Shown here: one piece after another, positions 1 to 64,000 of the stretch | Position numbering within the stretch: position 1 is the first letter of the stretch | Layout of the letters: each line of letters starts with the position of its first letter | DNA from: Alphaproteobacteria bacterium | Lineage (GTDB): Bacteria; Pseudomonadota; Alphaproteobacteria; GCA-2731375 | Reading direction: 5' to 3' | DNA length: 64,000 bases | Assembly: GCA_021776235.1 (NCBI GenBank) | Contig: JAJFGG010000011.1 | Location: forward strand, 38,248 to 102,247 | Made by a program: the position numbers and the translations under genes | Notes under the pieces: generated by a model | Seen by the model: only the letters and a program-made list of their open reading frames with translations | What the model was told of the DNA's origin: nothing | The model's database searches: none

Positions 1-1234
1 CACTGTCCATTGCCGCCCTGGCCACCGCCGGCGCGATCTGCAATATCAGGCGGGGATCGAACGGCTTTGGGATCAGGTAATCGCGGCCAAAAGCCAGGGT
101 TTCGCCCCGATAGGCCTGGGCCACCACTTCCGAGGATTCCGCCATAGCCAGATCGGCGATGGCGTAAACCGTCGCCCGCTTCATTTCTTCGTTGATTCCG
201 GTCGCGCCACAATCCAGGGCGCCGCGGAACAGATAGGGAAAGCACAGCACGTTGTTGACCTGGTTGGGATAGTCGGACCGGCCCGTCGCCATCACAACGT
301 CGTCACGGGCGGCATGGGCGACCTCGGGCAAAATCTCCGGGTTGGGATTGGCCAGGGCCAGGATCATCGGCCGGTCGGCCATGGCTTTGACCATGTCCCC
401 ATCCAGGACGTTGGGCCCGGACATGCCCAGGAACACGTCCGCGCCCTTGATGGCATCCGCCAGGGTCCGATCCGCTGTGTCCTTTTCATAGACCTTTTTC
501 GAGGCATCGGTGCGGCCCTCCCGGCCCACATGAACCACGCCCTTGCGATCGGTGATGAAGATATTTTCGACCGGCATGCCCAGGCTGACCAATAGATTGA
601 GCGAGGCGATGGCCGCCGCCCCCGCGCCCGACGTCACCACCTTGACCGACTGCAGATCCTTGCCGACATGGCGCAGACCGTTGACCAGGGCGGCGCAGAC
701 GCAGATGGCGGTGCCGTGCTGATCATCATGAAAGACCGGGATTTTCATGCGCGCTTTCAGACCGTCCTCGATCCGGAAGCATTCGGGCGCCTTGATGTCC
801 TCCAGATTTATGCCGCCAAAGGTCGGCTCCAAAGCCTGGACAATTTCGATGAACTTCTCCGGGTCGGTCTCGTCGATCTCGATATCGAAAACATTGATGC
901 CGGCAAATTTCTTGAACAGGACGCCTTTGCCCTCCATCACCGGTTTGGAAGCCAGCGCGCCAATAGCGCCCAGGCCCAGCACGGCGGTGCCGTTTGTGAT
1001 GACGCCGACCAGGTTGCCCCGCGCGGTGACCGACGCCGCGGCGTCGGGATCTTCCACGATCAACTCACACGGCGCGGCGACGCCGGGCGAATAGGCCAGG
1101 GCAAGGTCACGCTGATTGGCGAGTGGTTTTGTCGGCGTTACTTCAATTTTACCCGGCACGGGCCAGCGGTGAAAGTGAATGGCGTCCCGCTTTAGATCTT
1201 CGGCTTTTTGATTTTGATGTTGATCCTGCGTCAT
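1..1234 (-). CDS. maeB: NADP-dependent malic enzyme, N-terminal malic-enzyme domain (partial; C-terminal part lies beyond window start)
   Basis: Reverse-strand translation from ATG at 1234 reads [32 protein letters not shown]...[11 protein letters not shown]...[12 protein letters not shown]...[15 protein letters not shown]...HDDQHGTAI, characteristic malic-enzyme motifs. Not in ORF track because it runs off the window edge. The + strand ORFs here are antisense artefacts. Confidence 0.85.
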
Positions 1235-1369
1235 ATCGCTTCCCCGTCAGGTTCCGGGCGGAGCGGTCCGGCCCGAATCAGCCTACATAGGGCACTCTCC
1301 AGACGCGGAATTCAACCGGCGCATGAAGTTGCCGCAACAATCCGGCGGCGGTCATGGGGGCCCTCTTCG

Positions 1370-2449
1370 TCATGCATCCAACAAGACTGCGCCGTCGCCA
1401 CGCCGGGCCCGGGGAATTTTGTTGCGTTCAGCCGCCAGTTCTTCCGCCGACCAACCCAGGTTGCCGTGGCAGCCAATGCCATAACGCACCACGGCCGGGT
1501 CAGAGAATTGCCGGAACCCAGGCACATTCAACCAGATCCGCATCAGCAACCGCATGCGGTCCTCTTGCCGTTCCAGCGCATGGGCATCACGGCCATGCAA
1601 AACGGTATAGTTGTTGCAGAACTGAATATCGCCTTGGCCAAAAGCAAAGGCCAGCCGCGTCTCCACCGCGATCTCGTCGATCAAATCCAGAATAGCTATA
1701 TCCTCGTCGGACATTGGCTCGTCCTTGCGACTATTGGCAGAGACCATCCAGGTGCGGTTGTAGCGGCAGGATACGGCGCCGTTGAGTTCGCTGAACAGCG
1801 GCACCCGGTAGCCGGATGTGGGATTTTCGCCCAACCCATGCTCGTCCATCCGGTCCCATTCAAAACCTTCCCGCAGGCGCGGTAAAATTTCGGGCCGGCG
1901 CCTGAGGATTTCATTGTAGATGGTCGTCGAACTCGCCACGTGGCTTAACGGATTGTCATCGGCCTGACGTACACACAACAGCGAGACGATATCCATCAAA
2001 TCCACATGCAGCGGCGTGAGCCTGGGAAAACCAACACCGCGCTTGCCCTGGTTCGGTTTCAGGGCGCCGGCAGTGACATAATGGATAAGCCCCGCGTCGC
2101 TGTTCTGGGTCATGGCGATGCCGATGTGGCGGCACAAACCATAGTACATCAACTCCAGTTCCATATTGTCATGGTCTTCAACCGGGAAGCCGCGCAGCAG
2201 GGCAAATCCATGGCCGCTCTGCAGATCCGCCGCGATAGACGCCAGCATTCCTGACAGATCCGGCAGGGGAAAATCCGCCGCCGAGATCGCCGCCAGTTGC
2301 AAACCGCTTTTCTTAACCGCAGTGAGCGCACTTTCAAGTTCGTCGATGTGGCGGTCTTCGAGGATATATTCCCAAGACCGGTCGGTCTCCATTTCCGATC
2401 CGCGCCAGGCGCTGGCGTCCGTTACGGGCTGCATTGATAGTTCTCTCAT
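1370..2449 (-). CDS. TauD/TfdA-family Fe(II)/2-oxoglutarate-dependent dioxygenase
   Basis: 359-aa ORF with clavaminate-synthase-like composition (…HYVTAGALKP…, …NNYTVLHGRDAH…). Family call by pattern only. Confidence 0.7.
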   Translation of the reverse strand: MRELSMQPVTDASAWRGSEMETDRSWEYILEDRHIDELESALTAVKKSGLQLAAISAADFPLPDLSGMLASIAADLQSGHGFALLRGFPVEDHDNMELELMYYGLCRHIGIAMTQNSDAGLIHYVTAGALKPNQGKRGVGFPRLTPLHVDLMDIVSLLCVRQADDNPLSHVASSTTIYNEILRRRPEILPRLREGFEWDRMDEHGLGENPTSGYRVPLFSELNGAVSCRYNRTWMVSANSRKDEPMSDEDIAILDLIDEIAVETRLAFAFGQGDIQFCNNYTVLHGRDAHALERQEDRMRLLMRIWLNVPGFRQFSDPAVVRYGIGCHGNLGWSAEELAAERNKIPRARRGDGAVLLDA

Positions 2450-2472
2450 GGTCCATCTCGCTTTTCGTTGAC

Positions 2473-3321
2473 TTATACCGGGCGGCTGCCTTGCAGCAGA
2501 ATGCGTTGATGCAGGCGCCGTTGACCGACGGGAAAATCCATGTTGACCGCATGCACCAGACAGCGGTTATCCCAGATCAGCAGATCTCCGACCCGCCATT
2601 CATGGTCATAGCGATAGCACGGTTGCGTCATACAGCCGGCAATCCATTCCAGTATGGCTTCGCTGTCGGCGGGCGCGACATCCATGACCCGGTCGGTCCG
2701 GTTGGCATTGAAATAAAACGCCTTCCTGCCCGTATCCTCGTGGGTGCGAACCAGAGGGTGAACGACTTCCGGCGTCTCATCCAATTCGCTCTGGGTTCGC
2801 GTTTTGGGCCGCACCGGGGCCCGTGGCGTGTCGTAGCGGTGGGCGGCGCGCAAACCGTCGACACGCTGCTTTTCCGCGGTGTCGAGGTCTTCATAGGCTC
2901 GCTGGGTATTGCAGAAACTGGTTTGGCCCCCGCTGTCGGGAATTTCGATGGATTGCAGCAGGGTCGCCTTGGCCGGAACCTCGAAATAGGAATCATCCGT
3001 ATGCCAGCCGGTCAACCGCATCTGCCGCAAATCCTGTGGCTTATCCTCGGGCCTGGCGTAGGTACTATCCAAGATAGAGACCTCCTGCGTTTCCGCATCG
3101 CGTTGACTGCGCAGCAGCTGCGCCTGCGGTTCGCCGAATTGGCGGGCCACGTTGGCGAAGTCCGCCGGGCGCAACGGCGCACCGCGGAAACACAAAAGAT
3201 GATGTTCGAGAAACGCATCCTGCACCGCCGCGTCGTCGTCTGCCGCCAACGGCTGCGAAAGATCCAGGCCAATGACTTCCGCGCCCAGAGCGTCGGACAA
3301 GGGCTTAATCTGTACGGCCAT
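2473..3321 (-). CDS. TauD/TfdA-family dioxygenase (taurine-dioxygenase-like)
   Basis: ORF track gives 2473..3426. The internal ATG at 3321 (MAVQIKPLSDALGAEVIGLDLSQPL…) is the typical TauD N-terminus. Contains the HTD motif (WHTDDSY) and a C-terminal DNRCLVH-type segment. Confidence 0.8.
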   Translation of the reverse strand: MAVQIKPLSDALGAEVIGLDLSQPLAADDDAAVQDAFLEHHLLCFRGAPLRPADFANVARQFGEPQAQLLRSQRDAETQEVSILDSTYARPEDKPQDLRQMRLTGWHTDDSYFEVPAKATLLQSIEIPDSGGQTSFCNTQRAYEDLDTAEKQRVDGLRAAHRYDTPRAPVRPKTRTQSELDETPEVVHPLVRTHEDTGRKAFYFNANRTDRVMDVAPADSEAILEWIAGCMTQPCYRYDHEWRVGDLLIWDNRCLVHAVNMDFPVGQRRLHQRILLQGSRPV

Positions 3322-3500
3322 GACAGCGTCCTTTTCGATGGCTTGTGGCACGGATGTGCGATTATAGGGGGCTTGGATCAATGATGAAATACCCCTGCCC
3401 CGCGAACTATGTGCCCGACTAGGCAATCCATACCGCTTCTGTTAGGGCGAAATATCGTGAAAGGCTGATCCTATACTGCTATCGGCGGCCAGACCGCTAC

Positions 3501-3870
3501 TCATTCGAGGCTATTGTCCCGAAACAAATTCCCATTGACCCGATCAGGACCATGTTCGCGGAGGAGGACAAAGGCGCGGCAATCAGAACCGGCCTGGTAT
3601 GCGGTCCTTATACCAACCCGCGTTGATAGGGACCCATAGAGACGCTTTGCGGGGGCTTTCGGTTGGCGTCGCGCACGCCTAACGATACCCGGTATCGCTG
3701 CGTTCAAAGTCAGAAGATTAGTCTGACGGGCAATATCGTCGATCAAGCTTACCACTTGACCAATTTTCCCACCGCTCCGGCAGTCGACGCGCCATCAAGC
3801 ACAAACGGCATCGGCGACAGCGCCAAGGGAATCATGACGGTTCCCAGAAGTGTTGCTTTTCTTTGCCCCT
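3501..3870 (-). pseudogene. Deletion-derivative remnant of the P460-repeat/cupredoxin/chemoreceptor cassette: N-terminus of the 18702..19781 protein joined to a fragment of the chemoreceptor signalling domain
   Basis: The minus strand at 3870..3781 reads MIPLALSPMPFVLDGASTAGAVGK…, matching MIPLALSSLPFALEGASAAKA of the gene at 19781. After a frameshift, 3755.. reads [20 protein letters not shown], matching [27 protein letters not shown] of the chemoreceptor at 16656..18323. Similarity is then lost. Embedded in a 700-bp AT-rich non-coding patch. Confidence 0.55.
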
Positions 3871-4152
3871 TGGCACTTCGCCAAGTTCTCATTAAAAGTG
3901 CAGATTAGGCAATAAAAGGCCCAGATAAAACGGAAACAATGAACTTCCAGCACTCAAACAATCCACGTCTTGGATTAAAACTGCTCTGAACATTGATGAA
4001 ACAATAGATATGTTTGGTCAAAGCCTTGCCAGAAACTAAAAACATTTATGTCAATGACATAAACTTTTTGTTACTGGCAAAAGCCGCTCATTATCCAAGC
4101 CAGAACAAAATAACGGTCCTAACAGTGCGATCCGTGCTCATTTACCTAATCT

Positions 4153-4494
4153 TTATTGACAGGTGATCTTTAACGACATCTGCTCAAAATATGCTGCGGA
4201 TCGAACATCAATGGCGCCAGGGTGATCAAACGTCATCACAGCCACATCTCCCGGCTTTTGAATGCCAAGGCTGAATACCTGCCCAGGGCTAAGAGAATAG
4301 ATGGCGTGTTTAGCGCTATCGGAATTCTGGAAGCGTACGGTGTCGCCACGTTTGATGTGGAGGGAATCGCGGCTGAATTTGAGGCCCTCGATCGTTATCG
4401 TGTGGACGGCAGCGGATGCGCCCTGGAATGGGGCAACAGAGAGCGCCAGTACGCCTGCACACAGGATGGATTTAAGACAATTAGGCAATAACAT
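4153..4494 (-). CDS. Secreted cupredoxin-fold protein; degenerate paralogue of the amicyanin-like gene at 18349..18705 lacking the Cys and Met copper ligands
   Basis: Signal peptide (MLLPNCLKSILCAGVLALSVAPFQGASA). KHAIYSLSPGQVFSLGIQKPGDVAVMTF aligns with RHNVYSKSAGFKYLKIKKQKPGDRDSVTI of 18349..18705. Where the paralogue has LCALHPKM this copy has MTFDHPGA, so Cys and Met are lost and His is retained. Confidence 0.55.
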   Translation of the reverse strand: MLLPNCLKSILCAGVLALSVAPFQGASAAVHTITIEGLKFSRDSLHIKRGDTVRFQNSDSAKHAIYSLSPGQVFSLGIQKPGDVAVMTFDHPGAIDVRSAAYFEQMSLKITCQ

Positions 4495-5012
4495 GTTGGA
4501 GCTCCTTAAGATTGGAAATTTTTACTAAGTTAACATCGTCGCTGACGGTTTACTCAGATGTCGCCTATTTCCACTAATTCCAAGAGTAGTCCGTAGGTGT
4601 GAATTTTGTGTTACGACACATGGAGCGGTGATTTATTCTGGAGATTGGTCAGAATACTCAAACACAGCGGTGCGAGCAGGCGATGCGAAGCGCCCAATGA
4701 GACTTGCGCGCGGGCTCACTGAACCGGCCGGGTTCGTGACCCCGAAGCCGGACGTGCTCTGAGGTCTCTCGCTATTTAATCGCGCCGGCGCGTAGGTCGC
4801 CAGGGCGCCGACCGAGGTCGGAATCACTGTGACGATGGTGCAGTCGTCGGCCAGATGGCCCGTATATGGGCTTTGGCGGGCAATTGAGAGATGGTCGAGT
4901 ACGGTGGACCGTTGGCGAGGCGCGCGCGATGACCGGGCGGCCAGTGATGCCGCCGTTTTCCGCGCCCGGAGCAAGCGAAGCCAAGCGCCGAGGCCGGCGG
5001 GAACGGTCGCCG

Positions 5013-6776
5013 ATGCTTTGGGTCTGGTCGTCGCTACGTTGCCAAAAACTTCGAGATTGCGTGGTGGACGGACCAAACGATACACTGACGACCTCGCCAT
5101 GCAAGCGATCTCTGGGAAGGGAGTTGTTGAAGGTGAACGTACCTTTGACGGGGCCGGAGGCGGCGGAAGCAGTTAAGCAGTGCTCGTACGCGCTGGCCTC
5201 GCGGCCGGATTTTCCAGAGGCCGCGCGGCTGCTCGCCAGCCTGTTGCAGCGCTACGCGTTCAACGTCGAGACCGACCTTTCGCCGCGCGGCCTGCAAGCT
5301 GCGTTCGCGTTCAAGAATATCGACAGGCAGGCGTTGTGCAATGGTGCACTTGCCTTTCTGAAATGCCGGCCGCCGCGGGCCGATGTGCTGGCACGCGGCC
5401 GGGCCGACGGTTGGGACGCAGCGGCGGCACTGCTAACCCGCAAGGGCGCACGGCTTTTGCGCGACAGATTGTTCAGGTCCGCCCTGATCCATGGCGTTGT
5501 CGCCGACATCGAGATCGAGTTCCTGCTGACCGCGCTGCGGCGACGCCTGCTGCTGTCGCCGATGCTGCTCGCGGCGCGGCCGGTCTATGAATTCGCGTGC
5601 GTGCTGATCCGGCAATGCCTGAACAACGGGTATGTCTTCTTCGCCGATGAAGAGGAAAGGCTCCGTCTAGGCGAACTGAATGTGGATATTGACGCGATGC
5701 TCGAAGGTGACGCGGCGGCGGGCGGCGACTTCCTGCTGCTGTCACTGTACCGCCCGTTTCATGAAACACTCGGTCAAGAGGCGCGCACCGCCGACCAGGT
5801 GTCGCCCCAGGCCCTGCGCGCCGTGCTGCGCGATGAATTGGCGGCCCGCCGGATGGAGGCTGCGTATGCGGACAGCCTGCCCCGATTGACAGCAATTACC
5901 GACGAAATCTCTCGTCAGGTCGCCGACCAATATACCCACGACCCATATCCCCGTTGGCTCAGCCTGCAGGCACCGCAACCGGGAGGAGCCAAGGATCACA
6001 TGCGCGGCCATTTCTCCGCCGATGCGCTCGCCGCCATCGATGGCCCGTGCGATGTTCTGATCGCCGGCGCCGGAACCGGCCGTCAGGCGGTACATTCAGC
6101 CATTGGCTATGGTGCCGCGGCGCGGGTGCTGGCGATCGACCTGAGTGCGCCGAGCCTCGCCTACGGTGCGCTTATGGCCGAAGCGCTGGAAGTGGCGAAC
6201 CTGCGCTTTGCGATCGGCGATATCCTGCGCCTCTACGAGACCGGCGACCACTTCGATGTGATCGAATGCGTCGGTGTTCTGCATCACATGGTTGATCCCT
6301 TTGAGGGCTGGCGCGCGCTGCTCGATCGACTCCGCCCCGGCGGGCTGATGCTGATCGGACTATACAGCGCTTTGTCGCGCCGGGTCATTCAGGCGCTGTC
6401 CGAAGACCCGGATTGGCCGGGTTCGAAGGCAGACGATGACGCACTGCGCGCCTACCGGCAAAAGCTGATGGACCGCGCATCCGGCGATGATGCTTTCGCG
6501 CTGACGGGTTCAGTCGATTTTTTCACCAAGAGCGGCTTCCGCGATCTCGCCCTGCATGTCAGCGAGCGGCCATGCACGATCCCTGAAATTCGCGACTTCA
6601 TGGCCGCCCGGGGGCTCGAATTTCACGGCTTCAGCCTGCCGGACGAAACCTTGCGGGCCTATGCGGATGCCTTCCCCGGTGACGAGGCACCCGGCACGCT
6701 CGATCACTGGTGGGCGTTCGAACAGGAAAACCCGCAAACCTTCAACAGTATGTACCTGTTCTGGTGCCGTAAGTGA
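5013..6776 (+). CDS. Class I SAM-dependent methyltransferase with a long N-terminal helical/TPR-like domain
   Basis: Motifs DVLIAGAGTGRQAV (SAM-binding GxGxG), VLAIDLS, FDVIECVGVLHHM, LRPGGLMLIGLY. The track ORF starts at 4866, but that upstream part overlaps unconvincing reading frames. Start placed at the in-frame ATG 5013; an alternative is GTG 5134, preceded by GGAG. Confidence 0.65.
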   Translation: MLWVWSSLRCQKLRDCVVDGPNDTLTTSPCKRSLGRELLKVNVPLTGPEAAEAVKQCSYALASRPDFPEAARLLASLLQRYAFNVETDLSPRGLQAAFAFKNIDRQALCNGALAFLKCRPPRADVLARGRADGWDAAAALLTRKGARLLRDRLFRSALIHGVVADIEIEFLLTALRRRLLLSPMLLAARPVYEFACVLIRQCLNNGYVFFADEEERLRLGELNVDIDAMLEGDAAAGGDFLLLSLYRPFHETLGQEARTADQVSPQALRAVLRDELAARRMEAAYADSLPRLTAITDEISRQVADQYTHDPYPRWLSLQAPQPGGAKDHMRGHFSADALAAIDGPCDVLIAGAGTGRQAVHSAIGYGAAARVLAIDLSAPSLAYGALMAEALEVANLRFAIGDILRLYETGDHFDVIECVGVLHHMVDPFEGWRALLDRLRPGGLMLIGLYSALSRRVIQALSEDPDWPGSKADDDALRAYRQKLMDRASGDDAFALTGSVDFFTKSGFRDLALHVSERPCTIPEIRDFMAARGLEFHGFSLPDETLRAYADAFPGDEAPGTLDHWWAFEQENPQTFNSMYLFWCRK

Positions 6777-6799
6777 GTGATATCGGCTGTATGGGGCGC

Positions 6800-7897
6800 T
6801 TATAGGACAACATCGGTTTTCGGGTCGATCAGATGCATATGCGCCATGTCTATGGTGAATTCCATCGGCTGGCCGACCTGGCTGACCGCCCGCGGCCGCG
6901 ATCGGGTGGTAATTTCAGTCTCGCCGATATTGATAAACACCATGGTATCTATACCCATGGGTTCGAGGACGACAACATCGGACGTGAAATTGTGATGTGT
7001 CGGATCGGTATGTGGCCGTTTGTCGGTGATATGTTCGGGTCGTATGCCGAACAGCATCTCCCTTCCGACACCGGGGCCGCAACGGTCCAGGCGGTCCGCC
7101 GGCACGGGAAACGACAGATTATCCGCCAGTTGGATTGACAAGCCGCCGTTCGCAGCCTCGACTTGGCACGGTATGAAGTTCATCGAAGGAGAGCCAATGA
7201 AGGAAGCCACGAACAAGGTTTGGGGGTCGTCGTACATTTCCTCCGGTGTGCCGACCTGCTCGATGACGCCTTCGTTCATCACGACGATCCGGTCGGCCAG
7301 GGTCATTGCCTCGACCTGGTCGTGGGTGACGTAGACCACCGTGGTTTTCACCCGCTGATGGATCTTTTTGATTTCGGTACGCATCTGCACTCGCAGCTTG
7401 GCGTCCAGGTTGCTCAAGGGTTCATCGAATAGGAAGACCTGGGGGTCGCGGACGATGGCGCGGCCCATGGCGACGCGCTGGCGCTGGCCGCCGGAAAGCT
7501 GCTTCGGCCGACGCTCCAACAGCTCGCCAATGTTCAAGATATCCGCCGCCATATTGACCCTGCGGTCAATTTCTTCCTTTGGCGTCTTGCGAAGCCTCAA
7601 GCCAAAGGACATGTTCTGAAAGACGCTCATATGTGGATAAAGGGCGTAATTCTGGAACACCATGGCGATGTCGCGGTCCTTGGGCGCGACCTCGTTGACG
7701 ATGCGATCGCCGACGGAGATATCGCCAGCGGTGATATCTTCCAGTCCCGCGATCATGCGTAACGTCGTGGTCTTGCCACAGCCCGACGGGCCGACCAGGG
7801 CGATAAATTCGTTATGTTCGATATCCAGATTGATGCCGCGCACGGCCGGAACTTCGTCGTAGTACTTCCAGAGATCTCTCAGTTGAATTTCCGCCAT
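6800..7897 (-). CDS. ABC transporter ATP-binding protein (MalK/UgpC-type, sugar import)
   Basis: Walker [10 protein letters not shown], signature [14 protein letters not shown], Walker [13 protein letters not shown], and a C-terminal MalK-like regulatory domain. Confidence 0.9.
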
Positions 7898-7978
7898 TAC
7901 CTGCTCTTCTTTCCTTCGTCTTTGATGCTATTGCGCCAGCCGTCGACCGCGCAGTTACCTGATTGCCTGCCCGATTGC

Positions 7979-8890
7979 TTACTTGATCGCACCCGCCGTC
8001 AGGCCAGAGGTGAAGTAGTCCATGAAGAAGCCATAAATCATGATGATCGGCAGCGCGCCAATGAAGCAGGCCGCCATCAATGAACCCCAATAGTAAATGT
8101 CACCCCGGATCAACTCGGTTATGACGCCGACGGAGATGGTCTTCGCGGCCTCGTCCTGAATAAACACCAGGGAATAAAGCAGCTCGTTCCAACTGAGCGT
8201 GATGGAAAACAGAATCGCGCACATGATGCCAGGGACCGCCATAGGCAAGACGACCCGGAACAGCGCACCAAGGCGCGAGCAGCCGTCCAGATAGGCGCAT
8301 TCCTCCACCTCCACCGGGATAGTTTTGAAATAACCCATCAATAGCCAGGTCACGAATGGGATCAGGAACGTCGGATAGGTCAGGATAAGCGACCAATAGG
8401 TATCCCGAATGGGGACATAGTCGTCGATGGTGTTGATGACATCGATCAATGGAATAAACAGCAACGTCTGCGGTATTAGATAGGTAATGAAGACGGCAAC
8501 GCCGAACAACTCAACGCCGCGAAAACGCAAGCGCGCCAGGGCATAGGCGGCGAGTGTCCCGATCGAGACCGAGATTATGGTAACCGCCACCGTGACGATC
8601 AGAGTGTTGACAAACCAGTGCTGGAAAAAGCTGGTGTTGGTGGCCAGATAGACATAATGCTCGGTGGCGATGCCGGTCGCCCAGAACGGCGAGTTGCCCA
8701 GATTGTTTATCTCCTGATCCGTCTTAATCGAGGTGATGAACATGATGTAGAAGGGAAACAGCGCGAAGAACACATAAGGCAACAACGCGACATAGTTCAA
8801 TGCCGCTTTGCGCCGCCGCCAGATCGGCACCTTGTTGATGCCCACCTCCCGGCCACCGCTGCCGGTTAACGTTGTAGTACTAGAGCTCAT
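7979..8890 (-). CDS. ABC transporter permease (MalG/UgpE-like)
   Basis: Polytopic membrane protein. Overlaps the upstream permease by 11 bp, suggesting an operon. Confidence 0.85.
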   Translation of the reverse strand: MSSSTTTLTGSGGREVGINKVPIWRRRKAALNYVALLPYVFFALFPFYIMFITSIKTDQEINNLGNSPFWATGIATEHYVYLATNTSFFQHWFVNTLIVTVAVTIISVSIGTLAAYALARLRFRGVELFGVAVFITYLIPQTLLFIPLIDVINTIDDYVPIRDTYWSLILTYPTFLIPFVTWLLMGYFKTIPVEVEECAYLDGCSRLGALFRVVLPMAVPGIMCAILFSITLSWNELLYSLVFIQDEAAKTISVGVITELIRGDIYYWGSLMAACFIGALPIIMIYGFFMDYFTSGLTAGAIK

Positions 8891-9845
8891 GCGAAGTATC
8901 CCTTCTCACCATCCGGAGCAAAAAGACCACGATCAATACCAAAATCGGGAACAGGAACAGCGCGACCGCTGCCCCCAGCGCGATTTCGTGATTCAAAATG
9001 CCGTAGGTGAAGGAGTAGGTAGAGAACAGGTGCGTCGAGTTCATCGGACCGCCCCTGGTCAACACATAAATGATGTTGAATTCGCCCAGCGTAAAGATGG
9101 TCGAGAACAGGATGATGATGGCCAGCACCGGCCGCAGCAACGGCAGAGTTATGGAGCGGAACTTCCGCCAGGTCGAGGCCCCGTCGATTTCCGCAGCATC
9201 GTAAAGATGCTCCGGGATGGACATCAGTCCGGCCAGGATGGTGATAATGAAAAACGGAATACCGCGCCAGATATTGACGAAGATCACCGAGGCCATGGCC
9301 AAGGTCGGCTCACCAAGGAAATTATAGGGACCGAAGCCCATCACACTGAACGGCCACATGTTCTCCAGGATCCAGTTGATGTGGCTATAGGTCGGGTCCA
9401 GGATCAGCCACCAACCCAGCGTGGAAAGCGCTGTCGGCGCAACGAATGGCAATAGTACCGAGCCGCGGAAGAAACGCTTCAGCTTCAAAATGCGTTGCAA
9501 CAGCAACGCACAACTGAGACCCAGCACCACCTTGAACAGGACCGACCAAAAGGCGAACAGCAAGGTGTTCCAGATTGTCTCTATGAAAATATCGTCTTCG
9601 GTCAGGATATAAATAAAGTTTTCCAGACCAACATACGATGCCGGCTCGCCGACAAAAGCGTCGGAGACACTGAACCAGATTGCCAGACAGAAGGGATAAA
9701 CCACCAGCGAGATCATGACGATGGTCGCGGGCAGCAAGAAACCATAGCCGTCGATGTCGGGGCCGAGGCGTTTCTTCACCCGTGAACGAACAGAGCTGGG
9801 CGACGACGACGCCGCCGCCCGCTCCACATTCGGTACGCTTACCAT
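8880..9845 (-). CDS. ABC transporter permease (MalF/UgpA-like)
   Basis: Multiple TM helices, with the EAA-loop-like segment IDGASTWRKFRSITLP. Confidence 0.85.
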   Translation of the reverse strand: MVSVPNVERAAASSSPSSVRSRVKKRLGPDIDGYGFLLPATIVMISLVVYPFCLAIWFSVSDAFVGEPASYVGLENFIYILTEDDIFIETIWNTLLFAFWSVLFKVVLGLSCALLLQRILKLKRFFRGSVLLPFVAPTALSTLGWWLILDPTYSHINWILENMWPFSVMGFGPYNFLGEPTLAMASVIFVNIWRGIPFFIITILAGLMSIPEHLYDAAEIDGASTWRKFRSITLPLLRPVLAIIILFSTIFTLGEFNIIYVLTRGGPMNSTHLFSTYSFTYGILNHEIALGAAVALFLFPILVLIVVFLLRMVRRDTSHEL

Positions 9846-9909
9846 AGCTCGTCAATCATCCGAGAATGATCAACGAGCCAAGTTACTTCCTTGGCATTCA
9901 TCACGCCGG

Positions 9910-11265
9910 CTACCCCTCCCGTTTGGCGGCCCGCTTGTAGATCCGCTTCATTTGCGTTTCCAACTTCTTGACCGCATCTTCAGCTGAGGCCTTGCCGACC
10001 GCCACGGACGCCGCCGCATCAGGCAGCAGATACTGATCGGTGACCGTCGCCATGGCCGCGGTTGGCACGCCAGGCCAGCCAATAGCATGGGTGTACCAGC
10101 CGATAAACGGCGCAAAATAGTACTTGGAATTGGATGCATAAAGCGGATGCAACGCGTTTCCGGCAAGCACCGGCTGGTTGTAGCCTTTACTGGCCGTTAA
10201 ATGCTTTTCAGCATTCTCTTTCGAGAAATGGAAGGCAAGAAACTCCTTGGCCAATTCCTTTTCCTTGGCAAATTTCCAGACCCCGGCGTTGTTGAAAGAC
10301 GCGGCCATGTGACGGCCCGCCGGTCCCTTGGGCGGCATGATGTGATTGATCGAGTGATGCACCAGCAGGTCCTTGTTATCCGGGTCCACCGTCTTAGCCT
10401 TGACCGCAGAACGGTAGGCAGAGATCGGATTGAGGATCATGCTGCATTTGCCGGAGTTCAGACACACATTGTTGTTGCGGTCGTCCCAGGCCAACACTTC
10501 ACTGGTCATAGCGTCTTTATAAAGCGCCGCGATGAACTTGAAGGCTTCCACCGTCTCTTTTGAGTTGACGGCGACGGTCTTGCTGTCTTCATCCACCAGC
10601 TTGGCGCCATAGGACCACAGGATACCACGCAGAATCATGTTCGAATCGACCGAGTGGGCAAGCTGGATGCCGACCGGATGGCCTTTTTTCTTCAGCTTGC
10701 TGCCGATCCGATGCACATCGTCCCAGGTATCGGGCAGGTTCTCGCCAATTCCGGCGATCAGATCCGTGCGCAACGCCAAAGGGAACGAAATAAAGTACCA
10801 TGGGATGGCTTTAACATGGCCATCAGGACCTACGCCTACACCCTTGGTGGTAAAGCCGCCGCCGGCCTTGCCGATTTTCTCATAAAGGCCGTCGAGGTTC
10901 TCCAGATGTTTGGCATAGAGATGCGGGTTGGAGTTGCCTACGGCAACCAGATCATGCCCCTTTTGCCCCTGCACCTCACCCGCTAGGACCGCCGGCAACT
11001 GCAAATGGGCGACACGGTCCAGACGCGTCTTGACACCAGCGGCCTTGCCGAATTCCGCCAGCTGCCGCTCCAATTCCACATCCGAAGCCGGCACGAAATG
11101 CGAGTTCGTGAGCATTTTCAGCTCGCGTGTCTGCGCCGTCGCCGGTGCGATGCCCGTCGCCAGTATGCCCGCCAGACCGCCGGTCACAAGGCCCGTGTCC
11201 TGAAGGAATTTTCGCCGGCTGGATGATTTCTTGGCTTTGTTTAGTTGATCATGTTGCTTAGACAT
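9910..11265 (-). CDS. ABC transporter substrate-binding protein, Tat-signal (family 1 extracellular solute-binding)
   Basis: Start reassigned from track 11373 to ATG 11265 (MSKQHDQLNKAKKSSSRRKFLQDTGLVTGGLAG, a twin-arginine motif), preceded by GAGGGAGG. Length about 450 aa. Confidence 0.85.
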   Translation of the reverse strand: MSKQHDQLNKAKKSSSRRKFLQDTGLVTGGLAGILATGIAPATAQTRELKMLTNSHFVPASDVELERQLAEFGKAAGVKTRLDRVAHLQLPAVLAGEVQGQKGHDLVAVGNSNPHLYAKHLENLDGLYEKIGKAGGGFTTKGVGVGPDGHVKAIPWYFISFPLALRTDLIAGIGENLPDTWDDVHRIGSKLKKKGHPVGIQLAHSVDSNMILRGILWSYGAKLVDEDSKTVAVNSKETVEAFKFIAALYKDAMTSEVLAWDDRNNNVCLNSGKCSMILNPISAYRSAVKAKTVDPDNKDLLVHHSINHIMPPKGPAGRHMAASFNNAGVWKFAKEKELAKEFLAFHFSKENAEKHLTASKGYNQPVLAGNALHPLYASNSKYYFAPFIGWYTHAIGWPGVPTAAMATVTDQYLLPDAAASVAVGKASAEDAVKKLETQMKRIYKRAAKREG

Positions 11266-11324
11266 ACTTGACCTCCCTCTTTGCTCTCTGTTTTTAAAGA
11301 CATTGGTGATTGTCGTCTTAGTCG

Positions 11325-12137
11325 TCAGCTCCCCGTATTTACTGCCTGCCAATAGTCGGCATTCAGGTTCCAAAGGTGCGCGTCATGCGCCGATTCTACA
11401 CAGCGGCGAAGACTCGGATAAATTTGCAATTTGAGATCCAGATTGCAGCCCGCCACGACACCGCGGGCGAGGCCCTGAGCCTCCTTGGACATGGCCGCCA
11501 TTGCTGGTCCGGCGATAGCGTCTTGCACCACCTGTTCGCGCACCAGGGTCTCTTCGCCAAGATCCACCGGCAGTGAGTTTCCCAAAGCGGCTAACCAACG
11601 CACCGTCGCGCCACGGCCCGCGGCCTCATCGATAATGCTGCGGCCGGCCTGGCGCAGAGGTCCCGTGGCGAGGGCAATTTCGGCCTCGCTCAGGGGATTT
11701 TCGTCGCCTGCCTCGGGCACCGGCAAAAGTGTGACCTGTTCACCCACGACGACGCTGACCTGGCTCAGACCCAGTTCTGCAAGATGGCTTTTAGCAATGG
11801 AAATACGCACCGCGACCTGCATGCGAAGCGTCGTCATTTCAAGTACCCGCGCCGGATCCAGATTTACCTCCACGCCCCGCCGGTCCCTGCCCGTAACACG
11901 AATGCCATCGGCGCTGGCAAGTCGGTACGCCGTCCCGGCAGCCGGTGTAGGGCGTTCGTTCAACAGACAATAACTGCTGAAAGTCGCAGCGCATTGCTCG
12001 CCGCGGCAGGCTAGTTGGACCTCGCCCTGGGTTGACATCAACGCCAGGGGTTGAGTCGCGGCACCTGCTCCCGAAACGATGGAAAAAGCCCCCACGATAC
12101 TAACGACAACACTCACTAAGACGAACTTCATAGGCAT
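11325..12137 (-). CDS. Hypothetical periplasmic protein (signal peptide), located between the two paralogous binding proteins
   Basis: N-terminal MPMKFVLVSVVVSIVGAFSIVSGAGAA signal. No recognised domain. Does not overlap the binding-protein gene once that gene's start is corrected. Confidence 0.5.
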   Translation of the reverse strand: MPMKFVLVSVVVSIVGAFSIVSGAGAATQPLALMSTQGEVQLACRGEQCAATFSSYCLLNERPTPAAGTAYRLASADGIRVTGRDRRGVEVNLDPARVLEMTTLRMQVAVRISIAKSHLAELGLSQVSVVVGEQVTLLPVPEAGDENPLSEAEIALATGPLRQAGRSIIDEAAGRGATVRWLAALGNSLPVDLGEETLVREQVVQDAIAGPAMAAMSKEAQGLARGVVAGCNLDLKLQIYPSLRRCVESAHDAHLWNLNADYWQAVNTGS

Positions 12138-12407
12138 GGCCTTGCTCCCGTCTGTATGAGAGACCGGCTCCCCATCACCCGAGCCAAATTAGCCGATCTA
12201 TCTTTGTCATCACAAAGTTGACAGAAAAATGGTTGCATGAATTCGGGGCAACGGTCAATCGTCAGATTAACCTTTTTGCCCCGAACAGAACGCCCATGGC
12301 CCTGTGGTGGAGCCGCGACCCGGAAAAATACCGGCGATTATGGGGCAGGAAGCACCAGATGAACTCAACTCACGTTCAAGAACATAGCCTTGTAACGTTC
12401 GCGCCGG

Positions 12408-13766
12408 CTACGCCTTTTTGTTGAACCGGCGATAAATGCGCTTCACTTGTTTTTCCAGCTTGGCCGCCGCTTCCTCGGGCGAGTGTTTGCCGGTGGCGCA
12501 GGCCGCCATGGCGTCGGGCAGCAGGAACTGATCCGAGACCATCTGTGCCGCTGCGGTCGGAATGCCGGGATAGCCAATGGCATGGGTGTACCAGCCAATA
12601 TACTGCGCGAAGTAGTATTTTGAATTAGACGCATAGAGCGGATTCATCGCGAAGTTTTTCAACACCGGCTGGTTGAAGCCACCGCTCGACCGCAAATGCT
12701 TGTCCACGCTGTCCCGGGTAAAGTGGAAGTCCAGGAATTCCTTGGCCAGTTCCTTTTGCTTTGCGAACTTCCAAACGCCGATGCCGGCGAAGGAAGCGGA
12801 CATGTGGCGTCCTGCGGGCCCCTCCGGCGGCAGGATGTGGGTGATCGTCTGATGGATCTGCCTGTCGGAGCCCGGTATCAGGGCCTTGCTTCTTACGGCG
12901 GCGCGATAGGCGCTGATCGGGTTCAGGATCATGCTGCATTTGCCCGAGACCAGGCAAACGTTGTTGCTACGATCATCCCAGGCCAGAACCTCTTCGTCCA
13001 TGGCGTCGTTGTAAAGCGTTTTGGCGAACTTGAAGGCCGCAACCGTTGCCTTGGAATTGATGGCAACCGTCTTGCCATCGGCTTCCACCATCTTGCCGCC
13101 AAAGGACCACAACAGACCACTGAGAATGTTGCTGCTGTCGCTGGCGTGGGAAAGCTGGATACCGAGCGGATAGCCTCGCTTTTTCAATTTACTGCCAATG
13201 CGATACACATCGTCCCAGGTATCGGGCAGGTTTTCGCCAATGCCCGAGATCAGGTCGGTCCGCACCGCAAGGGGGAATGATATGAAATACCAGGGTAGAG
13301 ACTTCTGCGCTTTGCCGTCACGGCCTTTGCCAAACAGGGGCGAGGTCCAGCCGCCGGCGCGCGCGCCGATCTTGTCGTAGAGATCGTTCAAATTCTCCAG
13401 ATGCCTGGAATAAAGATGCGGCATTGAATTGGAGGCAACGACCAGATCGTGGCCCTTTTGGCCCCGCACTTCGCCCGCCAACAACGCCGGCAACTGCAGG
13501 TGCGCCACCCGGTCCATACGGACCTTGACGCCCGCCGCCTTGCCGAACTCTTCGAACTGGACCTTCAACTCCTCGTCCGAGGAGGGCACGAAATGGGCCC
13601 AGGTGAGCATCTTGAGCTCACGCGGCTGGGCAACCGCCGGGGCGACGCCAGACGCCATGATACCCGCCAGGCCGCCAGTGGCGCGGGCACTATTGCGCAG
13701 AAACTTGCGCCGGCTCGATTTAGCATTGGTTTTGGAACCCTCAATCAGGTCGAATTCCTTGTACAT
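12408..13766 (-). CDS. ABC transporter substrate-binding protein, Tat-signal; paralogue of 9910..11265
   Basis: SSRRKFLRNSARATGGLAG Tat motif. Long collinear similarity to the downstream binding protein (…RELKMLT…HFVP…VAHLQLPA…GEVRGQKGHDLV…PWYFISFPLA.RTDLI.GIGENLPDTWDDV.RIGSKLKK.G.P.GIQL.H…). Confidence 0.85.
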   Translation of the reverse strand: MYKEFDLIEGSKTNAKSSRRKFLRNSARATGGLAGIMASGVAPAVAQPRELKMLTWAHFVPSSDEELKVQFEEFGKAAGVKVRMDRVAHLQLPALLAGEVRGQKGHDLVVASNSMPHLYSRHLENLNDLYDKIGARAGGWTSPLFGKGRDGKAQKSLPWYFISFPLAVRTDLISGIGENLPDTWDDVYRIGSKLKKRGYPLGIQLSHASDSSNILSGLLWSFGGKMVEADGKTVAINSKATVAAFKFAKTLYNDAMDEEVLAWDDRSNNVCLVSGKCSMILNPISAYRAAVRSKALIPGSDRQIHQTITHILPPEGPAGRHMSASFAGIGVWKFAKQKELAKEFLDFHFTRDSVDKHLRSSGGFNQPVLKNFAMNPLYASNSKYYFAQYIGWYTHAIGYPGIPTAAAQMVSDQFLLPDAMAACATGKHSPEEAAAKLEKQVKRIYRRFNKKA

Positions 13767-13940
13767 TCACTTTTGCCCACTCTATCTCATGCTATTGCAA
13801 AAAGCAGTCCCCAGTTGGCATGATCAAGCAAAGCCGCATGCTTCCAAACCTGATGGGCAGGCCTTCCCAGCGGACTTCGCCACCGGTCCGGCCCGCATTC
13901 AGTTCCCCGTCCGTGTGAGAGACAAGAGGCCGAGACAGGT

Positions 13941-13966
13941 CTTATACCGACGACCATCGGTATAAG
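13941..13966. promoter_or_regulatory. Perfect 10-bp inverted repeat CTTATACCGA-N6-TCGGTATAAG about 175 bp upstream of the second binding-protein gene (candidate operator)
   Basis: Seen directly in sequence. Lies in a roughly 940-bp intergenic region between divergent genes. Confidence 0.35.
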
Positions 13967-14730
13967 GCATCCACCCGGACGAGCGCCCCGACCACGCCAT
14001 GGCCGATGTCCTGCGTGCGCCTCTCATTGGGCTGGATCATACCCAGCGCATCAAATTGGCGCTTGCGATCCGCTTTCGTTATACCCGCCACCGCGATAGC
14101 CGCTGGATAGACCGGCATAGCCACCTGATAGAAGAAGAAGACCGGATCTGGTCACGCCGGATTGGTCAGGCCCTGCGTCTTGCCCATACCCTTTCGGGTG
14201 GTGTTACAGGGTTATTGGCGCAATATTGATTGCAGCTGAATGGGCCCGGCATCACTCTGTACTGTAAACCGGGAACCAGACATCTGATTTGTGAAGCGGC
14301 CGGCAAACGCCTTACCGCCATGGCGCGAAGCTTTGAGCAGCAGGCCCGCATCGTCTCTGAATGATCTACATACTCTAATGCTTGGGTGAAAGAGTCGGCT
14401 TATGTAGAGCCAAGCAACACCCGCACAGCCGTATCCCAGGAGGCCGCGACATTTTCCTGCCCGACATGACGGCAGATTGGAAGATTATGGAAATATTTTT
14501 TACTGAATAGAGTGGTTAATGTGACATAAGTGATTGGTTCAATTGCTCTGTTTATCGAGGCCCTAGGCGCATTTAGACTAAACACTCGATAGGGCGACAG
14601 ATGCATACAACAAGAAATTCACAAAAAATTAAATGAATACCAGTAAAAATGCGGTGAGCAAAAATATCAATGTTCCAAGTATAGCTGTATCTCTTTTCTG
14701 CTATTGCCGTTGCTCCACCGGAGATCGAAC

Positions 14731-16392
14731 ATGAACTTGCGTGCGAAACTGATTGCCGGTAGTGCGGCTGTCATTCTGTTCACGGCTTTTCAGGGCATGA
14801 TTGCCATCAACCGTATCGACCAGACGGGGCGGCTGGTTAGTGAGTTATATAATGGTCCGTTAATGGCGATCAATTTCGCCCGCTCCGCCAAGGCCAGCTT
14901 TCTGCTGCTCGACCGTGAGATGACGGTGGCCGCCGGCAAACCGGCCCTGTTGGCCTCGGAAGACTTTGTCGAGGCATTGACCGATCTGTATGAAAGTTTT
15001 CGCGGGGACCTCGAGGTGGTGCTGGAGCGGAGCGAGGATGACCGCCTCGTCAACGACCTGAACGCTGCTGGTGCCATGGCCGACCGATGGTGGAGTCTGA
15101 GCGAACAGGCGATTGCCTCGTCCGAGGGGGGTGAGGCCATGATCCCAATCGACGAATTGCGCGAAGTGGCGGTATCAACGGACGGCCAATTGGACCTGAT
15201 TATCGAATTTGCCATCGAAAACGGTTTCGATTTCGACCTCTCCGCCGAGCAGGCGGTCGCCGAAACGCGGCGTTTTACCATTTTGGTCATAATGGGCACG
15301 GTGGTTATCGGTTTTCTCATCGCTATGGTTCAGGGCCGGATGATCAGCCAGCCCGTAACCCGGATGACCCGCCGCATGGTGGCAATGGCCGCCGGCGACT
15401 ACGCTGTCGAGATTGAAGATCTCACCCGGCGCGACGAGATTGGCGAAATGGCCCGGGCGCTGGCGGTGTTCAAGGAAAATGCCCTGGATAAGGAACGCCT
15501 GGAGGCCGAGCAGGCCGAAGGTGAGCGTCGGGCCGAAGAGCAGAAGAAGACCATGATGGCTAAACTAGCGGACACGTTCGGGGCGACCATCGGCGGGGTC
15601 GTCAATACGGTCTCGGCCTCTGCAGTCGAGATGGGCGACACCGCCGTCAGCATGGCCGGCAACATGGACAAAAGCGGCAGCCGCTCTTTGGAGGTGGCCG
15701 AGGCCGCCAATCGTTCCCAAGGCAATGTCGCGACCGTTGCTTCCGCGACGGAAGAGCTGGCGAATTCGATCGATGAAATCGGCAGCCAGGTCGAGCGCTC
15801 GGCGACAAGAGCCGGCGCCGCAGTCGAGGAAGCCGACCGCTCGAACGAAACGATCAATGGTCTGGCCGGGGCGGTCGACAAGATCGGCGACGTTGTCGCG
15901 CTGATCAACGGCATCGCTGGCCAGACCAACCTGCTGGCGCTCAATGCAACCATCGAAGCGGCCCGCGCCGGCGAGGCCGGCAAGGGCTTTGCCGTGGTTG
16001 CATCCGAGGTTAAGAACCTGGCCAATCAGACCGCGACGGCGACGGAAGAGATCGCGCATCAGATCGACGCGGTACAGGGGGCGACGGGCGACGCGGTGGC
16101 GGGCATTGAAGGGATCGGCAGGACGATCCGTCAGATGAGCGAGATTTCCGCCGAGATCTCCGCTAGAGTGGAGCAGCAGCGTGCCGCGATTGGTGAAATC
16201 GCCCGCAATGCAAGCGCCGTCAGCGACGATGCCACATCGGTCTTGCACAGCGTTACCGAACTGTCGCAATCCTCGGCCATGTCCTACGGCGCCGCCATCA
16301 ACGTGCTTTGGGCCTCGCAGGATATACAAAAACCCATGGCCGAACTGCGCGGCAGCGTGGAAACCTTCCTGCAGGACGTTCGCACTGCCTGA
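14731..16392 (+). CDS. Methyl-accepting chemotaxis protein (chemoreceptor) with periplasmic helical sensor, HAMP and signalling domains
   Basis: Start at ATG 14731 (GGAG 7 nt upstream; the track uses TTG 14704). Signalling domain [44 protein letters not shown]. Two TM segments. Confidence 0.9.
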
Positions 16393-16655
16393 TTGCGGTC
16401 AGCACAAACAAGACCCGATCCGCCAGGGCATATTGACAACGCTGGACATTATGGGCGCGCTGTCGCCCCTATCCGGAAAGGTCACTCTGTAAAGAGTATG
16501 GTAGCCAATATCGCCACCGGATCGAAGAGGATACCTGGAGCGGGCGCTCCTTTGGCGAGCGGATTGTTGGCGTTCGAGATCGGCATCTCCTGCAACATGT
16601 TCAATAGCAAATCGGCCTTTGGGCGCCGCCAAGACCAACCTGCGCCGGAATGCCT

Positions 16656-18323
16656 TCAGACAGCGCGGATCTTCTGCAGGAACTGGTTGATCTGGCTGTC
16701 CAGATCCGCCGAATGCTGAAGCAGGCCGTCAGCTGCGCCCAGGACTTCGTGTGTCATCTCGTTGGTCCGGCTAACCGCCTCGGCGACCTGACCCATGCCG
16801 GCACCGACTTCGCGCGTGCTATCCGCCGCGCGCCGGACGTGACGGCTGATCACATCCGTGGCCTCCGCCTGCTGTTCACCAGACTGGGCAATGGCGGAGG
16901 CGTTCTCGTCCAAAGTCTCAATGGTACCGTTGATGCCGCGAATGGCCGCGACGGTTTCTTCGGTCTGGCTTTTTATGACAGCGATCAGGGCATCAATCTC
17001 GTGCGTGGAACCGGCGGTTTGATTGGCCAGGTTTTTCACTTCCCCCGCGACCACGGCAAAGCCTTTGCCTGCCTCGCCCGCCCTGGCCGCCTCGATTGTC
17101 GCGTTCAAGGCCAGCAGATTGGTTTGACGGGCAATGTCGTCGATAAGGCTCACCACCTGACCGATTTTTCCCACTGCTTCGTCCAAACCGCCCACTTTCG
17201 CGCTGATTTCCCGCGCTGCCGCGACCGCGCCACCGGTGACGTTGGCTGAATTCGATGCCCGGTCTCCGACTTCACGGATGGAGGTGGTTAAGCCTTCGGC
17301 TTCGCTGGCAGCCGATTGCACATTCTCGGTCGCCTGCTCGGCCGCCGTCGCCACGGAGTCTGATTGCTGAGAGGTCTTTCGCGCGGTGTCGTCCAGGCCG
17401 GCAGCTATCTCGCGCATGTGACCTGACGCTTGGGAAATTGCCGCCGCGACCTGACGGATCGTAGCCTCGAATTCGGCAGCTATTCGCTCTCTGGCTTCAC
17501 GACGTTGTTCGATGGCCAGTGTCTCAGCCCTAACCTGTTCGCCCTGCAGGCGTTCGACTTTCAAGGCATTTTCCCGGAACACGTCAATGGCACGGGCCAT
17601 ATCCCCCAATTCATCACTCTTCTCGCGGTAGGGAATCTCGCCATCGAAGTCACCCTCCGAAAGCTGTGTCATGCGGCTGGATATGGCATTCATGGGGCGC
17701 CCAAGATAACGACTGATCATGAATACGATGACCATCCCAAGAGACAAGACAAGCACGGCACCGATGATCTGTATGTTCAGGGTTTGCTTGGCGGCGGCGT
17801 CGGCATCTTCGCGGAAGTTAAAACCCTGTTCAGTGGTAAATTCGACCAGCAAGGAAAGGCTTTCCTCGGCCTCGGATAACAACGCTTGTTTCTCGGCCTT
17901 CAATATATCCGCGGCAGCGGCATCGGAAATGTCCGCCGCGATAATCCGCTCGGCCAATACATGCCATTGTTCTAGCAACGCCAGGGTTTCGTCAATTACC
18001 TCCCAAATCTCCTGGTCCGCGACCCGCTCTCGGACGACCGCAAGATCGTCGCGGATCTCACTTTCCAATTCGGCGGCAGCCTCCTGGCGTTCCGCCCGCA
18101 AATCGGTGTTGGCGGTGAAAAGGATCTGGGTTATCTCGCGATCGCTGCGGACAAAATTGGTCAGGGCGTTGCGCGCGAAACTGATCGATAACAATGGCTT
18201 ATCATACATTTCAGCGGTCAGCAGGCTGACCCGCAACAGGCCATCCATGGCAAATCCGCTTGCAACCGCAGTCATCACAACCACACTCGCCACACCGATA
18301 ACAAGTTTGTTTCCAATACGCAT
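16656..18323 (-). CDS. Methyl-accepting chemotaxis protein; paralogue of 14731..16392; last gene of the P460/cupredoxin cassette
   Basis: [47 protein letters not shown]-terminal sensor domain similar to that of the convergent chemoreceptor ([20 protein letters not shown] versus [20 protein letters not shown]). Confidence 0.9.
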
Positions 18324-18348
18324 ACAGTACTAATCCGAGAATCAACCG

Positions 18349-18705
18349 CTACTTGGTTATCACAACGGTTAATTTCATCTTCGGATGCAAAGCGCACAGA
18401 ATAACGGCGGTGCCTGCGTTTTTGATCGTCACCGAGTCCCGATCTCCGGGCTTTTGCTTCTTGATCTTCAGGTATTTGAACCCGGCGGACTTGCTGTAAA
18501 CATTGTGGCGCTTGCGCTTTTCCTCGTTGACGAAAGTCAGGGTATCGCCAACCTTGGCGTTGACTTTTTTTGGCACAAACTTTTTACCCTTTTGGGAAAT
18601 GACAATGTCCGCGGCCACGGCTTCGGTTGTGAACAATGTTCCGGTCATGCATAGGGCAACCAGGGTGATGGCTGGAACCAAAGTTTTGATATCAAACTGT
18701 CTCAT
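18349..18705 (-). CDS. Amicyanin/pseudoazurin-like blue copper protein (cupredoxin), periplasmic
   Basis: Signal peptide. Type-1 copper ligand set: His in RHNVYS, and Cys-x2-His-x2-Met in CALHPKM (compare the amicyanin CTPHPFM motif). Start ATG overlaps the upstream gene's stop (ATGA), suggesting translational coupling. Confidence 0.75.
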   Translation of the reverse strand: MRQFDIKTLVPAITLVALCMTGTLFTTEAVAADIVISQKGKKFVPKKVNAKVGDTLTFVNEEKRKRHNVYSKSAGFKYLKIKKQKPGDRDSVTIKNAGTAVILCALHPKMKLTVVITK

Positions 18706-19781
18706 TTCGCACCTACCCGGTATTCGTCCGCCATAAACATCATGAAGTCGTCGTCGTCGGCGCGCATATGGCAGTCGTTACAAAATTTCTGTATGCCCTG
18801 ATCGGCGCGGACCATTCCGCTGGGCATAATCATGGCATAGTGCCAGCCGCCTGAATCAGGCAAGGCACCCTGTTGTTTCTTTTCCATGATGAATAACGGC
18901 CCGACGCCGTTGCGTCCGTCGTGATGCTGGACGAAGCCTTCCTTGGCAACGATCGAACCTACGGGCATTTTGCTCAGATCCTCGTAGTTCCGATAGACCG
19001 GCGCGGCCACGGCGTTGGCGTAGTTCAACAGATAACGGGAGCCGTGCGCCTCCGCCGGATAGGGACTGATGCTAAAACGCATCCAGCCACGGAATTCCCT
19101 GGCCACGGGATTGTCTGATTTCAAGTAAGCCCGGCGGATATCATCTTTCAGGCAGTCATAAACAGCCGAGGCCTCCGCGTCCGTTAGCATGGGTGGTTCG
19201 ACGGCACATGGATTGGCCCCGCCGCAGGGATTGCAGGGGTTGCAGGCCTTTTTGGCGGCGCAGGGATTGCACGGGCCGCACGCCTTCTTGGCGGCGCAGG
19301 GGTTGCACGGGCCACAGGCCTTCTTGGCGGCGCACGGATTGCACGCGCCGCAGGCCTTTTTGGCGGCACACGGGTTGCACGCACCACAGGCCTTCTTGGC
19401 GGCACACGGGTTGCAGGCGCCGCAGGCCTTCTTGGCGGCACACGGGTTGCAGGCACCACAACCCTTTTTAACCGCGCAAGGATTTGCTGCCGCTTGTTGC
19501 AGACGCGGCACCAGGCATTTGTCCGAGCCTTTGCCAGCGGCGCATGGGTTAGAGGCACCGCAGGGATTACAGGGGTTGGTGGCCTTGCGCGGACCGCACG
19601 GATTGCAGGCACCGCATTTCGCGGCCAGCCGCAGGGCTGTTTTCGGCAATGCCGTCTGATTGACCCCTGTGGCTTGTCCCGGCGCTTTGGCTGCCGACGC
19701 GCCCTCAAGCGCAAATGGCAGCGAAGACAGGGCCAAGGGAATCATGACAGAGCCCAAAAGTCGTGCTTTTCTATTCCTCAT
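18702..19781 (-). CDS. Secreted fusion protein: signal peptide, then about 8 tandem 12-aa Cys-rich repeats (NPCAAKKACGAC), then a C-terminal cytochrome P460/c'-beta-like haem domain (CNDCH)
   Basis: The repeat region has about 30 Cys as overlapping CxxC motifs. The C-terminal ~150 aa (…GWMRFSI…YRNYEDL…GSIVAKEG…GPLFIMEKK…GGWHYAMIMPSG…FCNDCHMRADDDDF) has the P460-like layout, with the single CXXCH near the C-terminus. Family call by pattern only. Confidence 0.65.
   Translation of the reverse strand: MRNRKARLLGSVMIPLALSSLPFALEGASAAKAPGQATGVNQTALPKTALRLAAKCGACNPCGPRKATNPCNPCGASNPCAAGKGSDKCLVPRLQQAAANPCAVKKGCGACNPCAAKKACGACNPCAAKKACGACNPCAAKKACGACNPCAAKKACGPCNPCAAKKACGPCNPCAAKKACNPCNPCGGANPCAVEPPMLTDAEASAVYDCLKDDIRRAYLKSDNPVAREFRGWMRFSISPYPAEAHGSRYLLNYANAVAAPVYRNYEDLSKMPVGSIVAKEGFVQHHDGRNGVGPLFIMEKKQQGALPDSGGWHYAMIMPSGMVRADQGIQKFCNDCHMRADDDDFMMFMADEYRVGAK
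19243..19460. repeat. Tandem 36-bp DNA repeat, about 6–7 near-identical copies, inside the CDS at 18702..19781
   Basis: Units such as ggccttcttggcggcgcacgggttgcacgcgccgca are repeated head-to-tail with a few SNPs. All six track frames show periodic pseudo-ORFs here (AFLAAQGLHGP… etc.). Confidence 0.85.
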
Positions 19782-20140
19782 GATCGTTCCCCCATCATTT
19801 TTCTAAGTGAAGCGTTGAATAACGAAATATTATTTAAAGTATTACCGAATTGCGGCGCCGCCTGGATATCGCGACAACTTAGCTAAGACAGTCTTCTGTA
19901 AATTATTTGCGATAATAATTATGCTTGGTTAACTTCCCGTTAAGAGCAAGTGACATTGCCATCACATATGATGAACTTGTCGTTACTGGGCCTGGCCGGG
20001 TGCCGGCTTGACTGCTAATTTTGCTGCTGGACCAGCCATGCCGCCAAGTGGCATAGTCAAGCTGGTGCGCCATCGTGGGCAGCAGAATATTCGGCACGGC
20101 GTCCTGATTGCGCCTGCGGCGACAGGAAAGGGGAAAATTT

Positions 20141-20920
20141 ATGAATTTATCAACCTTGAAAATGCAGGATACCCAGGGCAATCCGGCCCAGTGGCAGGCC
20201 CGGGTTGATCTGGCAGCGGCACACCGGTTGGCCGTAATGCACGGCCTGAATGAGGGCATTTTCAATCATTTCACCTTTGCCGTACCGGGCGCCGATGACC
20301 GCTATTACCAGATCCCCTTTGGTCTGCATTGGTCGGAAGTCAGCGCCAGTTCGTTCATGGAAGTCGGGTACGACGGCACCCTGATCAAGGGCGAGGGCGA
20401 GATCGAACGCTCCGGCTATTGCATCCATGCGCCCATGCACCGGTTATCCGAAGAGGCCGCCTGTGTTCTGCACACACACATGCCATTTGCCTCGGCCCTG
20501 ACGCGGTTGAAGGATCAACGTATCCTGCCCATTGGCCAGACCGAACTGGGCGTGGCCATGCAAACCGCCTATGACGACGAGTACACCGGCCCGGCCTTCG
20601 ATCCGGCCGAGGGGGAACGTCTGCTGGGCGCCATCGGCGACAAGAAGATCCTGCTGATGGCCAACCATGGCGCCGTTACCATCGGCAAATCCGTGGCCGA
20701 GGCCTATGACCGGCTGTATTACCTGGAACGGGTCGCACAGGTGCAATTGTACGCCATGTGGACCGGACAGCCCCTGCATGTCCTATCCCAGGACGTGATC
20801 GACAAAACCATCGCCCAGTACAAAAAGTCACCGACCTATCATGGCCAGTCCAACGCCGTGCATCACTTCGAAGCCTTGAAACGGACACTGGACCGCGAAC
20901 AGCCCGACTACAAGGTTTAG
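20141..20920 (+). CDS. Class II aldolase/adducin-family protein
   Basis: Start at ATG 20141 (MNLSTLKM…; AGGGGAAAA upstream). Motifs NHFTFAVPG, HTHMPFASAL, MANHGAVTIG. Confidence 0.85.
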   Translation: MNLSTLKMQDTQGNPAQWQARVDLAAAHRLAVMHGLNEGIFNHFTFAVPGADDRYYQIPFGLHWSEVSASSFMEVGYDGTLIKGEGEIERSGYCIHAPMHRLSEEAACVLHTHMPFASALTRLKDQRILPIGQTELGVAMQTAYDDEYTGPAFDPAEGERLLGAIGDKKILLMANHGAVTIGKSVAEAYDRLYYLERVAQVQLYAMWTGQPLHVLSQDVIDKTIAQYKKSPTYHGQSNAVHHFEALKRTLDREQPDYKV

Positions 20921-20932
20921 GGCGATTGCGAG

Positions 20933-21298
20933 CTAAGGCGGAAAACCATCCGGGAATTGGTGTTCGCCATCGGACCCTAATGGCAGGTCAATCGCTTCGA
21001 TCACCGCATCGACAGGCAAGGGCCCGTAAAGATGAGGGAATAACTGCCCGCCGCGGGACGGCTCCCACTTCAGCGCCGGGCCCAGCTTGTCGGCCGACAC
21101 GACCAATAGGACCAGACCAGCTTGCCCGGCCCGGTGTATGGCCGTGCTGGTACGGACCTGGGCATGGTTGGAAAAGTGGATGAAGCCATCGCGCCGGTCG
21201 TCCGGCGAGCCGCTGTAGACGCCTTGGGCCCGGGCCGCGCGCCAAGCCTCCGCGGGACAGCAGTGATAGACCATTGTATCGCTCATGCCGCCATCCAC
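20933..21298 (-). CDS. DUF952-family protein
   Basis: …MVYHCCPAEAWRAA…GVYSGSPDDRRDGFIHFSNHAQV…, typical DUF952 pattern. Confidence 0.6.
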   Translation of the reverse strand: MDGGMSDTMVYHCCPAEAWRAARAQGVYSGSPDDRRDGFIHFSNHAQVRTSTAIHRAGQAGLVLLVVSADKLGPALKWEPSRGGQLFPHLYGPLPVDAVIEAIDLPLGSDGEHQFPDGFPP

Positions 21299-22053
21299 CC
21301 GCCATCGACCATAAGGTTCTCTCCGGTAATATAGCGCGCCTCGTCGCTGGCCAGGAAGGCCACTGCGCGGGCCACGTCATCGGGCCGTCCCAGGCGCGGC
21401 AAGGGCGTCCGCCGTTCTGAATAGTCGAGCAATTCGGGGTCGTTGGCACGGCCGCTTTTGCCGGTAATGATCTTGCCCGGCGCCACAGCGTTGCAGATGA
21501 TCTGCTGGGCGCCATAATCCGCGGCAATCTGCCGGGTCAGATAGACCACCGCCGCCTTGCCGGTACCGTAGGCAATATCTCCGGGAGACGAAATCATGCC
21601 ATGCTGGGACGAGATATTGACAATGCGGCCCCGGGCCTCGGCCCGCACCTCCTGCGTGACCATTTGCTGTACCGCCCGTTTGCAACCAAGAAACACCCCT
21701 TTGGCGTTGACCGCCAGAACATGGTCCCATTCCGCCTCCGAGGTTTCCAGCAAGGGCTTGCTTACGGTCGTGGCGGCATTATTGATCAGCACATCCAGGC
21801 GGCCGTGGCGCGCGGCGACGCCGCTCACGACCCGGTCTAAATCATCCCAGGACGTCACGTCGCCCGGCACGAAGTCCGCCTTGCCACCCGCTTCGGCAAT
21901 CTCCACCACCGTGGGCCGGCCGCCTTCGCGCACCGCCTCGGTACGGTCAAAGACGGTGACCAGGGCGCCTTCCCGCGCCAGGGTCTGGCAAATGGCCCTG
22001 CCAATCCCCGACGAGCCGCCCGTAACAATGACCGACCTGTTCATGAAACGCAT
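21283..22053 (-). CDS. SDR-family short-chain dehydrogenase/reductase
   Basis: TGGSSGIGRA Rossmann motif, plus NNAA and YxxxK (YGTGKAAV). AAGGAG lies 8 nt upstream of ATG 22053. Confidence 0.85.
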   Translation of the reverse strand: MRFMNRSVIVTGGSSGIGRAICQTLAREGALVTVFDRTEAVREGGRPTVVEIAEAGGKADFVPGDVTSWDDLDRVVSGVAARHGRLDVLINNAATTVSKPLLETSEAEWDHVLAVNAKGVFLGCKRAVQQMVTQEVRAEARGRIVNISSQHGMISSPGDIAYGTGKAAVVYLTRQIAADYGAQQIICNAVAPGKIITGKSGRANDPELLDYSERRTPLPRLGRPDDVARAVAFLASDEARYITGENLMVDGGWMAA

Positions 22054-22065
22054 ATGGATTCTCCT

Positions 22066-22488
22066 TCAATCGTGTGCTGTGACGGTACCGCGGTTTTTTT
22101 TCAGGCTGCCGCGTTTGCGCTTGCCCTCCAACCGGCGCCGCTTGGCGCCCAGACTCGGTTTCGTGGGCCGGCGATGTTTTGGCGGCGTGGCGGCGGCGCG
22201 GATCAGATCCAGCAAACGCGCCAGGGCATCCTGGCGGTTGCGCTCCTGCGACCGAAAGCGGCTGGCGGTCAGTACGATGGTGCCCGCCCGGGTCATGCGG
22301 CTGCCGGCAAGCAGCGCCAGACGGCGCAGCAGGGCCGGCGACAGGGCCGGGCTATTGGCGGCATCGAAGCGCAGTTGCACCGCCGTCGCGACCTTGTTGA
22401 CATTCTGCCCGCCCGGACCAGGCGCCTGGATGAAGCGCTCCTCTATCTCGTCCTCGGACAACGAGATGCTGGCGGTTACCTGTATCAT
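22066..22488 (-). CDS. arfB: Alternative ribosome-rescue factor / peptidyl-tRNA hydrolase ArfB (YaeJ family)
   Basis: GGQ motif (GPGGQNVNKV) and a basic C-terminal tail (KRRRLEGKRKRGSLKKNR). Confidence 0.85.
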   Translation of the reverse strand: MIQVTASISLSEDEIEERFIQAPGPGGQNVNKVATAVQLRFDAANSPALSPALLRRLALLAGSRMTRAGTIVLTASRFRSQERNRQDALARLLDLIRAAATPPKHRRPTKPSLGAKRRRLEGKRKRGSLKKNRGTVTAHD

Positions 22489-22571
22489 GTATCTGTCCGT
22501 CGGGTTTAGCGGGTGGTTGTCTTATACGACGTCTGTTGGCAAGATCGAACTGGAATGGGAGGAAGATCGTC

Positions 22572-23207
22572 ATGATACACGAATTGAGAATTTATACCTT
22601 GTGGCCGGGCAAGGTGCCGGAATTCCTGAAGCTGGCAGAGGAACGGGCACGGGTTATCCGGGGCGACGATTACGGCAAGTGCGAGGGTTACTGGTTTACC
22701 GAATTCGGTACTTTGAACCAGATTGTCCATTTGTGGTCCTACGACGATTTGAACGACCGCCAGGATGCCCGCACCCGTCTGGGCCAGAACCCGGACTGGA
22801 CGAATGATTATGTCGCCCATGTGAAGCCCCTGATCCGCCGTCAGCAAATCCGCCTGATGCATCCCCGGCTGCCCTTGAAGGCACCGGGTAGCGAAGGCAA
22901 TATCTATGAGTACCGCTATTACCAGACCCACATGGGCGGTGCGCCCGCCTTCATCAACGCCATTTCCGAGGCCATGCCGGCCCGGGAACGCCATTCGCAA
23001 AACGTCTGCCTGTGGCACACGGAAGCGGAAAACCCCAACGAAGTTTCCCATCTCTGGGTTTATGACGATCTGGCCCATCGCGCCCAGGCCCGGGGCAATG
23101 CCATGGCTGATCCGGACTGGCAGGCCTTCCTTGGCAAGGGCGGGCAGCATCTGGTCGAGATGCAGAATTTGCTGTTACTGCCAGCAGCATTTTCGCCATT
23201 GAAATAG
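22572..23207 (+). CDS. NIPSNAP-family protein (tandem NIPSNAP domains)
   Basis: Start at ATG 22572 (MIHELRIYTLWPG; GGAGGAAG upstream). The second domain repeats the pattern (IYEYRYYQTHMG). Confidence 0.75.
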   Translation: MIHELRIYTLWPGKVPEFLKLAEERARVIRGDDYGKCEGYWFTEFGTLNQIVHLWSYDDLNDRQDARTRLGQNPDWTNDYVAHVKPLIRRQQIRLMHPRLPLKAPGSEGNIYEYRYYQTHMGGAPAFINAISEAMPARERHSQNVCLWHTEAENPNEVSHLWVYDDLAHRAQARGNAMADPDWQAFLGKGGQHLVEMQNLLLLPAAFSPLK

Positions 23208-23235
23208 CGCCGTCTTTTCTTAGCCTGAGGCTGAC

Positions 23236-24159
23236 ATGACCCAATTCAGAGAAATCGCCAGTGGCCTGCGCTTCCCCGAAGGACCCATCGCCATGCCAGA
23301 TGGCAGCGTTATTCTGGTGGAGATCGAACGCCAGACCCTGACGCGGGTTCAGCCCGACGGCCGACAGGAAATTATCGCCAAAACCGGCGGCGGTCCAAAC
23401 GGCGCCGCCATGGGCCCCGACGGCAAATGCTATATCTGCAATAATGGCGGTTTCACATGGGGTACCGACGACGGCCTTCTGCATCCCACGGGCCAGGCCG
23501 AGGATTATGCTGGTGGACGCATTGAACGGGTGGATCTGGAAACCGGCGCGGTCGAGGTCCTTTACAGTGAATGCAATGGCCACCCGTTGAGTGGGCCGAA
23601 CGACATCGTTTTCGATGGCCAGGGCAATTTCTGGTTCACCGATCTTGGCAAGGTTCGCGAGCGCGAGTTGAACCATGGCGCAATCTATTACGCGCGCTGC
23701 GACGGCAGCCTGATCATCGAGGCCATGCACCCCCTGGCCAAGCCGAACGGCATCGGCCTGTCGCCGGATGATAAACGCCTGTACGCGGCCGAAACCGACG
23801 CTGGGCGCCTGGTCGCCTGGGATATCGTGGGCGAGGGACAATTGTCTCGCAAGGCATGGCCAGCCATCGAATGGGGTGACGTCGTGATATCACCTGAAGG
23901 CAACATACGTTTCGATTCTCTGGCTCTGGAAGCCAACGGCAACATCTGTGTCGCCACATTGATGACCGGAGGCATTACCGTCGCCGCGCCGGAGGGCGGG
24001 GTTGTCGAGGTCATCCCCCTGCCCGACGTCATGACCACAAACATCTGTTTCGGCGGGCCGGGTCTGCAAACCGCCTATATCACCCTGGCGGCCACCGGGC
24101 GTCTGATCGCCATGGACTGGCCCCGCCCTGGTCTGCCCCTGCATTTTCTGAACAAATAA
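23236..24159 (+). CDS. SMP-30/gluconolactonase/LRE-family protein
   Basis: Beta-propeller-like composition: PEGPIAMPDGSV, GGPNGAAMGPDG, PNGIGLSPD, CFGGPGLQTAYIT. Confidence 0.75.
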   Translation: MTQFREIASGLRFPEGPIAMPDGSVILVEIERQTLTRVQPDGRQEIIAKTGGGPNGAAMGPDGKCYICNNGGFTWGTDDGLLHPTGQAEDYAGGRIERVDLETGAVEVLYSECNGHPLSGPNDIVFDGQGNFWFTDLGKVRERELNHGAIYYARCDGSLIIEAMHPLAKPNGIGLSPDDKRLYAAETDAGRLVAWDIVGEGQLSRKAWPAIEWGDVVISPEGNIRFDSLALEANGNICVATLMTGGITVAAPEGGVVEVIPLPDVMTTNICFGGPGLQTAYITLAATGRLIAMDWPRPGLPLHFLNK

Positions 24160-24229
24160 TTTGCAAACAACTTGGCCTGATCGAAACGGCAAAAGACCGC
24201 ATTATGCCTGTGCAGCAGGAACCGTATGC

Positions 24230-25558
24230 TTAGGGCACCGGGTGCCAAGCGCCATCCATGCCCAGAAACTCTGCGCCATCATTGCGATAGAAGGCAGAGG
24301 CGCCCGTGTCGCGCAGCACCTGCAGCATCTTTGGCAACGGGTGACCCTCGGCTTCCAGGCGGGCCGCCACCCGTTCCGGGCCCAATTGACCGAGCAATTC
24401 AAACGGACCCTGGCGCCAGCCGAAACCCCAGCGGATGGCATTGTCAATATTGACCACATCATCGCTGATTTGTGGGATCAGGTCGGCGGCATAAAGCAGA
24501 GTACCGCCCATGACGGCCCAGGCCAGACGGCCCAGAGGCCCGTCGTCAAACAGCAAACCTTCGGCGCTAAGCAGGCCGTCGGCTAGTTCCACCTGTTCGC
24601 CGGCCCGCCAACCGTCGCTGGTCAGATCGAATGTTTCCTTCACGCGGTCGCCATCGGCGGTTTTGCCCATACGGTAGAAACCCTGGCCCGCTTTGCGGCC
24701 GATTTGCCCGCGCTCCAGCATCGCCTGCGCGAAGCCGGGAAATCTGGCATGAGCCAGGCCAACATCATTCTCCGGCAGGTTCTGCCGCAGATTTTCCGCC
24801 ACCAGGGCCATTACGTCCAAGCCGATCAGATCCAACAGACCAAATAGTCCCGTCGGAGGCACACCCAGGGGTTTGCTTAAGGCGGCATCTATCTGCTCCA
24901 TGGAACAGCCCGCATCAAGCGCCGCCTGGGCCTGATTCAAACCATTGAGCAGCCAAAAGCAGCCAATCCGGTTGGCGATAAAATTCACCGTATCCTTGGC
25001 GAAGACCACCCCCTTGCCAAGGCGGCCAGCCAGGAAACCGGCCAGGGCATCCATTACCTCCCGCTCGGTCCGCGCGCCGGGGATCAATTCCACCAGCTTC
25101 ATGACCAGAACCGGGTTAAAAAAATGCGTTACCGCGATATCCCGGCCCAGACGTTCTGGCAGCCCCTCGGTAATGGCCCGCAACATGATGCCGGAGGTAT
25201 TCGTGGTCACGATGGAGCCTTCGCTGCGCAATGCTTCCACCTTGCCAAGAAAGTCTTGCTTGACCGCCAGGTCCTCGATAATCGCCTCGACGATCCAGTC
25301 GTAGTCGGCGATTTTTCCCAGATCATCGTCAAAGTTGCCCACGGTAATGCGCCCCAGGGCCTCTGCGTCCATCAACATCGGTTGCCGGCCGCCCTGCATC
25401 TTTTCCAGCGCGGCGGCGGCGACGCCGTTGCGTTCGCCTTCAGGCGCCTGCATATCCAGGAACAGCACCGGCAAACCGGTGTTGGCGCATAGGGCGGCGA
25501 TACCCGCACCCATGGTGCCAGTGCCGCAGACCGCAACGGATCTGATCTGGCGCGCCAA
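24230..25558 (-). CDS. 3-hydroxyacyl-CoA dehydrogenase-family protein (NAD-binding)
   Basis: N-terminal VAVCGTGTMGAGIA Rossmann motif, with 3HCDH-like central and C-terminal domains. Confidence 0.8.
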   Translation of the reverse strand: MARQIRSVAVCGTGTMGAGIAALCANTGLPVLFLDMQAPEGERNGVAAAALEKMQGGRQPMLMDAEALGRITVGNFDDDLGKIADYDWIVEAIIEDLAVKQDFLGKVEALRSEGSIVTTNTSGIMLRAITEGLPERLGRDIAVTHFFNPVLVMKLVELIPGARTEREVMDALAGFLAGRLGKGVVFAKDTVNFIANRIGCFWLLNGLNQAQAALDAGCSMEQIDAALSKPLGVPPTGLFGLLDLIGLDVMALVAENLRQNLPENDVGLAHARFPGFAQAMLERGQIGRKAGQGFYRMGKTADGDRVKETFDLTSDGWRAGEQVELADGLLSAEGLLFDDGPLGRLAWAVMGGTLLYAADLIPQISDDVVNIDNAIRWGFGWRQGPFELLGQLGPERVAARLEAEGHPLPKMLQVLRDTGASAFYRNDGAEFLGMDGAWHPVP

Positions 25559-25561
25559 GGC

Positions 25562-25807
25562 TTACTCCATTCCCAAAGCGTGCTTGTAGGTGTCGATCAG
25601 CGCCTCCATCTCCTGCTGATCGGCGGTATCCATTTTCCGCAGCCTGATCACCTGGCGCATGACCTTGGGGTCAAAGCCAACCGCCTTGGCCTCGGAATAG
25701 ACCTCGCGCACATCGCTGGCCAGGGCCGCCTTTTCTTCTTCCAGCCGCTCGATCCGCTCGATGAATTGCCGCAACCGATCCGCCGCGATACCGCCCACTT
25801 CGACCAT
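25562..25807 (-). CDS. DUF2312-family protein
   Basis: …LRQFIERIERLEEEKAALASDVREVYSEAKAVGFDPKVMRQVIRLRKMD…, the hallmark DUF2312 sequence. Confidence 0.7.
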   Translation of the reverse strand: MVEVGGIAADRLRQFIERIERLEEEKAALASDVREVYSEAKAVGFDPKVMRQVIRLRKMDTADQQEMEALIDTYKHALGME

Positions 25808-25917
25808 TCAATGGTGCTCCTAAATGCAAAATTATTGTTCCCGCCGCATTGATTTCCGGTGCGGCGGGCCGGACCATAACCGGCCACCGCAGACCGCGCA
25901 ATCATAGAACCCGAGCT

Positions 25918-27192
25918 TCACTCCGCCGCCCCCGCATGGGGGTTCCGCGGGTCCACGGCCCAGTTCAGATAGGGCTTGCCGTTATCGACCGGAGCCATGG
26001 TGATGCAGCCTTCGACCGGACAAACATGGGCGCACAGGTTGCAGCCGACGCATTCTGGATCAATGACTTCAAAGCGCCGTAGCGGGCCCTGTCCGGTCAC
26101 GGAAATAGCCTGATGGGCAGTATCCTCACAGGCGATGTGGCAGAGACCGCATTTGATGCATTTGTCCTGATCAATCCGCGCCACCAGTTCATAATTGATA
26201 TTCAAATCCTGCCAATCGACCAGATTCGCAATGGCGGCACCGTGAAAGTCCTGCAAACGCGAATAACCCTTGCCATCCATCCAGTTGTTCAGGCCGGCGA
26301 TCATGTCGTCGACAATCTTAAAACCGTAGTGCATGGCCCCGGTGCAAACCTGAATGGAATGGGAGCCAAGCGAGATGAACTCCGCGGCATCGCGCCAGGT
26401 TTCAATGCCGCCAATGCCCGATATGGCCATGCCCGCGCATTCCGGATCGGCGGCGATCTCCGCCACCAGATGCAGGGCGATGGGTTTCACCGCCGGCCCA
26501 CAATAGCCGCCGTGACTACCCTTGCCATCAACCATGGGATTTGGCGCCATGTGGTCCAAATCCACTGAAACGATGGAATTGACCGTGTTGATCAACGATA
26601 CGGCATCGGCTCCGCCGGCTTTGGCGGCGCGGGCCGGGGCCAGGATATTGGTGACATTGGGGGTTAGCTTGACGAGCACCGGCATTGCCGTCATGGATTT
26701 GCACCAGCGCGTCACCATCTCGACATATTCCGGCACCTGACCAACGGCTGAGCCCATGCCCCGTTCGGACATGCCATGGGGACAGCCGAAGTTCAGTTCC
26801 ACGCCATCGGCGCCGGTGTCTTCCACCGCCGCGAGGATTTTCTTCCAGGGCGCTTCCTCGCAGGGCACCATCAGTGAGACCAGGACCGCACGGTCGGGCC
26901 AGTCCCGTTTGATCTGTTTGATCTCTGCCAGATTGACGTCCAGGGGGCGGTCCGTGATCAGTTCTATGTTGTTGAAGCCCACCATGCGTTGACCGTTGAC
27001 TGCGATCGCGCCATAGCGCGAGGTGGTGTTGACCACCGGCGGATCCTCGCCCAGAGTTTTCCAGACAACGCCGCCCCATCCGGCCTTGAAGGCGCGTTCG
27101 ACGTTATAGGCCTTATCCGTGGGCGGGGCCGAGGCCAGCCAGAACGGGTTCGGTGATTTGATGCCGGCAAAATCGCAACGCAGATCGGCCAT
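25918..27192 (-). CDS. preA: NAD-dependent dihydropyrimidine dehydrogenase subunit PreA (DHOD-like domain plus 2x[4Fe-4S])
   Basis: Start at ATG 27192 (MADLRCDF; GGGAG upstream). C-terminal CIKCGLCHIACED…CVGCNLCAHVCPVEGC ferredoxin motifs. Confidence 0.85.
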   Translation of the reverse strand: MADLRCDFAGIKSPNPFWLASAPPTDKAYNVERAFKAGWGGVVWKTLGEDPPVVNTTSRYGAIAVNGQRMVGFNNIELITDRPLDVNLAEIKQIKRDWPDRAVLVSLMVPCEEAPWKKILAAVEDTGADGVELNFGCPHGMSERGMGSAVGQVPEYVEMVTRWCKSMTAMPVLVKLTPNVTNILAPARAAKAGGADAVSLINTVNSIVSVDLDHMAPNPMVDGKGSHGGYCGPAVKPIALHLVAEIAADPECAGMAISGIGGIETWRDAAEFISLGSHSIQVCTGAMHYGFKIVDDMIAGLNNWMDGKGYSRLQDFHGAAIANLVDWQDLNINYELVARIDQDKCIKCGLCHIACEDTAHQAISVTGQGPLRRFEVIDPECVGCNLCAHVCPVEGCITMAPVDNGKPYLNWAVDPRNPHAGAAE

Positions 27193-27196
27193 GCTC

Positions 27197-28543
27197 TCAG
27201 CTCCCATTTTCTCGTAAAAACAGGTCGATGGCGCGGGCCGCGATTTTGCCGTCCTGCACTGCCTGTACGGTCAAATCCTCTCCCGCCACGCAATCCCCGC
27301 CGGCCCAGACATCCGGCAAAGATGTCCGGCCATCCTGATCGACGGCGATACGGCCGGCGGCCAGTTGCAGGCCGACGTCCCCTGGCGGCACGAACGCCTG
27401 GCCGACTGCCTTGAAGACCATGTCGCAGGGTAGGCTTTGTTCCGTGCCCGCATCCAACAGGCTGCCGTCGTCCGATTGCCGGACAGCGGCAAATACCGCC
27501 GCCCTGACCTCGCCGCCGCGGCCTTCCAGGCGCAACGGCCGTAGCCAGTGTTTGATCCGCACGCCGTTGATTTGGGCGAATTCCTGCTCGTGAACCGTCG
27601 CACCCATTTGCGCCGGTCCCCGGCGATAGACCAGGGTGACGTCATCGGCGCCGAGACGTTTCGACTGTACGGCGATATCGATGGCAGTGTTGCCGCCCCC
27701 GATCACGACCACCTTCGCGCCTACGGGCAAGGCGGCAAGATTATCCGCCTGACGCAGCGCGGCGATATAATCGACGGCATTGTGCACGCCGGCCAGATCT
27801 CCGCCCGGCACCTCGAGAGCGCGAACCCCGTCCTGGCCCAGGCCAAGGAAGACTGCGTCGAAGTCCCGGCGCAAATCGTCAAGGGCGATATCCCGGCCCA
27901 GTGCCAGGCCGTATCGCATGTCGATGCCGCCAATGGCGGTGACGAAGGACACCTCTTCCTGGGCGAAATTATCGGGCACTTTGTAGGCGGCAATACCGAA
28001 TTCGTTCAGGCCGCCGGGCTTGGTGCGGGCCTCGAACAAAGTCACCTCATGGCCCTGTCTGGCCAAACCGTGGGCGCAGGCCAAACCGGCTGGGCCGGCT
28101 CCGACCACCGCAACGGATTTGCCGGTAGCCGACGCACGCAGGAATGGGTGGGCCGCGGCCGGATCCAGATGATCAATGGCATGGCGTTGCAACATACCGA
28201 TGGCGACGGGCTGGTCGCCACGACCATCGACATTGTTGCGGACGCAGACGCCCTGACACAGAATTTCCGTCGGGCAGACCCGGGCGCAACTGCCACCGAG
28301 AATATTCTCTGTCAGTATCGTCATGGCAGCGCCGGAAACGTTACCGGTGGCGATGGCACGGATAAAACCCGGCACGTCGATGCCTGTCGGGCAGGCCGCG
28401 GTACAAGGTGCGTCATAACAGAAATAACAGCGCTGGGCCTCCACCAGGGCGGCGGTTTGGTCCAGGGGCTGGTGCACATCGGCGAAGTTTTCGGCCAATG
28501 CCTCGCTGTCCAACCTTCCGGCTTGGATATCCGCCTTGTCCAT
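27197..28543 (-). CDS. preT: NAD-dependent dihydropyrimidine dehydrogenase subunit PreT (GltD-like)
   Basis: CYFCYDAPCTAACPTGIDV Fe-S motif; VAVVGAGPAGLACA and VVVIGGGNTAID dinucleotide-binding motifs. The start could also be 28558 or 28567. Confidence 0.8.
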   Translation of the reverse strand: MDKADIQAGRLDSEALAENFADVHQPLDQTAALVEAQRCYFCYDAPCTAACPTGIDVPGFIRAIATGNVSGAAMTILTENILGGSCARVCPTEILCQGVCVRNNVDGRGDQPVAIGMLQRHAIDHLDPAAAHPFLRASATGKSVAVVGAGPAGLACAHGLARQGHEVTLFEARTKPGGLNEFGIAAYKVPDNFAQEEVSFVTAIGGIDMRYGLALGRDIALDDLRRDFDAVFLGLGQDGVRALEVPGGDLAGVHNAVDYIAALRQADNLAALPVGAKVVVIGGGNTAIDIAVQSKRLGADDVTLVYRRGPAQMGATVHEQEFAQINGVRIKHWLRPLRLEGRGGEVRAAVFAAVRQSDDGSLLDAGTEQSLPCDMVFKAVGQAFVPPGDVGLQLAAGRIAVDQDGRTSLPDVWAGGDCVAGEDLTVQAVQDGKIAARAIDLFLRENGS

Positions 28544-28647
28544 TGTCTCGTCCCCCATGCCCAACACAATCGTTCACTCGGACCGGCAAGTGTAACGAAT
28601 GCCAATGATCAGTGGTATAGCAAGCGCTGGATTTTTGGCCGGAACCG

Positions 28648-29268
28648 TCAGGTTTTCTTTTTCGCGCCAATCTTGGGTTCCGTACCGCTGAACAGGCGGC
28701 GAATGTTCTGGTGGTGCCGGACGAAAACAAGGATCGCCATGAAGGCGGCCAATTCCATAATCTGCCAATTGCCCAGCCACCAGGCCAATGCGGGCGCGGC
28801 GGCGGCGGCGGCCAGGGAGGCAAGAGAAGAATAGCGGAGCAAGGCCGCGACAACCAACCAGGTCAGGCAGCACAACACGCCGGCCAGCCAGTTCACCGCC
28901 AGCATCACACCGAGAAACGTCGCCATACCCTTGCCGCCGCGAAAGCGCAGCCAGACGGGAAACAGATGGCCGACAAAGGCCCCGCCCCCGGCCAGTATGG
29001 TCATATCGGGCCCGTACATGGCGCCTAACACAGCCGCTGCCGCGCCTTTGCCGCCGTCCAGCAATAAGGTCAGTGCGGCCAGGCCCTTGTTGCCTGTGCG
29101 CAGCACGTTGGTGGCGCCGATATTGCCCGAGCCGATGGCCCGAATATCACCCAGACCTGCAAGGCGGGTGAGGACCAGGCCAAAGGGGATGGATCCCAGC
29201 AAATAACCCAGCGCCGCCGCGGCCCAGTAGGGCCAAATATAGGTTAGATCGCCCATGGGACTTGGCAT
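28648..29268 (-). CDS. plsY: Glycerol-3-phosphate acyltransferase PlsY
   Basis: LGSIPFGLV…IGSGNIGATNVLR…GKG motifs; about 200 aa, polytopic. Confidence 0.9.
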   Translation of the reverse strand: MPSPMGDLTYIWPYWAAAALGYLLGSIPFGLVLTRLAGLGDIRAIGSGNIGATNVLRTGNKGLAALTLLLDGGKGAAAAVLGAMYGPDMTILAGGGAFVGHLFPVWLRFRGGKGMATFLGVMLAVNWLAGVLCCLTWLVVAALLRYSSLASLAAAAAAPALAWWLGNWQIMELAAFMAILVFVRHHQNIRRLFSGTEPKIGAKKKT

Positions 29269-29271
29269 TGT

Positions 29272-30573
29272 CTAATCCCCACCATTGGGATCGGAGTATA
29301 CCACCTTGCCATCAACGACGGTGCGCCAGGCTCGGCCTTGCACGGGCCGGTCATGATAGGGGGTGTTCTTGGCCTTGCTGTGAAAGCCGTCCTCGTCGAT
29401 GCGCCAGGGCTTGTCAGGGTCGAAAACCAGTAGATCAGCCGGCGCGCCCGGCGACAGTTTCCCGCCGCGCAGGCCGAGCAACTGCGCCGGACGGCAGGTC
29501 ATTTTCGCCAGCAGGTCGGACAAACCGATGGCGCCGTTATGATAGAGTGCCAACGCCAGGGGCAACATGGTTTCCAGGCCGATGATCCCGGTCGCGGCCA
29601 ACTCGAACGGCAAGCGCTTGGATTCCACATCCTGCGGGTCGTGGCAGGAACAGATCACATCAATCGTACCATCCGCCAGGCCGGCGACGACGGCCTGGCG
29701 GTCCGCTTCGTCGCGCAACGGCGGCGCGGTTTTGGCAAAGGTTCGGTATTCCCCAACTGCCGTCTCGTTCAAGGCAAAGCTATGCACCGCCGCCGCCGCC
29801 GATACCGGCAAACCCCGCGCCTTGCCCCGGGCCAACGCCTCTATCGCCTGGGCGGTTGACAAACAGGCGGCGTGATAGCGGCCGCCGGTCATTTCCACCA
29901 GCCGCAGATCGCGTTCCACCATGATGGTTTCAGCCTGGGTCGGGATGTCGGGCAGTCCCAGCCGCATGGCCACCTCGCCCGCATTCATAACGCCGCTGCC
30001 AGCCAATGCCGGCTCCTCTGGATAGTGGCAAATCAAAAGGTCGAAGGCCGAGGCATAGCTGAGCACCCGGCGCATCACCTGGGCGTCCGCTACCGCCCGG
30101 TCCGCATCGGTGAAGGCGACGGCGTCAGCCTCCGCCAACAGGCCCAATTCCGCCATCTTTTCACCGCGCAGCCCCTTGGTGATTGCGGCCATGGGATGGA
30201 TCCGCACGACTGCCTTGTCGCGGGCCTGGCGTTTGATGTATTCGACCAGCGCCACCTCGTCGATGACCGGTTCCGTGTTCGGTTGCACGATGATGCAGGT
30301 AACGCCACCCGCTGCCGCGGCGGCCGAGGCCGAGGCCAGGGTTTCCTTATGTTCGGCGCCGGGTTCGCCGACAAAGACGCGCATATCGATCAGGCCGGGG
30401 CATAGCACCCGGCCGGCGCAATCGACCACTTCCAACCCGTCGGGCACGCCGCCGTCGAACAGCGCCGCACCCAGATCGGTGATTATGCCGCCTTCCGTCA
30501 ATAGCGCACCGGGGCCATCGAGACCGCTGGCCGGGTCTATCAAACGGGCGTTTATATAGGCAGTGGCGCTCAT
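29272..30573 (-). CDS. pyrC: Dihydroorotase (class I, 'multifunctional complex type')
   Basis: Amidohydrolase fold ([14 protein letters not shown]…). Classic alphaproteobacterial pyrB-pyrC-plsY order. Confidence 0.8.
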
Positions 30574-31553
30574 GCTCCGCCGCCATCCGGGCCGACGGGC
30601 GGTTGATTGGAGGTTTGCCGCGAAATCAGATCCAGAACAGCCATGCGCACGGCCACGCCCATTTCGACCTGCTCGCGGATGACGCTGCGGTTGATGTCGT
30701 CAGCCAGCTCGCTATCAATTTCCACGCCCCGGTTCATGGGACCCGGATGCATGATCAGGGCTTCCGGCTTGGCCTTGGCCAGCTTGCTCTGGTCAAGGCC
30801 AAAAAAATGGTAATATTCGCGCGTCGACGGCACGTAGGCCCCGTTCATACGTTCATTTTGCAGACGCAGCATCATTACAATATCCACGTCCCGCAGCCCC
30901 TCGGTCATATCGTGGAAAACCTCGACCCCCATGCGATCCATGGTGCCGGGCAACAGGGTGGGCGGGGCGATGGCGCGGACATGGGCACCCATAATGTTCA
31001 ACAGCATAATGTTCGAGCGCGCCACCCGGCTGTGCAGAATATCGCCGCAAATCGCCACGGTCAGGCCATGCAGGCGGCCCAGACGGCGGCGGATGGTCAG
31101 GGCGTCCAGCAGCGCCTGGGTGGGGTGTTCGTGGCTGCCATCACCGGCATTGATAACGCTGCAATCCATCTTCTGGCTCAACAGCGCGACGGCGCCGGAA
31201 TGGGGATGGCGCACCACCAGGGCATCAGGGTGCATGGCGTTCAGGGTTGCCGCCGTGTCAATCAGCGTCTCGCCCTTTTTGATGGCCGATGCCGTCGCCG
31301 TCATGTTGATGACATCGGCGCCCAGGCGTTTGCCCGCCAGTTCGAACGATGTGCGGGTCCGGGTCGAGGTCTCGAAGAACAGATTGATTTGCGTTCGGCC
31401 ACGCAAGATCGAACGCTTTTTGTCGACCTGACGGTTTTGCGCCACGTATTCGTCGGACAGATCAAGTATTTCGGTAATCTCGGACGGCGATAGTCCCCCG
31501 ATGCCCAAGAGGTGACGAAAAGGAAAATTGTGCGGAGATATATCGCTCATCAA
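30570..31553 (-). CDS. pyrB: Aspartate carbamoyltransferase catalytic subunit
   Basis: [19 protein letters not shown] motifs. Confidence 0.9.
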
Positions 31554-31625
31554 AACGCAATCTTATAGGATTGTGGGCGCGCGAGTGCAATACCAAGCGC
31601 GACGACACAGCAAAGGACCGCCAAT

Positions 31626-32348
31626 ATGAATACCTCCAACCCTGGCCGCCTGGACCCGAACGGCCGCGTCATTATGATTTCCGGGGCCAATCGGGGCATT
31701 GGCGCGGCCATTGCCGCCCGTTTGCGCCTGGACGGCTATCGCCTCAGTCTCGGCGCCCGTTCGCCGGAAACCATGGCGCAACAATCGAGTGACGATTGCC
31801 TTTGCCAGCCGTTCGATGCGCTGGACGCCGAATCGCCTCGGGCCTGGGCCGACGCCACGATGGAGAAGTTTGGCCGCATCGACGGCTTGATCAACAACGC
31901 GGGTGCCGCCGCACAATTCGGATTCGAGGATGAAGACGAGGCCAAACTGGACCATATGCTGGAGGTCAATCTGAAAGCGCCCTACCGCTTGATCCGCGCC
32001 GCTCTGCCGCACTTACAAGCCTCGGGCAGTGGTCGGATCGTCAATGTTACTTCCCTGGCCGGCATCCGATACAAACGGGGTTCCGCCGGTTACGCAATTT
32101 CCAAGTTTGCCGCCATGGGCCTGAATTCGGCCGCCCGTTCTTTGCTTTGGGACGACGGCATCCGGGTGACGGCAGTAGCGCCGGGACCGGTCAATACGGA
32201 TATGATGCCGCAGATGGGTGGAATGACCCGCGAGGACGTAACGCAACCGGAAACCATCGCTGATGTGGTGGCCTTGGTCCTGGCCATGCCGAACAACGCC
32301 TCGGTCGCCGCGGTGCCCATTAACGCCGTCTTCGAGCCATTACCGTAG
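31626..32348 (+). CDS. SDR-family oxidoreductase
   Basis: ISGANRGIGAAIA and NNAGAA motifs, with YxxxK (YAISKFA). Confidence 0.85.
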   Translation: MNTSNPGRLDPNGRVIMISGANRGIGAAIAARLRLDGYRLSLGARSPETMAQQSSDDCLCQPFDALDAESPRAWADATMEKFGRIDGLINNAGAAAQFGFEDEDEAKLDHMLEVNLKAPYRLIRAALPHLQASGSGRIVNVTSLAGIRYKRGSAGYAISKFAAMGLNSAARSLLWDDGIRVTAVAPGPVNTDMMPQMGGMTREDVTQPETIADVVALVLAMPNNASVAAVPINAVFEPLP

Positions 32349-32372
32349 GGACAGAACCGTAGGGACAGCACC

Positions 32373-32771
32373 GTGAGATCGAACCTGCATAACTGGCCTG
32401 TTGTTTTTGCCGGCATCAGCGGCGCCATGGCAGTAGCCATGGCCGCAGGCGCGGCCCACGACTTGCAGGATTCGCTGGCGGCTGCGGATTTGGAGCGTAT
32501 CCAGACCGCCGTGCGTTATCAGATCTGGCACGCCCTGGCCCTGCTGGGTACGGCGGCCTTGACGGCAACCGCAACTGACGGGCCATTAGTGTCGCTACGG
32601 GTTGCCGCCTATGGCTTTGCCTTGGGCACCTTGGCATTCTGCGGCGGACTATATCTGCTGTCGTTCACGGGCGTGGAATTGTTCGGCTGGCTGGCGCCTG
32701 TGGGGGGCCTGGCCTTCATCGCCGGCTGGCTGGCCCTGGCCGCTTACGGCTGGCGCCGGCATCGCGGGTAA
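32373..32771 (+). CDS. DUF423-domain membrane protein
   Basis: About 130 aa, four TM segments, AAHDL…VRYQIWHALALL pattern. Confidence 0.6.
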   Translation: MRSNLHNWPVVFAGISGAMAVAMAAGAAHDLQDSLAAADLERIQTAVRYQIWHALALLGTAALTATATDGPLVSLRVAAYGFALGTLAFCGGLYLLSFTGVELFGWLAPVGGLAFIAGWLALAAYGWRRHRG

Positions 32772-33616
32772 TGCCATTGCCCTTGATTTCCATTCTGATG
32801 GCGGCCTATCAGGCCGAGGCAACCATTCTGGCGGCGGTCAACAGCGTCCGCTTGCAGCAACATCGAAACTGGGAGTTGATCATCGCCAATGATTGCGGCG
32901 CCGATTATCTTGCCCTATGCCGCGCCAATGGCGTTGATGACCGGCGCATTCGCATGGTGCCGACGCCGGCCATTCGCTCCGGCCCATCAGCGGCGAGGAA
33001 TTGTGCCCTGGCGGCGGCGCGGGGTGAATATCTGTCGATCCTGGATGCTGACGATACCTGGCAACCGGAAAAACTGTCGGCCCTGCTGCCCCTGACCGGG
33101 GAATTGGGACTGGCCTGCGACAACACCCGCGCCATACACCCCGACGGCCGGTTTGTTGCGACCGCCTACGCAATCAGCGCCACGCCCCGCAACATTGACG
33201 CCTTGACCATGATGAATTCCGGTGTGCCGCATTTTCCCCTGTTGCGGCGGGATCTGGCCGGATCCGGTTATCACGCGGATCTTTGGTTCGCCGAAGACGT
33301 TGTTTTCAATATGGAAACCATCGCCCGTGCCGGGGCCATGACCCTGCTGCCCCAACCCCTGACCAATTATATTCAGCGGCCGGACAGCGCCGCCAACGCC
33401 GCGGACGCCTGGCAACGGGCCGAGACGGCCTATGGCCAGATACTGAAAATGCTGGCGCGCGGTAACCTAGCTGTACCGGCGCGCCAGGAGGCCGGAATAA
33501 AACGCGCTTTGGTCGAGAAACGCCGCCTGAATTTGGCCTATGGTTCGGCGGTTGCAGCGGGGACGGCGAGCACGTTCCAGGATTTTCTAGCGATACGCCG
33601 CCTACAAGCGGAATAA
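32771..33616 (+). CDS. Family 2 glycosyltransferase
   Basis: ISILMAAYQAE…ILDADD motifs (DxD). Confidence 0.75.
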   Translation: MPLPLISILMAAYQAEATILAAVNSVRLQQHRNWELIIANDCGADYLALCRANGVDDRRIRMVPTPAIRSGPSAARNCALAAARGEYLSILDADDTWQPEKLSALLPLTGELGLACDNTRAIHPDGRFVATAYAISATPRNIDALTMMNSGVPHFPLLRRDLAGSGYHADLWFAEDVVFNMETIARAGAMTLLPQPLTNYIQRPDSAANAADAWQRAETAYGQILKMLARGNLAVPARQEAGIKRALVEKRRLNLAYGSAVAAGTASTFQDFLAIRRLQAE

Positions 33617-33845
33617 TGGCATAGTATGCTCTGATCGGCCTTGGCAAAGGGTCGAATATGGTGGAAGAATGGCGCCACTTTAAACGACAGGCCGTGCTAT
33701 TATGGTATCTGCCACGCGCGTCCCAGATTTTAAACGCCGCCTGATCAGGCGGTGGAGGCAAACGGTGTACGAATCGCGGCGAACTTTTGGGCGAATAAAT
33801 TGGCTGCGAATGGACGACTGCAAATCACAAGGGAGGACTGATGTG

Positions 33846-35174
33846 ATGCAAATTATGAAACGGTCTGGCGGAATTGCGCTGCTGGCGACGGGCTTGGCCG
33901 CCGCCATCGGCTTGACTGCCGGCATGGCCAATGCCGCCGACAAGGTGGTCATGGCGGTGCCGACATTTCTAACCGGGGCCGGCGCCCCAGCCTTTGGCGT
34001 GCCCGCGCGTAACGGCGCCGAGGTCATTATCGAGGCCATCAACAAGGGCACCCTGCCGGCACCATATGACAAAAGCGGCAAGGGCCTGGCTGGCCGGCAA
34101 ATTCAGGCCGTGATCTATGACGAGTCCGGCGGCGGCGTGAAGCAAGTGGCTGAATTCCGCAACAAGGTGCAGAAACAGGGCGTCGATCTGTTCGTCGGAT
34201 ATATCTCTTCCGGCACCTGCGCGGCCATCACGCCGGTGGCCGAGGAATTGAAGATGCTGACCATCTTCCCGATTTGCGGCACACCGCGGATTTTCGAAGA
34301 AATCAATACAAACCCAAAATACGTCTTCCGTACCATGGGCCACGCCACGGCGGACGGCGTTGCCGAAGCTCATTACGTGAAAGCCAATATGGCTGACGTC
34401 AAAGGCTATACCGGGATCAATCAGAATTATGCCTGGGGTCAGGATTCCTGGCGTGATTTCGATCTCGCCATGAAGCAACTGATGCCGTCGGTCCCCGCGT
34501 CGGACAAAGCGCAATGGCCAAAAATCTTCTCCGGTCAGTACGGCGCCGAAATTTCGGCCCTGATGTTGTCAAAGGAACCTCTGGTGCATTCCAGCCTTTG
34601 GGGCGGCGATCTGGAAGCTTTCATTTTCCAGGGTTCGGCCCGTGGCTTGTTCCGCAAGAAAAAGCTGCTGTTCTCGGTTGCTGATACCTCGGTCTATCGC
34701 TTGGGCAAAAAGGTGCCAACCGGCGTTATCCTTGGCGCCCGTGGCCCATATGGCATTTTTGCCGCCAATGTGGACACGCCGTTGAACAACTGGTTCCGCA
34801 AAGTCTATATCGACCGTTATTCGGTCCCGCCCGTTGGCGGCTCCTATCAGGCGGCCCAGGGCGTTCTGGCAGCCAAATTTGCCTACGACAAGGCGGCGGC
34901 AGCCAACGGTGGCAAGTTCCCCAGCAAGGATCAAGTCATTGCCGCGTTGGAGGGTGCGACCTACCAGGGCATCGCTGCCGAGGTCCACATGAACCGCTCG
35001 AACGGCCATCAGGCCGCTACCATCCATCAGATCGGCATCCTGGAATGGGACAAGGATGCGGGCGAACCCATCATGACCAATGTCACCACCTTCCCAGCCG
35101 ACTGTGTAATGCCGCCCCCGGGCGTCAATGGCACGGAATGGCTGAAAGGCGGCATGAAGGGCGCCAAGTGCTAG
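33846..35174 (+). CDS. ABC transporter substrate-binding protein (LivK / branched-chain amino acid-type family)
   Basis: Start at ATG 33846 (MQIMKRSGGIALLATGLAAAIGLTAGMANAAD; AAGGGAGG upstream). Periplasmic-binding-protein type I composition. Confidence 0.8.
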   Translation: MQIMKRSGGIALLATGLAAAIGLTAGMANAADKVVMAVPTFLTGAGAPAFGVPARNGAEVIIEAINKGTLPAPYDKSGKGLAGRQIQAVIYDESGGGVKQVAEFRNKVQKQGVDLFVGYISSGTCAAITPVAEELKMLTIFPICGTPRIFEEINTNPKYVFRTMGHATADGVAEAHYVKANMADVKGYTGINQNYAWGQDSWRDFDLAMKQLMPSVPASDKAQWPKIFSGQYGAEISALMLSKEPLVHSSLWGGDLEAFIFQGSARGLFRKKKLLFSVADTSVYRLGKKVPTGVILGARGPYGIFAANVDTPLNNWFRKVYIDRYSVPPVGGSYQAAQGVLAAKFAYDKAAAANGGKFPSKDQVIAALEGATYQGIAAEVHMNRSNGHQAATIHQIGILEWDKDAGEPIMTNVTTFPADCVMPPPGVNGTEWLKGGMKGAKC

Positions 35175-35258
35175 CAACGTTACCAACCGGGGGCGCCACA
35201 AAAATGCGCCCCCGGAGTTTCTTCGACTTTAGTACCTCATCATAGAAGCGAGCACGCC

Positions 35259-36155
35259 GTGTTAACGTTGATCGCCATCCTGGTCGACGGCTTGATATAC
35301 TCATCCTACCTTTTCATGGTCGCCGTAGGTCTGACGGTGATCTTTGGTGTGATGAAAATATTGAACGTCACCCACGGATCATTTTACGCCTTTGGCGCCT
35401 ATATGTCGGCTACCCTGGTCGGGATCTATTACCAAACTGATTTACCGGAATTCGGCGGTTTTTTAGTCATATTCGGCGCAGCGCTGATTGTTGGCGTTTT
35501 TTTCGGCGTCATCTTGGAGCGCGGCCTGTTGCGGTTCCTATATCATCGGGACGAACATATTATCGTGTTGGCAACCTTTGCCATGTTCCTGGTGCTAGAA
35601 GACGTGCTGCTGATGATCTGGGGCACTGACCCCTATTACGCCACCGAGCCAATGGGCTTGTTGGGCTTCATTGACATCGAAGTCCTGTCATATGACGTGT
35701 ACCGTTTGTCCTTCATTGCGCTGGCTGTTGTCGTGGGTCTCGGCCTTTGGCTGGGATTAACCCGGACCAAATGGGGCAAAGTACTCCTGGCGGTAATATT
35801 CGACCGAGAAATAAGCCAAGCCATGGGCGTCAATGTGACCGTCGTATTTTTGGTGACTTTCGTCATCGGCTCCATTTTGGGGGCCCTGGGCGGGGCCTAC
35901 ATCGCCCCTACCATATCGGTATCGCCGGGCATAGGCGTGGAAGTCATCGTGCTGGCCTTTGCGGTTGTCGTGATTGGCGGCATGGGCTCGATTCCCGGCG
36001 CCATGATCGGCTCTCTTTTGGTGGGCATTTCGCGGGCCGCTGCGGTGCATCAATTTCCCGAAATTGAACTATTCGTGATCTACGCGATAATGGCGGCCGT
36101 TTTGGCATTCCGGCCCGAAGGCCTGTTCGCCCCCGCTCAGGCCAGGAAAATCTGA
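35259..36155 (+). CDS. Branched-chain amino acid ABC transporter permease (LivH-like)
   Basis: Polytopic protein. Stop and start are coupled with the next permease (TGATG). Confidence 0.85.
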   Translation: MLTLIAILVDGLIYSSYLFMVAVGLTVIFGVMKILNVTHGSFYAFGAYMSATLVGIYYQTDLPEFGGFLVIFGAALIVGVFFGVILERGLLRFLYHRDEHIIVLATFAMFLVLEDVLLMIWGTDPYYATEPMGLLGFIDIEVLSYDVYRLSFIALAVVVGLGLWLGLTRTKWGKVLLAVIFDREISQAMGVNVTVVFLVTFVIGSILGALGGAYIAPTISVSPGIGVEVIVLAFAVVVIGGMGSIPGAMIGSLLVGISRAAAVHQFPEIELFVIYAIMAAVLAFRPEGLFAPAQARKI

Positions 36156-37111
36156 TGCGCTATATTGACAAGACGGTCGTCGGCCTCACCATCGCCTTCC
36201 TGGCCTTGCTGTTCGCCGATTTTTTCATGGCGGAGTGGATGCGTTTTATCGGCCTGCAAAGCCTGGCCCGCGGCACCGTCGCACTTGGCCTGCTGGTATT
36301 GTGGCGTACCGGGCTGGTGTCATTTGGCCATGCCTTGTATTTCGGCTTTGGCGCTTATGCGGCGGCCATGTTGACCCTGTTGGGCTATCACGACGCCTTC
36401 TTCCTGGTCTTTGCGGGCACCTTGGTTGCCGGATTGTTGGCATTCCTACTGGGGTTCTTGTTGCGCCGCTATCGGGCGATCTTTTTTGCCCTGTTGAATA
36501 TGGCCTTTTCCATGATCCTCTATGGCGTCATCGTGAAGACCGAGGCACTAGGCAGCACCGATGGATTTTCCGTCCTTGCCCCTACGTTTCTTGGTTATGC
36601 GCCCGAGGGGGAAGCCGTGCAAACAACACTGTTTCTCTTTACCCTGGTTTTCACCTATCTCATAACTCTTAGCGTGCATTTGTATCTGAAGACCACCCTG
36701 GGCGGCATGAGCATGGCGGTCCGGGAAAACGAGATCCGAGTGGAGTATCTGGGTTATTCAGCCGAGAAGGTGATCCATGTCAAATACGTCTTCTCGGGCC
36801 TGGTAGCCGGTTTCGGGGGCGCCATCATGGCCCTGGCCATCGGGCAGGTGGATCCCGACTCCATGGCCAATTGGACCGTTTCCGGCGAATTCGTCTTCAT
36901 CACCATTCTCAGCGGTATCGGAAACGTCGCAGCGACGTTCATTGGCGCCTTGGTGTTCGAATTGATCCGCACATACGCCTTTGAATACGCACCGCAGTTC
37001 TGGCAGTTCATACTGGGCGGCAGCCTTTTGGCGATTATTATGTTCCTGCCCGACGGCATCTGGTCTGTGTTATCGCGTTTGCGCAAGGCCGAAAAGGCGC
37101 CTTCTCCATGA
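36155..37111 (+). CDS. Branched-chain amino acid ABC transporter permease (LivM-like)
   Basis: Polytopic protein. ATGA overlap with the following ATPase gene. Confidence 0.85.
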   Translation: MRYIDKTVVGLTIAFLALLFADFFMAEWMRFIGLQSLARGTVALGLLVLWRTGLVSFGHALYFGFGAYAAAMLTLLGYHDAFFLVFAGTLVAGLLAFLLGFLLRRYRAIFFALLNMAFSMILYGVIVKTEALGSTDGFSVLAPTFLGYAPEGEAVQTTLFLFTLVFTYLITLSVHLYLKTTLGGMSMAVRENEIRVEYLGYSAEKVIHVKYVFSGLVAGFGGAIMALAIGQVDPDSMANWTVSGEFVFITILSGIGNVAATFIGALVFELIRTYAFEYAPQFWQFILGGSLLAIIMFLPDGIWSVLSRLRKAEKAPSP

Positions 37112-37896
37112 GCGTGGTTCTTGAAGTTCGCGACCTGCAGAGATCTTTTGGCGCCGTGATTGCCGCCAAGGATATCAATGTCACCGTCAATGAGCACGAA
37201 ATCATCGGTATTATCGGCGCCAACGGAGCCGGCAAAACCACCTTCGTGAATATGGTCACCGGATACTTAAAGCCCACTTCAGGCCAAATCGAGTTCGCCG
37301 GTCGCAGCGTCATCGGCCTGCCTCCCAGGGAGATTACGAGACTGGGCATTTCCAGATCGTTCCAGGTGCCCCAGGTCTTCATGTCTGAATCGGTATTCGA
37401 CAATCTATTGATGGCCTATGCCATCGCAGAAGAAACCGGTGTGGGATTGCTCTCGCCCTTGTACAACGACGAGCGTGCCGAGCGGGTGGACAGCCATTTG
37501 CGCCGTTATCAGATCGCTGAATACCGCAACGCCATGGCCTCGACCCTGCCCCAAGGCACCCGCAAATTATTGGACATCGCCATGGCGGCGGTACGCAAGC
37601 CGACCATTCTGATGCTTGATGAACCCACCTCGGGCATCTCGGTCGAGGAGAAATTCGGCTTGATGGACATCATCATGGATGCCTTGCGGGTGGACGACAC
37701 GACGGTGCTGTTTATCGAACATGACATGGAAATTGTTGAACGCTATGTCAGCCGGGTGCTGGCGTTTTATCAAGGCGAAGTCATCTGTGATGCGCCGACA
37801 GCCGAGGCCATGGTCGACCCAGGTGTTCGGGAGTTTGTTATTGGCGAGGAGTATCATCGAACCCGAACTGAAACCGGGGGGAGCGAACATGCTTAA
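37108..37896 (+). CDS. ABC transporter ATP-binding protein (LivG-like)
   Basis: GANGAGKTT, LDEPTSG and signature-motif region. Confidence 0.9.
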   Translation: MSVVLEVRDLQRSFGAVIAAKDINVTVNEHEIIGIIGANGAGKTTFVNMVTGYLKPTSGQIEFAGRSVIGLPPREITRLGISRSFQVPQVFMSESVFDNLLMAYAIAEETGVGLLSPLYNDERAERVDSHLRRYQIAEYRNAMASTLPQGTRKLLDIAMAAVRKPTILMLDEPTSGISVEEKFGLMDIIMDALRVDDTTVLFIEHDMEIVERYVSRVLAFYQGEVICDAPTAEAMVDPGVREFVIGEEYHRTRTETGGSEHA

Positions 37897-38533
37897 GGTA
37901 AGCGGCCTGGACGTCAATATTGGCCCTATACCCATCTTGCGTGGCGTGGCCCTGGACGTGCCCGCAGGTACCATGTGCGGCCTGATCGGACGCAATGGCG
38001 CCGGTAAAACCACCTTCCTGCGCGCCATCATGGGCGCCCTGAAGGCCGAAGCCGGGCAGGCCATGTTTGGGCATCAGGATTTGTTGAAAGTTCATCCGCA
38101 CAAACGCGCTCACATGGGCATCGGCTTCATGCCCGAGGATCGCCGGCTGGTGCCGGCCCTGACGGTAGAGGAAAATATTCTGGTCCCCGTTTGGGCCACC
38201 AACATGGAAGACTGGGAGGACCGCCTGGCCTGGATCTACGATTTAATGCCGGAAGTCGCAGAATTCAGTGATCGCGGTTCGATGGAACTATCAGGCGGGC
38301 AACAGAAATTCGTCGCCTTCGCCCGCGCCTTGATGGCGGGGACGCACCTTTTGCTGCTGGATGAGCCCAGCGAGGGAATTGCCCCGGTCTTTGCCCAGCG
38401 TATGAGCGAGATCATGAAAAACCTGAAGGATGAAGGAGAGTCGGTATTGGTGGCGGAATCCAATGACAAACATGTAGCCGGCTTATTGGACCGATCCTTC
38501 GTGATTGAACGCGGCAGCATCGTCGCCGGTTAA
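37889..38533 (+). CDS. ABC transporter ATP-binding protein (LivF-like)
   Basis: Start at ATG 37889 (MLKVSGLDVNIG; GGGGGGAG upstream), in the same frame as track ORF 37679. Motifs GRNGAGKTT, LSGGQQKF, LLLDEPSEG. Confidence 0.85.
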   Translation: MLKVSGLDVNIGPIPILRGVALDVPAGTMCGLIGRNGAGKTTFLRAIMGALKAEAGQAMFGHQDLLKVHPHKRAHMGIGFMPEDRRLVPALTVEENILVPVWATNMEDWEDRLAWIYDLMPEVAEFSDRGSMELSGGQQKFVAFARALMAGTHLLLLDEPSEGIAPVFAQRMSEIMKNLKDEGESVLVAESNDKHVAGLLDRSFVIERGSIVAG

Positions 38534-38564
38534 ATCCGTCACCAGGAAAAATGCAGAGCACGCC

Positions 38565-39605
38565 ATGGCGCCTTCGACATCTGCCGGGTTACCGGACCGC
38601 ATTGCCGATGTCGCTGCGCTTGAGGAGTTGTTGTCCCGGCCCAGCCAGGCCTTGATCAATGATTTGGCCGCCCTGGATGGCGATATCATCATTCTCGGCG
38701 TCGGTGGCAAGGTTGGGCCCTGCCTGGCACGCATGGCCAAGCGTGCGGCCCCCCACAAACGGGTTGTCGGGGTCGCCCGGTTCTCGGACGGCGAGGTCAA
38801 ACGGCGGCTGGAAGAATGGGGCGTGGAAACCCTGGCCTGCGATCTTCTTGATCGGGAGGCCGTGGCTGAATTACCCAAGCTACCCAATGTGATCTATATG
38901 GCCGGGCGTAAGTTCGGTACGAGTGGCGATGAACATTTCACCTGGGCCATGAACGCCCACGTCCCGGCCCTGGTCGCCGAGGCCTTTGCGCAATCCCGGA
39001 TTGTCGCCTTTTCCACCCTGTGCGTGTATCCTTTCACCGACGTCATGGGCCCCCTGTGCGACGAGAACACGGCGCCGGTCCCCGTTGGCGAGTACGCCAA
39101 CTCCTGCGTTGGGCGGGAACGGATCCTGCAATATTTCTCGCACCGTTTTGGAACACCGGGCCGCCTGATCCGCCTCAACTATGCGATCGACCTGCGTTAT
39201 GGTGTGCTGTTCGATGTCGCGAACTGGGTTTATACAGGGCAGCCCATCGATTTGCGCGCGGGTCATGCCAACGTGATCTGGCAAGGCGACGTCAACGCCC
39301 AGGTTCTGCGCGCACTGGGCCACTGCGAGAACCCGACCCGGCCCCTGAACATAGGTGGTCCCGAACAGGTCAGCGTGCGCGCCCTGGCCCAGGCCTTTGG
39401 TAAACGCTTTGGCCTGACCCCGGTGTTCGAGAACCAGGAAAGCGGCATGGGCTGGCACAACGACACTTCGCTGGCGTCCAAGTTGTTTGGCTACCCGGAA
39501 GTCCCGCTGGCGAAGATGATCGAATGGACAGTAGACTGGATTGAGCGGGACCAACCGCATTATGATAAACCAACCCACTACGAGGCGCGCGACGGTGCTT
39601 TCTAA
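38565..39605 (+). CDS. NAD-dependent epimerase/dehydratase-family protein
   Basis: IIILGVGGKVGPCLAR Rossmann-like N-terminus. The track ORF begins at TTG 38505, inside livF; the ATG at 38565 is more plausible. Confidence 0.7.
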   Translation: MAPSTSAGLPDRIADVAALEELLSRPSQALINDLAALDGDIIILGVGGKVGPCLARMAKRAAPHKRVVGVARFSDGEVKRRLEEWGVETLACDLLDREAVAELPKLPNVIYMAGRKFGTSGDEHFTWAMNAHVPALVAEAFAQSRIVAFSTLCVYPFTDVMGPLCDENTAPVPVGEYANSCVGRERILQYFSHRFGTPGRLIRLNYAIDLRYGVLFDVANWVYTGQPIDLRAGHANVIWQGDVNAQVLRALGHCENPTRPLNIGGPEQVSVRALAQAFGKRFGLTPVFENQESGMGWHNDTSLASKLFGYPEVPLAKMIEWTVDWIERDQPHYDKPTHYEARDGAF

Positions 39606-39637
39606 CTGCCGGTCAGCGGCCATTCAGGAGGCTTGAT

Positions 39638-40609
39638 ATGAGTGTATTCGACAGCCGGCCTTTGGACGGTGTTATCCCCGCCACTTTGCTGGCCTTTAAT
39701 GATGACATGTCAATTGATGAAGCGGCCTCACGCAGCCATCTTCGCGACGTCGCGGCGACCGACGGCTTGAACGCCATCACGGTGAATGGCCATGCCTCCG
39801 AGGTGCATGCCTGCAGCTTTGACGAGCAGCGGCAAATTCTGGAATTTTCCCTTGATGAAGCAGGTGACCGCCTGCCGATGATCAATGGCATCTATTCAGA
39901 CAGCAGTCTTGAGGCGGCTCGCCTCGCGCGCATGGCCGAGGCGGCCGGCGCGTCGGCCCTGCTGGTGTTCCCTCCTAACAGCATGATCATGGGTGGCCAA
40001 CTACGGCCGGAAATGGCATTGGCCCACTTCAAGACCATTGCCGACGCCACCGACCTTCCCATGATCGTCTTCCAATACCCCCAGGTTAGTGGTCTGGGGT
40101 ACCCGTTCGAGACTTTGTTGCGGCTGGTTCAGGAACTTCCTTCAATCAAGGCCATCAAGGATTGGTCCAACGACGCCATGCTGCACGAGAAGCATATACG
40201 CAGCCTGCAGTCGGGCGCCGCCGGCCGTCCAATCACCGTTTTGACGACCCACTCGTCCTGGCTGATGGCATCCCTTAGCATGGGCGCCAACGGTTTGCTG
40301 TCAGGCGCCGGCAGTGTAATCCCTGACTTGCAGGTCGCTTTGTTCCAGGCCGTGAAGGCCGGCGATCTACCCGGCGCCCAGGCCATCAATGACCGGATCT
40401 ATCCCCTGGCCCAGGTTTTTTATAGGCCGCCGTTCCTGGATATGCACAACCGCATGAAAGAATGCCTGGTGCTACTGGGCCGGCAACAACGGGCCGTGGT
40501 GCGACCGCCGCTGATGAAACTTCCCGGCGACGAGATCGACCGCCTGGGTCAGGCCTTGCGTGCTGCCGGGCTGCCGACGTTAGGCGCCGTACCGGCCGCT
40601 GCGGAATAA
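39638..40609 (+). CDS. Dihydrodipicolinate synthase (DapA/NAL)-family lyase
   Basis: TIM-barrel DHDPS-family pattern (GVIPATLLAFNDDMSIDE…, …FPPNSMIM…). Specific substrate not inferable. Confidence 0.75.
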   Translation: MSVFDSRPLDGVIPATLLAFNDDMSIDEAASRSHLRDVAATDGLNAITVNGHASEVHACSFDEQRQILEFSLDEAGDRLPMINGIYSDSSLEAARLARMAEAAGASALLVFPPNSMIMGGQLRPEMALAHFKTIADATDLPMIVFQYPQVSGLGYPFETLLRLVQELPSIKAIKDWSNDAMLHEKHIRSLQSGAAGRPITVLTTHSSWLMASLSMGANGLLSGAGSVIPDLQVALFQAVKAGDLPGAQAINDRIYPLAQVFYRPPFLDMHNRMKECLVLLGRQQRAVVRPPLMKLPGDEIDRLGQALRAAGLPTLGAVPAAAE

Positions 40610-40641
40610 CACCTAGCGTCCTTGATGGCTGCAGCGTCGTG

Positions 40642-41073
40642 CTATGCCGTAGCGATATATTGCCGCATTGCGGCGGCTTCGCTTTCAATCTCCTCGATGC
40701 GAAACTTGACCACATCACCAATTGAAATGATGCCCAGAAGCTGACCGGCCCCTATTACCGGCAAGTGCCGAATCCGCCGTTCCGTCATCACCGCCATGAT
40801 GGTGTCGATATCATCTTCGGGCCGACAGTGGATCACATCACGGGTCATCAACTCCGCCACCGAAGCCTCCATGCAACGAGTCCCCAACTGGGCCATGCCG
40901 CGCACGATATCCCGTTCCGACAGCACACCTTCAACAAAGCCGTCATCGTCACGCACAAGGATTGCGCCAATCCGGTTGCTGCTTAGGATCCCGGCCGCCC
41001 GGCCAACGGTTTCGTCAATCTGGACGGATATCACCTCGTTACCCTTTAAGGCGAGAATACGTTCTACATGCAT
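40642..41073 (-). CDS. CBS-domain pair protein
   Basis: Two CBS motifs (…ILVRDDDGFVEGVLSERDIVR…, …RIRHLPVIGAGQLLGIISIGDVVK…). Confidence 0.8.
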   Translation of the reverse strand: MHVERILALKGNEVISVQIDETVGRAAGILSSNRIGAILVRDDDGFVEGVLSERDIVRGMAQLGTRCMEASVAELMTRDVIHCRPEDDIDTIMAVMTERRIRHLPVIGAGQLLGIISIGDVVKFRIEEIESEAAAMRQYIATA

Positions 41074-41630
41074 ACCAACCTCCTTCCACGAAAAATGCTT
41101 GATTCGCAGTTACTTTACATAATCTATTTTGCCTGTTTTTCAACCTGAACGCAAGACGCCGCGATTTCAAACCGGTTTGCGGATCATAAGAGGAAATCCC
41201 GGCCCTATATCGAACGACCTTCGAACAGCTTGGGCAAGAACCGCTGAAATCCGCCGCAGATTTGCTATTCCCGCCGTCCGCCGTTGGATTATGAAGAGCG
41301 TTTTGATTGGTTCGATTTGTTTCTTCACCAACCGCCGTGAAGTTTCTGTCGGAACGTCGCGAATTTGCATGTGCGACGCGTTCCGTTTGTACGAAGGCAG
41401 GTCGGCCCTGGTGGCAATTTTGCTGAGAACGGCGCTTTTCCGAACATATCGTTGGCCTGATGCGGCAAAAGCTCAATGCAGGAGGCCAACGAAACAATGT
41501 AAATTCCTATAGAGAAAAGGAATTATTAATCAACGCGCGTCATGATTAACTGTAACCAAAGGCCAAATACGACGTTTCTGTGGCGGATATGCCGTGCGCG
41601 TGCCACGGAACTATGATGGAAGATTGACCG

Positions 41631-42770
41631 ATGAGCATGAATAGCGGACCGATTGCCATGGATCTGGAGGCATTTCCAGATGACCTGCCCCATGATGAAG
41701 AGTCTGTCGAAGATGACGACCCGGTTGAAAATCAACCTGAGCTGTCCAATAGCGAATATGACGCCCTGGAAGAGGCGGTTATGCAGACCGCCCGGGGCCG
41801 TACCTTTTTGCGCGAGCATGCCAAGCGTAACCGCGCCGTGGCCAGTGACCTGGTAATGCGGGCCATGGAAGATTGCCAAAGTTACTTCAAGCGTCAGGAA
41901 TTCAAGGAGCCGACAGAGATTCTCTCGGCTGAACTGCAAAATATGAGTGACGCGATCAGCCATACCCGGCGCGATATAGCTGCCATCAAGCCCAAGGAGG
42001 GGGCCAACAACCGAATCATGGCGGCGACCGAGGATCTCGGCGCCATTGTCACCTCAACGGAGCGGGCCACCAACGATATCCTGGCGGCGGCGGAACGCAT
42101 CCAGGATTCCTGTGAATCCCTGCGCAAGGAAGATGCCGATAGCCAACTCTGCGATACCATGGAAGAAGATATCACCAATATCTTCCTGGCCTGCTCGTTC
42201 CAGGACCTTACAGGTCAGCGCACCACAAAAGTGGTCAATGCCCTGCATTATCTGGAGCAAAGAGTCGGTGCGATGATCCAGATTTGGGGCTCGGAAACCC
42301 TGCGCAACGCGGCCGCCGACGAATTCAGCACTGATTTGGAGGATGACCACGCCGAAGCCGGCCTGCTGAACGGCCCGCAAATGGAAGGCCAAGGCATCGC
42401 CCAGGTTGATATCGACCAGATGCTGCAGGACGATACGGATCTTGTCGGTGCAGGCGGTGAAACGGAAGACGACGACGCCGGGGACGTTGATCCGGCAGAT
42501 CACACTGCTGTCGCGGATGCGGCAAATCTCGCGATTGTATCGCTGGATGAAGACCGGCTGTTGGACGAGGCCGCCGCGGATACGACCGAAGGCATTGATT
42601 TCGACCCGCCGGCAACGGCCCCATCGGAATCAGATGTCGACGAACAACCGCCGGAAGATGACAGCACCGGCGCGGCGGTTGCCGCAGAGGTAGAACAGGA
42701 CGACCCGGATGGGTCCGCCTTCGGTGAGGAAATGGACAACGACTCTATAGACGCGATGTTCGATTCCTGA
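41631..42770 (+). CDS. CheZ-like chemotaxis phosphatase with a long acidic C-terminal tail
   Basis: Contains …IFLACSFQDLTGQRTTKVVNALHYLEQRV…, the DLTGQ catalytic-region signature of CheZ. The C-terminal 130 aa are strongly acidic (D/E-rich). Confidence 0.55.
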   Translation: MSMNSGPIAMDLEAFPDDLPHDEESVEDDDPVENQPELSNSEYDALEEAVMQTARGRTFLREHAKRNRAVASDLVMRAMEDCQSYFKRQEFKEPTEILSAELQNMSDAISHTRRDIAAIKPKEGANNRIMAATEDLGAIVTSTERATNDILAAAERIQDSCESLRKEDADSQLCDTMEEDITNIFLACSFQDLTGQRTTKVVNALHYLEQRVGAMIQIWGSETLRNAAADEFSTDLEDDHAEAGLLNGPQMEGQGIAQVDIDQMLQDDTDLVGAGGETEDDDAGDVDPADHTAVADAANLAIVSLDEDRLLDEAAADTTEGIDFDPPATAPSESDVDEQPPEDDSTGAAVAAEVEQDDPDGSAFGEEMDNDSIDAMFDS

Positions 42771-42903
42771 TCCGTGAAGATCCCGAAAATTGTCGCTGTG
42801 GCTGGATACCAGCCCAAACGGCTGCCGAAATTCGATACTCATCGCCCCTGGACCGGCACGTATTGGGGCAGCCTGAATAGAGCAATACGACCCGAATCTT
42901 GGC

Positions 42904-43464
42904 CTAAAACCTTTGCAGCGAGCGTAGAGAACGATTCACCTTGCGTTGCTCGTCTTGTACTCGCTTGATATCTTCCATTTGCTTTACGGTATCGGTCTTG
43001 CTTTTGGCAGCTGCGTCGCCGGATGATTTGGCCGCTTTATTTGGGCTGGCGGTTTCCAGCGCCTCTTCCTGATTGCGAATTGATACGATCATGGTATCGA
43101 GTTTCGCCTTGCGCTCGTCACGGGTCATTCCACCGGACTTTACTTTGCCGGTAAATTCCCGGTGTTTAGCGATGAACCTGTCATAAACTTCCGGGATCCG
43201 GGACCGCGACTTGAGAATTTTATTGATGCCGTCATAGGCGCATTTTGCGTAGGCCTCTTCGCCCGAATGCAGCTCATGATCCCCAAGGTTGCCAGCGTTG
43301 TCTGGATCGTAGCCCGTTTTGCTGGAACATTTATCGAAATATGACCGCAGCTCGGATACTGCCTCATCCAGACTTTTTTTCGCAAACACTGTCGAGCCCA
43401 TCAGACATACGCAGACGGAAATCATTAGTATCCGGCTTGGTGTGGACAGCATTGTGAACTCCAC
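42904..43464 (-). CDS. Hypothetical secreted protein
   Basis: Signal peptide and lower-GC coding; no recognised domain. Confidence 0.5.
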   Translation of the reverse strand: MEFTMLSTPSRILMISVCVCLMGSTVFAKKSLDEAVSELRSYFDKCSSKTGYDPDNAGNLGDHELHSGEEAYAKCAYDGINKILKSRSRIPEVYDRFIAKHREFTGKVKSGGMTRDERKAKLDTMIVSIRNQEEALETASPNKAAKSSGDAAAKSKTDTVKQMEDIKRVQDEQRKVNRSLRSLQRF

Positions 43465-43466
43465 GG

Positions 43467-44123
43467 CTATTTATCGCATCGGCCGAAGTATTTCGAGTTC
43501 ACGGTCGTGATTTCCATGGTGTTGGGACCGCGCTTTCGTATGCGCGTATTGTTTGTCGGCCAATGGAAAACTGTCTCGCCCGACAAGGAGCGAAATACTT
43601 CCGGTCGGTCACTGCACTGCGCCGCGTTACAATCCAACAGGCGGAACTCCTTGTTGTTCACCCGGCGAAATTTATACCAAGTCTTGGCATCGCAACTTTC
43701 AGCCCATCTGCCGGAGAAATACTCGGTCGCCAAAGCGCCGCCAGAGCTGCTATCGCTGTAGCCGCCGACGATTTTGCAAGCGCCCTTGCCTTGCGAACGA
43801 ATGTTGCAGTTATCCAGGGCAAACTCCTTCGCCTGATCTGCCTGCTCGGCGGCGCACGCCGCGCCCCAGTAACCGGATACCTCGTTGAATGCAATGGCGC
43901 CGTTGCCGGGCAGGCCACAAACCGTAAAAATGGCACACTGCGAACCCGAAACTTTCGCACATTGTGCCAGGGCGCTCTCTTTCGCCCGCGAAATATCCTT
44001 GTCTGTGTGCCAGGCATATTTGCCGCCCTCGGAATTGACAGCCACCGCGGACGCCGCTTGGGCTGTTTGGCCGGCAAAACAGGCCGCTATGAAGCATAAA
44101 ACCAGACCAACAAACCGTGCCAT
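43467..44123 (-). CDS. DUF4189-domain secreted protein
   Basis: Start at ATG 44123 (MARFVGLVLCFIAACFAGQTAQA; GGGAG upstream). Duplicated Cys-containing modules AIA…G.YGW…A…C.K.GS.C typical of DUF4189. Confidence 0.55.
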   Translation of the reverse strand: MARFVGLVLCFIAACFAGQTAQAASAVAVNSEGGKYAWHTDKDISRAKESALAQCAKVSGSQCAIFTVCGLPGNGAIAFNEVSGYWGAACAAEQADQAKEFALDNCNIRSQGKGACKIVGGYSDSSSGGALATEYFSGRWAESCDAKTWYKFRRVNNKEFRLLDCNAAQCSDRPEVFRSLSGETVFHWPTNNTRIRKRGPNTMEITTVNSKYFGRCDK

Positions 44124-44261
44124 ATTGAATTCTCCCGATGTTCTAGAGCCCATTTAAGCCAAATGCGCCCGAATTCGTAAAAATCGAGCAATTGCACCGA
44201 TCATTTAAATCGCGTCAGTGGCTCGAATTAACTGAACGTTTTTCCAAGTATACCAACGACG

Positions 44262-44432
44262 TCATTTACAGTATTTGGGATCCGCCTTCGCGCCATCATA
44301 GTTGCCGCTGGTATTCTTGTACTGATACAAGACAATCGAGCCATCAGGCATACACGTCATGCCCTCGGTGAAGCGACCATCCGCACAGCCAACGAGCAAA
44401 ATCCCTGTTATTAGGATCAGCGCCAATCTCAT
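44262..44432 (-). CDS. Small lipoprotein (56 aa), not in the ORF track
   Basis: MRLALILITGILLVGCADGRFTEGMTCMPDGSIVLYQYKNTSGNYDGAKADPKYCK. Lipobox LLVGC; GGGAGG lies 9 nt upstream of the ATG. Confidence 0.45.
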   Translation of the reverse strand: MRLALILITGILLVGCADGRFTEGMTCMPDGSIVLYQYKNTSGNYDGAKADPKYCK

Positions 44433-44697
44433 AGTTGCGTACCTCCCATCGTCGTTCAGTTCAAAGCCCGCCGGGTCAGACGACCCCGAACTCTATGCAA
44501 ACCGCGTGGCCAGCGACCATATTAGGACAATACCAGATTACTTTGCATTGATCTTCTCAAAAGTCCCATCTCCGCCATGGACGCAGGTCGCATGGTCGCA
44601 CAGCCAATTAGGATCTGGACCCAAGGATACCGCCAGCCATGCTCATTGACCTGCCCTCGCCGCCAATCAGAAAATTTGGTGCCGGCGCACCAACCCG

Positions 44698-44964
44698 CTA
44701 CCGTCGCGTAGTCCCGCGCATCGATTTTTGTACCTTACGCTCGGTATCCTTGAGGCGCTTCACCTCACCAAGTTGCTTTTGTGTGTCCTTGCTGCTTCCG
44801 GATTTTTCATCTGCAGGCAGCTTGGCCGGTTTACCGTCGACCGCCTTTTCCGACGCTTCTTTCTTGCCTGTAGACTCACCTTTCGCCGTCTCGACAGTGA
44901 CAATTGATACACAGAGAACAAGCACCAAAGCGGTAATGAAACGCGAAATAACTTCAGAACTCAT
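44698..44964 (-). CDS. Small K/E-rich membrane-anchored hypothetical protein
   Basis: Start assumed at the internal Met (MSSEVISRFITALVLVLCVSIVTV…). Single TM helix followed by a charged tail. Confidence 0.4.
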   Translation of the reverse strand: MSSEVISRFITALVLVLCVSIVTVETAKGESTGKKEASEKAVDGKPAKLPADEKSGSSKDTQKQLGEVKRLKDTERKVQKSMRGTTRR

Positions 44965-45164
44965 TTTACCTGCTCCATTTTTCAGCAATCCTCGTAGCGC
45001 TTTTCTTGCAACAATTGCAGCCGTGCAATACGCCACAGGTGACCTCCATACCTTCGCCTAAAGATTTCGCCTGGGACCAAGAATGATTTCCTCTCCATGG
45101 TGCCTATGAGGCAAGCCGCCGGCAGCAGATCAAATAGGGTAAAATCACTCTCATTGCCGAAGAT

Positions 45165-45398
45165 CTACTCCGCCACCTTGCCGCCGACGACTGTTCCCAG
45201 AATCGCACCGGCGCCGATTGCCATTGCCCTGCCGCTGCCACTTCCAAATAATGATCCCACGGCCGCGCCGGTCGCACCGCCGACCACCTGCCCACGCAGT
45301 TTTCTATCACTTGCTGAATTGGAACAACCGGCGAGGCCAAATGAACCGGCGGCAATTGCAAATACCGTGAAATACGCCATCAATCTCTGGTAAGCCAT
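45165..45398 (-). CDS. Glycine-zipper (GxxxG-repeat) outer-membrane lipoprotein
   Basis: Lipobox LAGC; GATGAAVGSLFGSGSGRAMAIGAGAILGTVVGG glycine-zipper region. Confidence 0.6.
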   Translation of the reverse strand: MAYQRLMAYFTVFAIAAGSFGLAGCSNSASDRKLRGQVVGGATGAAVGSLFGSGSGRAMAIGAGAILGTVVGGKVAE

Positions 45399-45403
45399 AC
45401 CAT

Positions 45404-45838
45404 CTACTCCTTCTTCGAGCCGGCTATGCTGTTTTGTTGGGCGAGTAATTCTGCCAACGACATCATGCCGTCGTGGTTCGTGTCGGCATCAAAAAATATG
45501 ATTATCTTGGCGCCGACGGCCTCGCCCAGAGATACCTTCCCATCCCCATCGCGATCGGCCTCGCGAAATTCCTCTGGGCTCACATTTGCAACCTCACCGG
45601 GAAGCAGAAAGCCATTCCGGTTCTTGTCGACCGCGGCAAACCGCCAAACGATGTAGGCGACAAATTCGTCAACTTCCAAATTCCCGTCAACGTTGTTATC
45701 AGCCTCTTCGAAAGCCGCCCGTACCTTGGCCTCCGACGCTGCCTGTACCGGTGGCGCGGCACAGGCGGCCCAGACGGAAATCATTGCCGCCGCAACGACA
45801 GTTCGAATATTGCGGCCTGATTTAGGCATAAGCTCCAA
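45404..45838 (-). CDS. Periplasmic EF-hand calcium-binding protein
   Basis: Signal peptide plus four EF-hand loops (DNNVDGNLEVDE, DKNRNGFLLPGE, DRDGDGKVSLGE, DTNHDGMMSLAE). Confidence 0.7.
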   Translation of the reverse strand: MELMPKSGRNIRTVVAAAMISVWAACAAPPVQAASEAKVRAAFEEADNNVDGNLEVDEFVAYIVWRFAAVDKNRNGFLLPGEVANVSPEEFREADRDGDGKVSLGEAVGAKIIIFFDADTNHDGMMSLAELLAQQNSIAGSKKE

Positions 45839-45950
45839 CCTTCCAATATCTTAATGAAAATTCGTCACTTGGGTCACCCTGGCAACCTAGGCGGTGACAA
45901 CCAATTCCCTATCCGATTAACGGCATGGCCAGGTTCCGGAGCCAGGAAAT

Positions 45951-46514
45951 TCAGCCCCTGGGTCTTAATTTGCTGATTTTCGTACCTTGCAGGCTCAGGC
46001 CGACCATCAAGCCGCCTTCGTTAAAGAAAAACGCGTAGATGTCATCCTTCGCCGTCGTCGTCGTCAGCGCACCCGTGGCGCCTGCGTTGATTACAACAAC
46101 GGTTGGGCCGGTGCCGATTTCCCAGCCGTTGGACCGGCCGACAAAATTGTAGGCTTCCTTGGTCATGAAAAACAGGGCGTAGCCAAAGGTTTTCGCCCCA
46201 GCCTCCAGTCCGGCCGTAATACCTGCCGAGGTGAAATAGCCGATCGTTTTGCCACCACGCCGCAACGCGCCTTCGCCATGCTGACCGCCCAGGACCAGGC
46301 CTGCTTTTACAACCCTCGGAAAAACCAGCACCGCCACGGCATTGGCACCCAGAGCCTTGGCGCCGGAATGGCTGGCATAAAGGCTTTGCAGGGCCGCGCT
46401 GACATTGCGATCAATTTGCGCCGCCGTATCAGCCCGCGCCAGTGAAGTTGCCGAGGCTAGGCTCAAGAATGCAGCGGCCCAGACCAATGTGCGCAACGAT
46501 GAAATTTTTGACAT
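45951..46514 (-). CDS. SYLF (Ysc84-like, DUF500) domain protein, secreted
   Basis: Start at the internal ATG (MSKISSLRTLVWAAAFLSLASATSLA). …AVAVLVFPRVVKAGLVLGGQHGEGAL…GWEIGTGPTVVV… pattern. Confidence 0.6.
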   Translation of the reverse strand: MSKISSLRTLVWAAAFLSLASATSLARADTAAQIDRNVSAALQSLYASHSGAKALGANAVAVLVFPRVVKAGLVLGGQHGEGALRRGGKTIGYFTSAGITAGLEAGAKTFGYALFFMTKEAYNFVGRSNGWEIGTGPTVVVINAGATGALTTTTAKDDIYAFFFNEGGLMVGLSLQGTKISKLRPRG

Positions 46515-46831
46515 TCCTGTTCTCCCTATGCCGCACCAAGGTACGGATATTCCCGACTTGATCAATAGGCAATGGCAGGATTTTGTTCAATGTCGCTTCG
46601 GCTGACCCACCTCACTATCGTCAATTGAGAACGTCTTCGGCAATTGCACACAATCCGCATTACAAACAGCCATGATGCGGGCCCAATCGCTCTTTGCACA
46701 TAGCCGAATTTTCGTGCTGGGATCCGCATTGCCGCAGAGTACTGAAATGACTACTCTGGTATTCTGGACGGACGGTAGAATTGAGAATGCTGGAAAATGG
46801 CTGGCTTCACCGTGGGCAATGAGGAAGTGGC

Positions 46832-49267
46832 TTGATCCTTCGAATTCTCTATTTTCTGGGTCTCCTGTTGTTTGCCGGCATGGAAAGTCGCGTGGCGGTG
46901 GCGCAGGCATCCGGACCTATGCCGTCATACAGTCGCGCGGTCAAAGACTGGACCTGGACCTTTAAACAGGTTGCGGCCTTTGCCAGACACCCTGACATGG
47001 ACCCCGCCCTGGCAGAAGAGCAGCTTGAAAAATTATCCGAAATCAAAGATTTGGCGACGCGGTTCCTGGCCGATGGCAACGCACGGCTCAAAACGTTGAA
47101 GCGAGTGGCCGACGCCCTGGGCCCGGCCCCTGGTGAAGATGCGGAACCGGAACCGGTGGTGCTCGCGGCGAAACGCAAGAAGAATAGTGTAGAGACCGCC
47201 TTTTATCATGCCCGGATAGTCGAGGCAGCGCTGGCGATCGCACGCGCCGACGAACTGGAGTTCAAGATCCTGTCCCGGCGCCGGGAAGCGCAGATCGATA
47301 CTCTGTTTCAACGCTATCCATCACCGTTCCTCCCATCGACGATGCAGGTGGCAATCCCGGAGCTCTTGGCGGAATTTCGGTCACTCGGATATTTGCCATT
47401 CACCTGGTGGGATGATCTGACGCCCGGTCAACGCCAGGACATACCGCTGGGATATTTTTTTATCGTCATCGTGGCGGCCGGTTTTCTCGGCTGGGCTGGC
47501 CGAAACTTTCTGTTGCGCAATTTTGGCCGGGACCTGAATCTCGCCAACCCGGGTTACGGGCGACGGTTACTTGCGGCCATCGCAGAAGGGCTGGCACGCG
47601 GCATTATTCCAGCCTTGGTCCTTGCCGGAATAATGTGGCACGTTTCCAGTCCGGGTGCGATGATCCGCAGCGAAATTGTCGATGTTATCGTCGCGCTTTG
47701 CATGGGCTTGATCGTCGTCATTCTGGCGGTCGTCCTGCCCCGCAGTGTTTTGGCGCCTTCGTCGCCGGATTGGCGACTGTCTCCTGTCGGCGCGGCGCAA
47801 GGTCATGCGATTTGCCGGCGGATCATATGGCTTGCATGCATATTTTCATTCGACCTTTTCGCGCGCATTGCTGGAAATACCGGGGCCAGTTCACCGGAGC
47901 TGGTTTCCCTTTACACCATGGTTAGCAACAGCCTTGGCGGCGCAGGTCTGTTGCTCCTGACGCGCGGCGTTCTTTGGCAGCAACAAGGCCCGGAGGAGGG
48001 CGAAAGCGGGTCGGTACCCCCTGCGTCAGACATCGATAAACCCTGGTATTCGTTTTGGCCGTCACTCCGTGTCCTCATTGCTTTAACCAGCGTCATCGGC
48101 ATCGCCGCGGCCGCTGTCGGTTATAGCCTGCTTAGCCATTATTTGATCAAAAATTTGATCATCAGTGGTTTGATCATCGGCGGCTTGTTTTTGTCGAGGG
48201 GGTTGTTACGCGAAGTTATCGGTTATGCCACCAGAGCGCATTGGGCAACCGTAACTCTTGGTCTCGCCCACCGGACAAGGCTGCGCATCAAGTTTTGGGC
48301 CCGGTTGGCCGTTGAAATCCTACTTGTGGTCTTTGGCATTGCAACGATCGTTCCGCAGTGGGGCGTGCCATTCCATGAGCTGTTGCTCTGGCTGGCTAAG
48401 ATCTTGCAGGGCTTCAATGTCGGTAGCATCAGAATTTCAATTGTCGACATCGCAATCGGCATCGGCGTTTTTCTCATTGGATTGTCAGCAACCCGCATGT
48501 TGCAGCGGACCCTGAATGAACAGGTGCTGCCGAACACCCAGCTTGATACTGGCGTGCAGGATTCCCTGTCGTCTGGGTTTGGATACGTTGGCCTGGTCAT
48601 TGCCGGCGCGCTGGCGGTCTCGGTTGCCGGCTTTGATCTTTCGAATATTGCGCTGATTGCGGGCGCACTTTCGGTCGGCATTGGTTTCGGACTGCAGAAT
48701 GTCGTCAACAACTTTGTTTCCGGTATAATTTTGCTGATCGAACGACCGGTAAAGGTTGGCGACTGGGTGGTCATCGGCGGCAATGAAGGCCTCATCCGGC
48801 GAATAAATGTCCGGGCGACGGAAATTCAAACCTTCCAACGTGCGTCCGTGATCATTCCCAACGCGGATATTCTTTCCAGTGCTGTTACCAATTGGACCCA
48901 CAAGGACCGGCAGGGCCGGGTCGAGATCACGGTTGGCGTTGCCTACGGATCCGACACTGCCCTCGTCGAAAAAATTCTGCTGGAATGCGCGGCGGAACAC
49001 CAGAGTGTGCAGGATTATCCCGCACCCTTTGTCCTGTTCCAGGACTTTGGCGCCAGCAGCCTTGATTTCGACTTGCGCTGCTATACCGCGGACGTAAATT
49101 CCCGTATCAGGATAGCCAGCAACCTCCGGTTTGCCATCGACCAACGTTTCCGGGAAGAAGGCATTGTAATCCCCTTCCCGCAACGGGTTGTGCACCTACC
49201 CGACAACGCGGCTGATATGGCACCGAACGGCGACACCGCTTCGGACCGAGATACCGACAAGCAGTGA
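46832..49267 (+). CDS. Mechanosensitive ion channel-family protein (large MscK/KefA-like form of MscS)
   Basis: 811 aa with an N-terminal periplasmic domain, multiple TM helices and a C-terminal MscS core (…VKVGDWVVIGGNEGLIRRINVRATEIQTFQRASVIIPNADIL…). Confidence 0.85.
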   Translation: MILRILYFLGLLLFAGMESRVAVAQASGPMPSYSRAVKDWTWTFKQVAAFARHPDMDPALAEEQLEKLSEIKDLATRFLADGNARLKTLKRVADALGPAPGEDAEPEPVVLAAKRKKNSVETAFYHARIVEAALAIARADELEFKILSRRREAQIDTLFQRYPSPFLPSTMQVAIPELLAEFRSLGYLPFTWWDDLTPGQRQDIPLGYFFIVIVAAGFLGWAGRNFLLRNFGRDLNLANPGYGRRLLAAIAEGLARGIIPALVLAGIMWHVSSPGAMIRSEIVDVIVALCMGLIVVILAVVLPRSVLAPSSPDWRLSPVGAAQGHAICRRIIWLACIFSFDLFARIAGNTGASSPELVSLYTMVSNSLGGAGLLLLTRGVLWQQQGPEEGESGSVPPASDIDKPWYSFWPSLRVLIALTSVIGIAAAAVGYSLLSHYLIKNLIISGLIIGGLFLSRGLLREVIGYATRAHWATVTLGLAHRTRLRIKFWARLAVEILLVVFGIATIVPQWGVPFHELLLWLAKILQGFNVGSIRISIVDIAIGIGVFLIGLSATRMLQRTLNEQVLPNTQLDTGVQDSLSSGFGYVGLVIAGALAVSVAGFDLSNIALIAGALSVGIGFGLQNVVNNFVSGIILLIERPVKVGDWVVIGGNEGLIRRINVRATEIQTFQRASVIIPNADILSSAVTNWTHKDRQGRVEITVGVAYGSDTALVEKILLECAAEHQSVQDYPAPFVLFQDFGASSLDFDLRCYTADVNSRIRIASNLRFAIDQRFREEGIVIPFPQRVVHLPDNAADMAPNGDTASDRDTDKQ

Positions 49268-49340
49268 TAAAGACCTCTTGAGACGCCACGGGCGTCTCGG
49301 GCGGGCGTAAAACCCTGTCCATCCGAATGGAGTCCTGTAA

Positions 49341-51638
49341 TTGCCGCTTGGTGTTATCCCTACAGTCATTGATATTATGAAAAACGCAAGAATCAGCAAT
49401 TCTCTCAAGACGGGGATGCGAAGAATGAAATCACTCATCGCTGGGGCAGCTATCATAATTGCCTTGCTGACAGCAGGCCTGACAGAGGTTTTTGCTCAGC
49501 AAAGGCCGGCTGTGGAGCGGCCCAAGATTGGCCTGGTTCTTTCCGGCGGCGGCGCGAAGGGCGCCTCTCATGTCGGTGTGATCAAGGTTCTGGAGGAACT
49601 GGGCGTTCCCATTGACTACATCGCCGGTACCAGCATGGGTGCAATCGTCGGCGGACTTTATGCCTCCGGCTTATCATCGGAAGAGCTTGCAACAGCCATT
49701 AAGTCAATCGACTGGGAGGACATTTTCGACGACAAGCCGCCCCGTGAGAACCGGGATTTTCGGCGCAAGTTAGATGATGAAGGTTTCCTTGTCCGCTACA
49801 AGCTGGGCTTCAAGGATGGCAGTTTCCACCTGCCCCGTGGCGTCATCAACGGTCAGAAACTCAATCTTGTTCTTCGTGAATTGTCGATAAATGCCATTGG
49901 CAAAAAGGACTTCGATAAGTTGAAGATCCCATTTCGGGCGGTCGCGGCGGATATCGAAACCGGCGAAACCGTCATTCTTGCTTCAGGGGACCTGGCAAGA
50001 GCAATGCGGGCGAGCATGGCCGTCCCCGGCGCTTTCCCACCGGTAGATATCGATGGCCGCCTGCTGGTCGATGGCGGTCTCGCCGACAACGTGCCGATCA
50101 ATGTGGCGCGCAAAATGGGCGCCGACATCGTGATTGTCGTTGGCTTTCCGGCAAACTTGAAAAAGCGCGGTGAGTTGAAAAGCGCCCTCGACATCGTCTT
50201 CCAGTCGTTGGATCTATTGATTGGGCAGAACTCCCGCATTCAATTGAAGACGCTGAAATCCCATGATGTTTATATCGAGCCTGCATTGGGCGATATCAGC
50301 GCGTCGAGTTTCGATCGCGCGCCTGACGCCATCGCAATAGGAGAGCAGGCCGCGCGATCCCACTTGAAAGTATTGCAGGGTTTAGTGCAACCGCAAATGG
50401 CTCCGCGGTTGGTGGTCTCGCAAGCCACGGCCTCGGAAAACGAGGCGTTCATCATCGATTTCATCCGTATTGAAAACAGATCGAGACTGTCCGACGATCT
50501 AATTTCCGTCCGCCTGCGTCAAAAACCAGGCGACACCCTGGACATCGACACACTCGAACAGGACATAGCGCAGATTTATGGCCTCGATTATTTTGAAACC
50601 GTCACATATACGGTGGTCGTCGAAAAAGACAAGACGGGCATCGTTGTCACCGCGACAGAAAAAAGTACCGGGTTGGACTCCTTCAGGTTCGGGCTGAATC
50701 TTGAAAGCGATTTCGACGGCGACAGCGATTTTAACGTCAGTGTACGATACCAGAAGGAAGGCTTGAACGAACTGGGTGGTGAACTACTTTTGCAGGCCAT
50801 TGCCGGCGAAAAGCTGGGCGCGACGGTGAATTTTTTACAACCGCTTGATCCGGGCACCAGATACTTCATCAATGGAAGCCTGGATTATCTGGAACGTGAC
50901 GTTTTTGTATTCCAGAACGGCCGCAGAATCGGCGAGGTCCGGATCAGCGAATTTGAGGCCGGCTTGAACCTGGCGCGTCAGCTCGGCAATTGGGGCGCTG
51001 TTTCGATAGGACTGGACCATGGCTATGGATGGCAGGATGATGTTGTTGGCACCACCACCCCGCAAGACGATGACTATGGCACCGGCAGCTTCTATACCCG
51101 ATTCAATTACGACACCCTGGATCAACTCGGATTCCCAAAGACCGGCGCCAAGGCAAAGGCCGAGTTTCGGCGTTTAAGCGAAACACTAGGTGGCGAGGAG
51201 GACTTCAGCAAATCTACCGCCAGCTTCGTGACGGCCCATACATGGGACCGCAATACGATCCTACTTGGCGGTGACGCAGGAATTACCCATGACGGCGAAG
51301 GTTTCGTTCAGGACCTATTCGAACTGGGCGGCTTCTTTAATTTATCGGGATTGCTGACAGATTCGCTAAGCGGGCAGAATTTCGCGTTGGGCGAAATGAT
51401 TTATTACCGCAATATTGTGAAGGGGAGCGGATTGATCAAATTTCCGGTTTATCTGGGCGCCTCTCTGGAAGCGGGAAATGTCTGGGACGACCGCAGCGAT
51501 ATGAGCCTTGACGATCTGGTGATTGCCGGCAGCGGCTTTCTTGGCGTCGACACGCCACTCGGTCCGGCCTATCTGGCTTACGGCCGCGCCGAGGGCGGTA
51601 ACAGCGCCGTCTATTTCTTCCTGGGGCAGACTTTCTAG
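49341..51638 (+). CDS. Patatin-like phospholipase fused to an Omp85/BamA-type outer-membrane beta-barrel (PlpD-like)
   Basis: Patatin motifs GGGAKGASHVG and GTSMG (GxSxG), then DGG. A C-terminal ~400 aa beta-strand-rich surface-antigen domain ends in an aromatic residue (…YFFLGQTF). The start may be ATG 49425 (MKSLIAGAAIII). Confidence 0.8.
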   Translation: MPLGVIPTVIDIMKNARISNSLKTGMRRMKSLIAGAAIIIALLTAGLTEVFAQQRPAVERPKIGLVLSGGGAKGASHVGVIKVLEELGVPIDYIAGTSMGAIVGGLYASGLSSEELATAIKSIDWEDIFDDKPPRENRDFRRKLDDEGFLVRYKLGFKDGSFHLPRGVINGQKLNLVLRELSINAIGKKDFDKLKIPFRAVAADIETGETVILASGDLARAMRASMAVPGAFPPVDIDGRLLVDGGLADNVPINVARKMGADIVIVVGFPANLKKRGELKSALDIVFQSLDLLIGQNSRIQLKTLKSHDVYIEPALGDISASSFDRAPDAIAIGEQAARSHLKVLQGLVQPQMAPRLVVSQATASENEAFIIDFIRIENRSRLSDDLISVRLRQKPGDTLDIDTLEQDIAQIYGLDYFETVTYTVVVEKDKTGIVVTATEKSTGLDSFRFGLNLESDFDGDSDFNVSVRYQKEGLNELGGELLLQAIAGEKLGATVNFLQPLDPGTRYFINGSLDYLERDVFVFQNGRRIGEVRISEFEAGLNLARQLGNWGAVSIGLDHGYGWQDDVVGTTTPQDDDYGTGSFYTRFNYDTLDQLGFPKTGAKAKAEFRRLSETLGGEEDFSKSTASFVTAHTWDRNTILLGGDAGITHDGEGFVQDLFELGGFFNLSGLLTDSLSGQNFALGEMIYYRNIVKGSGLIKFPVYLGASLEAGNVWDDRSDMSLDDLVIAGSGFLGVDTPLGPAYLAYGRAEGGNSAVYFFLGQTF

Positions 51639-51650
51639 AGTGTGTCGCGG

Positions 51651-51896
51651 CTAATCGAGACCCAACAGTTCGTCGACTTTTTCCGGGCCCAGCTCGGGGC
51701 CAAACAACAGCTCGTCATCGACCTGCAGCACCGGCGAGGAGCGGATGTTGTGGCTATCGATGAAGGCCGCCGCATCCTCGTCCATCATCAGGTCCTTGGC
51801 CACGAATTCCACATCATGGGCCCGCAAATAAGCCTTCAACTGCTCGCATGGCGCACACAAAGGCGTCGAGTAGACGGTCACTGATCTGGCTGCCAT
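51651..51896 (-). CDS. Glutaredoxin-like protein (NrdH/YruB-like, CxxC)
   Basis: VTVYSTPLCAPCEQLKAYL…SSPVLQVDDELLFG. Immediately downstream of, and abutting, the predicted selenoprotein. Confidence 0.75.
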   Translation of the reverse strand: MAARSVTVYSTPLCAPCEQLKAYLRAHDVEFVAKDLMMDEDAAAFIDSHNIRSSPVLQVDDELLFGPELGPEKVDELLGLD

Positions 51897-52793
51897 CTAG
51901 GCTTTCCCCTCCTCTTTCAGCTTGCGGTACAGGGCCTTTTTCTCCAACCAGGCGTTTTTGACCTCTTCGGTCTGCCAGGGTTGATCCTGGGTGAAGACCT
52001 TGGCCTTCCAATCCTCGCCCTTGGACCATTCAAACGGCGTCTGTACCGTCGTACGGGGCCCCTCGGCGCTTTCCAGCAGGTCCAGGGCCATGGCTATGAT
52101 CTGGCGCTGCATGGCAACTTTGCCGGGCTCGCCGCAAGGGCTACCCAGAGGAAAATCGGTGAACAGCAATCGAGGTACGCCGCAGGTTTCGACAATATCA
52201 CGAGCGGCGGCGACGATGACGGTGGGAATACCGTTCTCTTCCAGGTAACGTGCGACCAGACTCACGGTCTGGTGGCAAACCGGTCAGACCGGCGTCAGCA
52301 GCGCGACATCCACCTCTTCATCCCGGCAACGCCGCAATATCTCCGGCGCATCCACATCCAGGGTCTTGCGCTGGGAATAGGCATTGTATACGCCATAGGC
52401 CGTTGGCGCGAAGCTGGCAAAGCGCCCTTCCGCCTGGACCTCCTGCAACCGGGTCACCGGGAAATAGGCGTTTACATCCTCCAGCGAGGTCGCGTTTTTA
52501 TCATAGCTATGGGTTTGGCTGTAAAGGTCTTCTACAGGCGTATCGCTTGGCACTCCATAGACATTGGCCGGCGCGCCCTTTTCCTGTGGCGTGCGTTGAT
52601 CTTCCCAGGTGCGCACCGCGATCTCGGACGTCGAAATCAGGGCCAGGCGGCTTTCCGCCAAAGGCTTGCGCAATGGCGTGAACGGCACATCGTCAAATTT
52701 GGCCCATTGGTAGGGCTTATCGTAGCCTTCCGCCTGATAATAGGCCCGGGTCTTGTCAATATAGCGAACATAACTCATAGGGCACTCCTCCAT
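51897..52793 (-). CDS. Predicted selenoprotein of the glycine/sarcosine/betaine/D-proline reductase selenoprotein B (GrdB/PrdB) family; in-frame TGA (Sec) at 52284..52286
   Basis: Track ORFs 52284..52793 and 51897..52265 are in the same frame, separated only by TGA: …VALLTPV-U-PVCHQTV SLVARYLEENG…. A stem-loop (ACCAGAC-CGUGA-GUCUGGU) begins 11 nt 3' of the UGA, like a bacterial SECIS element. Combined length about 298 aa. Confidence 0.55.
52255..52273 (-). other. SECIS-like hairpin 11 nt downstream of the in-frame UGA
   Basis: mRNA UGA CCG GUU UGC C-ACCAGAC-CGUGA-GUCUGGU. A 7-bp perfect stem, extendable by 3–5 further pairs with one mismatch. The apical loop contains GU. Confidence 0.5.
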
Positions 52794-52933
52794 TCTTACG
52801 GCCCGCCGCAGGCAGCCGCTAAACGCAAACTATACTCCAGTATGGTAGTTTCCCTCTACCCTCGCAAGGCTTGCCCGGCCTTATATATACAGGCTGTCCA
52901 GTAGGATAACGCGGTTGACGGGAGTGAACTGGC

Positions 52934-54574
52934 ATGGATTGGCACGGCGTTACCATTGGTCAGGCATTGCGGCGTTCGGCCCAATCGTGGCCCGACAACG
53001 ATTTTGTAATTGGCATGGGAAAACGGCTCTCATACGCCGAGTTTGACGCACAGGTTGACCGCCTGGCCCTGGGTCTGCTGGGTCTGGGGGTCGTCCGAGG
53101 CGATCATGTGGCCTGCTGGCTGACCAACAGCCCGGCCTGGCTGTTGACCTGGTTTGCCTGTTGCCGCATTGGCGCCACCGTGGTCTCCATCAACACGCGC
53201 TATAAGATTGCGGAGGTTGAATACATTCTGCGGCAATCGGATGCCAAAGTGTTGGTGGCCATGCCGTATTACTGGAATATCGACTATCTCGAAATGCTTC
53301 GCGGCATGGCGCCGGTATTCGAAGACGCGGTACCGGGCCGGATGCAGGTGGCGGCATTGCCCCAGTTACGCGCCGTGGTGTTGTGGGATGACGTGGAACA
53401 TCCGGGCACGATTTCGCAAAGCGCCCTGATGGCGGCTTCACGGGATAGGGCAGATCTGGCGGCGGCCGAAGCTTTGGTACGGACCGAAGACCCGGTTATA
53501 ATAATCTACACTTCCGGCACCACGGGCCAGCCAAAGGGCGCCATGCATTGCCACGCGGTGCTGATTGAAGGCCAAAACATCGCCAACGCCATGCATATGG
53601 AAGCAGGCGACAAGGTGCTGGGCCACATGCCGCTGTATCATGTGGCCGGCAGCGTGGCGACGACCCTGCCGGCCATGCAGAACGGTTGCAGCCTGGTGAC
53701 CATGGACGAATGGGACGCAGCAAAGGCCCTGGATCTGATCGAACGGGAACGCATCGCCATCATGGGCGGTATCCCGACGCACTTTTTTGACCTGTTGAGC
53801 CAACCTGGCGTAGAGGCGCGGGATACCCATTGCCTGAAGACGGCCTGGATCGGCGGCGCCCCGGTAACCCCGGCCATCGCCCGGCGGGTCAAGACGACCC
53901 TGCATTTCGAGGCACTACAGGCGGTCTATGGTATGACCGAGACCATGGGGATGACGACCCTTAGTGCGTTTGATGCTCCCATCGAAGTGACCTGCGAAAA
54001 CAAGGGCAAACCAATCGGCGATTACGAAATCGGTGTCTTTGATCCCGAGACCGGTGTCAAAAAGGCGATGGGCGAGGATGGTGAAATCTGGGTACGCGGC
54101 TATCTGGTCATGCAGGGTTATTACAAGGACCCCGAGGCGACCCGGGCGGCGATCACGCCAGAAGGCTGGTTCCGCACTGGCGACCTGGGTCAGATGGACC
54201 GTGACGGTTATTTGAAAATCACCGGCCGGGCCAAGGAAATGTTCATCGTCGGCGGCTCCAATGCCTACCCGGCCGAAATCGAACGTTTCCTGGAAACCTG
54301 CGGCGCCATTTACCAGGCAGTGGTCTGCGGCGTACCCGACGCGAGACTGGGCGAAGTCGGCTTTGCCTTCGTCATGCCCGCCCCCGGCGCCAGCCTGCGC
54401 CAGGGGGATGTCATCAGTCATTGCCGCGGCGCCATCGCGGACTACAAGGTTCCCCGGTACATCCAGATCGTCGACGATTTCCCGCGCACCTCGACCAACA
54501 AAATTCAGCGCTATCTGTTGCAGCAGGAGGCCCTGGGCCGGTTTCCCGAAGAGCCTGTGACAAGCACTGATTGA
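52934..54574 (+). CDS. AMP-dependent acyl-CoA synthetase/ligase
   Basis: IIYTSGTTGQPKGAM (AMP-binding), WFRTGDLG, and GRAKEMFIVGGSNAYPAEIE motifs. Confidence 0.9.
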   Translation: MDWHGVTIGQALRRSAQSWPDNDFVIGMGKRLSYAEFDAQVDRLALGLLGLGVVRGDHVACWLTNSPAWLLTWFACCRIGATVVSINTRYKIAEVEYILRQSDAKVLVAMPYYWNIDYLEMLRGMAPVFEDAVPGRMQVAALPQLRAVVLWDDVEHPGTISQSALMAASRDRADLAAAEALVRTEDPVIIIYTSGTTGQPKGAMHCHAVLIEGQNIANAMHMEAGDKVLGHMPLYHVAGSVATTLPAMQNGCSLVTMDEWDAAKALDLIERERIAIMGGIPTHFFDLLSQPGVEARDTHCLKTAWIGGAPVTPAIARRVKTTLHFEALQAVYGMTETMGMTTLSAFDAPIEVTCENKGKPIGDYEIGVFDPETGVKKAMGEDGEIWVRGYLVMQGYYKDPEATRAAITPEGWFRTGDLGQMDRDGYLKITGRAKEMFIVGGSNAYPAEIERFLETCGAIYQAVVCGVPDARLGEVGFAFVMPAPGASLRQGDVISHCRGAIADYKVPRYIQIVDDFPRTSTNKIQRYLLQQEALGRFPEEPVTSTD

Positions 54575-54598
54575 TACCAATTGTCCTTGAAATAACGC

Positions 54599-56464
54599 CT
54601 ATTCCGCCGCGTCCTTGGCCAAGAACCCGCCGGACTGGCGCGACCACAATTCCGCGTAAAGACCGTCGCGCCGAAGCAGGCTTTCGTGGTCGCCCTGTTC
54701 GATGATCCGGCCCCGGTCCATGACGATCAGGCGATCCATGGCGGCGATGGTGGAGAGGCGATGGGCGATAGCGATCACGGTTTTGCCCGCCATCAGGGCC
54801 TGAAAGCTTTCCTGGATGGCGGCCTCTACCTCCGAATCCAGGGCCGAGGTGGCCTCGTCCAATATCAGGATGGGAGCATCCTTCAACAACACCCGGGCAA
54901 TGGCGATGCGCTGGCGCTGACCGCCCGATAATTTGACGCCGCGCTCGCCCACGTGGGCCTGATAGCCATGGCGGCCCTGGCCATCTTCCAACTCCTGGAT
55001 GAAATCGTGGGCGTGGGCGGCGTGGGCCGCCGCCGCCACCTCCGCGAAGGTCGCGCCCGGCCGGCTGTAGCTGATGTTATCCAGGACAGAGCGATGCAGC
55101 AGTGATGTATCCTGGGTCACCATGCCGATCTGGGCCCGCAGGCTGTCCTGGGTGACCCCGGCAATATCCTGGCCGTCGATCAGGATGCGGCCATCCTGCA
55201 AGTCGTAGAATCGCAACAGCAGGCTGACCAGTGTTGATTTGCCGGCGCCGGAGCGGCCGACGATGCCAACTTTCTCGCCGGGCCGGATGTCCAGATCCAG
55301 GCCGCTGATGACGCCCTCGTCTACATCCTCGCGCGCCTTGCCATAGTTGAAATGTATATGGTCATAACGGATGCCACCGGCGCTAACCCGCAAATCCTGG
55401 GCGTCGGCCGCATCATCGATGGCGCGTTCGCGGGCGATGGTGATGACGCCATCCATCACCACGCCGACATTCTCGAACAGGTTGGAGGCTTCCCACATGA
55501 TCCATTGCGACATGCCTTGCAGCCGCAGCACCAAACCAACGGCCAGAGCGATGGCGCCGGCGGTGGTTGCATCGATGTACCAGAGCCAGACAGCCATCCC
55601 GGCAATAGCGAAAATCAGGCAACCGTTCATAATGTGCAGGGTTATGGTCAATAAGGTGGATAGGCGCATCTGCCGGTATACCGGGTCCAGAAAGGCCTCC
55701 ATCCCTTCCCGTGCATAGCCGTCCTCGTAGGCTGCATGGGCGAACATCTTGACCGTGCCAATATTGGTATAGCTGTCCACCACCCGTCCGGTGACGACGG
55801 AACGGGCCTCGGCCTGGGCCATGGATATGTCCCGCAAACGGGGCACGAAATAGCGCATTGCGAGCACATAACCAATGAACCAGATGATCATCGGCGCCGT
55901 CAGGCGCAGGTCGCTACTGGCGAACAGGACCACGGCGGCGGTGAAATAAACCGCCACATACAGCAGAACCTCGGTCAGCTTCATGACGATATCGCGCACC
56001 GCCAATGCCGTCTGCATCATCTTGGCGGCAACCCGGCCGGCGAAATCGTCCTGATAGAACTCCATGCTTTGCCGCAGCAGATAGCGGTGCGCCTGCCAGC
56101 GGGTGCGCATGGCAAAGTTTCCCAACAGGCCCTGATTGTGAATTGATTCAGAAATGAACTTCAGGGTCGGCAGCAACAGCAGCACCACAAGGCCCATGAT
56201 CACCAACTGGCCGCCATGATCATTCCAAAATTCCGCCCGCCGCGCCGTCGCCAGCCAATCGACCATACGTCCCAGAAAGGCGAATAAGGCTACTTCCAAA
56301 ACTGCAATAATGGTGGAAAACAGGGCCGACGCCGCCAGCAGCGGCCAGAAAGGCTTGGCGTAGTGCAGGATGAACGGGATCAGCGAAGCCGGCGGCATAT
56401 CCGGCTGCGCTGCCGGCAATGGATCGGTCCGGCGCTCCAACCAACGAAAAAACCTGGCGCTCAC
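54599..56464 (-). CDS. ABC transporter ATP-binding/permease fusion (type I exporter)
   Basis: N-terminal 6-TM domain; C-terminal [37 protein letters not shown]. Confidence 0.9.
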   Translation of the reverse strand: MSARFFRWLERRTDPLPAAQPDMPPASLIPFILHYAKPFWPLLAASALFSTIIAVLEVALFAFLGRMVDWLATARRAEFWNDHGGQLVIMGLVVLLLLPTLKFISESIHNQGLLGNFAMRTRWQAHRYLLRQSMEFYQDDFAGRVAAKMMQTALAVRDIVMKLTEVLLYVAVYFTAAVVLFASSDLRLTAPMIIWFIGYVLAMRYFVPRLRDISMAQAEARSVVTGRVVDSYTNIGTVKMFAHAAYEDGYAREGMEAFLDPVYRQMRLSTLLTITLHIMNGCLIFAIAGMAVWLWYIDATTAGAIALAVGLVLRLQGMSQWIMWEASNLFENVGVVMDGVITIARERAIDDAADAQDLRVSAGGIRYDHIHFNYGKAREDVDEGVISGLDLDIRPGEKVGIVGRSGAGKSTLVSLLLRFYDLQDGRILIDGQDIAGVTQDSLRAQIGMVTQDTSLLHRSVLDNISYSRPGATFAEVAAAAHAAHAHDFIQELEDGQGRHGYQAHVGERGVKLSGGQRQRIAIARVLLKDAPILILDEATSALDSEVEAAIQESFQALMAGKTVIAIAHRLSTIAAMDRLIVMDRGRIIEQGDHESLLRRDGLYAELWSRQSGGFLAKDAAE

Positions 56465-56491
56465 CGCCTATCCCCCAAAAAACACGTCAGC

Positions 56492-57109
56492 TTAATCTTC
56501 GGCCCCCGCGGCCAGACCGGCGTTGAAACGCGCATCGGCTTGCCGAAAAACCTTGCGGGTGTTTTCCATGTCCCAGGCTTCCTCGATCAGGGATTCGTGA
56601 TCCCACTGGCTGCGCAGCTGAGGTGGGTTAAAGAAGTCGCCGCCGTAGACATGGATGGCGCTGGTTAGTTTCCGGATCGGGTTGGCTACCGAATGAATGA
56701 TTTCCGGTCCCAGGGTGGCCACCTGCCCCACGCCAAGGGAATCGGCCCCTGCCGCTTCCAAATTGGGGGCTAAATTGTCCTTGCCTATGCGGCGCCAGAA
56801 CAGGTTGTCTTCGCGCCCACCATAAATGCCGATGACGGCGAACATATGGTGGTTATGAGGCAGCAAAGTCATATAGGGCGCCCAGACGAAATTAATCACG
56901 GTCAGGTCAGCGGCCTGATACAACGGATATACGCCGGCCTGGGTAGGCTCGCCCAGTTCGGCAATAACACCTGCGGGTTCGGCGACCGCTTCCAAGGTAA
57001 GCTCGCGGATGGCCTTCTGCCCGTCGGCGACCGCAACCTTGCAGTCCTCGATAAACCGATCCTTCTGAAACATTTGAAAAGCCCTTTCCTGCGGCAAAAA
57101 TGCGGACAA
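56492..57109 (-). CDS. Cupin-like (DSBH) predicted metal-dependent enzyme
   Basis: His-rich segment LPHNHHMFAVIGIYGGRE; about 200 aa. Weak family call. Confidence 0.4.
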   Translation of the reverse strand: MSAFLPQERAFQMFQKDRFIEDCKVAVADGQKAIRELTLEAVAEPAGVIAELGEPTQAGVYPLYQAADLTVINFVWAPYMTLLPHNHHMFAVIGIYGGREDNLFWRRIGKDNLAPNLEAAGADSLGVGQVATLGPEIIHSVANPIRKLTSAIHVYGGDFFNPPQLRSQWDHESLIEEAWDMENTRKVFRQADARFNAGLAAGAED

Positions 57110-57213
57110 ACCGCCTCGAATCGAATGCGCGAGTTTAGCCGCAGGCCAAAGACAGCGCCATCATTCAGCTTCGCTATAGCGATAATGGCGGACCCGGCCC
57201 GCGGGCTTTGCAG

Positions 57214-58074
57214 TTAACCCTTTAGCAATGCCGCCAAACCGACACGGTAGTTCGGGTATTGCAACTGGACCCCCAATTCCTGCCTGATACGGTCGTTGCG
57301 GACACGCTTGTTATCGCGATAGAAACTGGCCGCCATTGGGCTCAAATCGGCTTCATCGAAGGCAATCGCCGGTGGCGGCCGCTGGCCCAGTAGTTCAGCC
57401 GCATGGGCGATGACGTCTTGCGGCGGCGCCGCCTCGTCATCGCAGACGTTGTAGATGGCGCCGGGATCGGGCCGCGCCATGGAGGCTTGCAGGACCGTCG
57501 CCAAATCGTCCACGTGAATGCGGGAGAAAACATGGCCTGGCTTGACGATGCGCCGGGCCTTGCCCAGGCGCAGGTTATCCAGGGCGTTGCGGCCGGGCCC
57601 ATAGATACCGGCCAGACGGAATATGTGCATGGGCCGGCCCAGTCGGCGACCCCAATCCAGCCAGGCCTGCTCTGCCGCCACCCGCCACCGACTGCGCTGA
57701 TTGAGCTGGTCGTCCGCCGCCGCCGGAGTTGCCTCGTCGACCCAACCGCCACCGTGATCGCCATAGACCCCGGTAGTGGAGAGATAGCCCAGCCAGCGGA
57801 GATCCGTTAGTTTTGCAATATCGGCGCCGTGACGGGCAAACACCGGGTCGCCGTCCTTATCGGGCGGAACAGAGAGCAAGAGGTGGGTGGTGCCGGCCAT
57901 CCGGCCGGCCGGGTCAGCCAGGGGATGGTCACGGTCAAAGGGGAAAGTGCCCGCCCCGCCGCCTTCCCGGCTGGTGCCTGCGACGGTCCAGCCAAGCGCT
58001 GCGAGACGATGCGCCAAGACCTGGGCACTGTAGCCCAGGCCGAAACAGAACAATTTTTCTCTACTCACCGTCAT
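57214..58074 (-). CDS. NAD-dependent epimerase/dehydratase (SDR-family) protein
   Basis: Start at the internal ATG 58074 (MTVSREKLFCFGLGYSAQ…), an N-terminal Rossmann-like motif. Confidence 0.65.
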   Translation of the reverse strand: MTVSREKLFCFGLGYSAQVLAHRLAALGWTVAGTSREGGGAGTFPFDRDHPLADPAGRMAGTTHLLLSVPPDKDGDPVFARHGADIAKLTDLRWLGYLSTTGVYGDHGGGWVDEATPAAADDQLNQRSRWRVAAEQAWLDWGRRLGRPMHIFRLAGIYGPGRNALDNLRLGKARRIVKPGHVFSRIHVDDLATVLQASMARPDPGAIYNVCDDEAAPPQDVIAHAAELLGQRPPPAIAFDEADLSPMAASFYRDNKRVRNDRIRQELGVQLQYPNYRVGLAALLKG

Positions 58075-58116
58075 TCCAGCCCTTGCCCAGTCAGCGCATA
58101 TATGGAAGGTAGGCGG

Positions 58117-58905
58117 ATGCCCGCCCCCGGACAATACAGCCTTTTCTCCCTTTGCCTTTTATTGCCGACATTGCTGCTACCAATTATGCGGCCTTTGCCT
58201 GCCGCGGCGGCGGAAACAGACATCGACCACGAACAGCAGTATCGTGCCTGTATTGCCCTGACCTACCGCGAACCCTGGCAGGCCTTCGAAGCAGCGGAGA
58301 GCTGGGCCGGGGTAGGCGGCGGCGCGGCGGCCCGCCATTGCGCGGCCATGGCACTGTTGGAGGCGAAACAATATGACCGCTCGGCGGAGCGGTTGGAAGC
58401 GTTGGCGGCGGGCCTGGCCACAGATCACTTCCCTTCACCCGGCGATGTTCTGGCCCAGGCAGCCAATGTCTGGTTGCTGGGTGACCGGCCGGAACTGGCA
58501 CTGCAGGCGATTGAACTGGCACTGCAATTTGACCCTGACAAAGCATCCTATCTGGTCGACCGGGGCCGCATCCGGGCCGAACTGGGCGACCATGCCGCCG
58601 CACTGTCGGACCTGAACCGAGCCCTGGCCCTGGACAGCACGGACGATGACGCCGCCGCCTTTCAGGCCAGCGCCCTGCGCCACCTGGGCCGCCTGGAAGA
58701 GGCCATGGCAGCCGTCGAGTACGCCCTCGACCTGAATCCCGGCAATCCTTCCGCCCGGTTGGAGCGGGGCATCCTGCGTTTTCAAATGGGTGATACCGCG
58801 GGTGCGCAGGCGGACTGGCTGCACACCGCAGCAGAACACAGCGGCACCCCGGCCGCCGACTCGGCCCAGGCCCGGTTGCAGAAAATGGAACTCACGAAGA
58901 AATAG
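58117..58905 (+). CDS. Secreted tetratricopeptide-repeat protein
   Basis: Start at ATG 58117 (GGAAGG upstream); signal peptide MPAPGQYSLFSLCLLLPTLLLPI. TPR-like helical repeats (…ALQFDPDKASYLVDRGRIRAELGDHAAALSDLNRALALD…). Confidence 0.65.
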   Translation: MPAPGQYSLFSLCLLLPTLLLPIMRPLPAAAAETDIDHEQQYRACIALTYREPWQAFEAAESWAGVGGGAAARHCAAMALLEAKQYDRSAERLEALAAGLATDHFPSPGDVLAQAANVWLLGDRPELALQAIELALQFDPDKASYLVDRGRIRAELGDHAAALSDLNRALALDSTDDDAAAFQASALRHLGRLEEAMAAVEYALDLNPGNPSARLERGILRFQMGDTAGAQADWLHTAAEHSGTPAADSAQARLQKMELTKK

Positions 58906-60076
58906 CGGTGGCCCATTCCGCCCGTACGTCAGGGTCCGCTTCGCCCCGCAGATAGGCCGGCGCCAGACTTGCCAAGGCATTGACACCGCGCAACTGCAAC
59001 AGCGCCCAGACCGCCATGGCCCGGACCAGGGGCGATGGGTCGGCCAACAGCGGTTCGATCCCTACGGATAGCTGGCCATTGCCGCTATTGCCCGCGGCTA
59101 TCAGAACATTACGTAAAAATCGGTCCCGCCCCAGGCGTTTGACCGGAGTGCCGGCGTATAGGTTGCGGAAGGCGCTGTCGTCCAATTGCAGCAGTTTGCC
59201 CAGATCCGGCGTGCCCAGACCGGAACGCGGGGTCAAGGCGGCGTCCCGAGCCAGCGAGGCAAACTTGTTCCAGGGACAAACCGCCAGGCAATCGTCGCAG
59301 CCAAAGATGCGGTTGCCCATGGGCTTGCGGAATTCAGTCTCGATATGACCTTGATGCTCGATGCTCAAATAGGACAGACAGCGCCGGGCATCCAGTTGAT
59401 AGGGTGCGGGGAATGCTGCCGTCGGACAAATCTCCAGGCAGCGTTGGCAGCCGCCACAATGATCGGCCTCACCATTATCAAAGGGCAGGGACAGGGTGGT
59501 GAATATACTGCCCAGAAACAGCCAGGAGCCGAAGTCCCGGCTTACCAGATTGCTATGCTTACCCTGCCAGCCCAGACCGGCCGCCTGAGCCAAGGGTTTT
59601 TCCATCACCGGGGCGGTATCGACAAAGACTTTCAGTTCGCCGCCGGCCTGCGCCACCAACCAACGGGCCAGGGTCTTCAGGCGTTTTTTGACCACGACAT
59701 GGTAATCCTTGCGCTCGGCATAAACCGAGACGTTGCCCCGTTCCACCTGGGCTAGGCGATCCAGGGGATTGTCATCGGGTCCGTAATTCAGGCCGAGCAT
59801 GATGATGGACCGGGCTTCGGGCCACAAGGCATTGGGGTGCCCGCGTCGGGCGGCCTTGGCCACCAGCCAATCCATGTCACCATGGCGGCCCATGGCCAGG
59901 AACCGGTCCAGGCGGCCGCCCGCCTTGGGAATGGCGTCGGGTCCGGTAATGCCGATCGCATCAAAGCCCAGCGCCAGTGCCTCGCGCCGCATGGCATCGA
60001 CCAGCGCAACGCCGTCCCAATCAGCGCCGGCCGGACCGGGCCCCTCGCCGGTCGGCCTAGAAGTCGAGGTCGGCAT
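58892..60076 (-). CDS. queG: tRNA epoxyqueuosine(34) reductase QueG
   Basis: Start at the internal ATG 60076. 4Fe-4S motifs CGGCQRCLEICPTAAF and CDDCLAVCPWN; C-terminal HEAT-like PLVRAMAVWALLQL. Confidence 0.8.
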   Translation of the reverse strand: MPTSTSRPTGEGPGPAGADWDGVALVDAMRREALALGFDAIGITGPDAIPKAGGRLDRFLAMGRHGDMDWLVAKAARRGHPNALWPEARSIIMLGLNYGPDDNPLDRLAQVERGNVSVYAERKDYHVVVKKRLKTLARWLVAQAGGELKVFVDTAPVMEKPLAQAAGLGWQGKHSNLVSRDFGSWLFLGSIFTTLSLPFDNGEADHCGGCQRCLEICPTAAFPAPYQLDARRCLSYLSIEHQGHIETEFRKPMGNRIFGCDDCLAVCPWNKFASLARDAALTPRSGLGTPDLGKLLQLDDSAFRNLYAGTPVKRLGRDRFLRNVLIAAGNSGNGQLSVGIEPLLADPSPLVRAMAVWALLQLRGVNALASLAPAYLRGEADPDVRAEWATAISS

Positions 60077-60725
60077 AATGTCGGGGCGGCGGCAGGCCGG
60101 GCATATGGTCCGCCAGTATGGGGCGGAAACTGGGGCGGGATTTGACCCGGGCATACCATTCCTTGGCGCCCTGATGTTGCTCCCAGGGCACATCGCCAAG
60201 ATAATCCAGACAGGATATTTGCGCCGCGGCGGCGATATCGGCCAATGAGAACACCTCACCGCCAATATAATTCCGTCGCTCCACCAGATAGCCGATCTAG
60301 TCCACGTGATAGCCGATATTCTGCCGTCCCGCCCGGATCAGATCGGACCGCGGCTCGCCCATGCCCATGAACCGCTTCAGCAGCTTTTCCCGCAGCAGAA
60401 AATCCGTCACTTCGCTATAAAACTTGCCGTCGAACCAGGCGATCAGACGGCGGCATTCGGCCCGGGCCAGGGGGTCCGGTCCCAATAATCCGGGTTCGGG
60501 CTGGCATTCTTCCAGATACTCGACAATGGCCTGGCTGTCGGCCAACACCGCACCACCGGGCTCGCTCAAGACCGGCACCTGACCGGCCGGGTTAAGGGCC
60601 AAAAATTCCTGTCGCCGATCCCAGTATTTTTCCACCACCAGTTCCACGTCGAGGCCTTTTTCATACAAGGCGATCCGCACCTTGCGGGAAAATGGTGAGA
60701 GCCAGAAATGGTACAGAATACGCAT
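60057..60725 (-). pseudogene. Glutathione S-transferase interrupted by an in-frame TAG (60297..60299) within a 21-bp direct duplication
   Basis: N-terminal domain MRILYHFWLSPFSRKVRIALYEKG…VPVL. The reading frame continues through TAG (…NIGYHVD*IGYLVERRNYIGGEVFSLADIA…) into the GST C-terminal domain. The 10-mer GATAGCCGAT occurs twice, 21 bp apart, flanking the stop. Confidence 0.6.
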
Positions 60726-60774
60726 CTGCCCAGTTTACCGGATCGGCCCGCCGCCGCATAGCATGGCGCCGGGG

Positions 60775-61755
60775 CTAATCCGTGGTCAAAACCGCCTTGC
60801 CGATCACCTTGCGGTCCAACAACAACTGCATGCCTTCGACCGCGCGCTCCAAGGGCAGGACATGGGAGACATAAGGGTGCAGTTTGCCGGCATTCGCCAT
60901 GGCCAGCAGTTCCTGCAATTCCTGCTCGCCGGCCTCGGGATCATGGCGCCGGGCTTCGCCAGCCCGGCAACCGATGATGGACAAACCCTTTATCAAAGCA
61001 TAGTTGACCGAAAGTTGCGGTATGCGGCCAGACGTGAAGCCGATCACCACCAGTCGCCCATGCCAGGCCATGCAGCGCAATGATTGATCGAACACGTCGC
61101 CGCCCACTGGGTCATAGACTAAGTCCACACCGGCGCCTCCGGTGATTTCCTTGACCCGGCCGCGGAATTCACCCTGACGATAGTTGATCACATGGTCGGC
61201 ACCATAGTCCCGCGCCACCATCAACTTGTCGTCATCCCCACCGGTGGCGATGATCCTGGCGCCATGCAGTTTGGCGATTTCGACCGCCGCCAGGCCAACG
61301 CCGCCCGTAGCGCCATGGATCAGCACCCATTCCCCGGCCTGCAACCGGCCTCGCTGCAACAGACAATGGTGGGCCGTAACGTAAGCGACCAGGAATGCAG
61401 CCGCGGTAACATCATCAAAGTTGCTGGGCGTCGGCAACAGGGTATGGGCCTCCACCACCGCCTGTTCGGCGAAGCCACCCGGCCGGGTGCGCATGAGAAC
61501 CCGGTCGCCCGGCGCGAATGTTTGCACATCCCGGGCAACCTCGATAACCTCGCCCGCCGTCTCGAACCCGGCGATAAACGGCAACGTTGGTTTATGCTGA
61601 TAGGAACCTTCCACGGTCAGGATATCTGGAAAATTGATGCCGGCGGCATTGATCTTTACCCGTGCCTGACCTGGCCCCATATCCGGTTCGGGCCACTCTT
61701 CCAGGCGCAGTACCGAAGGCGGCCCCAATTCCCGGCATACGATAGCCCGCATCAT
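60775..61755 (-). CDS. NADPH:quinone oxidoreductase / zinc-type alcohol dehydrogenase-family protein
   Basis: MDR family: GERVLIHGATGGVGLAAVEIAK…. Confidence 0.85.
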   Translation of the reverse strand: MMRAIVCRELGPPSVLRLEEWPEPDMGPGQARVKINAAGINFPDILTVEGSYQHKPTLPFIAGFETAGEVIEVARDVQTFAPGDRVLMRTRPGGFAEQAVVEAHTLLPTPSNFDDVTAAAFLVAYVTAHHCLLQRGRLQAGEWVLIHGATGGVGLAAVEIAKLHGARIIATGGDDDKLMVARDYGADHVINYRQGEFRGRVKEITGGAGVDLVYDPVGGDVFDQSLRCMAWHGRLVVIGFTSGRIPQLSVNYALIKGLSIIGCRAGEARRHDPEAGEQELQELLAMANAGKLHPYVSHVLPLERAVEGMQLLLDRKVIGKAVLTTD

Positions 61756-61788
61756 CTTTCCCCTGCGCCCGAATGAATTCCTGTTCTT

Positions 61789-62298
61789 TTAGAACGTCAG
61801 CGGCAATTCGACCAGGGGGGTCGGCCCGCCCTGGTATGATCCCGGCCCCATGGCGTCGACCGCTTCTACCAATCGATTTTCCGACTTCAACAATCGGTCG
61901 GCAATGGCAATTATACGGCGGTTTGGTTTGGCATGGGGTGCGGCGCGGCGCAGGGCCTGGGCCGCCTCGCTTTCGCGCCCCGGGTTGTATTGACATAGAA
62001 TGGTCAGGGCCGCCGCCGTCGATCGGCTGACGCCGGCATAGCAATGCACGATCATGGCGCCTTGCCGGTTCCAGGCCCGGGCAAAATCCAGCAATGCCGT
62101 TACATGCTCCATGGTCGGGGCAATATCACCGGCGTAAGAGGCCGGGAAATCATCGACTTCGATGTGCAAATGCCGTGCCGGATCAATGCCCTCGGGCGTA
62201 TTGGGCACTCCCTCAATCCCCAGCAGGGAAAGGATATGGGTCGCCCCAAGGTCCAGGGTCCGCTCCTCCATGGTCCGCCACGAACTAATATACAGCAC
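61789..62298 (-). CDS. Dual-specificity / tyrosine phosphatase-family protein
   Basis: HCYAGVSRS, i.e. the C(X)5R active-site motif. Confidence 0.6.
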   Translation of the reverse strand: MLYISSWRTMEERTLDLGATHILSLLGIEGVPNTPEGIDPARHLHIEVDDFPASYAGDIAPTMEHVTALLDFARAWNRQGAMIVHCYAGVSRSTAAALTILCQYNPGRESEAAQALRRAAPHAKPNRRIIAIADRLLKSENRLVEAVDAMGPGSYQGGPTPLVELPLTF

Positions 62299-62382
62299 AA
62301 TATGGGCCTCATTCCAGTTTTGCCGCGCCGCTCAGAATTTCTTAATCAAGCCGCACTATATTATTCGCAGGAACGGCCACAA

Positions 62383-62556
62383 ATGGGAAGCATAGCGATG
62401 TCAGGTACCGTCGAACATTACCAAGGGCTGGCGCAAAACCTGATCGAAACCCTGGGCGTCGAACAGGCTTTGCATGTAGCCAAGCAGTACGCCTGGTATG
62501 GCGTGATGGAAGAGATTTACCGCCTGAGCGGCGAAGCTGGCCACACGGTGCATTAA
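62383..62556 (+). CDS. Small hypothetical protein (57 aa)
   Basis: MGSIAMSGTVEHYQGLAQNLIETLGVEQALHVAKQYAWYGVMEEIYRLSGEAGHTVH. AGGAACGG upstream. The remainder of track ORF 62044..62556 is antisense to the phosphatase gene. Confidence 0.3.
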   Translation: MGSIAMSGTVEHYQGLAQNLIETLGVEQALHVAKQYAWYGVMEEIYRLSGEAGHTVH

Positions 62557-62702
62557 CGGGAAAGCAAAGTCTCTGTTGCCATGGTCATGGGGAACGGCAG
62601 GGGTGGCGGCCTACGCCACGGCCAGATAATGCAGACAAATCCCGCTGCCTCACCACGATCAAGGTGCGACACCCTCTCGAGCAAAGAAACTGTTAGAATC
62701 GT

Positions 62703-63143
62703 CTAGATGACCAATTGGCGCGGACGGACCGGGCCAAGAATATTGGTGGCGTCATCGCTGGCCATTACATAGGCCTCGCTAACCGCTTCATGTTGACGCC
62801 GCCGGTCTGCCTCAGGCGTCCCGTCGGGCATTCCTTCCTGAGCGATTTGCTGCGCCAGAAACGGCACGAACGGCTGTGCCTTTTGCCTCGGCGCAGGCGG
62901 CAGAACCCGGCCTTGATCGACCAGGGGCAATTCAACGACATTCTCAACAACACCTACGGGCCCCGTCCGCAGCACCTGGGCACGGGCCTGTTGTTCACCC
63001 TGACCCTTGGCCGCGAATTGGGCGCCCTGCCGGTACTCCGATTCACGATCCGCAACGCGATGCGGCGCGCGCACGGGCGCGACTTCACCCAGCCGGGAGG
63101 CTGCGCGTTCATAAACGGATGCTGCTGTCGCTACACTCGTCAA
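62703..63143 (-). CDS. Hypothetical protein
   Basis: 146-aa ORF with no recognised domain. Confidence 0.35.
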   Translation of the reverse strand: MTSVATAASVYERAASRLGEVAPVRAPHRVADRESEYRQGAQFAAKGQGEQQARAQVLRTGPVGVVENVVELPLVDQGRVLPPAPRQKAQPFVPFLAQQIAQEGMPDGTPEADRRRQHEAVSEAYVMASDDATNILGPVRPRQLVI

Positions 63144-63228
63144 GTCTTAATCCACCAAATATGCCACCAGCATAGGCTCCGGTTCGTCATCCTACACCTA
63201 TACATCTTGTCATTAGAGCAGAATTTTG

Positions 63229-63253
63229 TCGCTAAGTCAATGCCTTAGCGACG
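63229..63253 (-). terminator. Hairpin GTCGCTAAG-N7-CTTAGCGAC just 3' of the VUT-family gene
   Basis: 9-bp perfect stem. On the minus-strand transcript it is followed by AAAAUUCU. Confidence 0.4.
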
Positions 63254-63264
63254 GGCAGAATATA

Positions 63265-63819
63265 TCAGGCGGGCTGTACGCCGCGCCGTTGGTCCCAGTT
63301 GCGCAGCCACCAGATGACTGGGATGGATATTAGCACAATCCAGGTCTTGCCGATAACTTGGCCCGAAAGAAATTCCAGGCTGCCAAAGGCCAATTGCAGG
63401 AACAAAACGCTGTCGATCAGCAAACCGACCAGACCCGAGGCCACGACCGCCAAAACCAGGCGGCGGCGCTGCAACGGTGTGTAGACGGCAAAATCGGCCA
63501 ATTCCGAGAGCAAAAATGCCACGCCAGAAGCCAAAACCAGAGCCGGCGGCGCCAAGGCGGCAGATAACGCCGCACCAGCCAATATGGCTGCAACGGCCCA
63601 GCGCGGGCCCAGACGACGCTGCACTAAATCGCGCAAAACCAGGGCCAAACCGATCATGAGCACCCCACTGGGCGCCATGATACCGGGCGCCACCGGGATT
63701 AGACAGGGAGCCCCGGGCGCACAGACCGTGCCCCAATGGCCGATCAGCCAGTTGGCGGCGGGGATACACAGGGCAAAGGCGGCCAGATAGATATAACCTT
63801 CAATTCGCGTGGCCTGCAT
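63265..63819 (-). CDS. VUT-family (YhhQ/DUF165-like) integral membrane protein, possible queuosine-precursor transporter
   Basis: Six hydrophobic helices with the C-terminal pattern …GQVIGKTWIVLISIPVIWWL…. Weak family call. Confidence 0.4.
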   Translation of the reverse strand: MQATRIEGYIYLAAFALCIPAANWLIGHWGTVCAPGAPCLIPVAPGIMAPSGVLMIGLALVLRDLVQRRLGPRWAVAAILAGAALSAALAPPALVLASGVAFLLSELADFAVYTPLQRRRLVLAVVASGLVGLLIDSVLFLQLAFGSLEFLSGQVIGKTWIVLISIPVIWWLRNWDQRRGVQPA

Positions 63820-63880
63820 GACGTCTCAATTCGCTAACATTTTTCGTCCCGATGCCTACTGGATTAGAGAGCAAAAGAAA

Positions 63881-63913
63881 AGGGCCGCCGGATCAACCGG
63901 CGGCCCATAGATG
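63881..63913 (-). terminator. Rho-independent terminator (GGGCCGCCGG-atcaa-CCGGCGGCCC), followed by CUUUUCUUUUGCUC on the minus-strand transcript
   Basis: 10-bp perfect GC stem plus a U-tract. Lies downstream of the partial minus-strand CDS ending at 63934. Confidence 0.7.
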
Positions 63914-63933
63914 TGACTAACCTGGCGAAACTT

Positions 63934-64000
63934 ATTCGGTCTCGGCGCTGATCAACGGACCAAAGCGGATCGAACGTGTTCCATCAAAGCGGGTCATCTG
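63934..64000 (-). CDS. C-terminal end of an unidentified CDS (…QMTRFDGTRSIRFGPLISAETE*) entering from beyond the window
   Basis: Open frame to the window edge, terminated by TAA at 63934..63936 and followed by a strong terminator. Confidence 0.3.

Follow-up and report, generated by a model that had tools for sequence, protein, structure and literature searches.

The window, the whole 64,000-nt stretch of DNA that was analyzed, carries on its minus strand an intact cassette of genes for a P460 protein, a cupredoxin, and a chemoreceptor of the four-helix-bundle (4HB) type (MCP2). About 12.6 kb away lie short pieces resembling parts of the same cassette (P460′ and MCP′), close to a TauD-family gene, and beside these pieces is a separate small open reading frame (ORF), here called pcup. 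A related metagenomic contig, L034, serves as the reference for gene order. The features are as follows.

3322–3488, minus strand: apparent ancestral chemoreceptor-TauD intergenic region, which stayed with the relic copy (alignment to L034; TauD ATG at 3321)
3489–3497, minus strand: putative final codons of MCP′, the lost chemoreceptor copy; the alignment is least secure at this end
3498–3692, no strand assigned: unmatched filler of 195 nt, where about 430 nt of MCP′ (codons 411–553) would be expected
3693–3779, minus strand: MCP′ fragment, codons 383–410 (signaling hairpin tip), 83% nucleotide identity, E 5e-17
3764–3779, minus strand: putative deletion junction, a 16-nt microhomology common to the overlapping P460′ and MCP′ alignments
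3764–3871, minus strand: P460′ fragment, codons 1–36 (signal peptide), 80% nucleotide identity, E 9e-20
3872–4077, minus strand: AT-rich patch, apparently what is left of a duplicate P460 upstream (promoter) region (alignment and spacing)
4026–4080, no strand assigned: 55-nt near-perfect palindrome (inverted repeats I3 and I4) that borders the relic on its outer side, 73 nt past the pcup stop codon
4078–16655, no strand assigned: DNA between the cassette copies, missing from L034 (synteny blocks)
4153–4494, minus strand: pcup, an intact gene for a 113-aa secreted cupredoxin-fold protein, outside the duplicated unit
16656–19989, minus strand: intact P460/cupredoxin/MCP2 cassette with its upstream region (ORFs, Pfam), the surviving paralogue of the relic

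Two pieces of the relic align to the intact cassette by blastn with similarities above chance: minus-strand positions 3862–3764 match the 5′ end of the P460 gene (19772–19674; 79/99 nt; E 9e-20), and 3779–3700 match MCP2 (17181–17101; 67/81 nt; E 5e-17). At the protein level (tblastn), P460 residues 4–36 are 70% identical to the relic over 33 aa, and MCP2 residues 385–410 are identical at 24/26 positions (92% over 26 aa), against merely 72% for MCP1. The identical runs reported in the preliminary description, 7/7 for P460 (VMIPLAL) and 18/20 for the chemoreceptor, are correct, and a three-way alignment of the relic, the window P460 gene, and L034 extends the P460′ homology to the former start codon (3871–3869), widening the retained segment from codons 13–33 to codons 1–36. 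The relic peptide was closer to the window P460 protein than to any of the N termini of the 120 best P460 homologues. Pfam recognizes the MCPsignal domain in the MCP′ fragment (E 2.9e-5) and nothing else in the relic. At the junction, the relic reads CGGAGCGGTGGGAAAA, the P460 gene CAAAGCGCCGGGACAA, and MCP2 CGAAGCAGTGGGAAAA.

The relic is larger than first noted, as it includes a copy of the P460 upstream region (4077–3975) and the chemoreceptor stop with the following intergenic region (3497–3322). The former aligns with 19989–19883 at a score of 21, the highest of 1134 windows on both strands (mean, 10.6; standard deviation [SD], 1.7; best unrelated window, 17), and its distance to the start codon, ~103 nt, is equal in the relic and the intact copy. 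GC content in this region is 39% in the relic versus 48% in the intact intergenic region. At the other end, the last codons of MCP′ (GCGGTCTGGCCGCCG) correspond to GCTGTCTGACCTCCG in L034 (12/15 aligned), and L034 13043–13240 aligns with minus-strand positions 3497–3316 at a score of 25 (200 shuffles: mean, 11.1; SD, 1.6; maximum, 19); the same L034 intergenic region has no match downstream of the intact MCP2 stop codon. The fragments, upstream region, and MCP stop all occur in the order and on the strand seen in 19989–16656. The filler at 3498–3692 gave no alignment above shuffles with the 3′ part of MCP2, the 3′ part of the L034 MCP gene, or the whole cassette. No trace of the copy's own cupredoxin gene is left in the relic, and a search of the window returned no further cassette fragment. 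The locus had been described as an AT-rich noncoding stretch of roughly 700 bp, which applies to 3872–4152 (39% GC) and not to 3322–3871 (52 to 58% GC).

The lesions in the relic are numerous. The P460′ start codon is changed from ATG to AAG (3871–3869), the ribosome-binding site is degraded, and ~2.5 kb is missing between the P460′ and MCP′ parts. The fusion was originally in frame; the frameshift reported after the splice is the loss of 1 nt from an A-run, which puts MCP′ out of frame with P460′. The MCP′ stop codon, at the weak end of the alignment, is changed from TGA to TGG (3491–3489). Homology to a functional gene is combined with a destroyed reading frame, and, judged from its sequence, the relic probably has no coding function; the 47-aa and 84-aa ORFs at 3501–3892 should be regarded by annotators as not being genes. 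The relic is not an assembly artifact, since a contig from an independent read set (L001) is 100% identical over 3616–4868. This contig is the sole other copy; orthologous relics were not detected in other genomes. The minus-strand segment 4077–3489 (~590 nt) is probably the pseudogene relic of a second, directly repeated unit comprising the P460 upstream region, P460, cupredoxin, and 4HB chemoreceptor. A duplicated cassette with one copy collapsed by internal deletion, as had been proposed, is borne out by the fragment order, collinear flanks, and synteny with L034.

In L034, the gene order is aldolase, P460, Copper-bind, MCP, TauD(282), and TauD(359), with nothing in between, and the intact cassette of the window is orthologous to L034 10013–13051 (76% nucleotide identity; blastn). 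Three DNA blocks are shared: L034 5452–9513 corresponds to window 24192–20125, 10013–13051 to 19769–16656, and 13224–16561 to 3332–3 (the blastn block ends at 3332). The upstream neighbors remain with the intact cassette and the downstream ones with the relic, and ~12.6 kb separates the two copies. This comparison, which the preliminary description had suggested, places the relic at the ancestral position of the cassette before two TauD genes. Both copies have the same orientation and are collinear over several independent segments, and L034 provides a single-copy relative, which represents one related species-level arrangement. Divergence between the window and L034 is uniform across flanking and cassette genes (synonymous difference, pS, 0.46 to 0.60), and the intact copy accordingly looks native. 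A distant P460 relative, L041, has a second P460 gene downstream; its P460 neighborhood contains no cupredoxin or MCP gene, and L041 was dropped as an outgroup because, without these adjoining genes, it cannot polarize the change. No genome with an intact second cassette copy was found among 185,579 species-representative genomes and JGI metagenomes.

The 12.6-kb segment holds pcup, a gene for a 636-aa methyltransferase-domain protein, an ABC sugar-type transporter, a Ppx fragment, and MCP1. The large ORFs scanned with Pfam contained methyltransferase, ABC transporter, and MCP domains only, with no integrase or transposase domain, no tRNA gene was found in 1–22000, and third-codon-position GC (GC3) of the segment genes resembles that of the flanks, with the exception of pcup. 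The segment does not have the characteristics of a mobile genomic island.

Several observations bear on the timing of the duplication. In the P460 5′ segment, 27 sites favor grouping of the relic with the window copy versus 10 and 12 sites for the alternatives, pS is 0.27 between the relic and the window versus 0.63 between the window and L034, and in the upstream region the two window copies can still be aligned with each other, whereas the window and L034 cannot. Together, these suggest that duplication postdates the split from the L034 lineage. MCP′ and MCP2 differ by 13 synonymous versus 3 nonsynonymous changes (omega, 0.03), and the almost entirely synonymous nature of these differences indicates that the TauD-proximal copy was functional for a long period after duplication. 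The pS of MCP′ versus MCP2 is 0.67, on merely 19 sites, and that of MCP2 versus its L034 orthologue is 0.39. This excess divergence of MCP′, also relative to P460′ (0.27), counts against such a simple history and would fit a mosaic origin, a 5′ gene conversion tract, or noise.

A history consistent with these data would begin with the state kept in L034, a single cassette with a class II aldolase gene on one side and two TauD-family genes on the other. The cassette unit would then have been duplicated in the window lineage after its separation from the L034 lineage, and the ~12.6 kb between the copies could have arisen by tandem duplication with insertion at the junction or by Campbell-type integration of circular DNA that bore a homologous cassette. 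The TauD-proximal copy, which is inferred to have included a cupredoxin gene before its deletion, would have worked for most of the time since duplication. Its collapse may have started with an in-frame deletion of ~2.5 kb between 16-nt imperfect repeats, probably mediated by microhomology, joining P460 codon ~32 to 36 to MCP codon 383. Loss or replacement of ~430 nt of the MCP 3′ part may have followed, then the dropping of a single nucleotide from the A-run with the resulting frameshift, and finally mutation of the start codon, ribosome-binding site, and stop codon.

Two other histories of the relic were considered. A full second copy may never have existed, the cassette pieces being templated filler at a break repaired during insertion of the 12.6 kb by the TauD gene. 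Only ~100-nt and ~80-nt pieces are clearly recognizable, and they meet at a microhomology, a patchwork of the kind typically left by end-joining or template-switch repair; another gene fragment (Ppx_C) is present elsewhere in the 12.6 kb. Filler, however, would start identical and drift neutrally, whereas the omega of MCP′ indicates long purifying selection. The collinear homology also runs into the upstream region, where the spacing is as expected, and at the other end through the MCP stop to the intergenic region, and the P460′-MCP′ fusion was originally in frame, all of which makes templated filler very unlikely. Alternatively, both copies and the 12.6 kb could be ancestral, and homologous recombination between the repeats could have removed one copy from the L034 lineage together with the DNA in between. 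Direct repeats around a segment make it prone to loop-out deletion; the GC3 of the intervening genes is native-like, and MCP′ is at least as far from MCP2 as the L034 orthologue is. Against this stand the sister relationship of the relic and window copies in the P460 5′ segment and the upstream regions that align within the window and not to L034, although gene conversion between the copies could explain both, and an ancestral pair is considered very improbable. Duplication after the split from L034, followed by decay of the TauD-proximal copy, is preferred.

The ORF at 4153–4494 is, as first described, intact and leader bearing, and AlphaFold2 and Foldseek support a cupredoxin fold. The leader is consensus-like and, by eye, ends ASA|A. 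The AlphaFold2 model has eight strands and a pLDDT of 84 overall (~95 in the core), and Foldseek matches it with a probability of 1.0 to amicyanin, plastocyanin, pseudoazurin, and purple cupredoxin (TM, 0.6 to 0.7); a profile search also matches amicyanin (E 3e-4). Assignment to Pfam families is weaker: PF13473 scores 17.5 bits, below the gathering cutoff of 27, and neither PF00127 in Pfam nor any NCBIfam model matches. In family alignments, the residues at the metal site are His63, Ser99, Tyr102, and Met106, where 57 of 70 single-domain relatives have the HCHM ligand set. The ligand Cys, equivalent to Cys92 of amicyanin, is replaced by Ser99 and the second His by Tyr102, and the loop contains a one-residue insertion; the N-terminal His63 and Met106 are kept. 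Loss of both Cys and Met had been deduced from a pairing of LCALHPKM with MTFDHPGA; the loss of Cys stands, and the apparent loss of Met reflects a misalignment found in a suboptimal BLASTP segment only. A type-1 copper site is not expected with Cys replaced by Ser, His by Tyr, and a longer loop. The protein thus has the fold of type-1 copper cupredoxins without their ligand set and is probably a periplasmic cupredoxin-fold protein lacking a type-1 copper center. A lipoprotein anchored through Cys12 was also considered and rejected, as no lipobox was seen by eye and the Cys is Phe in P0002. A penultimate Cys is conserved across the pcup lineages.

Is pcup the cupredoxin of the dismantled cassette, neofunctionalized after losing its ligands while the rest of the cassette decayed, as the preliminary description had it? 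It adjoins the relic on the same strand and is homologous to the cassette cupredoxin (34% identity; pairwise E 4e-9). Its closest ligand-bearing relative also lies beside heme proteins and a 4HB chemoreceptor, and the family tends toward such clusters. The order of the genes is nevertheless wrong, because the pcup stop codon is at 4153 and the duplicated unit begins at ~4077, which places pcup outside the unit and upstream of the P460′ promoter relic rather than between P460′ and MCP′. The 34% amino acid identity also contrasts with 70 to 92% for the relic fragments, and pcup is more similar (46%) to a ligand-bearing cupredoxin of a MauG/cytochrome c cluster. In a neighbor-joining tree, pcup groups with the Cys-less proteins P0130 and P0136, apart from the cassette cupredoxins of the window and L034. 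The Ser/Tyr state recurs in at least three other lineages, ~25% diverged and with nonhomologous flanks, pcup is under purifying selection (omega, 0.09 to 0.24), and its GC3 of 0.56, the lowest of 17 genes, is atypical of its neighbors (0.64 to 0.76). Origin of pcup from the decaying cassette is therefore extremely unlikely. Position, phylogeny, the shared Ser/Tyr replacements, and omega indicate that ligand loss in pcup predates, and is independent of, the duplication.

Instead, pcup is a separate gene and belongs to a rare clade of Cys-less cupredoxins that purifying selection maintains. This His/Ser/Tyr/Met clade comprises pcup and four metagenomic lineages and, more distantly, P0130 (HSHM) and P0136 (HTEM), and only three representatives with >50% identity were found among 1.84 billion. 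A scan of 185,579 species-representative genomes and JGI metagenomes returned relatives with ≤47% identity, none adjoining a P460 or MCP gene. Contigs with pcup orthologues (L003, L004, and L031 to L033) or other Cys-less proteins (L038 to L040), all ≤1.4 kb, have flanks unlike those of the window, and no remains of P460 or MCP genes were detected on them. Ligand-bearing relatives of the Cys-less proteins occur in heme-protein/cupredoxin/4HB-chemoreceptor clusters. It is conceivable, but doubtful, that the Cys-less proteins are functional periplasmic proteins in which the blue-copper center has been swapped for a hard-donor metal site or a redox-inert surface and which act as partners or decoys in such sensing clusters. 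Literature searches returned nothing specific on ligand-less single-domain cupredoxins.

The palindrome between pcup and the relic is predicted to form an RNA hairpin (−25.9 kcal/mol; z score, −4.5); at the corresponding site in the intact copy, the z score is 0.1. A role as a conserved pcup terminator was rejected, as no hairpin follows the L003 orthologue and no U-run lies behind the hairpin. Rfam searches of 3200–5000 returned only subthreshold hairpin look-alikes (eukaryotic microRNA models) at the palindrome. Consensus scans found no sigma-70-like promoter site and one plus-strand terminator-like site, no more than expected by chance. In a weaker variant of the interpretation, the relic promoter region and palindrome may have been kept to control pcup termination or TauD expression.

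The relic represents ordinary genome decay and not the remodeling of a cassette member, and the tempting story of a cupredoxin losing copper during cassette decay is removed. What is left is a clean worked case of the loss of a bacterial operon copy (duplication, long coexistence, in-frame microhomology deletion, and point decay), as reconstructed with a relative that anchors both ends, and a modest lead, namely a rare group of cupredoxins that lack the Cys ligand and are maintained by selection. The P460/cupredoxin/chemoreceptor cluster is a more interesting object than the relic; speculatively, from known cytochrome P460 chemistry, it could serve as a module that senses redox state or nitrogen oxides in the periplasm. 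Literature searches found nothing specific on a P460/cupredoxin/chemotaxis cluster.

The relic resembles bacterial pseudogene relics that arise when one copy of a duplicated segment undergoes deletion between short repeats; the resemblance lies in its directly repeated paralogous unit, its internal deletion with a 16-nt imperfect microhomology, its homopolymer frameshift with loss of start and stop codons, and its location at the syntenic position of a relative's functional gene. Unlike such relics, it is set apart from the other copy by 12.6 kb of unrelated genes instead of adjoining it, and the decayed copy apparently stayed functional over a long period (dS of ~0.3 or more) before collapse. 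Relative to the P460/cupredoxin/4HB-MCP cluster of the window and L034, the relic derives from a paralogue of the unit in the same order and orientation and keeps only the promoter region, the P460 signal peptide codons, 28 MCP codons, and the MCP stop. pcup shares with amicyanin, plastocyanin, and pseudoazurin (PF00127 and PF13473) a small Greek-key beta fold, a leader, the N-terminal His ligand, and the axial Met, whereas Ser takes the place of the essential Cys thiolate ligand and Tyr that of the second His, and the loop is one residue longer. Cupredoxin folds without a copper site include quinol oxidase subunit II (CyoA, without CuA) and the early-nodulin-like relatives of plant phytocyanins. 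Like these, pcup keeps the fold, has replaced ligands, and is under selection; unlike them, it is a free-standing 85-residue periplasmic domain of a tiny clade with a penultimate Cys.

On the minus strand, the interval from the TauD-family gene (start codon at 3321) to the open reading frame (ORF) at 4153-4494 contains no credible gene, but two short segments of it resemble the intact cassette of P460, cupredoxin, and chemoreceptor (MCP2) genes at 19781-16656 (minus strand):

3862-3764, minus strand: P460', matching the 5' end of P460 at 19772-19674 (79/99 nt, E 9e-20)
3779-3700, minus strand: MCP', matching MCP2 at 17181-17101 (67/81 nt, E 5e-17)

Translated, P460' corresponds to P460 amino acids 4 to 36 (70%) and MCP' to MCP2 amino acids 385 to 410 (24/26). 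Pfam detects the MCP signalling motif in the MCP' fragment, which MCP1, the chemoreceptor outside the cassette, matches at only 72%. The whole 64 kb holds no other cassette fragments. Misassembly does not explain the patchwork, because a contig built from an independent set of reads matches 3616-4868 at 100% identity. The relic of a duplicated cassette proposed in the preliminary description is borne out by these P460 and MCP2 matches, and it is longer than was recognized there.

Three-way alignment with the orthologue on L034, a metagenomic contig carrying an orthologous cassette, shows that P460' homology reaches the former start codon (3871-3869, now AAG); ATG 3892, which opens a 47-amino-acid ORF, is therefore fortuitous. 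The ribosome-binding site has changed from GGGGGA to TGGCGA. Further upstream, the AT-rich spacer at 4077-3975 aligns with 19989-19883, upstream of intact P460, with a score of 21, the top value among 1134 windows tested across the two strands (mean 10.6, SD 1.7; best unrelated, 17). Given this alignment and the equal distance to the start codon in both copies (~103 nt), the AT-rich patch (39% GC versus 48% in the intact P460 promoter region) is a decayed copy of that promoter region. Toward TauD, 3497-3316 aligns with the terminal codons, stop, and following intergenic sequence of the L034 chemoreceptor (score, 25; shuffles, mean 11.1 and maximum 19); here the stop TGA reads TGG (3491-3489). 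The sequence past the intact MCP2 stop has no similarity to this L034 intergenic region. The 195 nt at 3498-3692 were assigned to nothing by Pfam or by alignment to the cassette or L034.

The P460' and MCP' alignments share 16 nt (3779-3764), and the junction reads CGGAGCGGTGGGAAAA in the relic, CAAAGCGCCGGGACAA in P460, and CGAAGCAGTGGGAAAA in MCP2. A microhomology-mediated deletion of ~2.5 kb, equivalent to 19673-17182, would have taken out the P460 body, any sequence between the two genes, and MCP codons 1 to 382. The fusion was in frame at first (…DGASTAGAVGK, then MCP residues), and the frameshift reported previously is real: a single A was later lost from an A-run. The relic is an ordinary, well-resolved pseudogene remnant.

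The P460 orthologue on L034 (P0009) is 77% identical, and the two regions compare as follows:

L034 gene order: adh_short, DUF952, aldolase, P460, Copper-bind, 4HB-MCP, TauD (282 aa), TauD (359 aa), malic enzyme
L034 5452-9513: DNA block matching window 24192-20125
L034 10013-13051: DNA block matching window 19769-16656
L034 13224-16561: DNA block matching window 3332-3
Window 4078-16655, between the copies: ORF 4153-4494 (pcup), a 636-amino-acid methyltransferase-domain protein, an ABC sugar-type transporter with two binding proteins, a Ppx_C fragment, and MCP1

L034 contains nothing that corresponds to window 3333-16655. From these blocks, the intact cassette retains the ancestral upstream neighbors, and the relic retains the ancestral downstream neighbors and intergenic region. 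The large ORFs scanned between the copies include no integrase or transposase, no tRNA was found there, and third-position GC content (GC3) there resembles that of the flanks, with pcup as the exception. MCP1 is a full-length MCP2 paralogue (36% identical) that equals it in length and layout. It lies at the other edge of the DNA missing from L034; MCP1 (14704-16392, plus strand) and MCP2 (16656-18323, minus strand) are convergent, with 263 nt between stop codons. The extra DNA also includes a gene-free 940-nt stretch (13767-14703), within which ORF 13999-14229 (plus strand, 76 amino acids) weakly matches the middle of Ppx_C, the exopolyphosphatase C-terminal domain (E 0.003, profile positions 73 to 141 of 187), and is probably another gene fragment.

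In the 117-nt P460 5' segment, 27 variable sites unite the relic with window P460, versus 10 and 12 for the alternatives. Synonymous difference (pS) is 0.27 between relic and window P460 and 0.63 between window and L034 over the first 60 P460 codons (0.46 to 0.60 throughout the orthologues), and upstream regions are alignable between the window copies but not between window and L034. These sequence comparisons place the duplication after the split from the L034 lineage, although still old; an ancestral two-copy state followed by loss in L034 is less likely. Between MCP' and MCP2 there are 13 synonymous and 3 nonsynonymous changes (omega, 0.03); hence, purifying selection acted on the MCP copy for most of the time it existed, and it was destroyed comparatively recently. 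The synonymous difference of MCP' (0.67, 19 sites) exceeds both that of P460' (0.27) and that of MCP2 versus L034 (0.39), a discordance that could reflect gene conversion affecting the 5' end, a mosaic ancestry, or sampling noise. The arrangement may have arisen by tandem duplication and a subsequent insertion at the duplication junction or, alternatively, by Campbell-type integration of a circle bearing a homologous cassette.

A near-perfect 55-nt palindrome (4026-4080; RNA hairpin, -25.9 kcal/mol, z -4.5) lies 73 nt past the pcup stop, exactly at the start of the P460-upstream homology. The homologous site upstream of intact P460 is unstructured (z 0.1), no U-run follows the hairpin, and no hairpin follows the pcup orthologue on contig L003. 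The palindrome is a candidate operator, rearrangement scar, or terminator. In addition, an exact 12-mer on the minus strand, TTATTGCCTAAT, is present at 4480-4491, as pcup codons 2 to 5, and at 3904-3915, 12 nt upstream of ATG 3892; ~0.08 chance matches are expected in 1.6 kb, and no similarity extends beyond the 12 nt.

ORF 4153-4494 (pcup) is a real gene: a good ribosome-binding site, AAGGAG, precedes it, and its leader ends, by eye, in ASA|A. Its model is confidently a cupredoxin (pLDDT 84 overall, ~95 in the core), with Foldseek probability 1.0 to amicyanin, plastocyanin, pseudoazurin, and purple cupredoxin. A profile of pcup matches amicyanin (E 3e-4). The protein scores below the Pfam cutoff and has no NCBIfam match. 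The VRSA[AV]YFxQM motif recurs in four other lineages on short metagenomic contigs (68 to 76% amino acid identity), where homology to the window ends with the coding sequence; pairwise omega is 0.09 to 0.24 at dS 0.8 to 1.8. An exhaustive search of 1.84 billion cluster representatives found only three with >50% identity.

The ligand change described previously (LCALHPKM to MTFDHPGA) came from a misregistered alternative alignment. Alignment with relatives gives His63 kept, Cys to Ser99, His to Tyr102, and Met106 kept, with one extra loop residue. The next two single-domain relatives also lack the Cys (P0130, H-S-H-M; P0136, H-T-E-M), and H-C-H-M is kept in 57 of 70 single-domain relatives. All pcup-type C termini read K-I-x-C-x; the invariant penultimate Cys (residue 112), the sole Cys of mature pcup, is missing in P0130, P0136, and ligand-bearing relatives.

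The preliminary description, whose observations largely stood and could be extended, was right about the relic but not about the cupredoxin, which it took for the altered cupredoxin of the cassette copy. In a rough neighbor-joining tree, pcup, P0130, and P0136 cluster far from the window and L034 cassette cupredoxins. Identity between pcup and the cassette cupredoxin is 34%, the pcup gene is not within the duplicated unit, and its GC3 (0.56) is the lowest among 17 genes. Therefore, pcup is not the cupredoxin of the duplicated cassette, and its ligand loss is older than, and independent of, the duplication.

Among orthologues, the one at L004 108-704, from a metagenomic lineage, has its C-terminal 77 residues fused to an unrelated N-terminal ORF of 120 residues that lacks a signal peptide; in that lineage, pcup has been rearranged or pseudogenized. 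In the L003/L031/L032 lineage, all contigs stop 40 to 260 nt past pcup, and a ~43-nt sequence (L003 333-374, L031 1222-1264; 84% identity) lies upstream of pcup in one contig and downstream in another, hinting at a dispersed repeat beside pcup in this population.

The closest ligand-bearing relative, P0006 (H-C-H-M), is 46% identical to pcup. Its gene is flanked by a MauG-type di-haem peroxidase on one side and by cytochrome c and 4HB chemoreceptor genes on the other (L002 1185-3508), a second kind of haem-protein, cupredoxin, and chemoreceptor cluster beside the P460 kind. The P460 family of the cassette has >900 members, most from alphaproteobacterial metagenome-assembled genomes. At L041 9001-10840, a second, shorter P460 gene comes after a 56% identical CNPC-repeat P460 homologue, and neither a cupredoxin nor a chemoreceptor gene accompanies them; the cassette of three genes is thus not a general feature of the family. 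Our best guess is that pcup is a putative periplasmic binding or adaptor protein of non-blue-copper type. It joins a known class, the cupredoxin-fold proteins without a type 1 site, as a rare member under selection.

Follow-up and report, generated by a model that had tools for sequence, protein, structure and literature searches.

The window, that is, the whole 64,000-nucleotide stretch of DNA that was analysed, contains three closely packed genes on the minus strand. These genes and the sites downstream of them are as follows.

18702 to 19781, minus strand: gene 1, predicted secreted protein of 359 aa in which Cys-rich repeats are fused to a cytochrome P460-type haem c domain (ORF and Pfam)
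18349 to 18705, minus strand: gene 2, amicyanin/MauL-like type-1 cupredoxin of 118 aa, with a predicted signal peptide at aa ~1-32
16656 to 18323, minus strand: gene 3, methyl-accepting chemotaxis protein (MCP) of 555 aa (Pfam 4HB_MCP_1, HAMP and MCPsignal)
16500 to 16518, minus strand: terminator-like hairpin 3' of the MCP gene, probably marking where the operon ends (consensus scan only)
16427 to 16414, minus strand: second terminator-like site, just past the MCP stop (consensus scan)

The start of gene 2 overlaps the stop of gene 1 in an ATGA at 18702-18705, and a spacer of 25 bp (18324-18348) separates gene 2 from gene 3. Orthologues show the same spacing. The consensus scan found no terminator-like site inside the three-gene cluster, and shuffled sequence yields at least as many such sites as the region does. 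The gene spacing suggests that the three genes are co-transcribed. The open reading frames and the sequence confirm the packing described in an earlier sequence-only reading, and the motifs quoted there (YRNY, GSIVAKEG, GGWHYAMIMPSG, CNDCH and RHNVYS...CALHPKM) are each found in the translations. That reading also took the product of gene 1 to be secreted. By inspection and hydropathy, the N-termini of genes 1 and 2 both resemble Sec signal peptides, with a basic n-region and a hydrophobic core followed by predicted cleavage sites, ASA/AK in gene 1 and AVA/AD in gene 2.

The C-terminal part of the gene 1 product is a haem domain.

18705 to 19199, minus strand: haem domain of the P460/c'-beta fold, aa 195-359 (AF2 pLDDT > 90; Foldseek)
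18768 to 18782, minus strand: CNDCH haem c attachment motif, C334, C337 and H338, invariant in 64/64 homologues
18942 to 18944, minus strand: codon of Lys280, candidate haem cross-link lysine, invariant in 64/64 homologues

The Pfam profile Cytochrome_P460 (PF16694) matches aa 229-347 with 31.4 bits (cut-off 27), and a homologue at another locus, L042, scores 33.5 bits. The top Foldseek matches are cytochromes c'-beta (7EAD, 7S5O) and cytochromes P460 (6HIU, 2JE2), with a probability of 1.0; the top 18 all belong to these two groups (0.89-1.0). Of the 60 top homologues, 59 have a single CxxCH near the C-terminus. Lys280 is aligned by hhalign to Lys70 of NeP460 (probability 83.6%; reference sequence verified against 2JE2), and by HMMER to a Met of N. 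europaea cytochrome c'-beta, taken to be Met79. A recent review gives Lys70 in NeP460, Lys78 in McP460 and Lys106 in NsP460 at the cross-link position, and Met or Phe in cytochromes c'-beta, Met79 being listed there (PMC11928373, Table 2). The alignments therefore indicate a cross-link-position lysine as in cytochrome P460 proper, rather than the residue of cytochrome c'-beta. NH2OH oxidation requires a distal carboxylate, which in NeP460 is Glu96 (Asp102 in McP460) and falls in a gap of the hhalign alignment. An alternative register places E300, conserved in 57/64 homologues, at this position, and the alignment is ambiguous.

The haem domain is preceded by a signal peptide and a Cys-rich region.

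19689 to 19781, minus strand: predicted Sec signal peptide, aa 1-31, MRNRKARLLGSVMIPLALSSLPFALEGASA with A as the next residue (sequence inspection and hydropathy)
19206 to 19619, minus strand: Cys-rich region, aa 55-192, CxxCxxC triads in 12-aa units (NPCAAKKACGAC)
19223 to 19469, minus strand: DNA tandem array of the Cys repeats (Tandem Repeats Finder)
19467 to 19532, minus strand: conserved insert between repeats of the Cys-rich region, aa 84-105, containing SDKCLVPRLQQAA

Homologues have equivalent N-termini with AxA sites. The protein contains 33 Cys, 30 of which precede the haem domain, and the repeats comprise seven full units in addition to partial ones. Tandem Repeats Finder reported a period of 36 bp (5.8 copies, 19242-19451, 89% matches), and related periods of 72 and 108 bp. 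The copy number varies in close orthologues, which are 330-401 aa long with 27-40 Cys. The cupredoxin-linked P460 protein of another locus, L013, has few repeats and 14 Cys. More than 1000 homologues share the Cys-repeat::P460 architecture. The Cys-rich region is predicted to be disordered (AF2 pLDDT < 50). The insert differs from the flanking repeats, having a pLDDT of 86-91 and predicted helices at 92-105, and its residues C89, P92, R93 and L94 are kept in nearly all homologues. The repeats share the Cys spacing CGxCxPC-x5-CGxCxxC with the Zn-binding zf-CXXC domain. Matches of the region to the zf-CXXC profile (16.7 bits, cut-off 26.5) and to the TET3 CXXC domain in the PDB (E = 0.13-0.28) are sub-threshold. 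Homology of the repeats to metallothionein or zf-CXXC was considered and rejected, as the Cys spacing is all they have in common. Judged by Cys density and spacing, the repeats may have a metallothionein-like role. Given their hypervariable copy number and the existence of cupredoxin-linked relatives with very few of them, they probably form a flexible metal- or thiol-redox-active appendage that is dispensable for the signalling link discussed below.

The gene 2 product is a cupredoxin with a complete set of copper ligands.

18376 to 18396, minus strand: Cu ligand loop C104-A-L-H107-P-K-M110 (conservation in 39 subfamily members)
18505 to 18507, minus strand: fourth Cu ligand, H67 (conservation in 39 subfamily members)

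It matches the Pfam profile Copper-bind with 32.1 bits (cut-off 21.2). H67, H107 and M110 are invariant among the 39 subfamily members, and C104 is conserved in at least 90%. AF2 modelled aa 33-118 with a pLDDT > 95, and the top Foldseek matches of this model are amicyanins (TM 0.72, 30-32% identity). The amicyanin equivalog TIGR02657 is its best NCBIfam match, but scores 29.6 bits against a cut-off of 110.2. The protein is thus amicyanin-like in structure and loop length, but is not an amicyanin. One member of the cupredoxin cluster is named 'methylamine utilization protein' by NCBI.

The gene 3 product has the architecture of a transmembrane chemoreceptor.

17787 to 18233, minus strand: periplasmic four-helix-bundle sensor, aa ~31-179 (hydropathy; cupredoxin-linked subfamily)
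17568 to 17717, minus strand: HAMP domain, aa 203-252 (Pfam)
16755 to 17267, minus strand: MCP signalling domain, aa 353-523 (Pfam MCPsignal)

The Pfam scores are 38.9 bits for 4HB_MCP_1, 41.3 for HAMP and 121.8 for MCPsignal, all above cut-off. Hydrophobic segments are found at aa ~6-30 and 180-209, which places aa ~31-179 in the periplasm. Comparison of 62 cupredoxin-linked sensors revealed conserved residues at D41, L44, I47, A50, R51, A53, D93, L94, R100, W120, G167, F168 and R171, of which R100 and W120 reach 100%. These analyses agree with the earlier descriptions of the three proteins. Gene 1 had been said to encode about eight copies of a 12-aa repeat with about 30 Cys, followed by a P460/c'-beta-like domain with a single CNDCH near the C-terminus; gene 2, an amicyanin-like type-1 copper protein with the full His/Cys/His/Met set; and gene 3, a chemoreceptor with a periplasmic helical sensor, for which the two-transmembrane topology was found in addition to the Pfam domains.

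The window contains a second receptor and the remains of a second module.

14704 to 16392, plus strand: convergent paralogous MCP of 562 aa (Pfam MCPsignal and HAMP), with no cupredoxin of its own
3690 to 4494, minus strand: relic of a second module (A2 HMM 77.7 bits; tblastn fragments with 68% and 89% identity)
4153 to 4494, minus strand: relic cupredoxin paralogue, its Cys and His ligands lost (A2 HMM, translation)
3764 to 3865, minus strand: relic fragment of a P460-fusion signal peptide (tblastn)
3690 to 3770, minus strand: relic fragment of an MCP hairpin tip (tblastn)

The sensor region of the second MCP is 31% identical to that of gene 3 (E 4e-20) and 29% identical to the sensor of the L016 locus (E 1e-18). 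Sequence similarity thus identifies it as a member of the same sensor subfamily.

To place the locus in context, the neighbourhoods of homologous genes were analysed. In a cupredoxin-centred census, a homologous 4HB sensor adjoins the cupredoxin in 71 of 91 loci; most of the other 20 are contig ends. After de-replication the linkage is found in 52/58 informative clusters at 90% identity and in 18/23 at 70%. The periplasmic part alone, used as query, matches 67 of the 71 partner proteins. Their output domains vary, and include MCP, HisKA-HATPase-REC(-Hpt), GAF-GGDEF-EAL and PAS-GGDEF-EAL. L068 represents an output swap: over sensor and HAMP, its GGDEF-EAL protein is ~60% identical to certain MCPs, and the cupredoxins beside these MCPs share 65-75% identity with the L068 cupredoxin. 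In most loci the haem gene lying upstream encodes a MauG-type di-haem protein; in others it encodes the P460 fusion or is missing, and within one cupredoxin clade all three situations occur. A plain electron-transfer pair would also show a cupredoxin beside a haem enzyme. The census indicates that the conserved core is the cupredoxin and the 4HB sensor, which are almost always paired, and not the P460 protein. Both the haem gene and the output domain are interchangeable around this pair, and the operon in the window is one version of a widespread module.

The gene order proposed in the sequence-only reading recurs in other lineages, and the triad of P460, cupredoxin and sensor is found with kinase outputs at L042 and L102. 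The reading had tied the chemoreceptor to the P460 fusion, which, however, is not its conserved partner. Only one of seven distant homologues that were looked up sits with a cupredoxin and a sensor, and most Cys-repeat::P460 homologues lie outside such modules. The best 150 matches of an exhaustive profile search include no natural protein in which this cupredoxin is joined to a 4HB sensor, P460 or MauG domain. In plasmids (7.3 Gb), sensor queries were significant only at a Neorhizobium locus, beside its cupredoxin. The module is present in a cultured organism, Skermanella sp. TT6. The divergences of cupredoxin and sensor are correlated (r = 0.95, Mantel 0/2000), as expected of any two genes inherited together. 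As the earlier reading had supposed, no description of the architecture, or of the cupredoxin-sensor module, was found in the literature searched.

The near-constant adjacency of cupredoxin and sensor suggests that the state of a copper protein is read to control swimming, kinase or c-di-GMP signalling. If true, bacteria steer these outputs by that state. We consider it nearly an even chance that the cupredoxin takes its redox state from the haem enzyme and that the 4HB domain reads this state. With similarly tentative confidence, short of an even bet, we regard the locus as a periplasmic three-component sensory module. A small molecule would react with the haem enzyme, and electrons would pass between this enzyme and the cupredoxin. 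The P460 protein in the window would most plausibly act on hydroxylamine or NO, the high-potential copper site accepting the electrons; the MauG-type enzyme of most other loci would probably be driven by peroxide or O2. The cupredoxin would be the signal-bearing partner of the 4HB domain, as periplasmic binding proteins or H-NOX proteins are for their receptors. Its Cu(I)/Cu(II) state, or possibly its copper loading, would alter its binding to the 4HB domain. This would shift HAMP and kinase-control signalling, and change CheA activity and swimming.

The properties of the more common haem partner raise a different explanation, which we judge quite unlikely. The haem protein could be a protein-modifying oxidase that installs or re-oxidises a protein-derived redox group on the sensor (e.g. 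Trp120) or on the cupredoxin. The cupredoxin would then be the electron carrier of the oxidase, and the sensor itself a redox-active receptor. The best model of the di-haem partners is TTQ_mauG (TIGR03791), with 348-376 bits; the di-haem protein of a genuine mau cluster scores 398.8 bits, likewise below the cut-off of 443.85. In pairwise comparison, a di-haem partner scores 182 bits with solved peroxidases and 80 bits with Paracoccus MauG. A Tyr occupies the position of the Met of the peroxidase MacA in 42/42 partners; this Met is the axial ligand of the six-coordinate haem, and MauG has Tyr in its place. The second-best NCBIfam match is the MbnH family, and MbnH makes kynurenine in its partner MbnP. 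In the mau cluster of Indioceanicola (mauA-mauJ-...-di-haem-cupredoxin-napG/H-like, no sensor), the gene at the mauL position encodes a cupredoxin with 42% identity to the L016 query. The complete conservation of Trp120 and Arg100 would suit a modified sensor, but Trp120 is equally invariant where no haem gene is nearby (L022, L033, L044, L057). Furthermore, P460 proteins that modify other proteins are not known (review PMC11928373).

It is unlikely, in our estimate, that the haem protein and the cupredoxin are an ordinary detoxification or electron-transfer pair, acting on NH2OH/NO or peroxide, with a sensor that detects its own ligand directly and genes kept together for co-expression only. 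It is well established that periplasmic haem enzymes exchange electrons with cupredoxins. Such pairs occur without a sensor at L013 and L014, where P460 and cupredoxin are kept, and at L100, and the paralogous sensor in the window has no cupredoxin of its own. In C. jejuni, docA (a di-haem CcP homologue) is located immediately upstream of docB (MCP, Tlp10), a review describes no direct coupling between them, and neither of the two CcPs adds to H2O2 resistance (PMC3156733). However, this explanation does not account for a sensor subfamily that stays beside the cupredoxin despite changes of output and swap or loss of the haem gene, and MCPs and GGDEF-EAL proteins do not regulate the transcription of their neighbours. 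A further explanation is sensing of copper or a thiophilic metal: the sensor could distinguish apo from holo cupredoxin, and the repeats of the haem protein could store or supply a soft metal such as Cu(I). The 30 Cys in CxxCxxC triads, with the zf-CXXC-like spacing but sub-threshold matches, are consistent with this, as are their predicted disorder, a property of apo-metallothioneins, and the relic cupredoxin without ligands. We nevertheless regard it as very unlikely. The MauG-type partner of most modules lacks a Cys-rich region, and the repeats are few in the cupredoxin-linked P460 protein of L013. A scan of nine window ORFs near the three genes revealed no copper-homeostasis genes, and Cys of Sec-exported proteins are normally oxidised to disulfides.

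Cytochrome P460 (CytL; 2JE2/2JE3 of N. europaea, 6HIU of M. capsulatus) and cytochrome c'-beta (6HIH, 7S5O, 7EAD) have the same beta-sheet fold as the haem domain of gene 1, and a single haem c bound through a C-terminal CxxCH. Like them, the gene 1 product is predicted to be periplasmic, and by alignment it has a lysine at the cross-link position, as the P460 enzymes do. Identity to these references is only 13-23%, and the distal carboxylate is not securely aligned. A Cys-rich repeat region of ~140 residues precedes the domain, of which the 2025 review (PMC11928373) makes no mention. Known P460 and c'-beta proteins are found in nitrifiers or methanotrophs, whereas the hosts of the gene 1 family are marine heterotrophic Alphaproteobacteria MAGs. 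A further difference is that a cupredoxin gene and a receptor gene accompany the P460 gene here. Amicyanin (MauC) is the closest structure to gene 2, and both have a short C-x2-H-x2-M loop. In other loci the cupredoxin subfamily directly follows a MauG-type di-haem gene, as mauL follows mauG. The window has no MauG-type gene; unlike in mau clusters, its cupredoxin follows a P460 gene and is partnered by a receptor.

H-NOX and NosP proteins are encoded beside histidine kinases, diguanylate cyclases or MCPs, and the state of the metalloprotein controls them. The likeness lies in a small stand-alone metalloprotein next to signalling proteins with interchangeable outputs. In contrast to the cupredoxin, they contain haem rather than copper, bind gas directly, have no third enzyme component and belong to unrelated families. 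MBP-Tar, LuxP-LuxQ and TorT-TorS each combine a receptor with a soluble protein of the periplasm, whose state is read by the periplasmic sensor domain. What these solute-binding proteins report is ligand occupancy, whereas a redox metalloprotein would report electron flow here. In the docA-docB pair the likeness lies in a di-haem gene placed directly before an MCP gene, and no cupredoxin is described there. In energy taxis of the Aer/Tsr type, cells likewise follow the redox state of an electron carrier and not a nutrient. Aer achieves this with a cytoplasmic FAD-PAS domain, whereas the carrier proposed here would be a dedicated periplasmic copper protein.

The three genes lie together on the minus strand, and an apparent relic of a second module is found in the same window:

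18702-19781, minus strand: gene 1, P460 fusion (Cys-repeat::cytochrome P460), ORF of 359 aa
18349-18705, minus strand: gene 2, cupredoxin, ORF of 118 aa
16656-18323, minus strand: gene 3, chemoreceptor (MCP), ORF of 555 aa
3690-4494, minus strand: apparent relic of a second module, a cupredoxin ORF with P460-fusion and MCP fragments

The tight packing described in the sequence-only reading is read directly in the sequence, as an ATGA overlap of genes 1 and 2 (18702-18705) and a 25-bp gap between genes 2 and 3 (18324-18348). Its domain identities for all three genes are backed by Pfam (Cytochrome_P460; Copper-bind; 4HB_MCP_1, HAMP and MCPsignal, 4HB being the four-helix-bundle sensor domain). 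A consensus scan found no terminator-like site within the three-gene cluster. Those 3' of gene 3 (16518-16500 and 16427-16414) are weak and no commoner than in shuffled sequence. A promoter scan found no sigma-70-like site 5' of gene 1, an inverted-repeat search located a single short palindrome in the 5' intergenic region, and an Rfam scan of the whole window gave no match. The flanking genes encode an ABC solute-binding protein, a class II aldolase, DUF952, an SDR, an ArfB-like RF-1 domain protein, NIPSNAP and a gluconolactonase, and have no relation to the cluster.

The relic ORF (4153-4494) encodes a cupredoxin of the same subfamily (77.7 bits) whose ligand loop (...VRSAAYFEQM...) has lost its Cys and His. 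Downstream of it are a fragment with 68% identity to residues 3-36 of the P460 fusion (3764-3865) and, in another frame, one with 89% identity to MCP residues 385-411 (3690-3770). The region looks like a duplicate of the operon with a large internal deletion. A second MCP gene (14704-16392, plus strand) is convergent with the operon MCP gene. Its sensor belongs to the same subfamily (31% identity, E 4e-20) and is nearer to the sensor of a soil locus, L016, than that of gene 3 is. It has no cupredoxin of its own, and is missing at the equivalent position in the close relatives L001-L006.

Relatives at 65-75% identity retain all three genes with identical spacing. The unrelated aldolase neighbor is equally retained, indicating that the three-gene conservation there is synteny only, and we rejected it in L001-L007 as proof of functional linkage. 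Among seven distant homologues of the P460 fusion, only one locus (L102) contains the module, in the order P460 fusion, cupredoxin, 4HB hybrid histidine kinase. In four others there is instead a divergent FGE-sulfatase gene, and the last two have neither. The proposal that P460 is the conserved partner of the chemoreceptor is therefore unsupported as a general link by this neighborhood census, and P460 was dropped as the anchor of the system.

The FGE-sulfatase-domain gene (PF03781) is divergent from the Cys-repeat::P460 gene in L009/L010, L011, L012 and L103. In three of the FGE loci it is followed by genes for DUF6969, MsrB (SelR) and a HAD hydrolase, and DUF6969 is also found in L008. No FGE-sulfatase, DUF6969, MsrB, HAD or MauG-type gene is located within the window. 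FGE recognizes the motif C-x-P-x-R, to which C-x-V-P-R-L in the conserved insert of gene 1 bears a loose likeness that is not a match.

The cupredoxin and the 4HB sensor stay paired while the haem partner and the output vary. A profile scan of JGI metagenomes identified at least 364 relatives of the cupredoxin, and the best 80 were analyzed with previously fetched loci, 91 in all. Among these best-scoring relatives, a homologous sensor protein adjoins the cupredoxin in 71 of 91 loci, on the same strand and 1-130 bp downstream in 52, divergent and 8-190 bp upstream in 19. The other 20 loci mostly stop at a contig edge. The periplasmic segment alone, used as the query, matches 67 of the 71 sensor partners, and the similarity thus extends beyond the transmembrane or HAMP regions. 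Because some metagenomic loci are related, we applied single-linkage clustering to the cupredoxins; many of the loci are also short. At 90% identity, 52 of the 58 informative clusters have the sensor, and at 70% it is present in 18 of 23.

In Pfam, the sensor partners contain 4HB_MCP_1, usually with HAMP, and one of four outputs: MCPsignal, HisKA-HATPase-REC-REC, HisKA-HATPase-REC-Hpt, or GGDEF-EAL preceded by GAF or PAS. The gene 5' of the cupredoxin encodes a di-haem protein of the CCP_MauG family in 39 loci and the P460 fusion in 14. For divergent partners of the GGDEF-EAL class, a di-haem gene is about 1.5 kb away, beyond a membrane-protein gene. A haem gene is absent in some loci, including L033 and L044 (REC, cupredoxin, kinase) and L022 (aa3 oxidase operon, cupredoxin, MCP). 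In a neighbor-joining tree of the cupredoxins, the P460-linked members are located in one broad clade, together with MCP and kinase outputs and members lacking a haem gene. The sensor and HAMP of L068, a GGDEF-EAL locus, are about 60% identical to those of certain MCPs, and the cupredoxins linked to these MCPs share 65-75% identity with that of L068. The pattern resembles a recent output swap that retained sensor and cupredoxin. Divergence of the cupredoxins and sensors is correlated (r = 0.95, Mantel 0/2000), which shows co-inheritance and is not proof of contact.

Carriers of the module include metagenomic loci, marine Rhodospirillaceae MAGs, and cultured Skermanella and Neorhizobium. On plasmid pTT6-4 of Skermanella sp. 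TT6, a gene annotated "cytochrome c peroxidase" is followed by the cupredoxin and an MCP. Sensor queries against 7.3 Gb of plasmids by tblastn, an insensitive search, gave one significant place, in Neorhizobium sp. EC2-8, directly beside a cupredoxin match. A word-indexed protein search with the sensor returned two close matches.

Two loci differ in arrangement. In L022 (188-6800), the genes of an aa3-type cytochrome c oxidase operon (subunits II and I, assembly protein, subunit III; assigned by eye) are directly followed by the cupredoxin. No haem enzyme gene lies between the oxidase operon, the cupredoxin and the MCP, which has a 4HB and an extra C-terminal domain. In L015 (1295-4978), an IS1595-family transposase separates a 4HB MCP, split and on the opposite strand, from a P460 gene that is truncated at its 5' end and still followed by the cupredoxin. 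This locus looks like a module disrupted by insertion.

The sequence-only reading described gene 2 as amicyanin-like, which holds for the fold and the ligand loop. The protein matches Copper-bind (32.1 bits), and its C-x2-H-x2-M loop is short, as is typical of amicyanin, but it is not amicyanin proper, scoring 29.6 bits with the NCBI equivalog against a cut-off of 110.2. It begins with a predicted signal peptide, and all four ligands of a type-1 copper site are present (H67, C104, H107 and M110). Over 39 subfamily members, H67, H107 and M110 are invariant and C104 is conserved in at least 90%. The mature part was modeled by AlphaFold with pLDDT above 95, and the nearest structures are amicyanins (TM 0.72, 30-32% identity). 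An exhaustive profile search found no fusion of the cupredoxin to a sensor, P460 or MauG domain among the best 150 matches. Most of these have 3-9 tandem cupredoxin domains, one is a cytochrome c fusion and one a multicopper-oxidase fusion. Many of the matched proteins P0182-P0260 are 400-1150 residues long with 3-9 such domains in tandem, some also with CARDB or multicopper-oxidase domains; P0217 is the cytochrome c-cupredoxin fusion.

Hydrophobic segments of the MCP at residues 6-30 and 180-209 place its 4HB domain on the periplasmic side. The products of genes 1 and 2 and the 4HB of gene 3 are predicted to meet in the periplasm. Cupredoxin-linked sensors have in common YDxPLMxINxARxA in helix 1 and LVExxxxEGFxFR in helix 4, and Arg100 and Trp120 (numbering of the window MCP) are invariant across them.

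In all, 42 di-haem "peroxidase" genes are linked to the cupredoxin (L016, L026, L028, L037, L043, L074, L099, L100 and 34 others). The best NCBIfam model for these proteins is TTQ_mauG, with 348-376 bits versus 399 for a protein from a genuine mau cluster, all below the cut-off of 444, and the second-best family is MbnH. Pairwise, they score 182 bits to MacA, a peroxidase of solved structure, versus 80 bits to Paracoccus MauG. The Met of the MacA "KIMGS" motif is replaced by Tyr in 42/42. In peroxidases this Met is the axial ligand of the high-potential haem; in MauG, Tyr takes its place. An ordinary peroxidase was rejected, since MauG is the best NCBIfam match and the Met ligand is replaced by Tyr throughout. 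These data point to a large uncharacterized group of enzymes of MauG type that are encoded outside methylamine clusters. Indioceanicola has a cupredoxin of the subfamily directly after the di-haem gene, in a series of mauA-mauJ-...-napG/H-like genes. The order is the mauG-L-M-N arrangement, and the cupredoxin subfamily is therefore putatively MauL-like.

In gene 1, the assignment of the C-terminal domain to Cytochrome_P460 is confirmed by Pfam (31.4 bits, cut-off 27). Residues 195-359 were modeled by AlphaFold from 64 sequences with pLDDT above 90, and the top Foldseek matches in the PDB are exclusively cytochromes c'-β and P460 (7EAD, 7S5O, 6HIU, 2JE2). The single CxxCH is likewise conserved, with C334, C337 and H338 present in 64/64 sequences. 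P460 is distinguished from c'-β by a Lys cross-linked to the haem, Lys70 in N. europaea, Lys78 in M. capsulatus and Lys106 in N. sp. AL212; in c'-β proteins the residue at this position is Met79 or Phe61 (PMC11928373, Table 2). In a profile-profile alignment, Lys280 (GSIVA-K-EG) is aligned on Lys70 of N. europaea P460 (GTVTV-K-EL), whose reference sequence is identical to 2JE2. An independent HMMER alignment pairs it with the N. europaea c'-β Met, taken as Met79. Lys280 is conserved in 64/64 sequences. Its invariance and location at the cross-link position argue that the domain is, by sequence, P460-type and not c'-β-type. No residue aligns securely with the distal carboxylate that hydroxylamine oxidation requires; E300 (57/64) is a candidate in an alternative alignment register.

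Among 8000 candidates scored, 1065 are homologues of the full-length fusion with E <= 0.001. Genome matches are marine Alphaproteobacteria and Rhodospirillaceae MAGs (e.g. Saanich Inlet, Arabian Sea, deep ocean). The source names of 120 homologues among the matches listed are "hypothetical", none, or once "cytochrome P460 family protein". In each of the top 60 the N-terminus resembles a signal peptide and there are 19-62 Cys, most of which belong to NPC motifs; 59 of these proteins have one CxxCH near the C-terminus. In L104 (5001-6840), a Cys-repeat::P460 gene is followed after 76 bp by a second, shorter P460-family gene (214 aa).

The tandem repeat noted in gene 1 is real in the DNA (36-bp period, 5.8 copies, 19242-19451) and encodes seven full NPCAAKKACGAC units plus partial units. 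The estimate of about 30 Cys is also correct, with 30 of the 33 Cys of the protein in the repeat region, which is predicted to be disordered (AlphaFold pLDDT below 50). A conserved insert between two repeat blocks (residues ~84-105, 19467-19532, SxKCxVPRLxxAA) has pLDDT of 86-91. C89 of the insert (58/58 where present) and C210 of the haem domain (63/64) are a near-invariant pair that could form a disulfide. The repeat spacing CGxCxPC-x5-CGxCxxC is that of zinc-binding zf-CXXC domains; homology to these or to metallothioneins was rejected, as all matches are sub-threshold.

Copies of the 36-bp repeat (array 19223-19469) are about 90% identical to one another. The orthologues in L001-L006 and L019, 65-75% identical overall, differ by up to 71 residues in length and up to 13 in Cys, and the Cys number across close orthologues is 27-40. 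The array thus grows and shrinks fast. Some cupredoxin-linked relatives have few repeats (L013, with 14 Cys), and repeats are absent from MauG-type modules. On all these grounds, the repeats are unlikely to be needed for the link to the receptor.

All functional statements that follow rest on sequence and gene context. We tentatively favor, at slightly less than even likelihood, a role of the cupredoxin as the sensory partner of the 4HB, with its redox state set by the haem enzyme. P460 requires an external oxidant for hydroxylamine oxidation (PMC11928373). In the P460 version, hydroxylamine would be oxidized and the high-potential type-1 copper site would be a reasonable electron acceptor. 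In the MauG-type version, peroxide or O2 would drive Cu(I) oxidation. The receptor would then report the oxidant or reductant flux to CheA.

The genes may instead be merely co-expressed, with no direct coupling. We consider this unlikely, as it leaves the persistence of the sensor type across output swaps unexplained. The kinship of the di-haem partners with MauG and MbnH and the invariant Trp120 prompted a cofactor or maturation model, which is rather less probable. A bolder reading, which we regard as a long shot, is that the module represents a novel type of periplasmic receptor carrying or reading a protein-derived redox group formed or cycled by a high-valent haem partner. The MauG-type enzyme, or here P460, would oxidatively modify or cycle Trp120 of the 4HB, or the cupredoxin, which would shuttle electrons. 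The receptor would answer oxidant flux (peroxide, NO, hydroxylamine) by covalent redox chemistry and not by ligand binding. If true, this would also supply a function for MauL. Sensing of copper or soft metals involving the Cys repeats is the most doubtful; as described, these repeats are absent from MauG-type modules.

Most chemoreceptors and sensor kinases with a four-helix bundle have no known ligand, and bacterial sensing of periplasmic oxidants and nitrogen-oxide intermediates is poorly understood. The module is a defined, testable three-protein unit, in which a single sensor type serves outputs of three kinds. We know of no earlier copper electron-transfer protein acting as a sensory partner, and the cupredoxin would be the first if it is the signal carrier. 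The module raises the possibility of a function for MauL-like proteins, and for enzymes of MauG type encoded outside methylamine clusters. The unnamed Cys-repeat::P460 family, with more than 1000 members, carries P460-type haem chemistry into marine heterotrophs of oxygen-minimum waters, and its spread is relevant to the turnover of hydroxylamine, NO and N2O.

The individual domains are all from known families. The architecture was thought to be undescribed, and consistent with this, we found no paper on the cupredoxin-sensor module or the Cys-repeat::P460 fusion in the open-access literature. A 2025 review of P460 and c'-β mentions neither fusions nor copper partners (PMC11928373). In genetic terms, the nearest precedents are mauG-mauL and the C. 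jejuni pair docA-docB, where the gene directly upstream of an MCP encodes a di-haem CcP homologue without a role in peroxide resistance (PMC3156733). Unlike the module, DocA-DocB has no described cupredoxin. Our findings may bear on such pairs. The closest functional analogies are offered by H-NOX and NosP proteins whose genes adjoin those of kinases, cyclases or MCPs, by receptors sensing through periplasmic binding proteins, and by redox (energy) taxis. Compared to these, what appears new is the use of a copper electron carrier as the putative accessory protein in accessory-metalloprotein-coupled sensing.

Follow-up and report, generated by a model that had tools for sequence, protein, structure and literature searches.

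Does the 36-bp tandem repeat array that lies within a gene of this 64-kb stretch of DNA (the window) represent a recently expanded sequence whose copy number is still in flux, or is it an old component of a protein that selection has preserved; and, in the latter case, what might so repetitive and cysteine-rich a segment do? The array occupies positions 19224..19475 on the minus strand, as do all the features described below, and forms the main part of the second of two Cys-rich arms, as delimited by Tandem Repeats Finder, codon register and pN/pS. It comprises seven units of 12 codons (residues 103-186) with the pattern C-x2-C-x2-C-A-A-K-K-A, whose peptides, read in codon register, are AVKKGCGACNPC, AAKKACGACNPC (three times), AAKKACGPCNPC (twice) and AAKKACNPCNPC. 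Tandem Repeats Finder places a period-36 array of 5.8 copies at 19242..19451 and scores it at 308, on 89% matches without indels (its rows with periods of 72 and 108 are this same array), confirming that the tandem arrangement is genuine.

A preliminary description of the locus had the repeated peptide, (NPCAAKKACGAC)n, its frame and the count of six to seven units right, as the codon-registered units make plain. The coordinates that it gave, 19235-19470, fall on the array but stop about 10 bases short of its low end and 5 short of its high end; and the term 'near-perfect' suits the peptide but not the DNA, in which identity is 78-92% between adjacent units and averages 87% over the five core units and 81% over all seven (range 64-92%). 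Phantom open reading frames do cover the array, as had been noted, in the form of four overlapping frames of 92-176 amino acids; across the array, four of the other five frames are free of stops, and only a single stop, close to the edge, interrupts the remaining one. Three lines of evidence identify the true frame and rule out a non-coding or wrong-frame repeat: an inter-unit pN/pS of about 0.1, the existence of more than 1000 homologues, and the continuity of this frame with a signal peptide and a haem domain.

The gene, its haem domain and its neighbours

The whole gene (18702..19781), delimited from the list of open reading frames, the sequence and 1065 homologues, encodes 359 residues followed by TGA and has a ribosome-binding site, GGGGGAA, 6-7 nt 5' of its ATG. 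Its product begins with a predicted Sec-type signal peptide (residues 1-30; 19692..19781), which we read from the translation as a basic RNRKAR stretch, a hydrophobic core and a putative cleavage site between ASA and AK, and in which there is neither a twin-arginine motif nor a lipobox; this N-terminal region is conserved across homologues. The first Cys-rich arm (CGACNPCGPRKATNPCNPCGASNPC, residues 56-80; 19542..19616), recognized from the translation and from homologues, is short in this genome and far longer in many of the homologues. A central motif between the arms (AAGKGSDKCLVPRLQQAAANPC, residues 81-102; 19476..19541) was delimited by motif conservation and AlphaFold, and the second arm closes, as read from the translation, with a degenerate end, GGANPCAVE (residues 187-195; 19197..19223). 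The pattern C.[VI]P[RSK][LMVI] of the central motif is present in 220 of 227 family members, and among these 227 proteins the Cys of the central KCLVPRL motif occurs together with a single Cys where the haem domain begins. AlphaFold pLDDT is 84-91 in the central motif, about 40 in the arms, and above 90 in the haem domain (residues 195-359).

With a predicted signal peptide and two Cys-rich arms, the gene bears out the earlier proposal that the array belongs to a secreted, Cys-rich protein. As read from the sequence, the array units are the larger of two Cys-rich, Lys-rich arms situated between the putative signal peptide and a P460-fold domain. That the product is a haem protein of the cytochrome P460 family, with the repeats as its N-terminal half, had gone unmentioned in the preliminary description.

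The C-terminal domain (residues 196-359; 18705..19196) was assigned to the cytochrome P460 / c'-beta fold on the basis of PF16694 (31.4 bits against a cut-off of 27), AlphaFold and Foldseek, whose best 22 PDB matches are all P460 or c'-beta structures, led by 7EAD (E 7.7e-7; TM 0.69, the target TM-score), 6HIU, 7S5O and 2JE2. Conservation marks a haem c attachment motif, CNDCH (residues 334-338; 18768..18782), which is a single C-terminal CXXCH whose C334, C337 and H338 are invariant in 100 sequences. The family-invariant Lys280 (18942..18944), located by profile alignments together with Table 2 of PMC11928373, aligns opposite Phe61 of the T. thermophilus c'-beta (TtCP-beta) and a Met of the N. 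europaea c'-beta (NeCP-beta), the alignments being remote (E 0.003-0.04). According to the same table, these Phe and Met positions are those of Lys70, Lys78 and Lys106 of the P460s; in the comparison with Lys280, Lys70 is the cross-link residue of NeP460 and Lys78 the residue of McP460. Glu300, which 90% or more of the sequences retain, lies opposite Gly82 in the alignment to TtCP-beta, and the NeCP-beta alignment places the equivalent 6 residues further; in NeP460, Glu96 is the distal carboxylate required for NH2OH oxidation. A lysine cross-link of the P460 type is probably present in the haem domain, with Lys280 as the candidate residue. Extra haem sites in the arms, which contain no CXXCH and almost no His, were ruled out.

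The TGA of the P460 gene is overlapped (as ATGA) by the ATG of a cupredoxin gene (18349..18705; PF00127, E 1.6e-7) encoding 118 amino acids with their own signal peptide and a C-x2-H-x2-M copper loop, and 25 bp downstream of this lies the gene for a methyl-accepting chemotaxis protein (16656..18323) in which Pfam recognizes a 4HB_MCP_1 periplasmic sensor and a HAMP domain. A cupredoxin gene is directly downstream in every orthologous locus that has downstream sequence, and the chemotaxis gene is syntenic in orthologues; in more distant relatives, a histidine kinase with a homologous N-terminal region replaces the chemoreceptor. From its layout, the P460 gene is read as co-transcribed with those for the cupredoxin and the chemoreceptor, and the association with a cupredoxin and with either a chemoreceptor or a kinase suggests sensing as a role for a P460-fold protein. 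Across the window, an Rfam scan found nothing, and a scan for promoters and terminators did no better than on shuffles.

Age of the array and variation in unit number

If the units resembled one another as a result of recent expansion or concerted evolution, as the preliminary description supposed, their DNA would be nearly identical, as in an expanded or homogenized VNTR. Synonymous sites do not bear out this supposition. Among units 1-5, eight of the nine variable columns are third codon positions, and over the array the inter-unit pN is 0.061 against a pS of 0.63, a synonymous divergence no smaller than the one that separates the P460 gene from its closest known orthologue (pS 0.54). When the seven peptides were recoded at random with synonymous codons drawn from the codon usage of the window, the expected identity was 0.776 +/- 0.015, as compared with 0.813 observed. 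Together, the synonymous-site analysis and the recoding simulation rule out a fresh duplication. The fraction of identical codons drops from 0.68 between neighbouring units to about 0.4 between distant ones (baseline 0.49), and the synonymous sites of neighbouring units retain only a weak residue of shared ancestry. Because synonymous divergence between units is at or above that to the closest orthologue, the array is old, and its units are kept alike by purifying selection on the peptide.

Unit number nonetheless changes in the family and, as had been predicted, always in frame: indels of 9, 36, 51 and 60 bp distinguish relatives that are 98-100% identical. Two loci that are 98.0% identical over 2431 bp (L013 and L170) show two length differences in the orthologous array, each an indel of exactly 36 bp, and the arrays of three others that are 99.9-100% identical (L012, L087 and L171) differ by 9, 51 or 60 bp. 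The units retained in L013 are hybrids of two neighbouring units of L170, as unequal recombination or slippage would give, and it is through such exchange between units that copy number appears to differ between close relatives; the variants come from two sister lineages, and short-read assembly errors in repeats are possible for them.

Such length alleles among relatives of 98-100% identity, along with an exact direct repeat of up to 32 bp within the window's array, are what might be expected of a hypervariable contingency locus, i.e., of a mutational hot spot that tunes or switches the protein within populations, as was originally proposed. However, the units in this genome are only 64-92% identical, with synonymous sites near random, and a unit length that is a multiple of 3 allows no on/off switching. 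Nor was a near-identical strain of this lineage found: in the collections searched, an exact look-up of the protein in public assemblies gave no match, scans of genomes and metagenomes reached 74-79% at best, and nothing more than 79% identical to the P460 gene was recovered. Given also that the variants seen elsewhere may include assembly errors, we consider a contingency locus improbable.

The arm module and its possible roles

Homologues number 1065 proteins, and a scan of species-representative genomes placed the module in 392 of them; the carriers, among the matches listed, are almost all marine Alphaproteobacteria. Sneathiella sedimenti, S. litorea and Denitrobaculum tricleocarpae are cultured carriers. 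The module also occurs as stand-alone secreted mini-proteins that consist of a signal peptide and repeats (42 loci), and appended as a tail to cytochromes c (P0191, P0246 and P0139), a distribution from which the arms can be read as a conserved, self-contained module. Public annotation often cuts genes of this family down to the haem domain, hiding the repeat-plus-haem architecture. Waters that are stratified or deficient in oxygen are the source of several of the closest metagenome-assembled genomes (MAGs; from Saanich Inlet and the Arabian Sea) and of many related ones (these two sites and the Black Sea among them). Searches of the literature for the repeat peptide strings, for P460 with cysteine-rich, for DUF6969, and for formylglycine-generating enzyme (FGE) with cysteine-rich, periplasm and copper returned nothing relevant, and those for P460 with cupredoxin returned only nitrifier genome papers; the family is apparently a large, undescribed branch of P460s in marine Alphaproteobacteria.

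One role for the arms would be that of a passive spacer or stalk, which sets how far the haem domain reaches or how it is spaced in the periplasm, or binds anionic envelope polymers by charge, with its cysteines in small disulfide loops. Arm length, which ranges from 52 to 574 residues in the family, is variable enough for such a role, and the arms are predicted to be disordered with a net charge of about +2 per unit. But selection has kept the N-P-C and the Cys spacing near-invariant across more than 1000 proteins (pN/pS of about 0.1), and the stand-alone repeat proteins have nothing to space, so that a purely passive role seems quite unlikely.

Composition makes metal binding conceivable. 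In the product of the P460 gene, 30 of the 141 arm residues are Cys (21%; the family median is 22%), F, Y, W and H are absent from the window's arms (His is likewise absent from 118 of 146 family arms), and Lys, Ala, Gly, Asn and Pro are abundant, a composition that is classical for metallothioneins and that falls within the compositional definition of these proteins (15-30% Cys, CxC/CxxC motifs, no aromatics or His). The number of Cys residues is even in 115 and odd in 112 of the 227 proteins, and parity so unconstrained argues for a family without a fixed all-disulfide fold. Metallothioneins fold only on ligand binding (PMC7558416), and the low predicted confidence of the arms (pLDDT of about 40) fits chains that would behave in this metallothionein-like manner. 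The arms also have a CGxCxxC motif in common with CXXC zinc fingers: the score against PF02008 is 16.7 bits against a cut-off of 26.5, and a longer homologue, P0006, reaches 31.4 bits, with no single stretch passing alone. The Cornifin and zf-CXXC matches to Pfam among homologues were set aside as driven by composition. Searches of Pfam (E <= 0.1) and NCBIfam gave the protein no match to the bacterial metallothioneins SmtA/BmtA, and no NCBIfam model matches the arms.

Metal-thiolate binding, which is plausible from this composition, is our best guess at what the arms would do. Once exported through Sec, they would be flexible thiolate chains of a metallothionein-like kind and would bind soft metal ions, with Cu(I) the first candidate because the cupredoxin is translationally coupled, and Zn or Cd also possible. 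Metal capacity would scale with unit number, and the arms would serve as a periplasmic metal buffer or donor alongside the haem domain, on which the KCLVPRL motif would probably dock, perhaps through a Cys89-Cys210 disulfide, and which would probably pass electrons to the cupredoxin. Several considerations count against this model. The periplasm is an oxidizing compartment, in which the arm thiols would tend to be oxidized by DsbA, and the known copper ligands there are mostly Met and His. In addition, the near-invariant Asn-Pro that precedes Cys goes beyond what a simple sponge of thiolates would require and suggests a specific local structure or enzyme recognition; and the nearest conserved neighbours of the larger sister subfamily (an FGE-sulfatase-like enzyme, DUF6969 and MsrB) are not metal-homeostasis genes. 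Metallothionein-like periplasmic thiolate arms beside a P460 haem domain remain the best explanation of the repeats as a whole, and one that we favour while regarding it as somewhat short of probable.

The cysteines might instead work by redox chemistry, each CxxC before a helix-prone AAKKA cycling between dithiol and disulfide, with the arms acting as a periplasmic redox buffer, as a scavenger of RNS/ROS that the haem domain makes or encounters, or as a redox-sensing input to the 4HB sensor. C-G-P-C is the active-site motif of thioredoxin, and every unit contains a CxxC with Pro at +2 (C-N-P-C or C-G-P-C); moreover, the module is attached to two redox folds (P460 and cytochrome c), shares its operon with a gene for a chemoreceptor or for a histidine kinase, whose N-terminal regions are homologous, and has paralogues next to MsrB in a minority of loci (13 of 73); DsbA was seen near one locus. 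But three Cys per unit and unconstrained parity would leave unpaired thiols in half of the family, there is no thioredoxin fold and no reductase partner in the window's operon, and AlphaFold gives the arms no structure, which together make a thiol-disulfide array possible but doubtful. Periplasmic Fe-S centres of the ferredoxin-like CxxCxxC type were ruled out by the absence of a twin-arginine motif; c-type haem attachment, for its part, uses Sec export of the unfolded protein.

The gene neighbourhood of the sister subfamily raises one further alternative, in which the arms are a substrate for enzymatic modification: C-N-P-C, with its C-x-P-x core, would be modified by the FGE-sulfatase-like protein, possibly with DUF6969, to yield formylglycine or cross-links in place of free thiols. 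Of the 73 sister-subfamily loci, 48 have 3 kb or more of sequence upstream, and in 46 of these 48 an FGE-like gene, mostly divergent, is at most 1.5 kb away; DUF6969 is present in 49 of the 73, and four MAGs that carry an orthologue of the P460 gene (L015, L024, L020 and L043) also carry a paralogue cluster with the FGE-like gene. The invariant Asn-Pro would suit recognition by an enzyme. The target of formylglycine-generating enzyme is, however, C-x-P-x-R, and its Arg is absent here. Furthermore, neither an FGE-like nor a DUF6969 gene occurs in the 64-kb window (which has no second N-P-C repeat ORF) or in any orthologous locus of the cupredoxin type; proteins of the FGE fold have many other roles, and NCBIfam returns only weak matches, scattered across EgtB, SenA, GldK and PvdO; and the literature searches on FGE and DUF6969 lend nothing. 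Modification of the arms thus strikes us as a long shot.

Hydroxylamine is converted to N2O and NO by cytochromes P460, which are known chiefly from work on nitrifiers and methanotrophs. The marine branch described here conserves a Lys that aligns with the cross-link position and is fused to Cys-rich arms unlike any family of metal-binding proteins known in bacteria. Should the arms bind metal, they would constitute a secreted, modular, metallothionein-like bacterial module of which we found no description; and if they are enzyme substrates, they would indicate a new modification of cysteine. A broader proposition, which we advance as speculation and think unlikely to hold in full, is that the N-P-C repeats are a new secreted Cys module (a periplasmic metallothionein or a polymer modified by the FGE-like enzyme) recruited repeatedly onto c-type haem proteins, and that in marine Alphaproteobacteria the products of the operon (a repeat-bearing P460 with the lysine cross-link, its cupredoxin and a 4HB chemoreceptor) would jointly sense a signal in the periplasm, whether of nitrogen oxides, redox state or metal.

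Comparison with known systems

As in the VNTR-type in-frame coding repeats of bacterial surface and secreted proteins, the unit is a multiple of three and length alleles arise by unequal recombination; unlike those repeats, the units here have diverged at synonymous sites and are not near-identical copies of DNA. In CXXC fingers, C-G-x-C-x-x-C supplies three of the four Zn ligands, and the arms share this motif with PF02008; but their score lies below the cut-off and the eukaryotic DNA-binding context is unrelated, such that the likeness is one of motif and composition only.

The arms resemble metallothioneins (SmtA/BmtA, MymT; PMC7558416) in having about 21% Cys, many Lys, no aromatics or His, CxxC motifs and a predicted unfolded state. 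They differ in lacking sequence homology to them, in being secreted (by prediction) and not cytosolic, in their fusion to a haem domain, and in their invariant N-P-C. Modular, multi-domain metallothioneins are known in Cryptococcus (Cmt1/Cmt2) and in snails, and the repeat design of the arms is similar in that capacity could grow with unit number. Like Csp1 (PMC7558416), the protein is Cys-based and periplasmic and could store many Cu(I) for cuproproteins; Csp1, however, is a pre-folded four-helix bundle exported by Tat (PMC7558416), whereas the signal here is of the Sec type and the repeats are predicted to be disordered.

The closest likeness in fold is to the cytochromes P460 and c'-beta (PF16694; N. 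europaea 2JE2/2JE3, M. capsulatus 6HIU, T. thermophilus 7EAD), with which the C-terminal 164 residues have in common their beta-sheet fold (E from 7.7e-7 to 1e-4 in Foldseek), a C-terminal CXXCH and export by a signal peptide. In the remote alignments, the invariant Lys falls at the position of the P460 cross-link, and the nearly invariant Glu may fall at or near that of the distal carboxylate; sequence identity to known members is only 13-23%. The characterized P460 and c'-beta proteins in a 2025 review (PMC11928373) are single-domain, with about 135-160 residues in the solved chains, and a search of its text returned no mention of N-terminal extensions, repeats or fusions of P460s. Against that background, the present protein is set apart by its Cys-rich repeat extension of about 165 residues, by its operon with a cupredoxin and a sensor, and, judging from its closest relatives, by its origin in marine Alphaproteobacteria.

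The array and the protein that carries it

Tandem Repeats Finder places a period-36 array at 19242..19451 (5.8 copies, 89% matches, 0 indels); in codon register it comprises seven 12-codon units at 19224..19475 on the minus strand (AVKKGCGACNPC, three copies of AAKKACGACNPC, two of AAKKACGPCNPC, and AAKKACNPCNPC), which lie within a 359-aa open reading frame of the ORF list (18702..19781, minus strand). The preliminary description of a 36-bp array inside a gene is thereby confirmed, and it had the repeat peptide, the frame and the count of six to seven units right. The phantom ORFs that it ascribed to the periodicity are also present: across the array, four of the five non-coding frames are free of stops and the remaining one contains a single stop; four phantom ORFs of 92–176 aa overlap it.

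The gene encodes a cytochrome P460-family protein with an apparently undescribed cysteine-rich repeat module. A Sec-like signal peptide (residues 1–30; basic RNRKAR, hydrophobic core, ASA|AK) that has neither a twin-arginine motif nor a lipobox precedes a short Cys-rich arm (arm 1, residues 56–80), a conserved motif between the two arms (residues 81–102, 19476..19541; ..SDKCLVPRLQQAA.., KC.[VI]PRL..AA), the array with its degenerate end (residues 103–195), and a cytochrome P460-family domain (residues 196–359; PF16694, 31.4 bits vs. a cut-off of 27) with the haem motif CNDCH at residues 334–338, all on the minus strand. In an AlphaFold2 model based on 100 homologues, pLDDT exceeds 90 in the haem domain, is 84–91 in the central motif and falls to about 40 in the arms, and the top Foldseek matches in the PDB are all P460 or c'-beta structures (7EAD, E 7.7e-7, target TM-score 0.69; then 6HIU, 7S5O and 2JE2). 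Lys280, invariant across 100 sequences, lies in remote profile alignments opposite Phe61 of T. thermophilus c'-beta and Met of N. europaea c'-beta, positions at which true P460s have the cross-linking Lys70, Lys78 or Lys106 (Table 2, PMC11928373). Judging from these remote alignments, the haem domain is probably a true P460; Glu300, on whose position two alignments disagree, may be its distal carboxylate. In 216 proteins the Cys of the central motif is accompanied by a lone Cys early in the haem domain (C210); both are missing in 3 proteins and the two are discordant in 8, and this co-occurrence, along with the high pLDDT, suggests that the central motif docks on the haem domain, perhaps via a disulfide staple to C210.

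The gene's stop codon and the start codon of a cupredoxin gene (PF00127 match, amicyanin-like C-x2-H-x2-M loop) share bases in an ATGA overlap; 25 bp past the cupredoxin gene begins one for a chemoreceptor that has a HAMP domain and a 4HB_MCP_1 sensor. The synteny of this trio (16656..19781, minus strand) is kept in every orthologue locus with downstream sequence. A trio of repeat-P460, cupredoxin and sensor genes is also conserved at L027, L040, L061, L123 and L132. Among distant relatives that keep the cupredoxin, the third gene encodes a histidine kinase of about 790 aa, whose N-terminal ~260 residues are 25–29% identical to the chemoreceptor. Because these N-termini are alike, the haem protein and the cupredoxin accompany a sensor-type N-terminal region whatever its output domain, an arrangement suggesting that they feed a periplasmic sensor. 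Just past the operon lies a second methyl-accepting chemotaxis protein (HAMP and MCPsignal; 14704..16392, plus strand).

Age of the array and changes in copy number

The repeat, described earlier as near-perfect, deserves that term only at the peptide level: DNA identity is 78–92% between neighbouring units, with means of 87% for the five core units and 81% for the full set of seven. Eight of the nine variable columns in units 1–5 are third codon positions, the remaining one being an Ala/Pro change, and pN between units is 0.061 against a pS of 0.63. The units are kept uniform by purifying selection. A recent expansion of the array, as first proposed, finds no support in this pS, since the haem domains of the window gene and L001, the closest orthologue known (89% amino-acid identity over the domain), differ by a pS of 0.54, nor in a simulation in which the seven peptides were held fixed and synonymous codons drawn randomly from the window's own codon usage. 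Units recoded in this way were 0.776 ± 0.015 identical vs. 0.813 observed, a value attained in only 1.25% of simulations; the DNA periodicity is therefore almost wholly the product of codon bias and a conserved peptide repeat. The units still bear a faint mark of common descent, in that positions with the same residue use the same codon in 68% of cases in neighbouring units and in about 40% in the most distant ones (baselines: 49% from codon usage and 41–55% between genomes). The array is old, and either tandem duplication built it or occasional local exchange occurred.

In-frame change of copy number, also anticipated, is real in the family. Two caveats limit this: the collections searched contained no sequence more than 79% identical to the window gene, and the comparisons come from short-read assemblies of other lineages of the family. 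Two loci that are 98.0% identical over 2431 bp (L170 and L013, the latter from a Rhodospirillaceae MAG) are set apart by two indels, each exactly 36 bp long, in the array orthologous to that of the window, and the units remaining in L013 are hybrids of the two flanking L170 units, the signature of unequal recombination or slippage. Loci that are 99.9–100% identical (L012, L087/L088, L171) carry three length alleles of arm 1, differing by 9, 51 and 60 bp, and protein clusters at 90% identity mix lengths (268, 286 and 310 aa; 356 and 376 aa). All length differences among the compared relatives are in frame. That the array serves as a fast contingency locus is improbable, there being length alleles among nearly identical relatives on one side and the age of the window array on the other. 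In one protein of 437 aa (P0126), an otherwise L087-type gene is joined within its repeats to the N-terminal part and arm 1 of another paralogue; either paralogues recombined through their repeats or the assembly is chimeric.

The repeat family and other carriers of the module

Whole-protein homologues number 1065 at E ≤ 1e-3 (the 8000 candidates sharing most words were scored), and the GTDB species-representative genomes contain 392 stretches with relatives. Nearly all of those listed belong to marine Alphaproteobacteria (Rhodospirillaceae MAGs of Saanich Inlet and Arabian Sea origin, Sneathiella, Kiloniellaceae, Hyphomicrobiales and Hoeflea); one stand-alone repeat protein was seen in a Gammaproteobacteria MAG. 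Arms are 52–574 residues long and hold 6–47 N-P-C triplets, in 12-residue units (CGACNPC or CNPCNPC followed by AAKKA) or 9-residue ones; N-P-C is nearly invariant, the median Cys fraction is 22%, and His is absent in 118 of 146 arms. We found nothing in the literature on the repeat peptide, and a text search of the 2025 superfamily review (PMC11928373) gave no mention of repeats, fusions, multi-domain or N-terminal parts. Public gene calls of orthologues often begin at an internal Met, yielding a 162–167-aa 'cytochrome P460 family protein' without signal peptide or either arm (P0121, P0122, P0129, P0130, P0132 and P0134, in the P0002 and P0003 clusters). These mis-annotations are systematic, and the repeat region is their cause. 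In P0101 and P0120 a LysM domain is inserted amid the N-P-C repeats, which hints that some family members bind peptidoglycan.

A sister subfamily of paralogues, from which the cupredoxin is missing, is larger than the cupredoxin-linked type. Among the 73 of its loci for which 3 kb or more of upstream sequence is available, an FGE-sulfatase-like gene is found in 48 (within 1.5 kb in 46 of those, mostly divergent) and DUF6969, on which we found no literature, in 49; the two stand just upstream of the paralogue at L168:5601-7191 and L169:6207-7807. MsrB follows them in 13 of the 73, and a HAD hydrolase also lies behind them in a minority. MAGs with an orthologue of the window gene carry an FGE-linked paralogue too, and sometimes a kinase-linked one, with two or three paralogues in one MAG (L007/L015; L008/L024/L027; L013/L020/L035). 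C-N-P-C, the core of the repeat, is similar to the C-x-P-x(-R) motif that formylglycine-generating enzyme (FGE) targets, and the arms might be the substrate of an FGE-like enzyme, a reading that we consider quite unlikely; no FGE-like gene and no DUF6969 occur in the window. In 27 sister loci (e.g., L071:3145-4344), a membrane protein of about 388 aa with GG(S/G)CASGTLY motifs is encoded upstream of the P460 gene; judged by eye only, these motifs resemble a YeeE/YedE-type sulfur-compound transporter.

The module also occurs alone. A secreted mini-protein made up of nothing but a signal peptide and N-P-C repeats adjoins the P460 gene in 42 loci (e.g., L168:7438-7764), and such proteins are 89–260 aa long (e.g., P0233, Denitrobaculum tricleocarpae FKG95_17325). 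An arm-only search returned mainly mini-proteins of 73–165 aa and also three mono-haem cytochrome c fragments with a C-terminal N-P-C tail (P0191, P0246 and P0139; CNSCH or CQTCH, PF21342 and PF03150 on record), making cytochrome c a second haem fold that bears the module.

Possible functions of the arms

Whereas anatomy, selection regime, modularity and mode of copy-number change are shown by the sequences, the function of the arms is something we infer. Our preferred but tentative reading of the sequences is that the arms are metallothionein-like thiolate chains, which in the periplasm would take up soft metal ions, their capacity scaling with the number of units; Cu(I) would be the first candidate ligand because the cupredoxin gene is coupled. 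Metal binding is plausible: the composition of the arms fits it, as do their CxxC and CGxCxxC motifs, the missing His and aromatic side chains, the disorder that is predicted for them, and a Cys parity under no constraint. Against it, the periplasm is oxidising, the invariant Asn-Pro exceeds the needs of a thiolate sponge, and the conserved neighbours of the paralogues are not metal genes. That the arms form a thiol-disulfide redox or scavenging array we regard as unlikely, if less so than the other alternatives. An even number of Cys is found in 115 proteins and an odd number in 112, so that a fixed all-disulfide fold is not a trait of the family. A passive cationic spacer, which the positive charge and predicted disorder of the units favour but the near-invariance of N-P-C speaks against, seems very doubtful. 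To return to the metal-binding reading, metallothioneins fold only upon metal binding, whereas the periplasmic store Csp1 is pre-folded (PMC7558416); the arms, like metallothioneins, are predicted to be disordered without ligand.

Follow-up and report, generated by a model that had tools for sequence, protein, structure and literature searches.

A predicted SECIS-dependent UxxC selenoprotein of the GrdB/PrdB superfamily, encoded next to a glutaredoxin-like protein in an alphaproteobacterial genome

Introduction

Two surveys, of 2005 and 2008, described a "PrdB" family of selenoproteins in marine bacteria (Zhang, Fomenko & Gladyshev 2005, PMC1088965; Zhang & Gladyshev 2008, PMC2398784). In the Sargasso Sea data of the first, the UxxC "proline reductase PrdB" ranked third in abundance among selenoprotein families, with 42 Sec sequences and a single Cys sequence, and the second counts 235 Sec and 110 Cys sequences in the "PrdB" family of the GOS data. 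The UxxC motif is listed for both PrdB and GrdB (PMC1088965, Table 3; also PMC13188914), reviews include D-proline reductase (TIGR04483, UxxC) among the known selenoprotein families (PMC9312934, PMC13188914), and for the clostridial PrdB both PMC1088965 and PMC13188914 cite Kabisch et al. 1999. The passages searched in PMC1088965, PMC2398784, PMC9312934 and PMC13188914 make no mention of a conserved glutaredoxin partner, of a signature of Val/Ile and AGT/AGC codons that separates Sec from Cys forms, or of the absence of PrdA.

Here, we describe a member of this group in a 64-kb window, by which we mean the whole stretch of alphaproteobacterial DNA that was analyzed. An initial annotation of this DNA had proposed a "hidden" selenoprotein, encoded by two open reading frames joined by an in-frame TGA and followed by a glutaredoxin gene. 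Public gene calls do split the gene, but "hidden" is too strong a word, since the marine UxxC "PrdB" family is abundant and has long been catalogued (PMC1088965, PMC2398784). From its motif, its Pfam assignment and the habitat of its relatives, we infer that the window gene belongs to this catalogued Sargasso/GOS family. The finding is a correct re-discovery of that family, and near-identical sequences are present in public databases.

Results

One reading frame with an internal TGA

On the minus strand, positions 51897-52793 translate as a single frame with one internal stop, the TGA at 52284-52286 (junction ...DVALLTPV*PVCHQTVSLVARYLE...), and end at the TAG at 51897-51899. As had been noted, two listed ORFs of the minus strand, 52284-52793 (169 aa) and 51897-52265 (122 aa, GTG start), lie in this one frame and are parted only by the TGA. 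Read as selenocysteine, the UGA would supply the first residue of a redox motif U-P-V-C-H-Q, and the predicted Sec-bearing peptide of the joined product would be ...LLTPV-U-PVCHQTVSLVAR. Standard ORF calling had been expected to break such a gene in two, and public calls bear this out, with pieces of 164/169 aa and 120-126 aa. One NCBI entry (P0062) is named "selenoprotein B family protein", yet it is cut to 164 aa at the Sec codon.

The PrdB-like gene would encode 298 aa from the ATG at 52793 (MEECPMSY...) or 293 aa from the ATG at 52778 (MSYVRY...), the two candidate start codons lying within 52776-52793 of the minus strand. A GGAGGAG Shine-Dalgarno motif is located 6 nt upstream of the second ATG, and most homologues use this second position; the gene may therefore start at 52778, giving 293 aa as in the homologues, rather than at 52793. 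Relatives of the P0081 type (MEEIVLSYVRY) must start at the first position, since they have no Met at the second.

An in-frame TGA could also be decoded as Trp, Gly or Cys, by a reassigned code or general readthrough, or it could be a sequencing error. A tryptophan does occupy the TGA column in one database homologue (P0093, VWPICHQT), presumably because TGA was read as Trp when the gene was called. In the window, however, TGA is the commonest ordinary stop and terminates 9 of 17 family-supported ORFs, from which we conclude that it is not reassigned. A sequencing error is at odds with the recurrence of the same TGA in 61 independent assemblies, and the covarying hairpin described below, which is specific to the TGA forms, is needed for Sec insertion but not for a reassigned code. 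We consider this whole group of explanations extremely improbable. When the window was scanned crudely for other ORF pairs joined by a TGA in redox-like contexts, only frame-shadow noise came up besides this locus.

Relationship to the GrdB/PrdB superfamily

Profile searches were run on the 298-aa product with Cys placed at the TGA. The NCBIfam model TIGR04483 (D-proline reductase PrdB) matched residues 38-257 over model positions 20-235 of 238, with an E-value of 3.7e-36; the match crosses the junction, which lies at residue 170 in the 298-aa numbering. Pfam GRDB (PF07355) matched residues 19-167 (E 3.4e-5) with 23.8 bits, marginally above its gathering cut-off of 22. The proposed resemblance of the concatenated product of ~298 aa to GrdB/PrdB is thus borne out by two models, and alignment across the junction is continuous in the first of them. 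Models for GrdB, GrdF and GrdH were matched in their C-terminal halves (model positions ~190-425 of proteins of ~430 aa), with TIGR01918 reaching 37.6 bits against a cut-off of 65.45 and covering only model positions 197-422 of 431. Sequence homology places the protein in the GrdB/PrdB "selenoprotein B" superfamily.

In a search of 5.8 billion proteins, we found full-length relatives of ~293 aa with 55-72% identity, together with many fragments of 164-173 aa that show 70-91% identity to the query but extend over just its first 55-57%. Such fragments, which end exactly at ...PV, make up the nearest relatives (76-91% identity). In the alignment, the TGA column is occupied by Cys in the full-length homologues (VCPVCHQT), in agreement with the expectation that either Sec or Cys should be found there. 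In other words, the U-P-V-C at the TGA corresponds to C-P-V-C in all full-length homologues, as well as in the 19 Cys-type loci introduced below. No solved structures of relatives were found in a search for them.

With PrdB as its best curated model (TIGR04483, E 3.7e-36), and with "proline reductase PrdB" as the label given to the family by some sources and in the literature (PMC1088965), the protein might be a genuine D-proline reductase B subunit, acting with a pyruvoyl PrdA encoded elsewhere to convert D-proline to 5-aminovalerate. Against this, the joined product scores 124.8 bits with TIGR04483, far under the equivalog cut-off of 300, and it extends beyond the 238-position PrdB model at both its N- and its C-terminus. 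The gene neighborhood and the hosts, which also bear on this question, are considered further below.

Conservation of the coding sequence on both sides of the TGA

For comparison across genomes, we used one genome per species (GTDB), which gave 80 loci. The motif column holds TGA in 61 of these and TGC or TGT in 19. Most of the hosts are marine Alphaproteobacteria and Burkholderiales MAGs, and the closest relatives of the window gene come from marine Rhodospirillaceae/Alphaproteobacteria MAGs. The Cys forms are concentrated in Burkholderiales/Betaproteobacteria.

Among the 59 distinct TGA-type sequences, the six codons that follow the TGA (P-V-C-H-Q-T) are invariant in their amino acids and vary only at third positions (CCG/C/T/A, GTT/C/G/A, TGC/T, CAC/T, CAG/A). 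This pattern of variation implies that translation continues through the TGA. It also bears on the simplest alternative, that the TGA is a real stop, either in a pseudogene or in a split gene that yields polypeptides of 164/169 aa and 122 aa. Automatic gene callers do annotate two pieces, and the GTG in the loop of the hairpin described below could in principle act as a start codon for the second. However, 59 distinct sequences, drawn from many phyla, share the TGA at this column, the six codons between it and that GTG are invariant in their amino acids but vary at third positions, the Cys homologues are single proteins, and no Shine-Dalgarno motif precedes the loop GTG. A real stop is accordingly most improbable. 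The in-frame TGA aligns with Cys in homologues and is flanked on both sides by conserved coding sequence, as is found in selenoprotein genes.

A hairpin conserved in the TGA forms

Directly downstream of the TGA, within the coding sequence, we find a candidate bacterial SECIS hairpin (52251-52277, minus strand). In its 7-bp core stem, ACCAGAC (52273-52267) pairs with GUCUGGU (52261-52255) around the loop CGUGA (52266-52262), which contains GU. The stem begins at the 11th base after the UGA, leaving a distance of 10 bases, and past a C.C mismatch a weak lower stem (UGC/GCA, 52277-52275 with 52253-52251) could extend it. The hairpin was therefore present as the initial annotation had it: 11 nt 3' of the UGA, with a 7-bp stem extendable to about 10 bp and GU in the loop. 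The apical loop opens 17 nt past the UGA, in line with the bSECISearch consensus attributed to Zhang and Gladyshev in 2005, reportedly a loop 16-37 nt after the UGA.

ViennaRNA predicts exactly the ACCAGAC-CGUGA-GUCUGGU hairpin. The folding stability of a 76-nt segment is not unusual for its composition (z = -0.96), and no Rfam family was matched, either in the whole window at gathering thresholds or in 51600-52900 at E<=10. A single sequence thus proves nothing, and the significance of the hairpin has to come from comparison. All seven core pairs are retained in 54 of the 59 distinct Sec-type sequences, against none of the 18 Cys-type sequences. Two pairs show compensatory changes. At pair 18-28, A-U replaces G-C five times (CAA with TTG) and G-U replaces it once, with zero mismatches. 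At pair 15-31, there are six replacements of C-G by U-A and two by U-G, again with zero mismatches. A U-A at this pair requires a synonymous change in the His codon combined with a replacement of Val by Ile or Thr. At these stem positions, the Cys forms have A.C and C.A mismatches. Over the whole alignment, 91.5% of the cells are paired on the named structure, and a shift of the partners by 1-3 columns leaves 20-36% paired; double changes occur in 11 cells, and the covariation score was reached by none of 500 shuffles. The three-pair lower stem is not conserved.

Codon choice around the loop separates the two forms as well. The Thr codon is ACC in 59 of 59 Sec forms, whereas Cys forms use ACC, ACG or ACA (ACC in 10 of 18). 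The codon after it is Val GTG in 58 of the 59 Sec forms and Ile (ATC/ATT) in the Cys forms, and the Ser codon is AGT in 55 Sec forms, the other four having Gly GGT, against AGC in all 18 Cys forms. The loop CGUGA and its closing pairs are selected beyond the protein code, because synonymous sites are frozen only in the Sec forms. In short, a stem-loop with a small, G-containing loop lies just 3' of the UGA and is conserved and covarying in the TGA forms, and the SECIS-like hairpin behaves as a conserved bacterial SECIS would. On this comparative evidence, we consider the hairpin to be a bacterial SECIS that is selected in the TGA forms only, and the gene to be a genuine SECIS-dependent UxxC selenoprotein of the GrdB/PrdB superfamily, as predicted from its sequence.

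Genes for selA, selB, selC and selD were sought among the 30 large ORFs of the 64-kb window and with a tRNA-Sec search, and none was detected there. Likewise, no tRNA-Sec was located beside the 60 related loci that were examined.

A conserved glutaredoxin neighbor

The next gene on the minus strand (51651-51896) encodes an 81-aa glutaredoxin-like protein whose active site reads CAPC. The gene starts with an ATG immediately after the stop codon of the selenoprotein gene (TAG, 51897-51899), and GAGGAGGGG is located upstream of this ATG, at 51914-51906. Pfam Glutaredoxin (PF00462) matches with 39.9 bits against a gathering cut-off of 22.9 (E 4.8e-10), and the closest NCBIfam model, the YruB-family TIGR02196, gives 52.5 bits, below its cut-off of 88.55.

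A glutaredoxin homologue lies directly downstream at 67 of the 84 related sites with enough sequence, including all 19 Cys-type loci. The initial annotation had pointed to an adjoining CxxC glutaredoxin-like gene, and both the assignment and the adjacency hold up, with the neighbor conserved well beyond the window. The motif TPLC-x-P-C-E is conserved, with CxPC in 67 of 68 matches of related loci and CPSC in the other. Sixteen Sec-type relatives have no glutaredoxin neighbor; in 12 of these, we looked for an alternative thiol partner downstream and found nothing consistent.

Related long contigs carry the same split calls, of 164/169 aa and then 120-126 aa, followed by an 80-81-aa Glutaredoxin protein. 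They share with the window a synteny that comprises QueG, an ABC exporter, an acyl-CoA synthetase, and DHDPS with a branched-chain amino-acid transporter. To return to the possibility of a true D-proline reductase, the 10 kb on either side of the locus contain no gene for PrdA, PrdC or a Gly_reductase-family protein in three related long contigs, nor a Gly_reductase/PrdA-type gene in L001 and L003-L005, and no PrdA-type gene was found among the 30 large ORFs of the window. All-against-all ORF clustering within +/-4 kb of the 80 loci gave no third conserved neighbor, the only conserved companions being the glutaredoxin and shadow ORFs on other frames. Some neighbors are clade-specific: an acyl-CoA synthetase, an ORF cluster in 16 loci that we take to be CoA-transferase family III (e.g., in the Cys-type L065, 289-1521), and a cluster in 11 loci that we take to be a Bug-family binding protein (e.g., in the Cys-type L046, 381-1379). 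The clade of the window gene instead has a divergent acyl-CoA synthetase, at 52934-54574. Going by gene order across these genomes, the conserved unit is the selenoprotein together with the glutaredoxin, and the glutaredoxin is likely to be the dedicated reductant of the selenoprotein.

Sub-cut-off scores and the lack of a nearby PrdA mean that the window gene is not a certified PrdB. Several features argue against a true D-proline reductase: scores that stay under threshold, additional sequence at the termini, the lack of a PrdA, and hosts that are proteobacterial, largely marine and not Stickland fermenters. One further observation speaks for it: the glutaredoxin-less paralogues described next adjoin genes of families linked to D-amino-acid metabolism. 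All in all, we regard a genuine D-proline reductase B subunit as very unlikely.

Paralogues and other genes of the window

One clade of Sec-type paralogues lacks the glutaredoxin (L051, L055, L057 at 4013-7420, and L071) and is followed on the same strand by proteins of the Amidohydro_3 and Ala_racemase_N/D-ser_dehydrat families. Both Amidohydro_3 and Ala_racemase_N with D-ser_dehydrat are linked to D-amino-acid metabolism, and their position hints at a D-amino-acid substrate for this glutaredoxin-less paralogue. Several MAGs have two Sec-type paralogues on different contigs (L007 and L055, L008 and L057, L010 and L071, L076 and L083). One of the 61 TGA loci carries the TGA twice, in tandem copies; in this locus (L020), the copies are ~3.2 kb apart (TGA at 422 and 3659), and the glutaredoxin gene is present only after the second.

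In the window itself, an ORF of 765 aa on the plus strand (49341-51638) converges on the glutaredoxin gene with a gap of 12 nt; its N-terminal part is a patatin-like phospholipase (RssA-like, E 5.7e-36), and its C-terminal part is BamA/Omp85-like (E 1.6e-11). A pyrimidine-metabolism cluster occupies 25918-31553 on the minus strand and contains a PreA-type dihydropyrimidine dehydrogenase subunit (25918-27207), a GltD/PreT-like NAD(P) flavoprotein (27197-28567), a dihydroorotase (29272-30573) and an aspartate carbamoyltransferase (30570-31553). Finally, a 636-aa ORF with a methyltransferase domain (4866-6776, plus strand) gave a weak match to an "arsenite methyltransferase/AhpD domain selenoprotein" model (E 4.8e-6, 25.6 bits against 510). 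The match is limited to residues 388-498, the same region as a UbiG methyltransferase match, and we saw no sign that this ORF encodes a selenoprotein.

Predicted structure and proposed mechanism

For a structural view of the motif, we modeled the Cys homologue P0001, which is 72% identical to the window protein, with AlphaFold2 and 38 sequences (pLDDT 89.8, pTM 0.89). In this model, motif residue 165 (P0001 numbering) is positioned between a strand (158-162) and a helix (166-181). Redox-active CxxC and UxxC motifs classically occupy such a position, where a strand gives way to the N-terminus of a helix.

We propose the following scheme, which assumes that Sec machinery is available for the UGA at 52284-52286. 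By the established bacterial mechanism, SelB with Sec-tRNA(Sec) would bind the hairpin and deliver Sec at the UGA instead of termination. If the protein works as PrdB and GrdB do, its selenolate would attack either a bound substrate or an oxidized thiol substrate, and Cys168 would resolve the adduct into a Se-S bond. As the conserved synteny suggests, the co-transcribed CxPC glutaredoxin-like protein would then reduce this bond, with electrons that might come from glutathione or thioredoxin reductase. Both the catalytic steps and the role of the glutaredoxin are thus modeled on PrdB/GrdB and on synteny; the catalytic scheme used for the analogy is the one summarized in PMC13188914.

Discussion

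Taken together, we conclude with high confidence that the locus is one two-gene operon, which encodes a SECIS-decoded Sec protein of the GrdB/PrdB superfamily and its likely glutaredoxin reductant, and that the former is probably not a true D-proline reductase subunit. A broader reading, to which we give an even chance, is that the "proline reductase PrdB" of the ocean does not act as a proline reductase. It might instead make up, with the CxPC glutaredoxin dedicated to it, a selenol/thiol reductase of two proteins that is complete in itself and operates in aerobic or facultative Proteobacteria without a pyruvoyl PrdA/GrdE partner. Its paralogues might be specialized for different substrates, one clade lying beside genes of families linked to D-amino-acid metabolism.

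Knowledge of selenocysteine decoding is unchanged by this finding. Its use lies in annotation and as a starting point for biochemistry. In public databases, this gene and the majority of its relatives still appear as two "hypothetical" pieces, cut at the UGA. The family is among the commonest selenoproteins of the ocean, yet it passes no curated family model. The conserved features suggest a rule for joining such fragments: a TGA, 10 nt, and then ACCAGAC-CGUGA-GUCUGGU, with Thr ACC, Val GTG and Ser AGT. For biochemistry, the conserved glutaredoxin partner and the absence of PrdA offer leads.

With regard to known systems, the hairpin can be set beside the bacterial SECIS of the E. coli fdhF type, from which it differs in that the ACCAGAC-CGUGA-GUCUGGU element of the window family has no Rfam model. 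Protein B of glycine, sarcosine and betaine reductase (GrdB, GrdF, GrdH; PF07355, TIGR01918) has the Sec active site and the C-terminal half in common with the window protein. The latter, however, is without the N-terminal half, has no GrdA, GrdE or GrdC genes nearby, and has a UxxC motif where GrdB has UxxCxxC, as described in PMC13188914. PrdB of Clostridium sticklandii and C. difficile (TIGR04483) is homologous over model positions 20-235 of 238 and shares the Sec-x-x-Cys. Compared with this clostridial PrdB, the window protein is ~55 aa longer, scores 124.8 against 300 bits, and has no adjacent prdA or prdC; its gene is paired with a glutaredoxin instead, and its hosts are not amino-acid fermenters. 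The marine "PrdB" of the Sargasso and GOS data and the window protein are alike in their GRDB/PrdB homology, in a UxxC with Sec first, in the mixture of Sec and Cys forms and in their marine abundance, and we see no essential difference between them.
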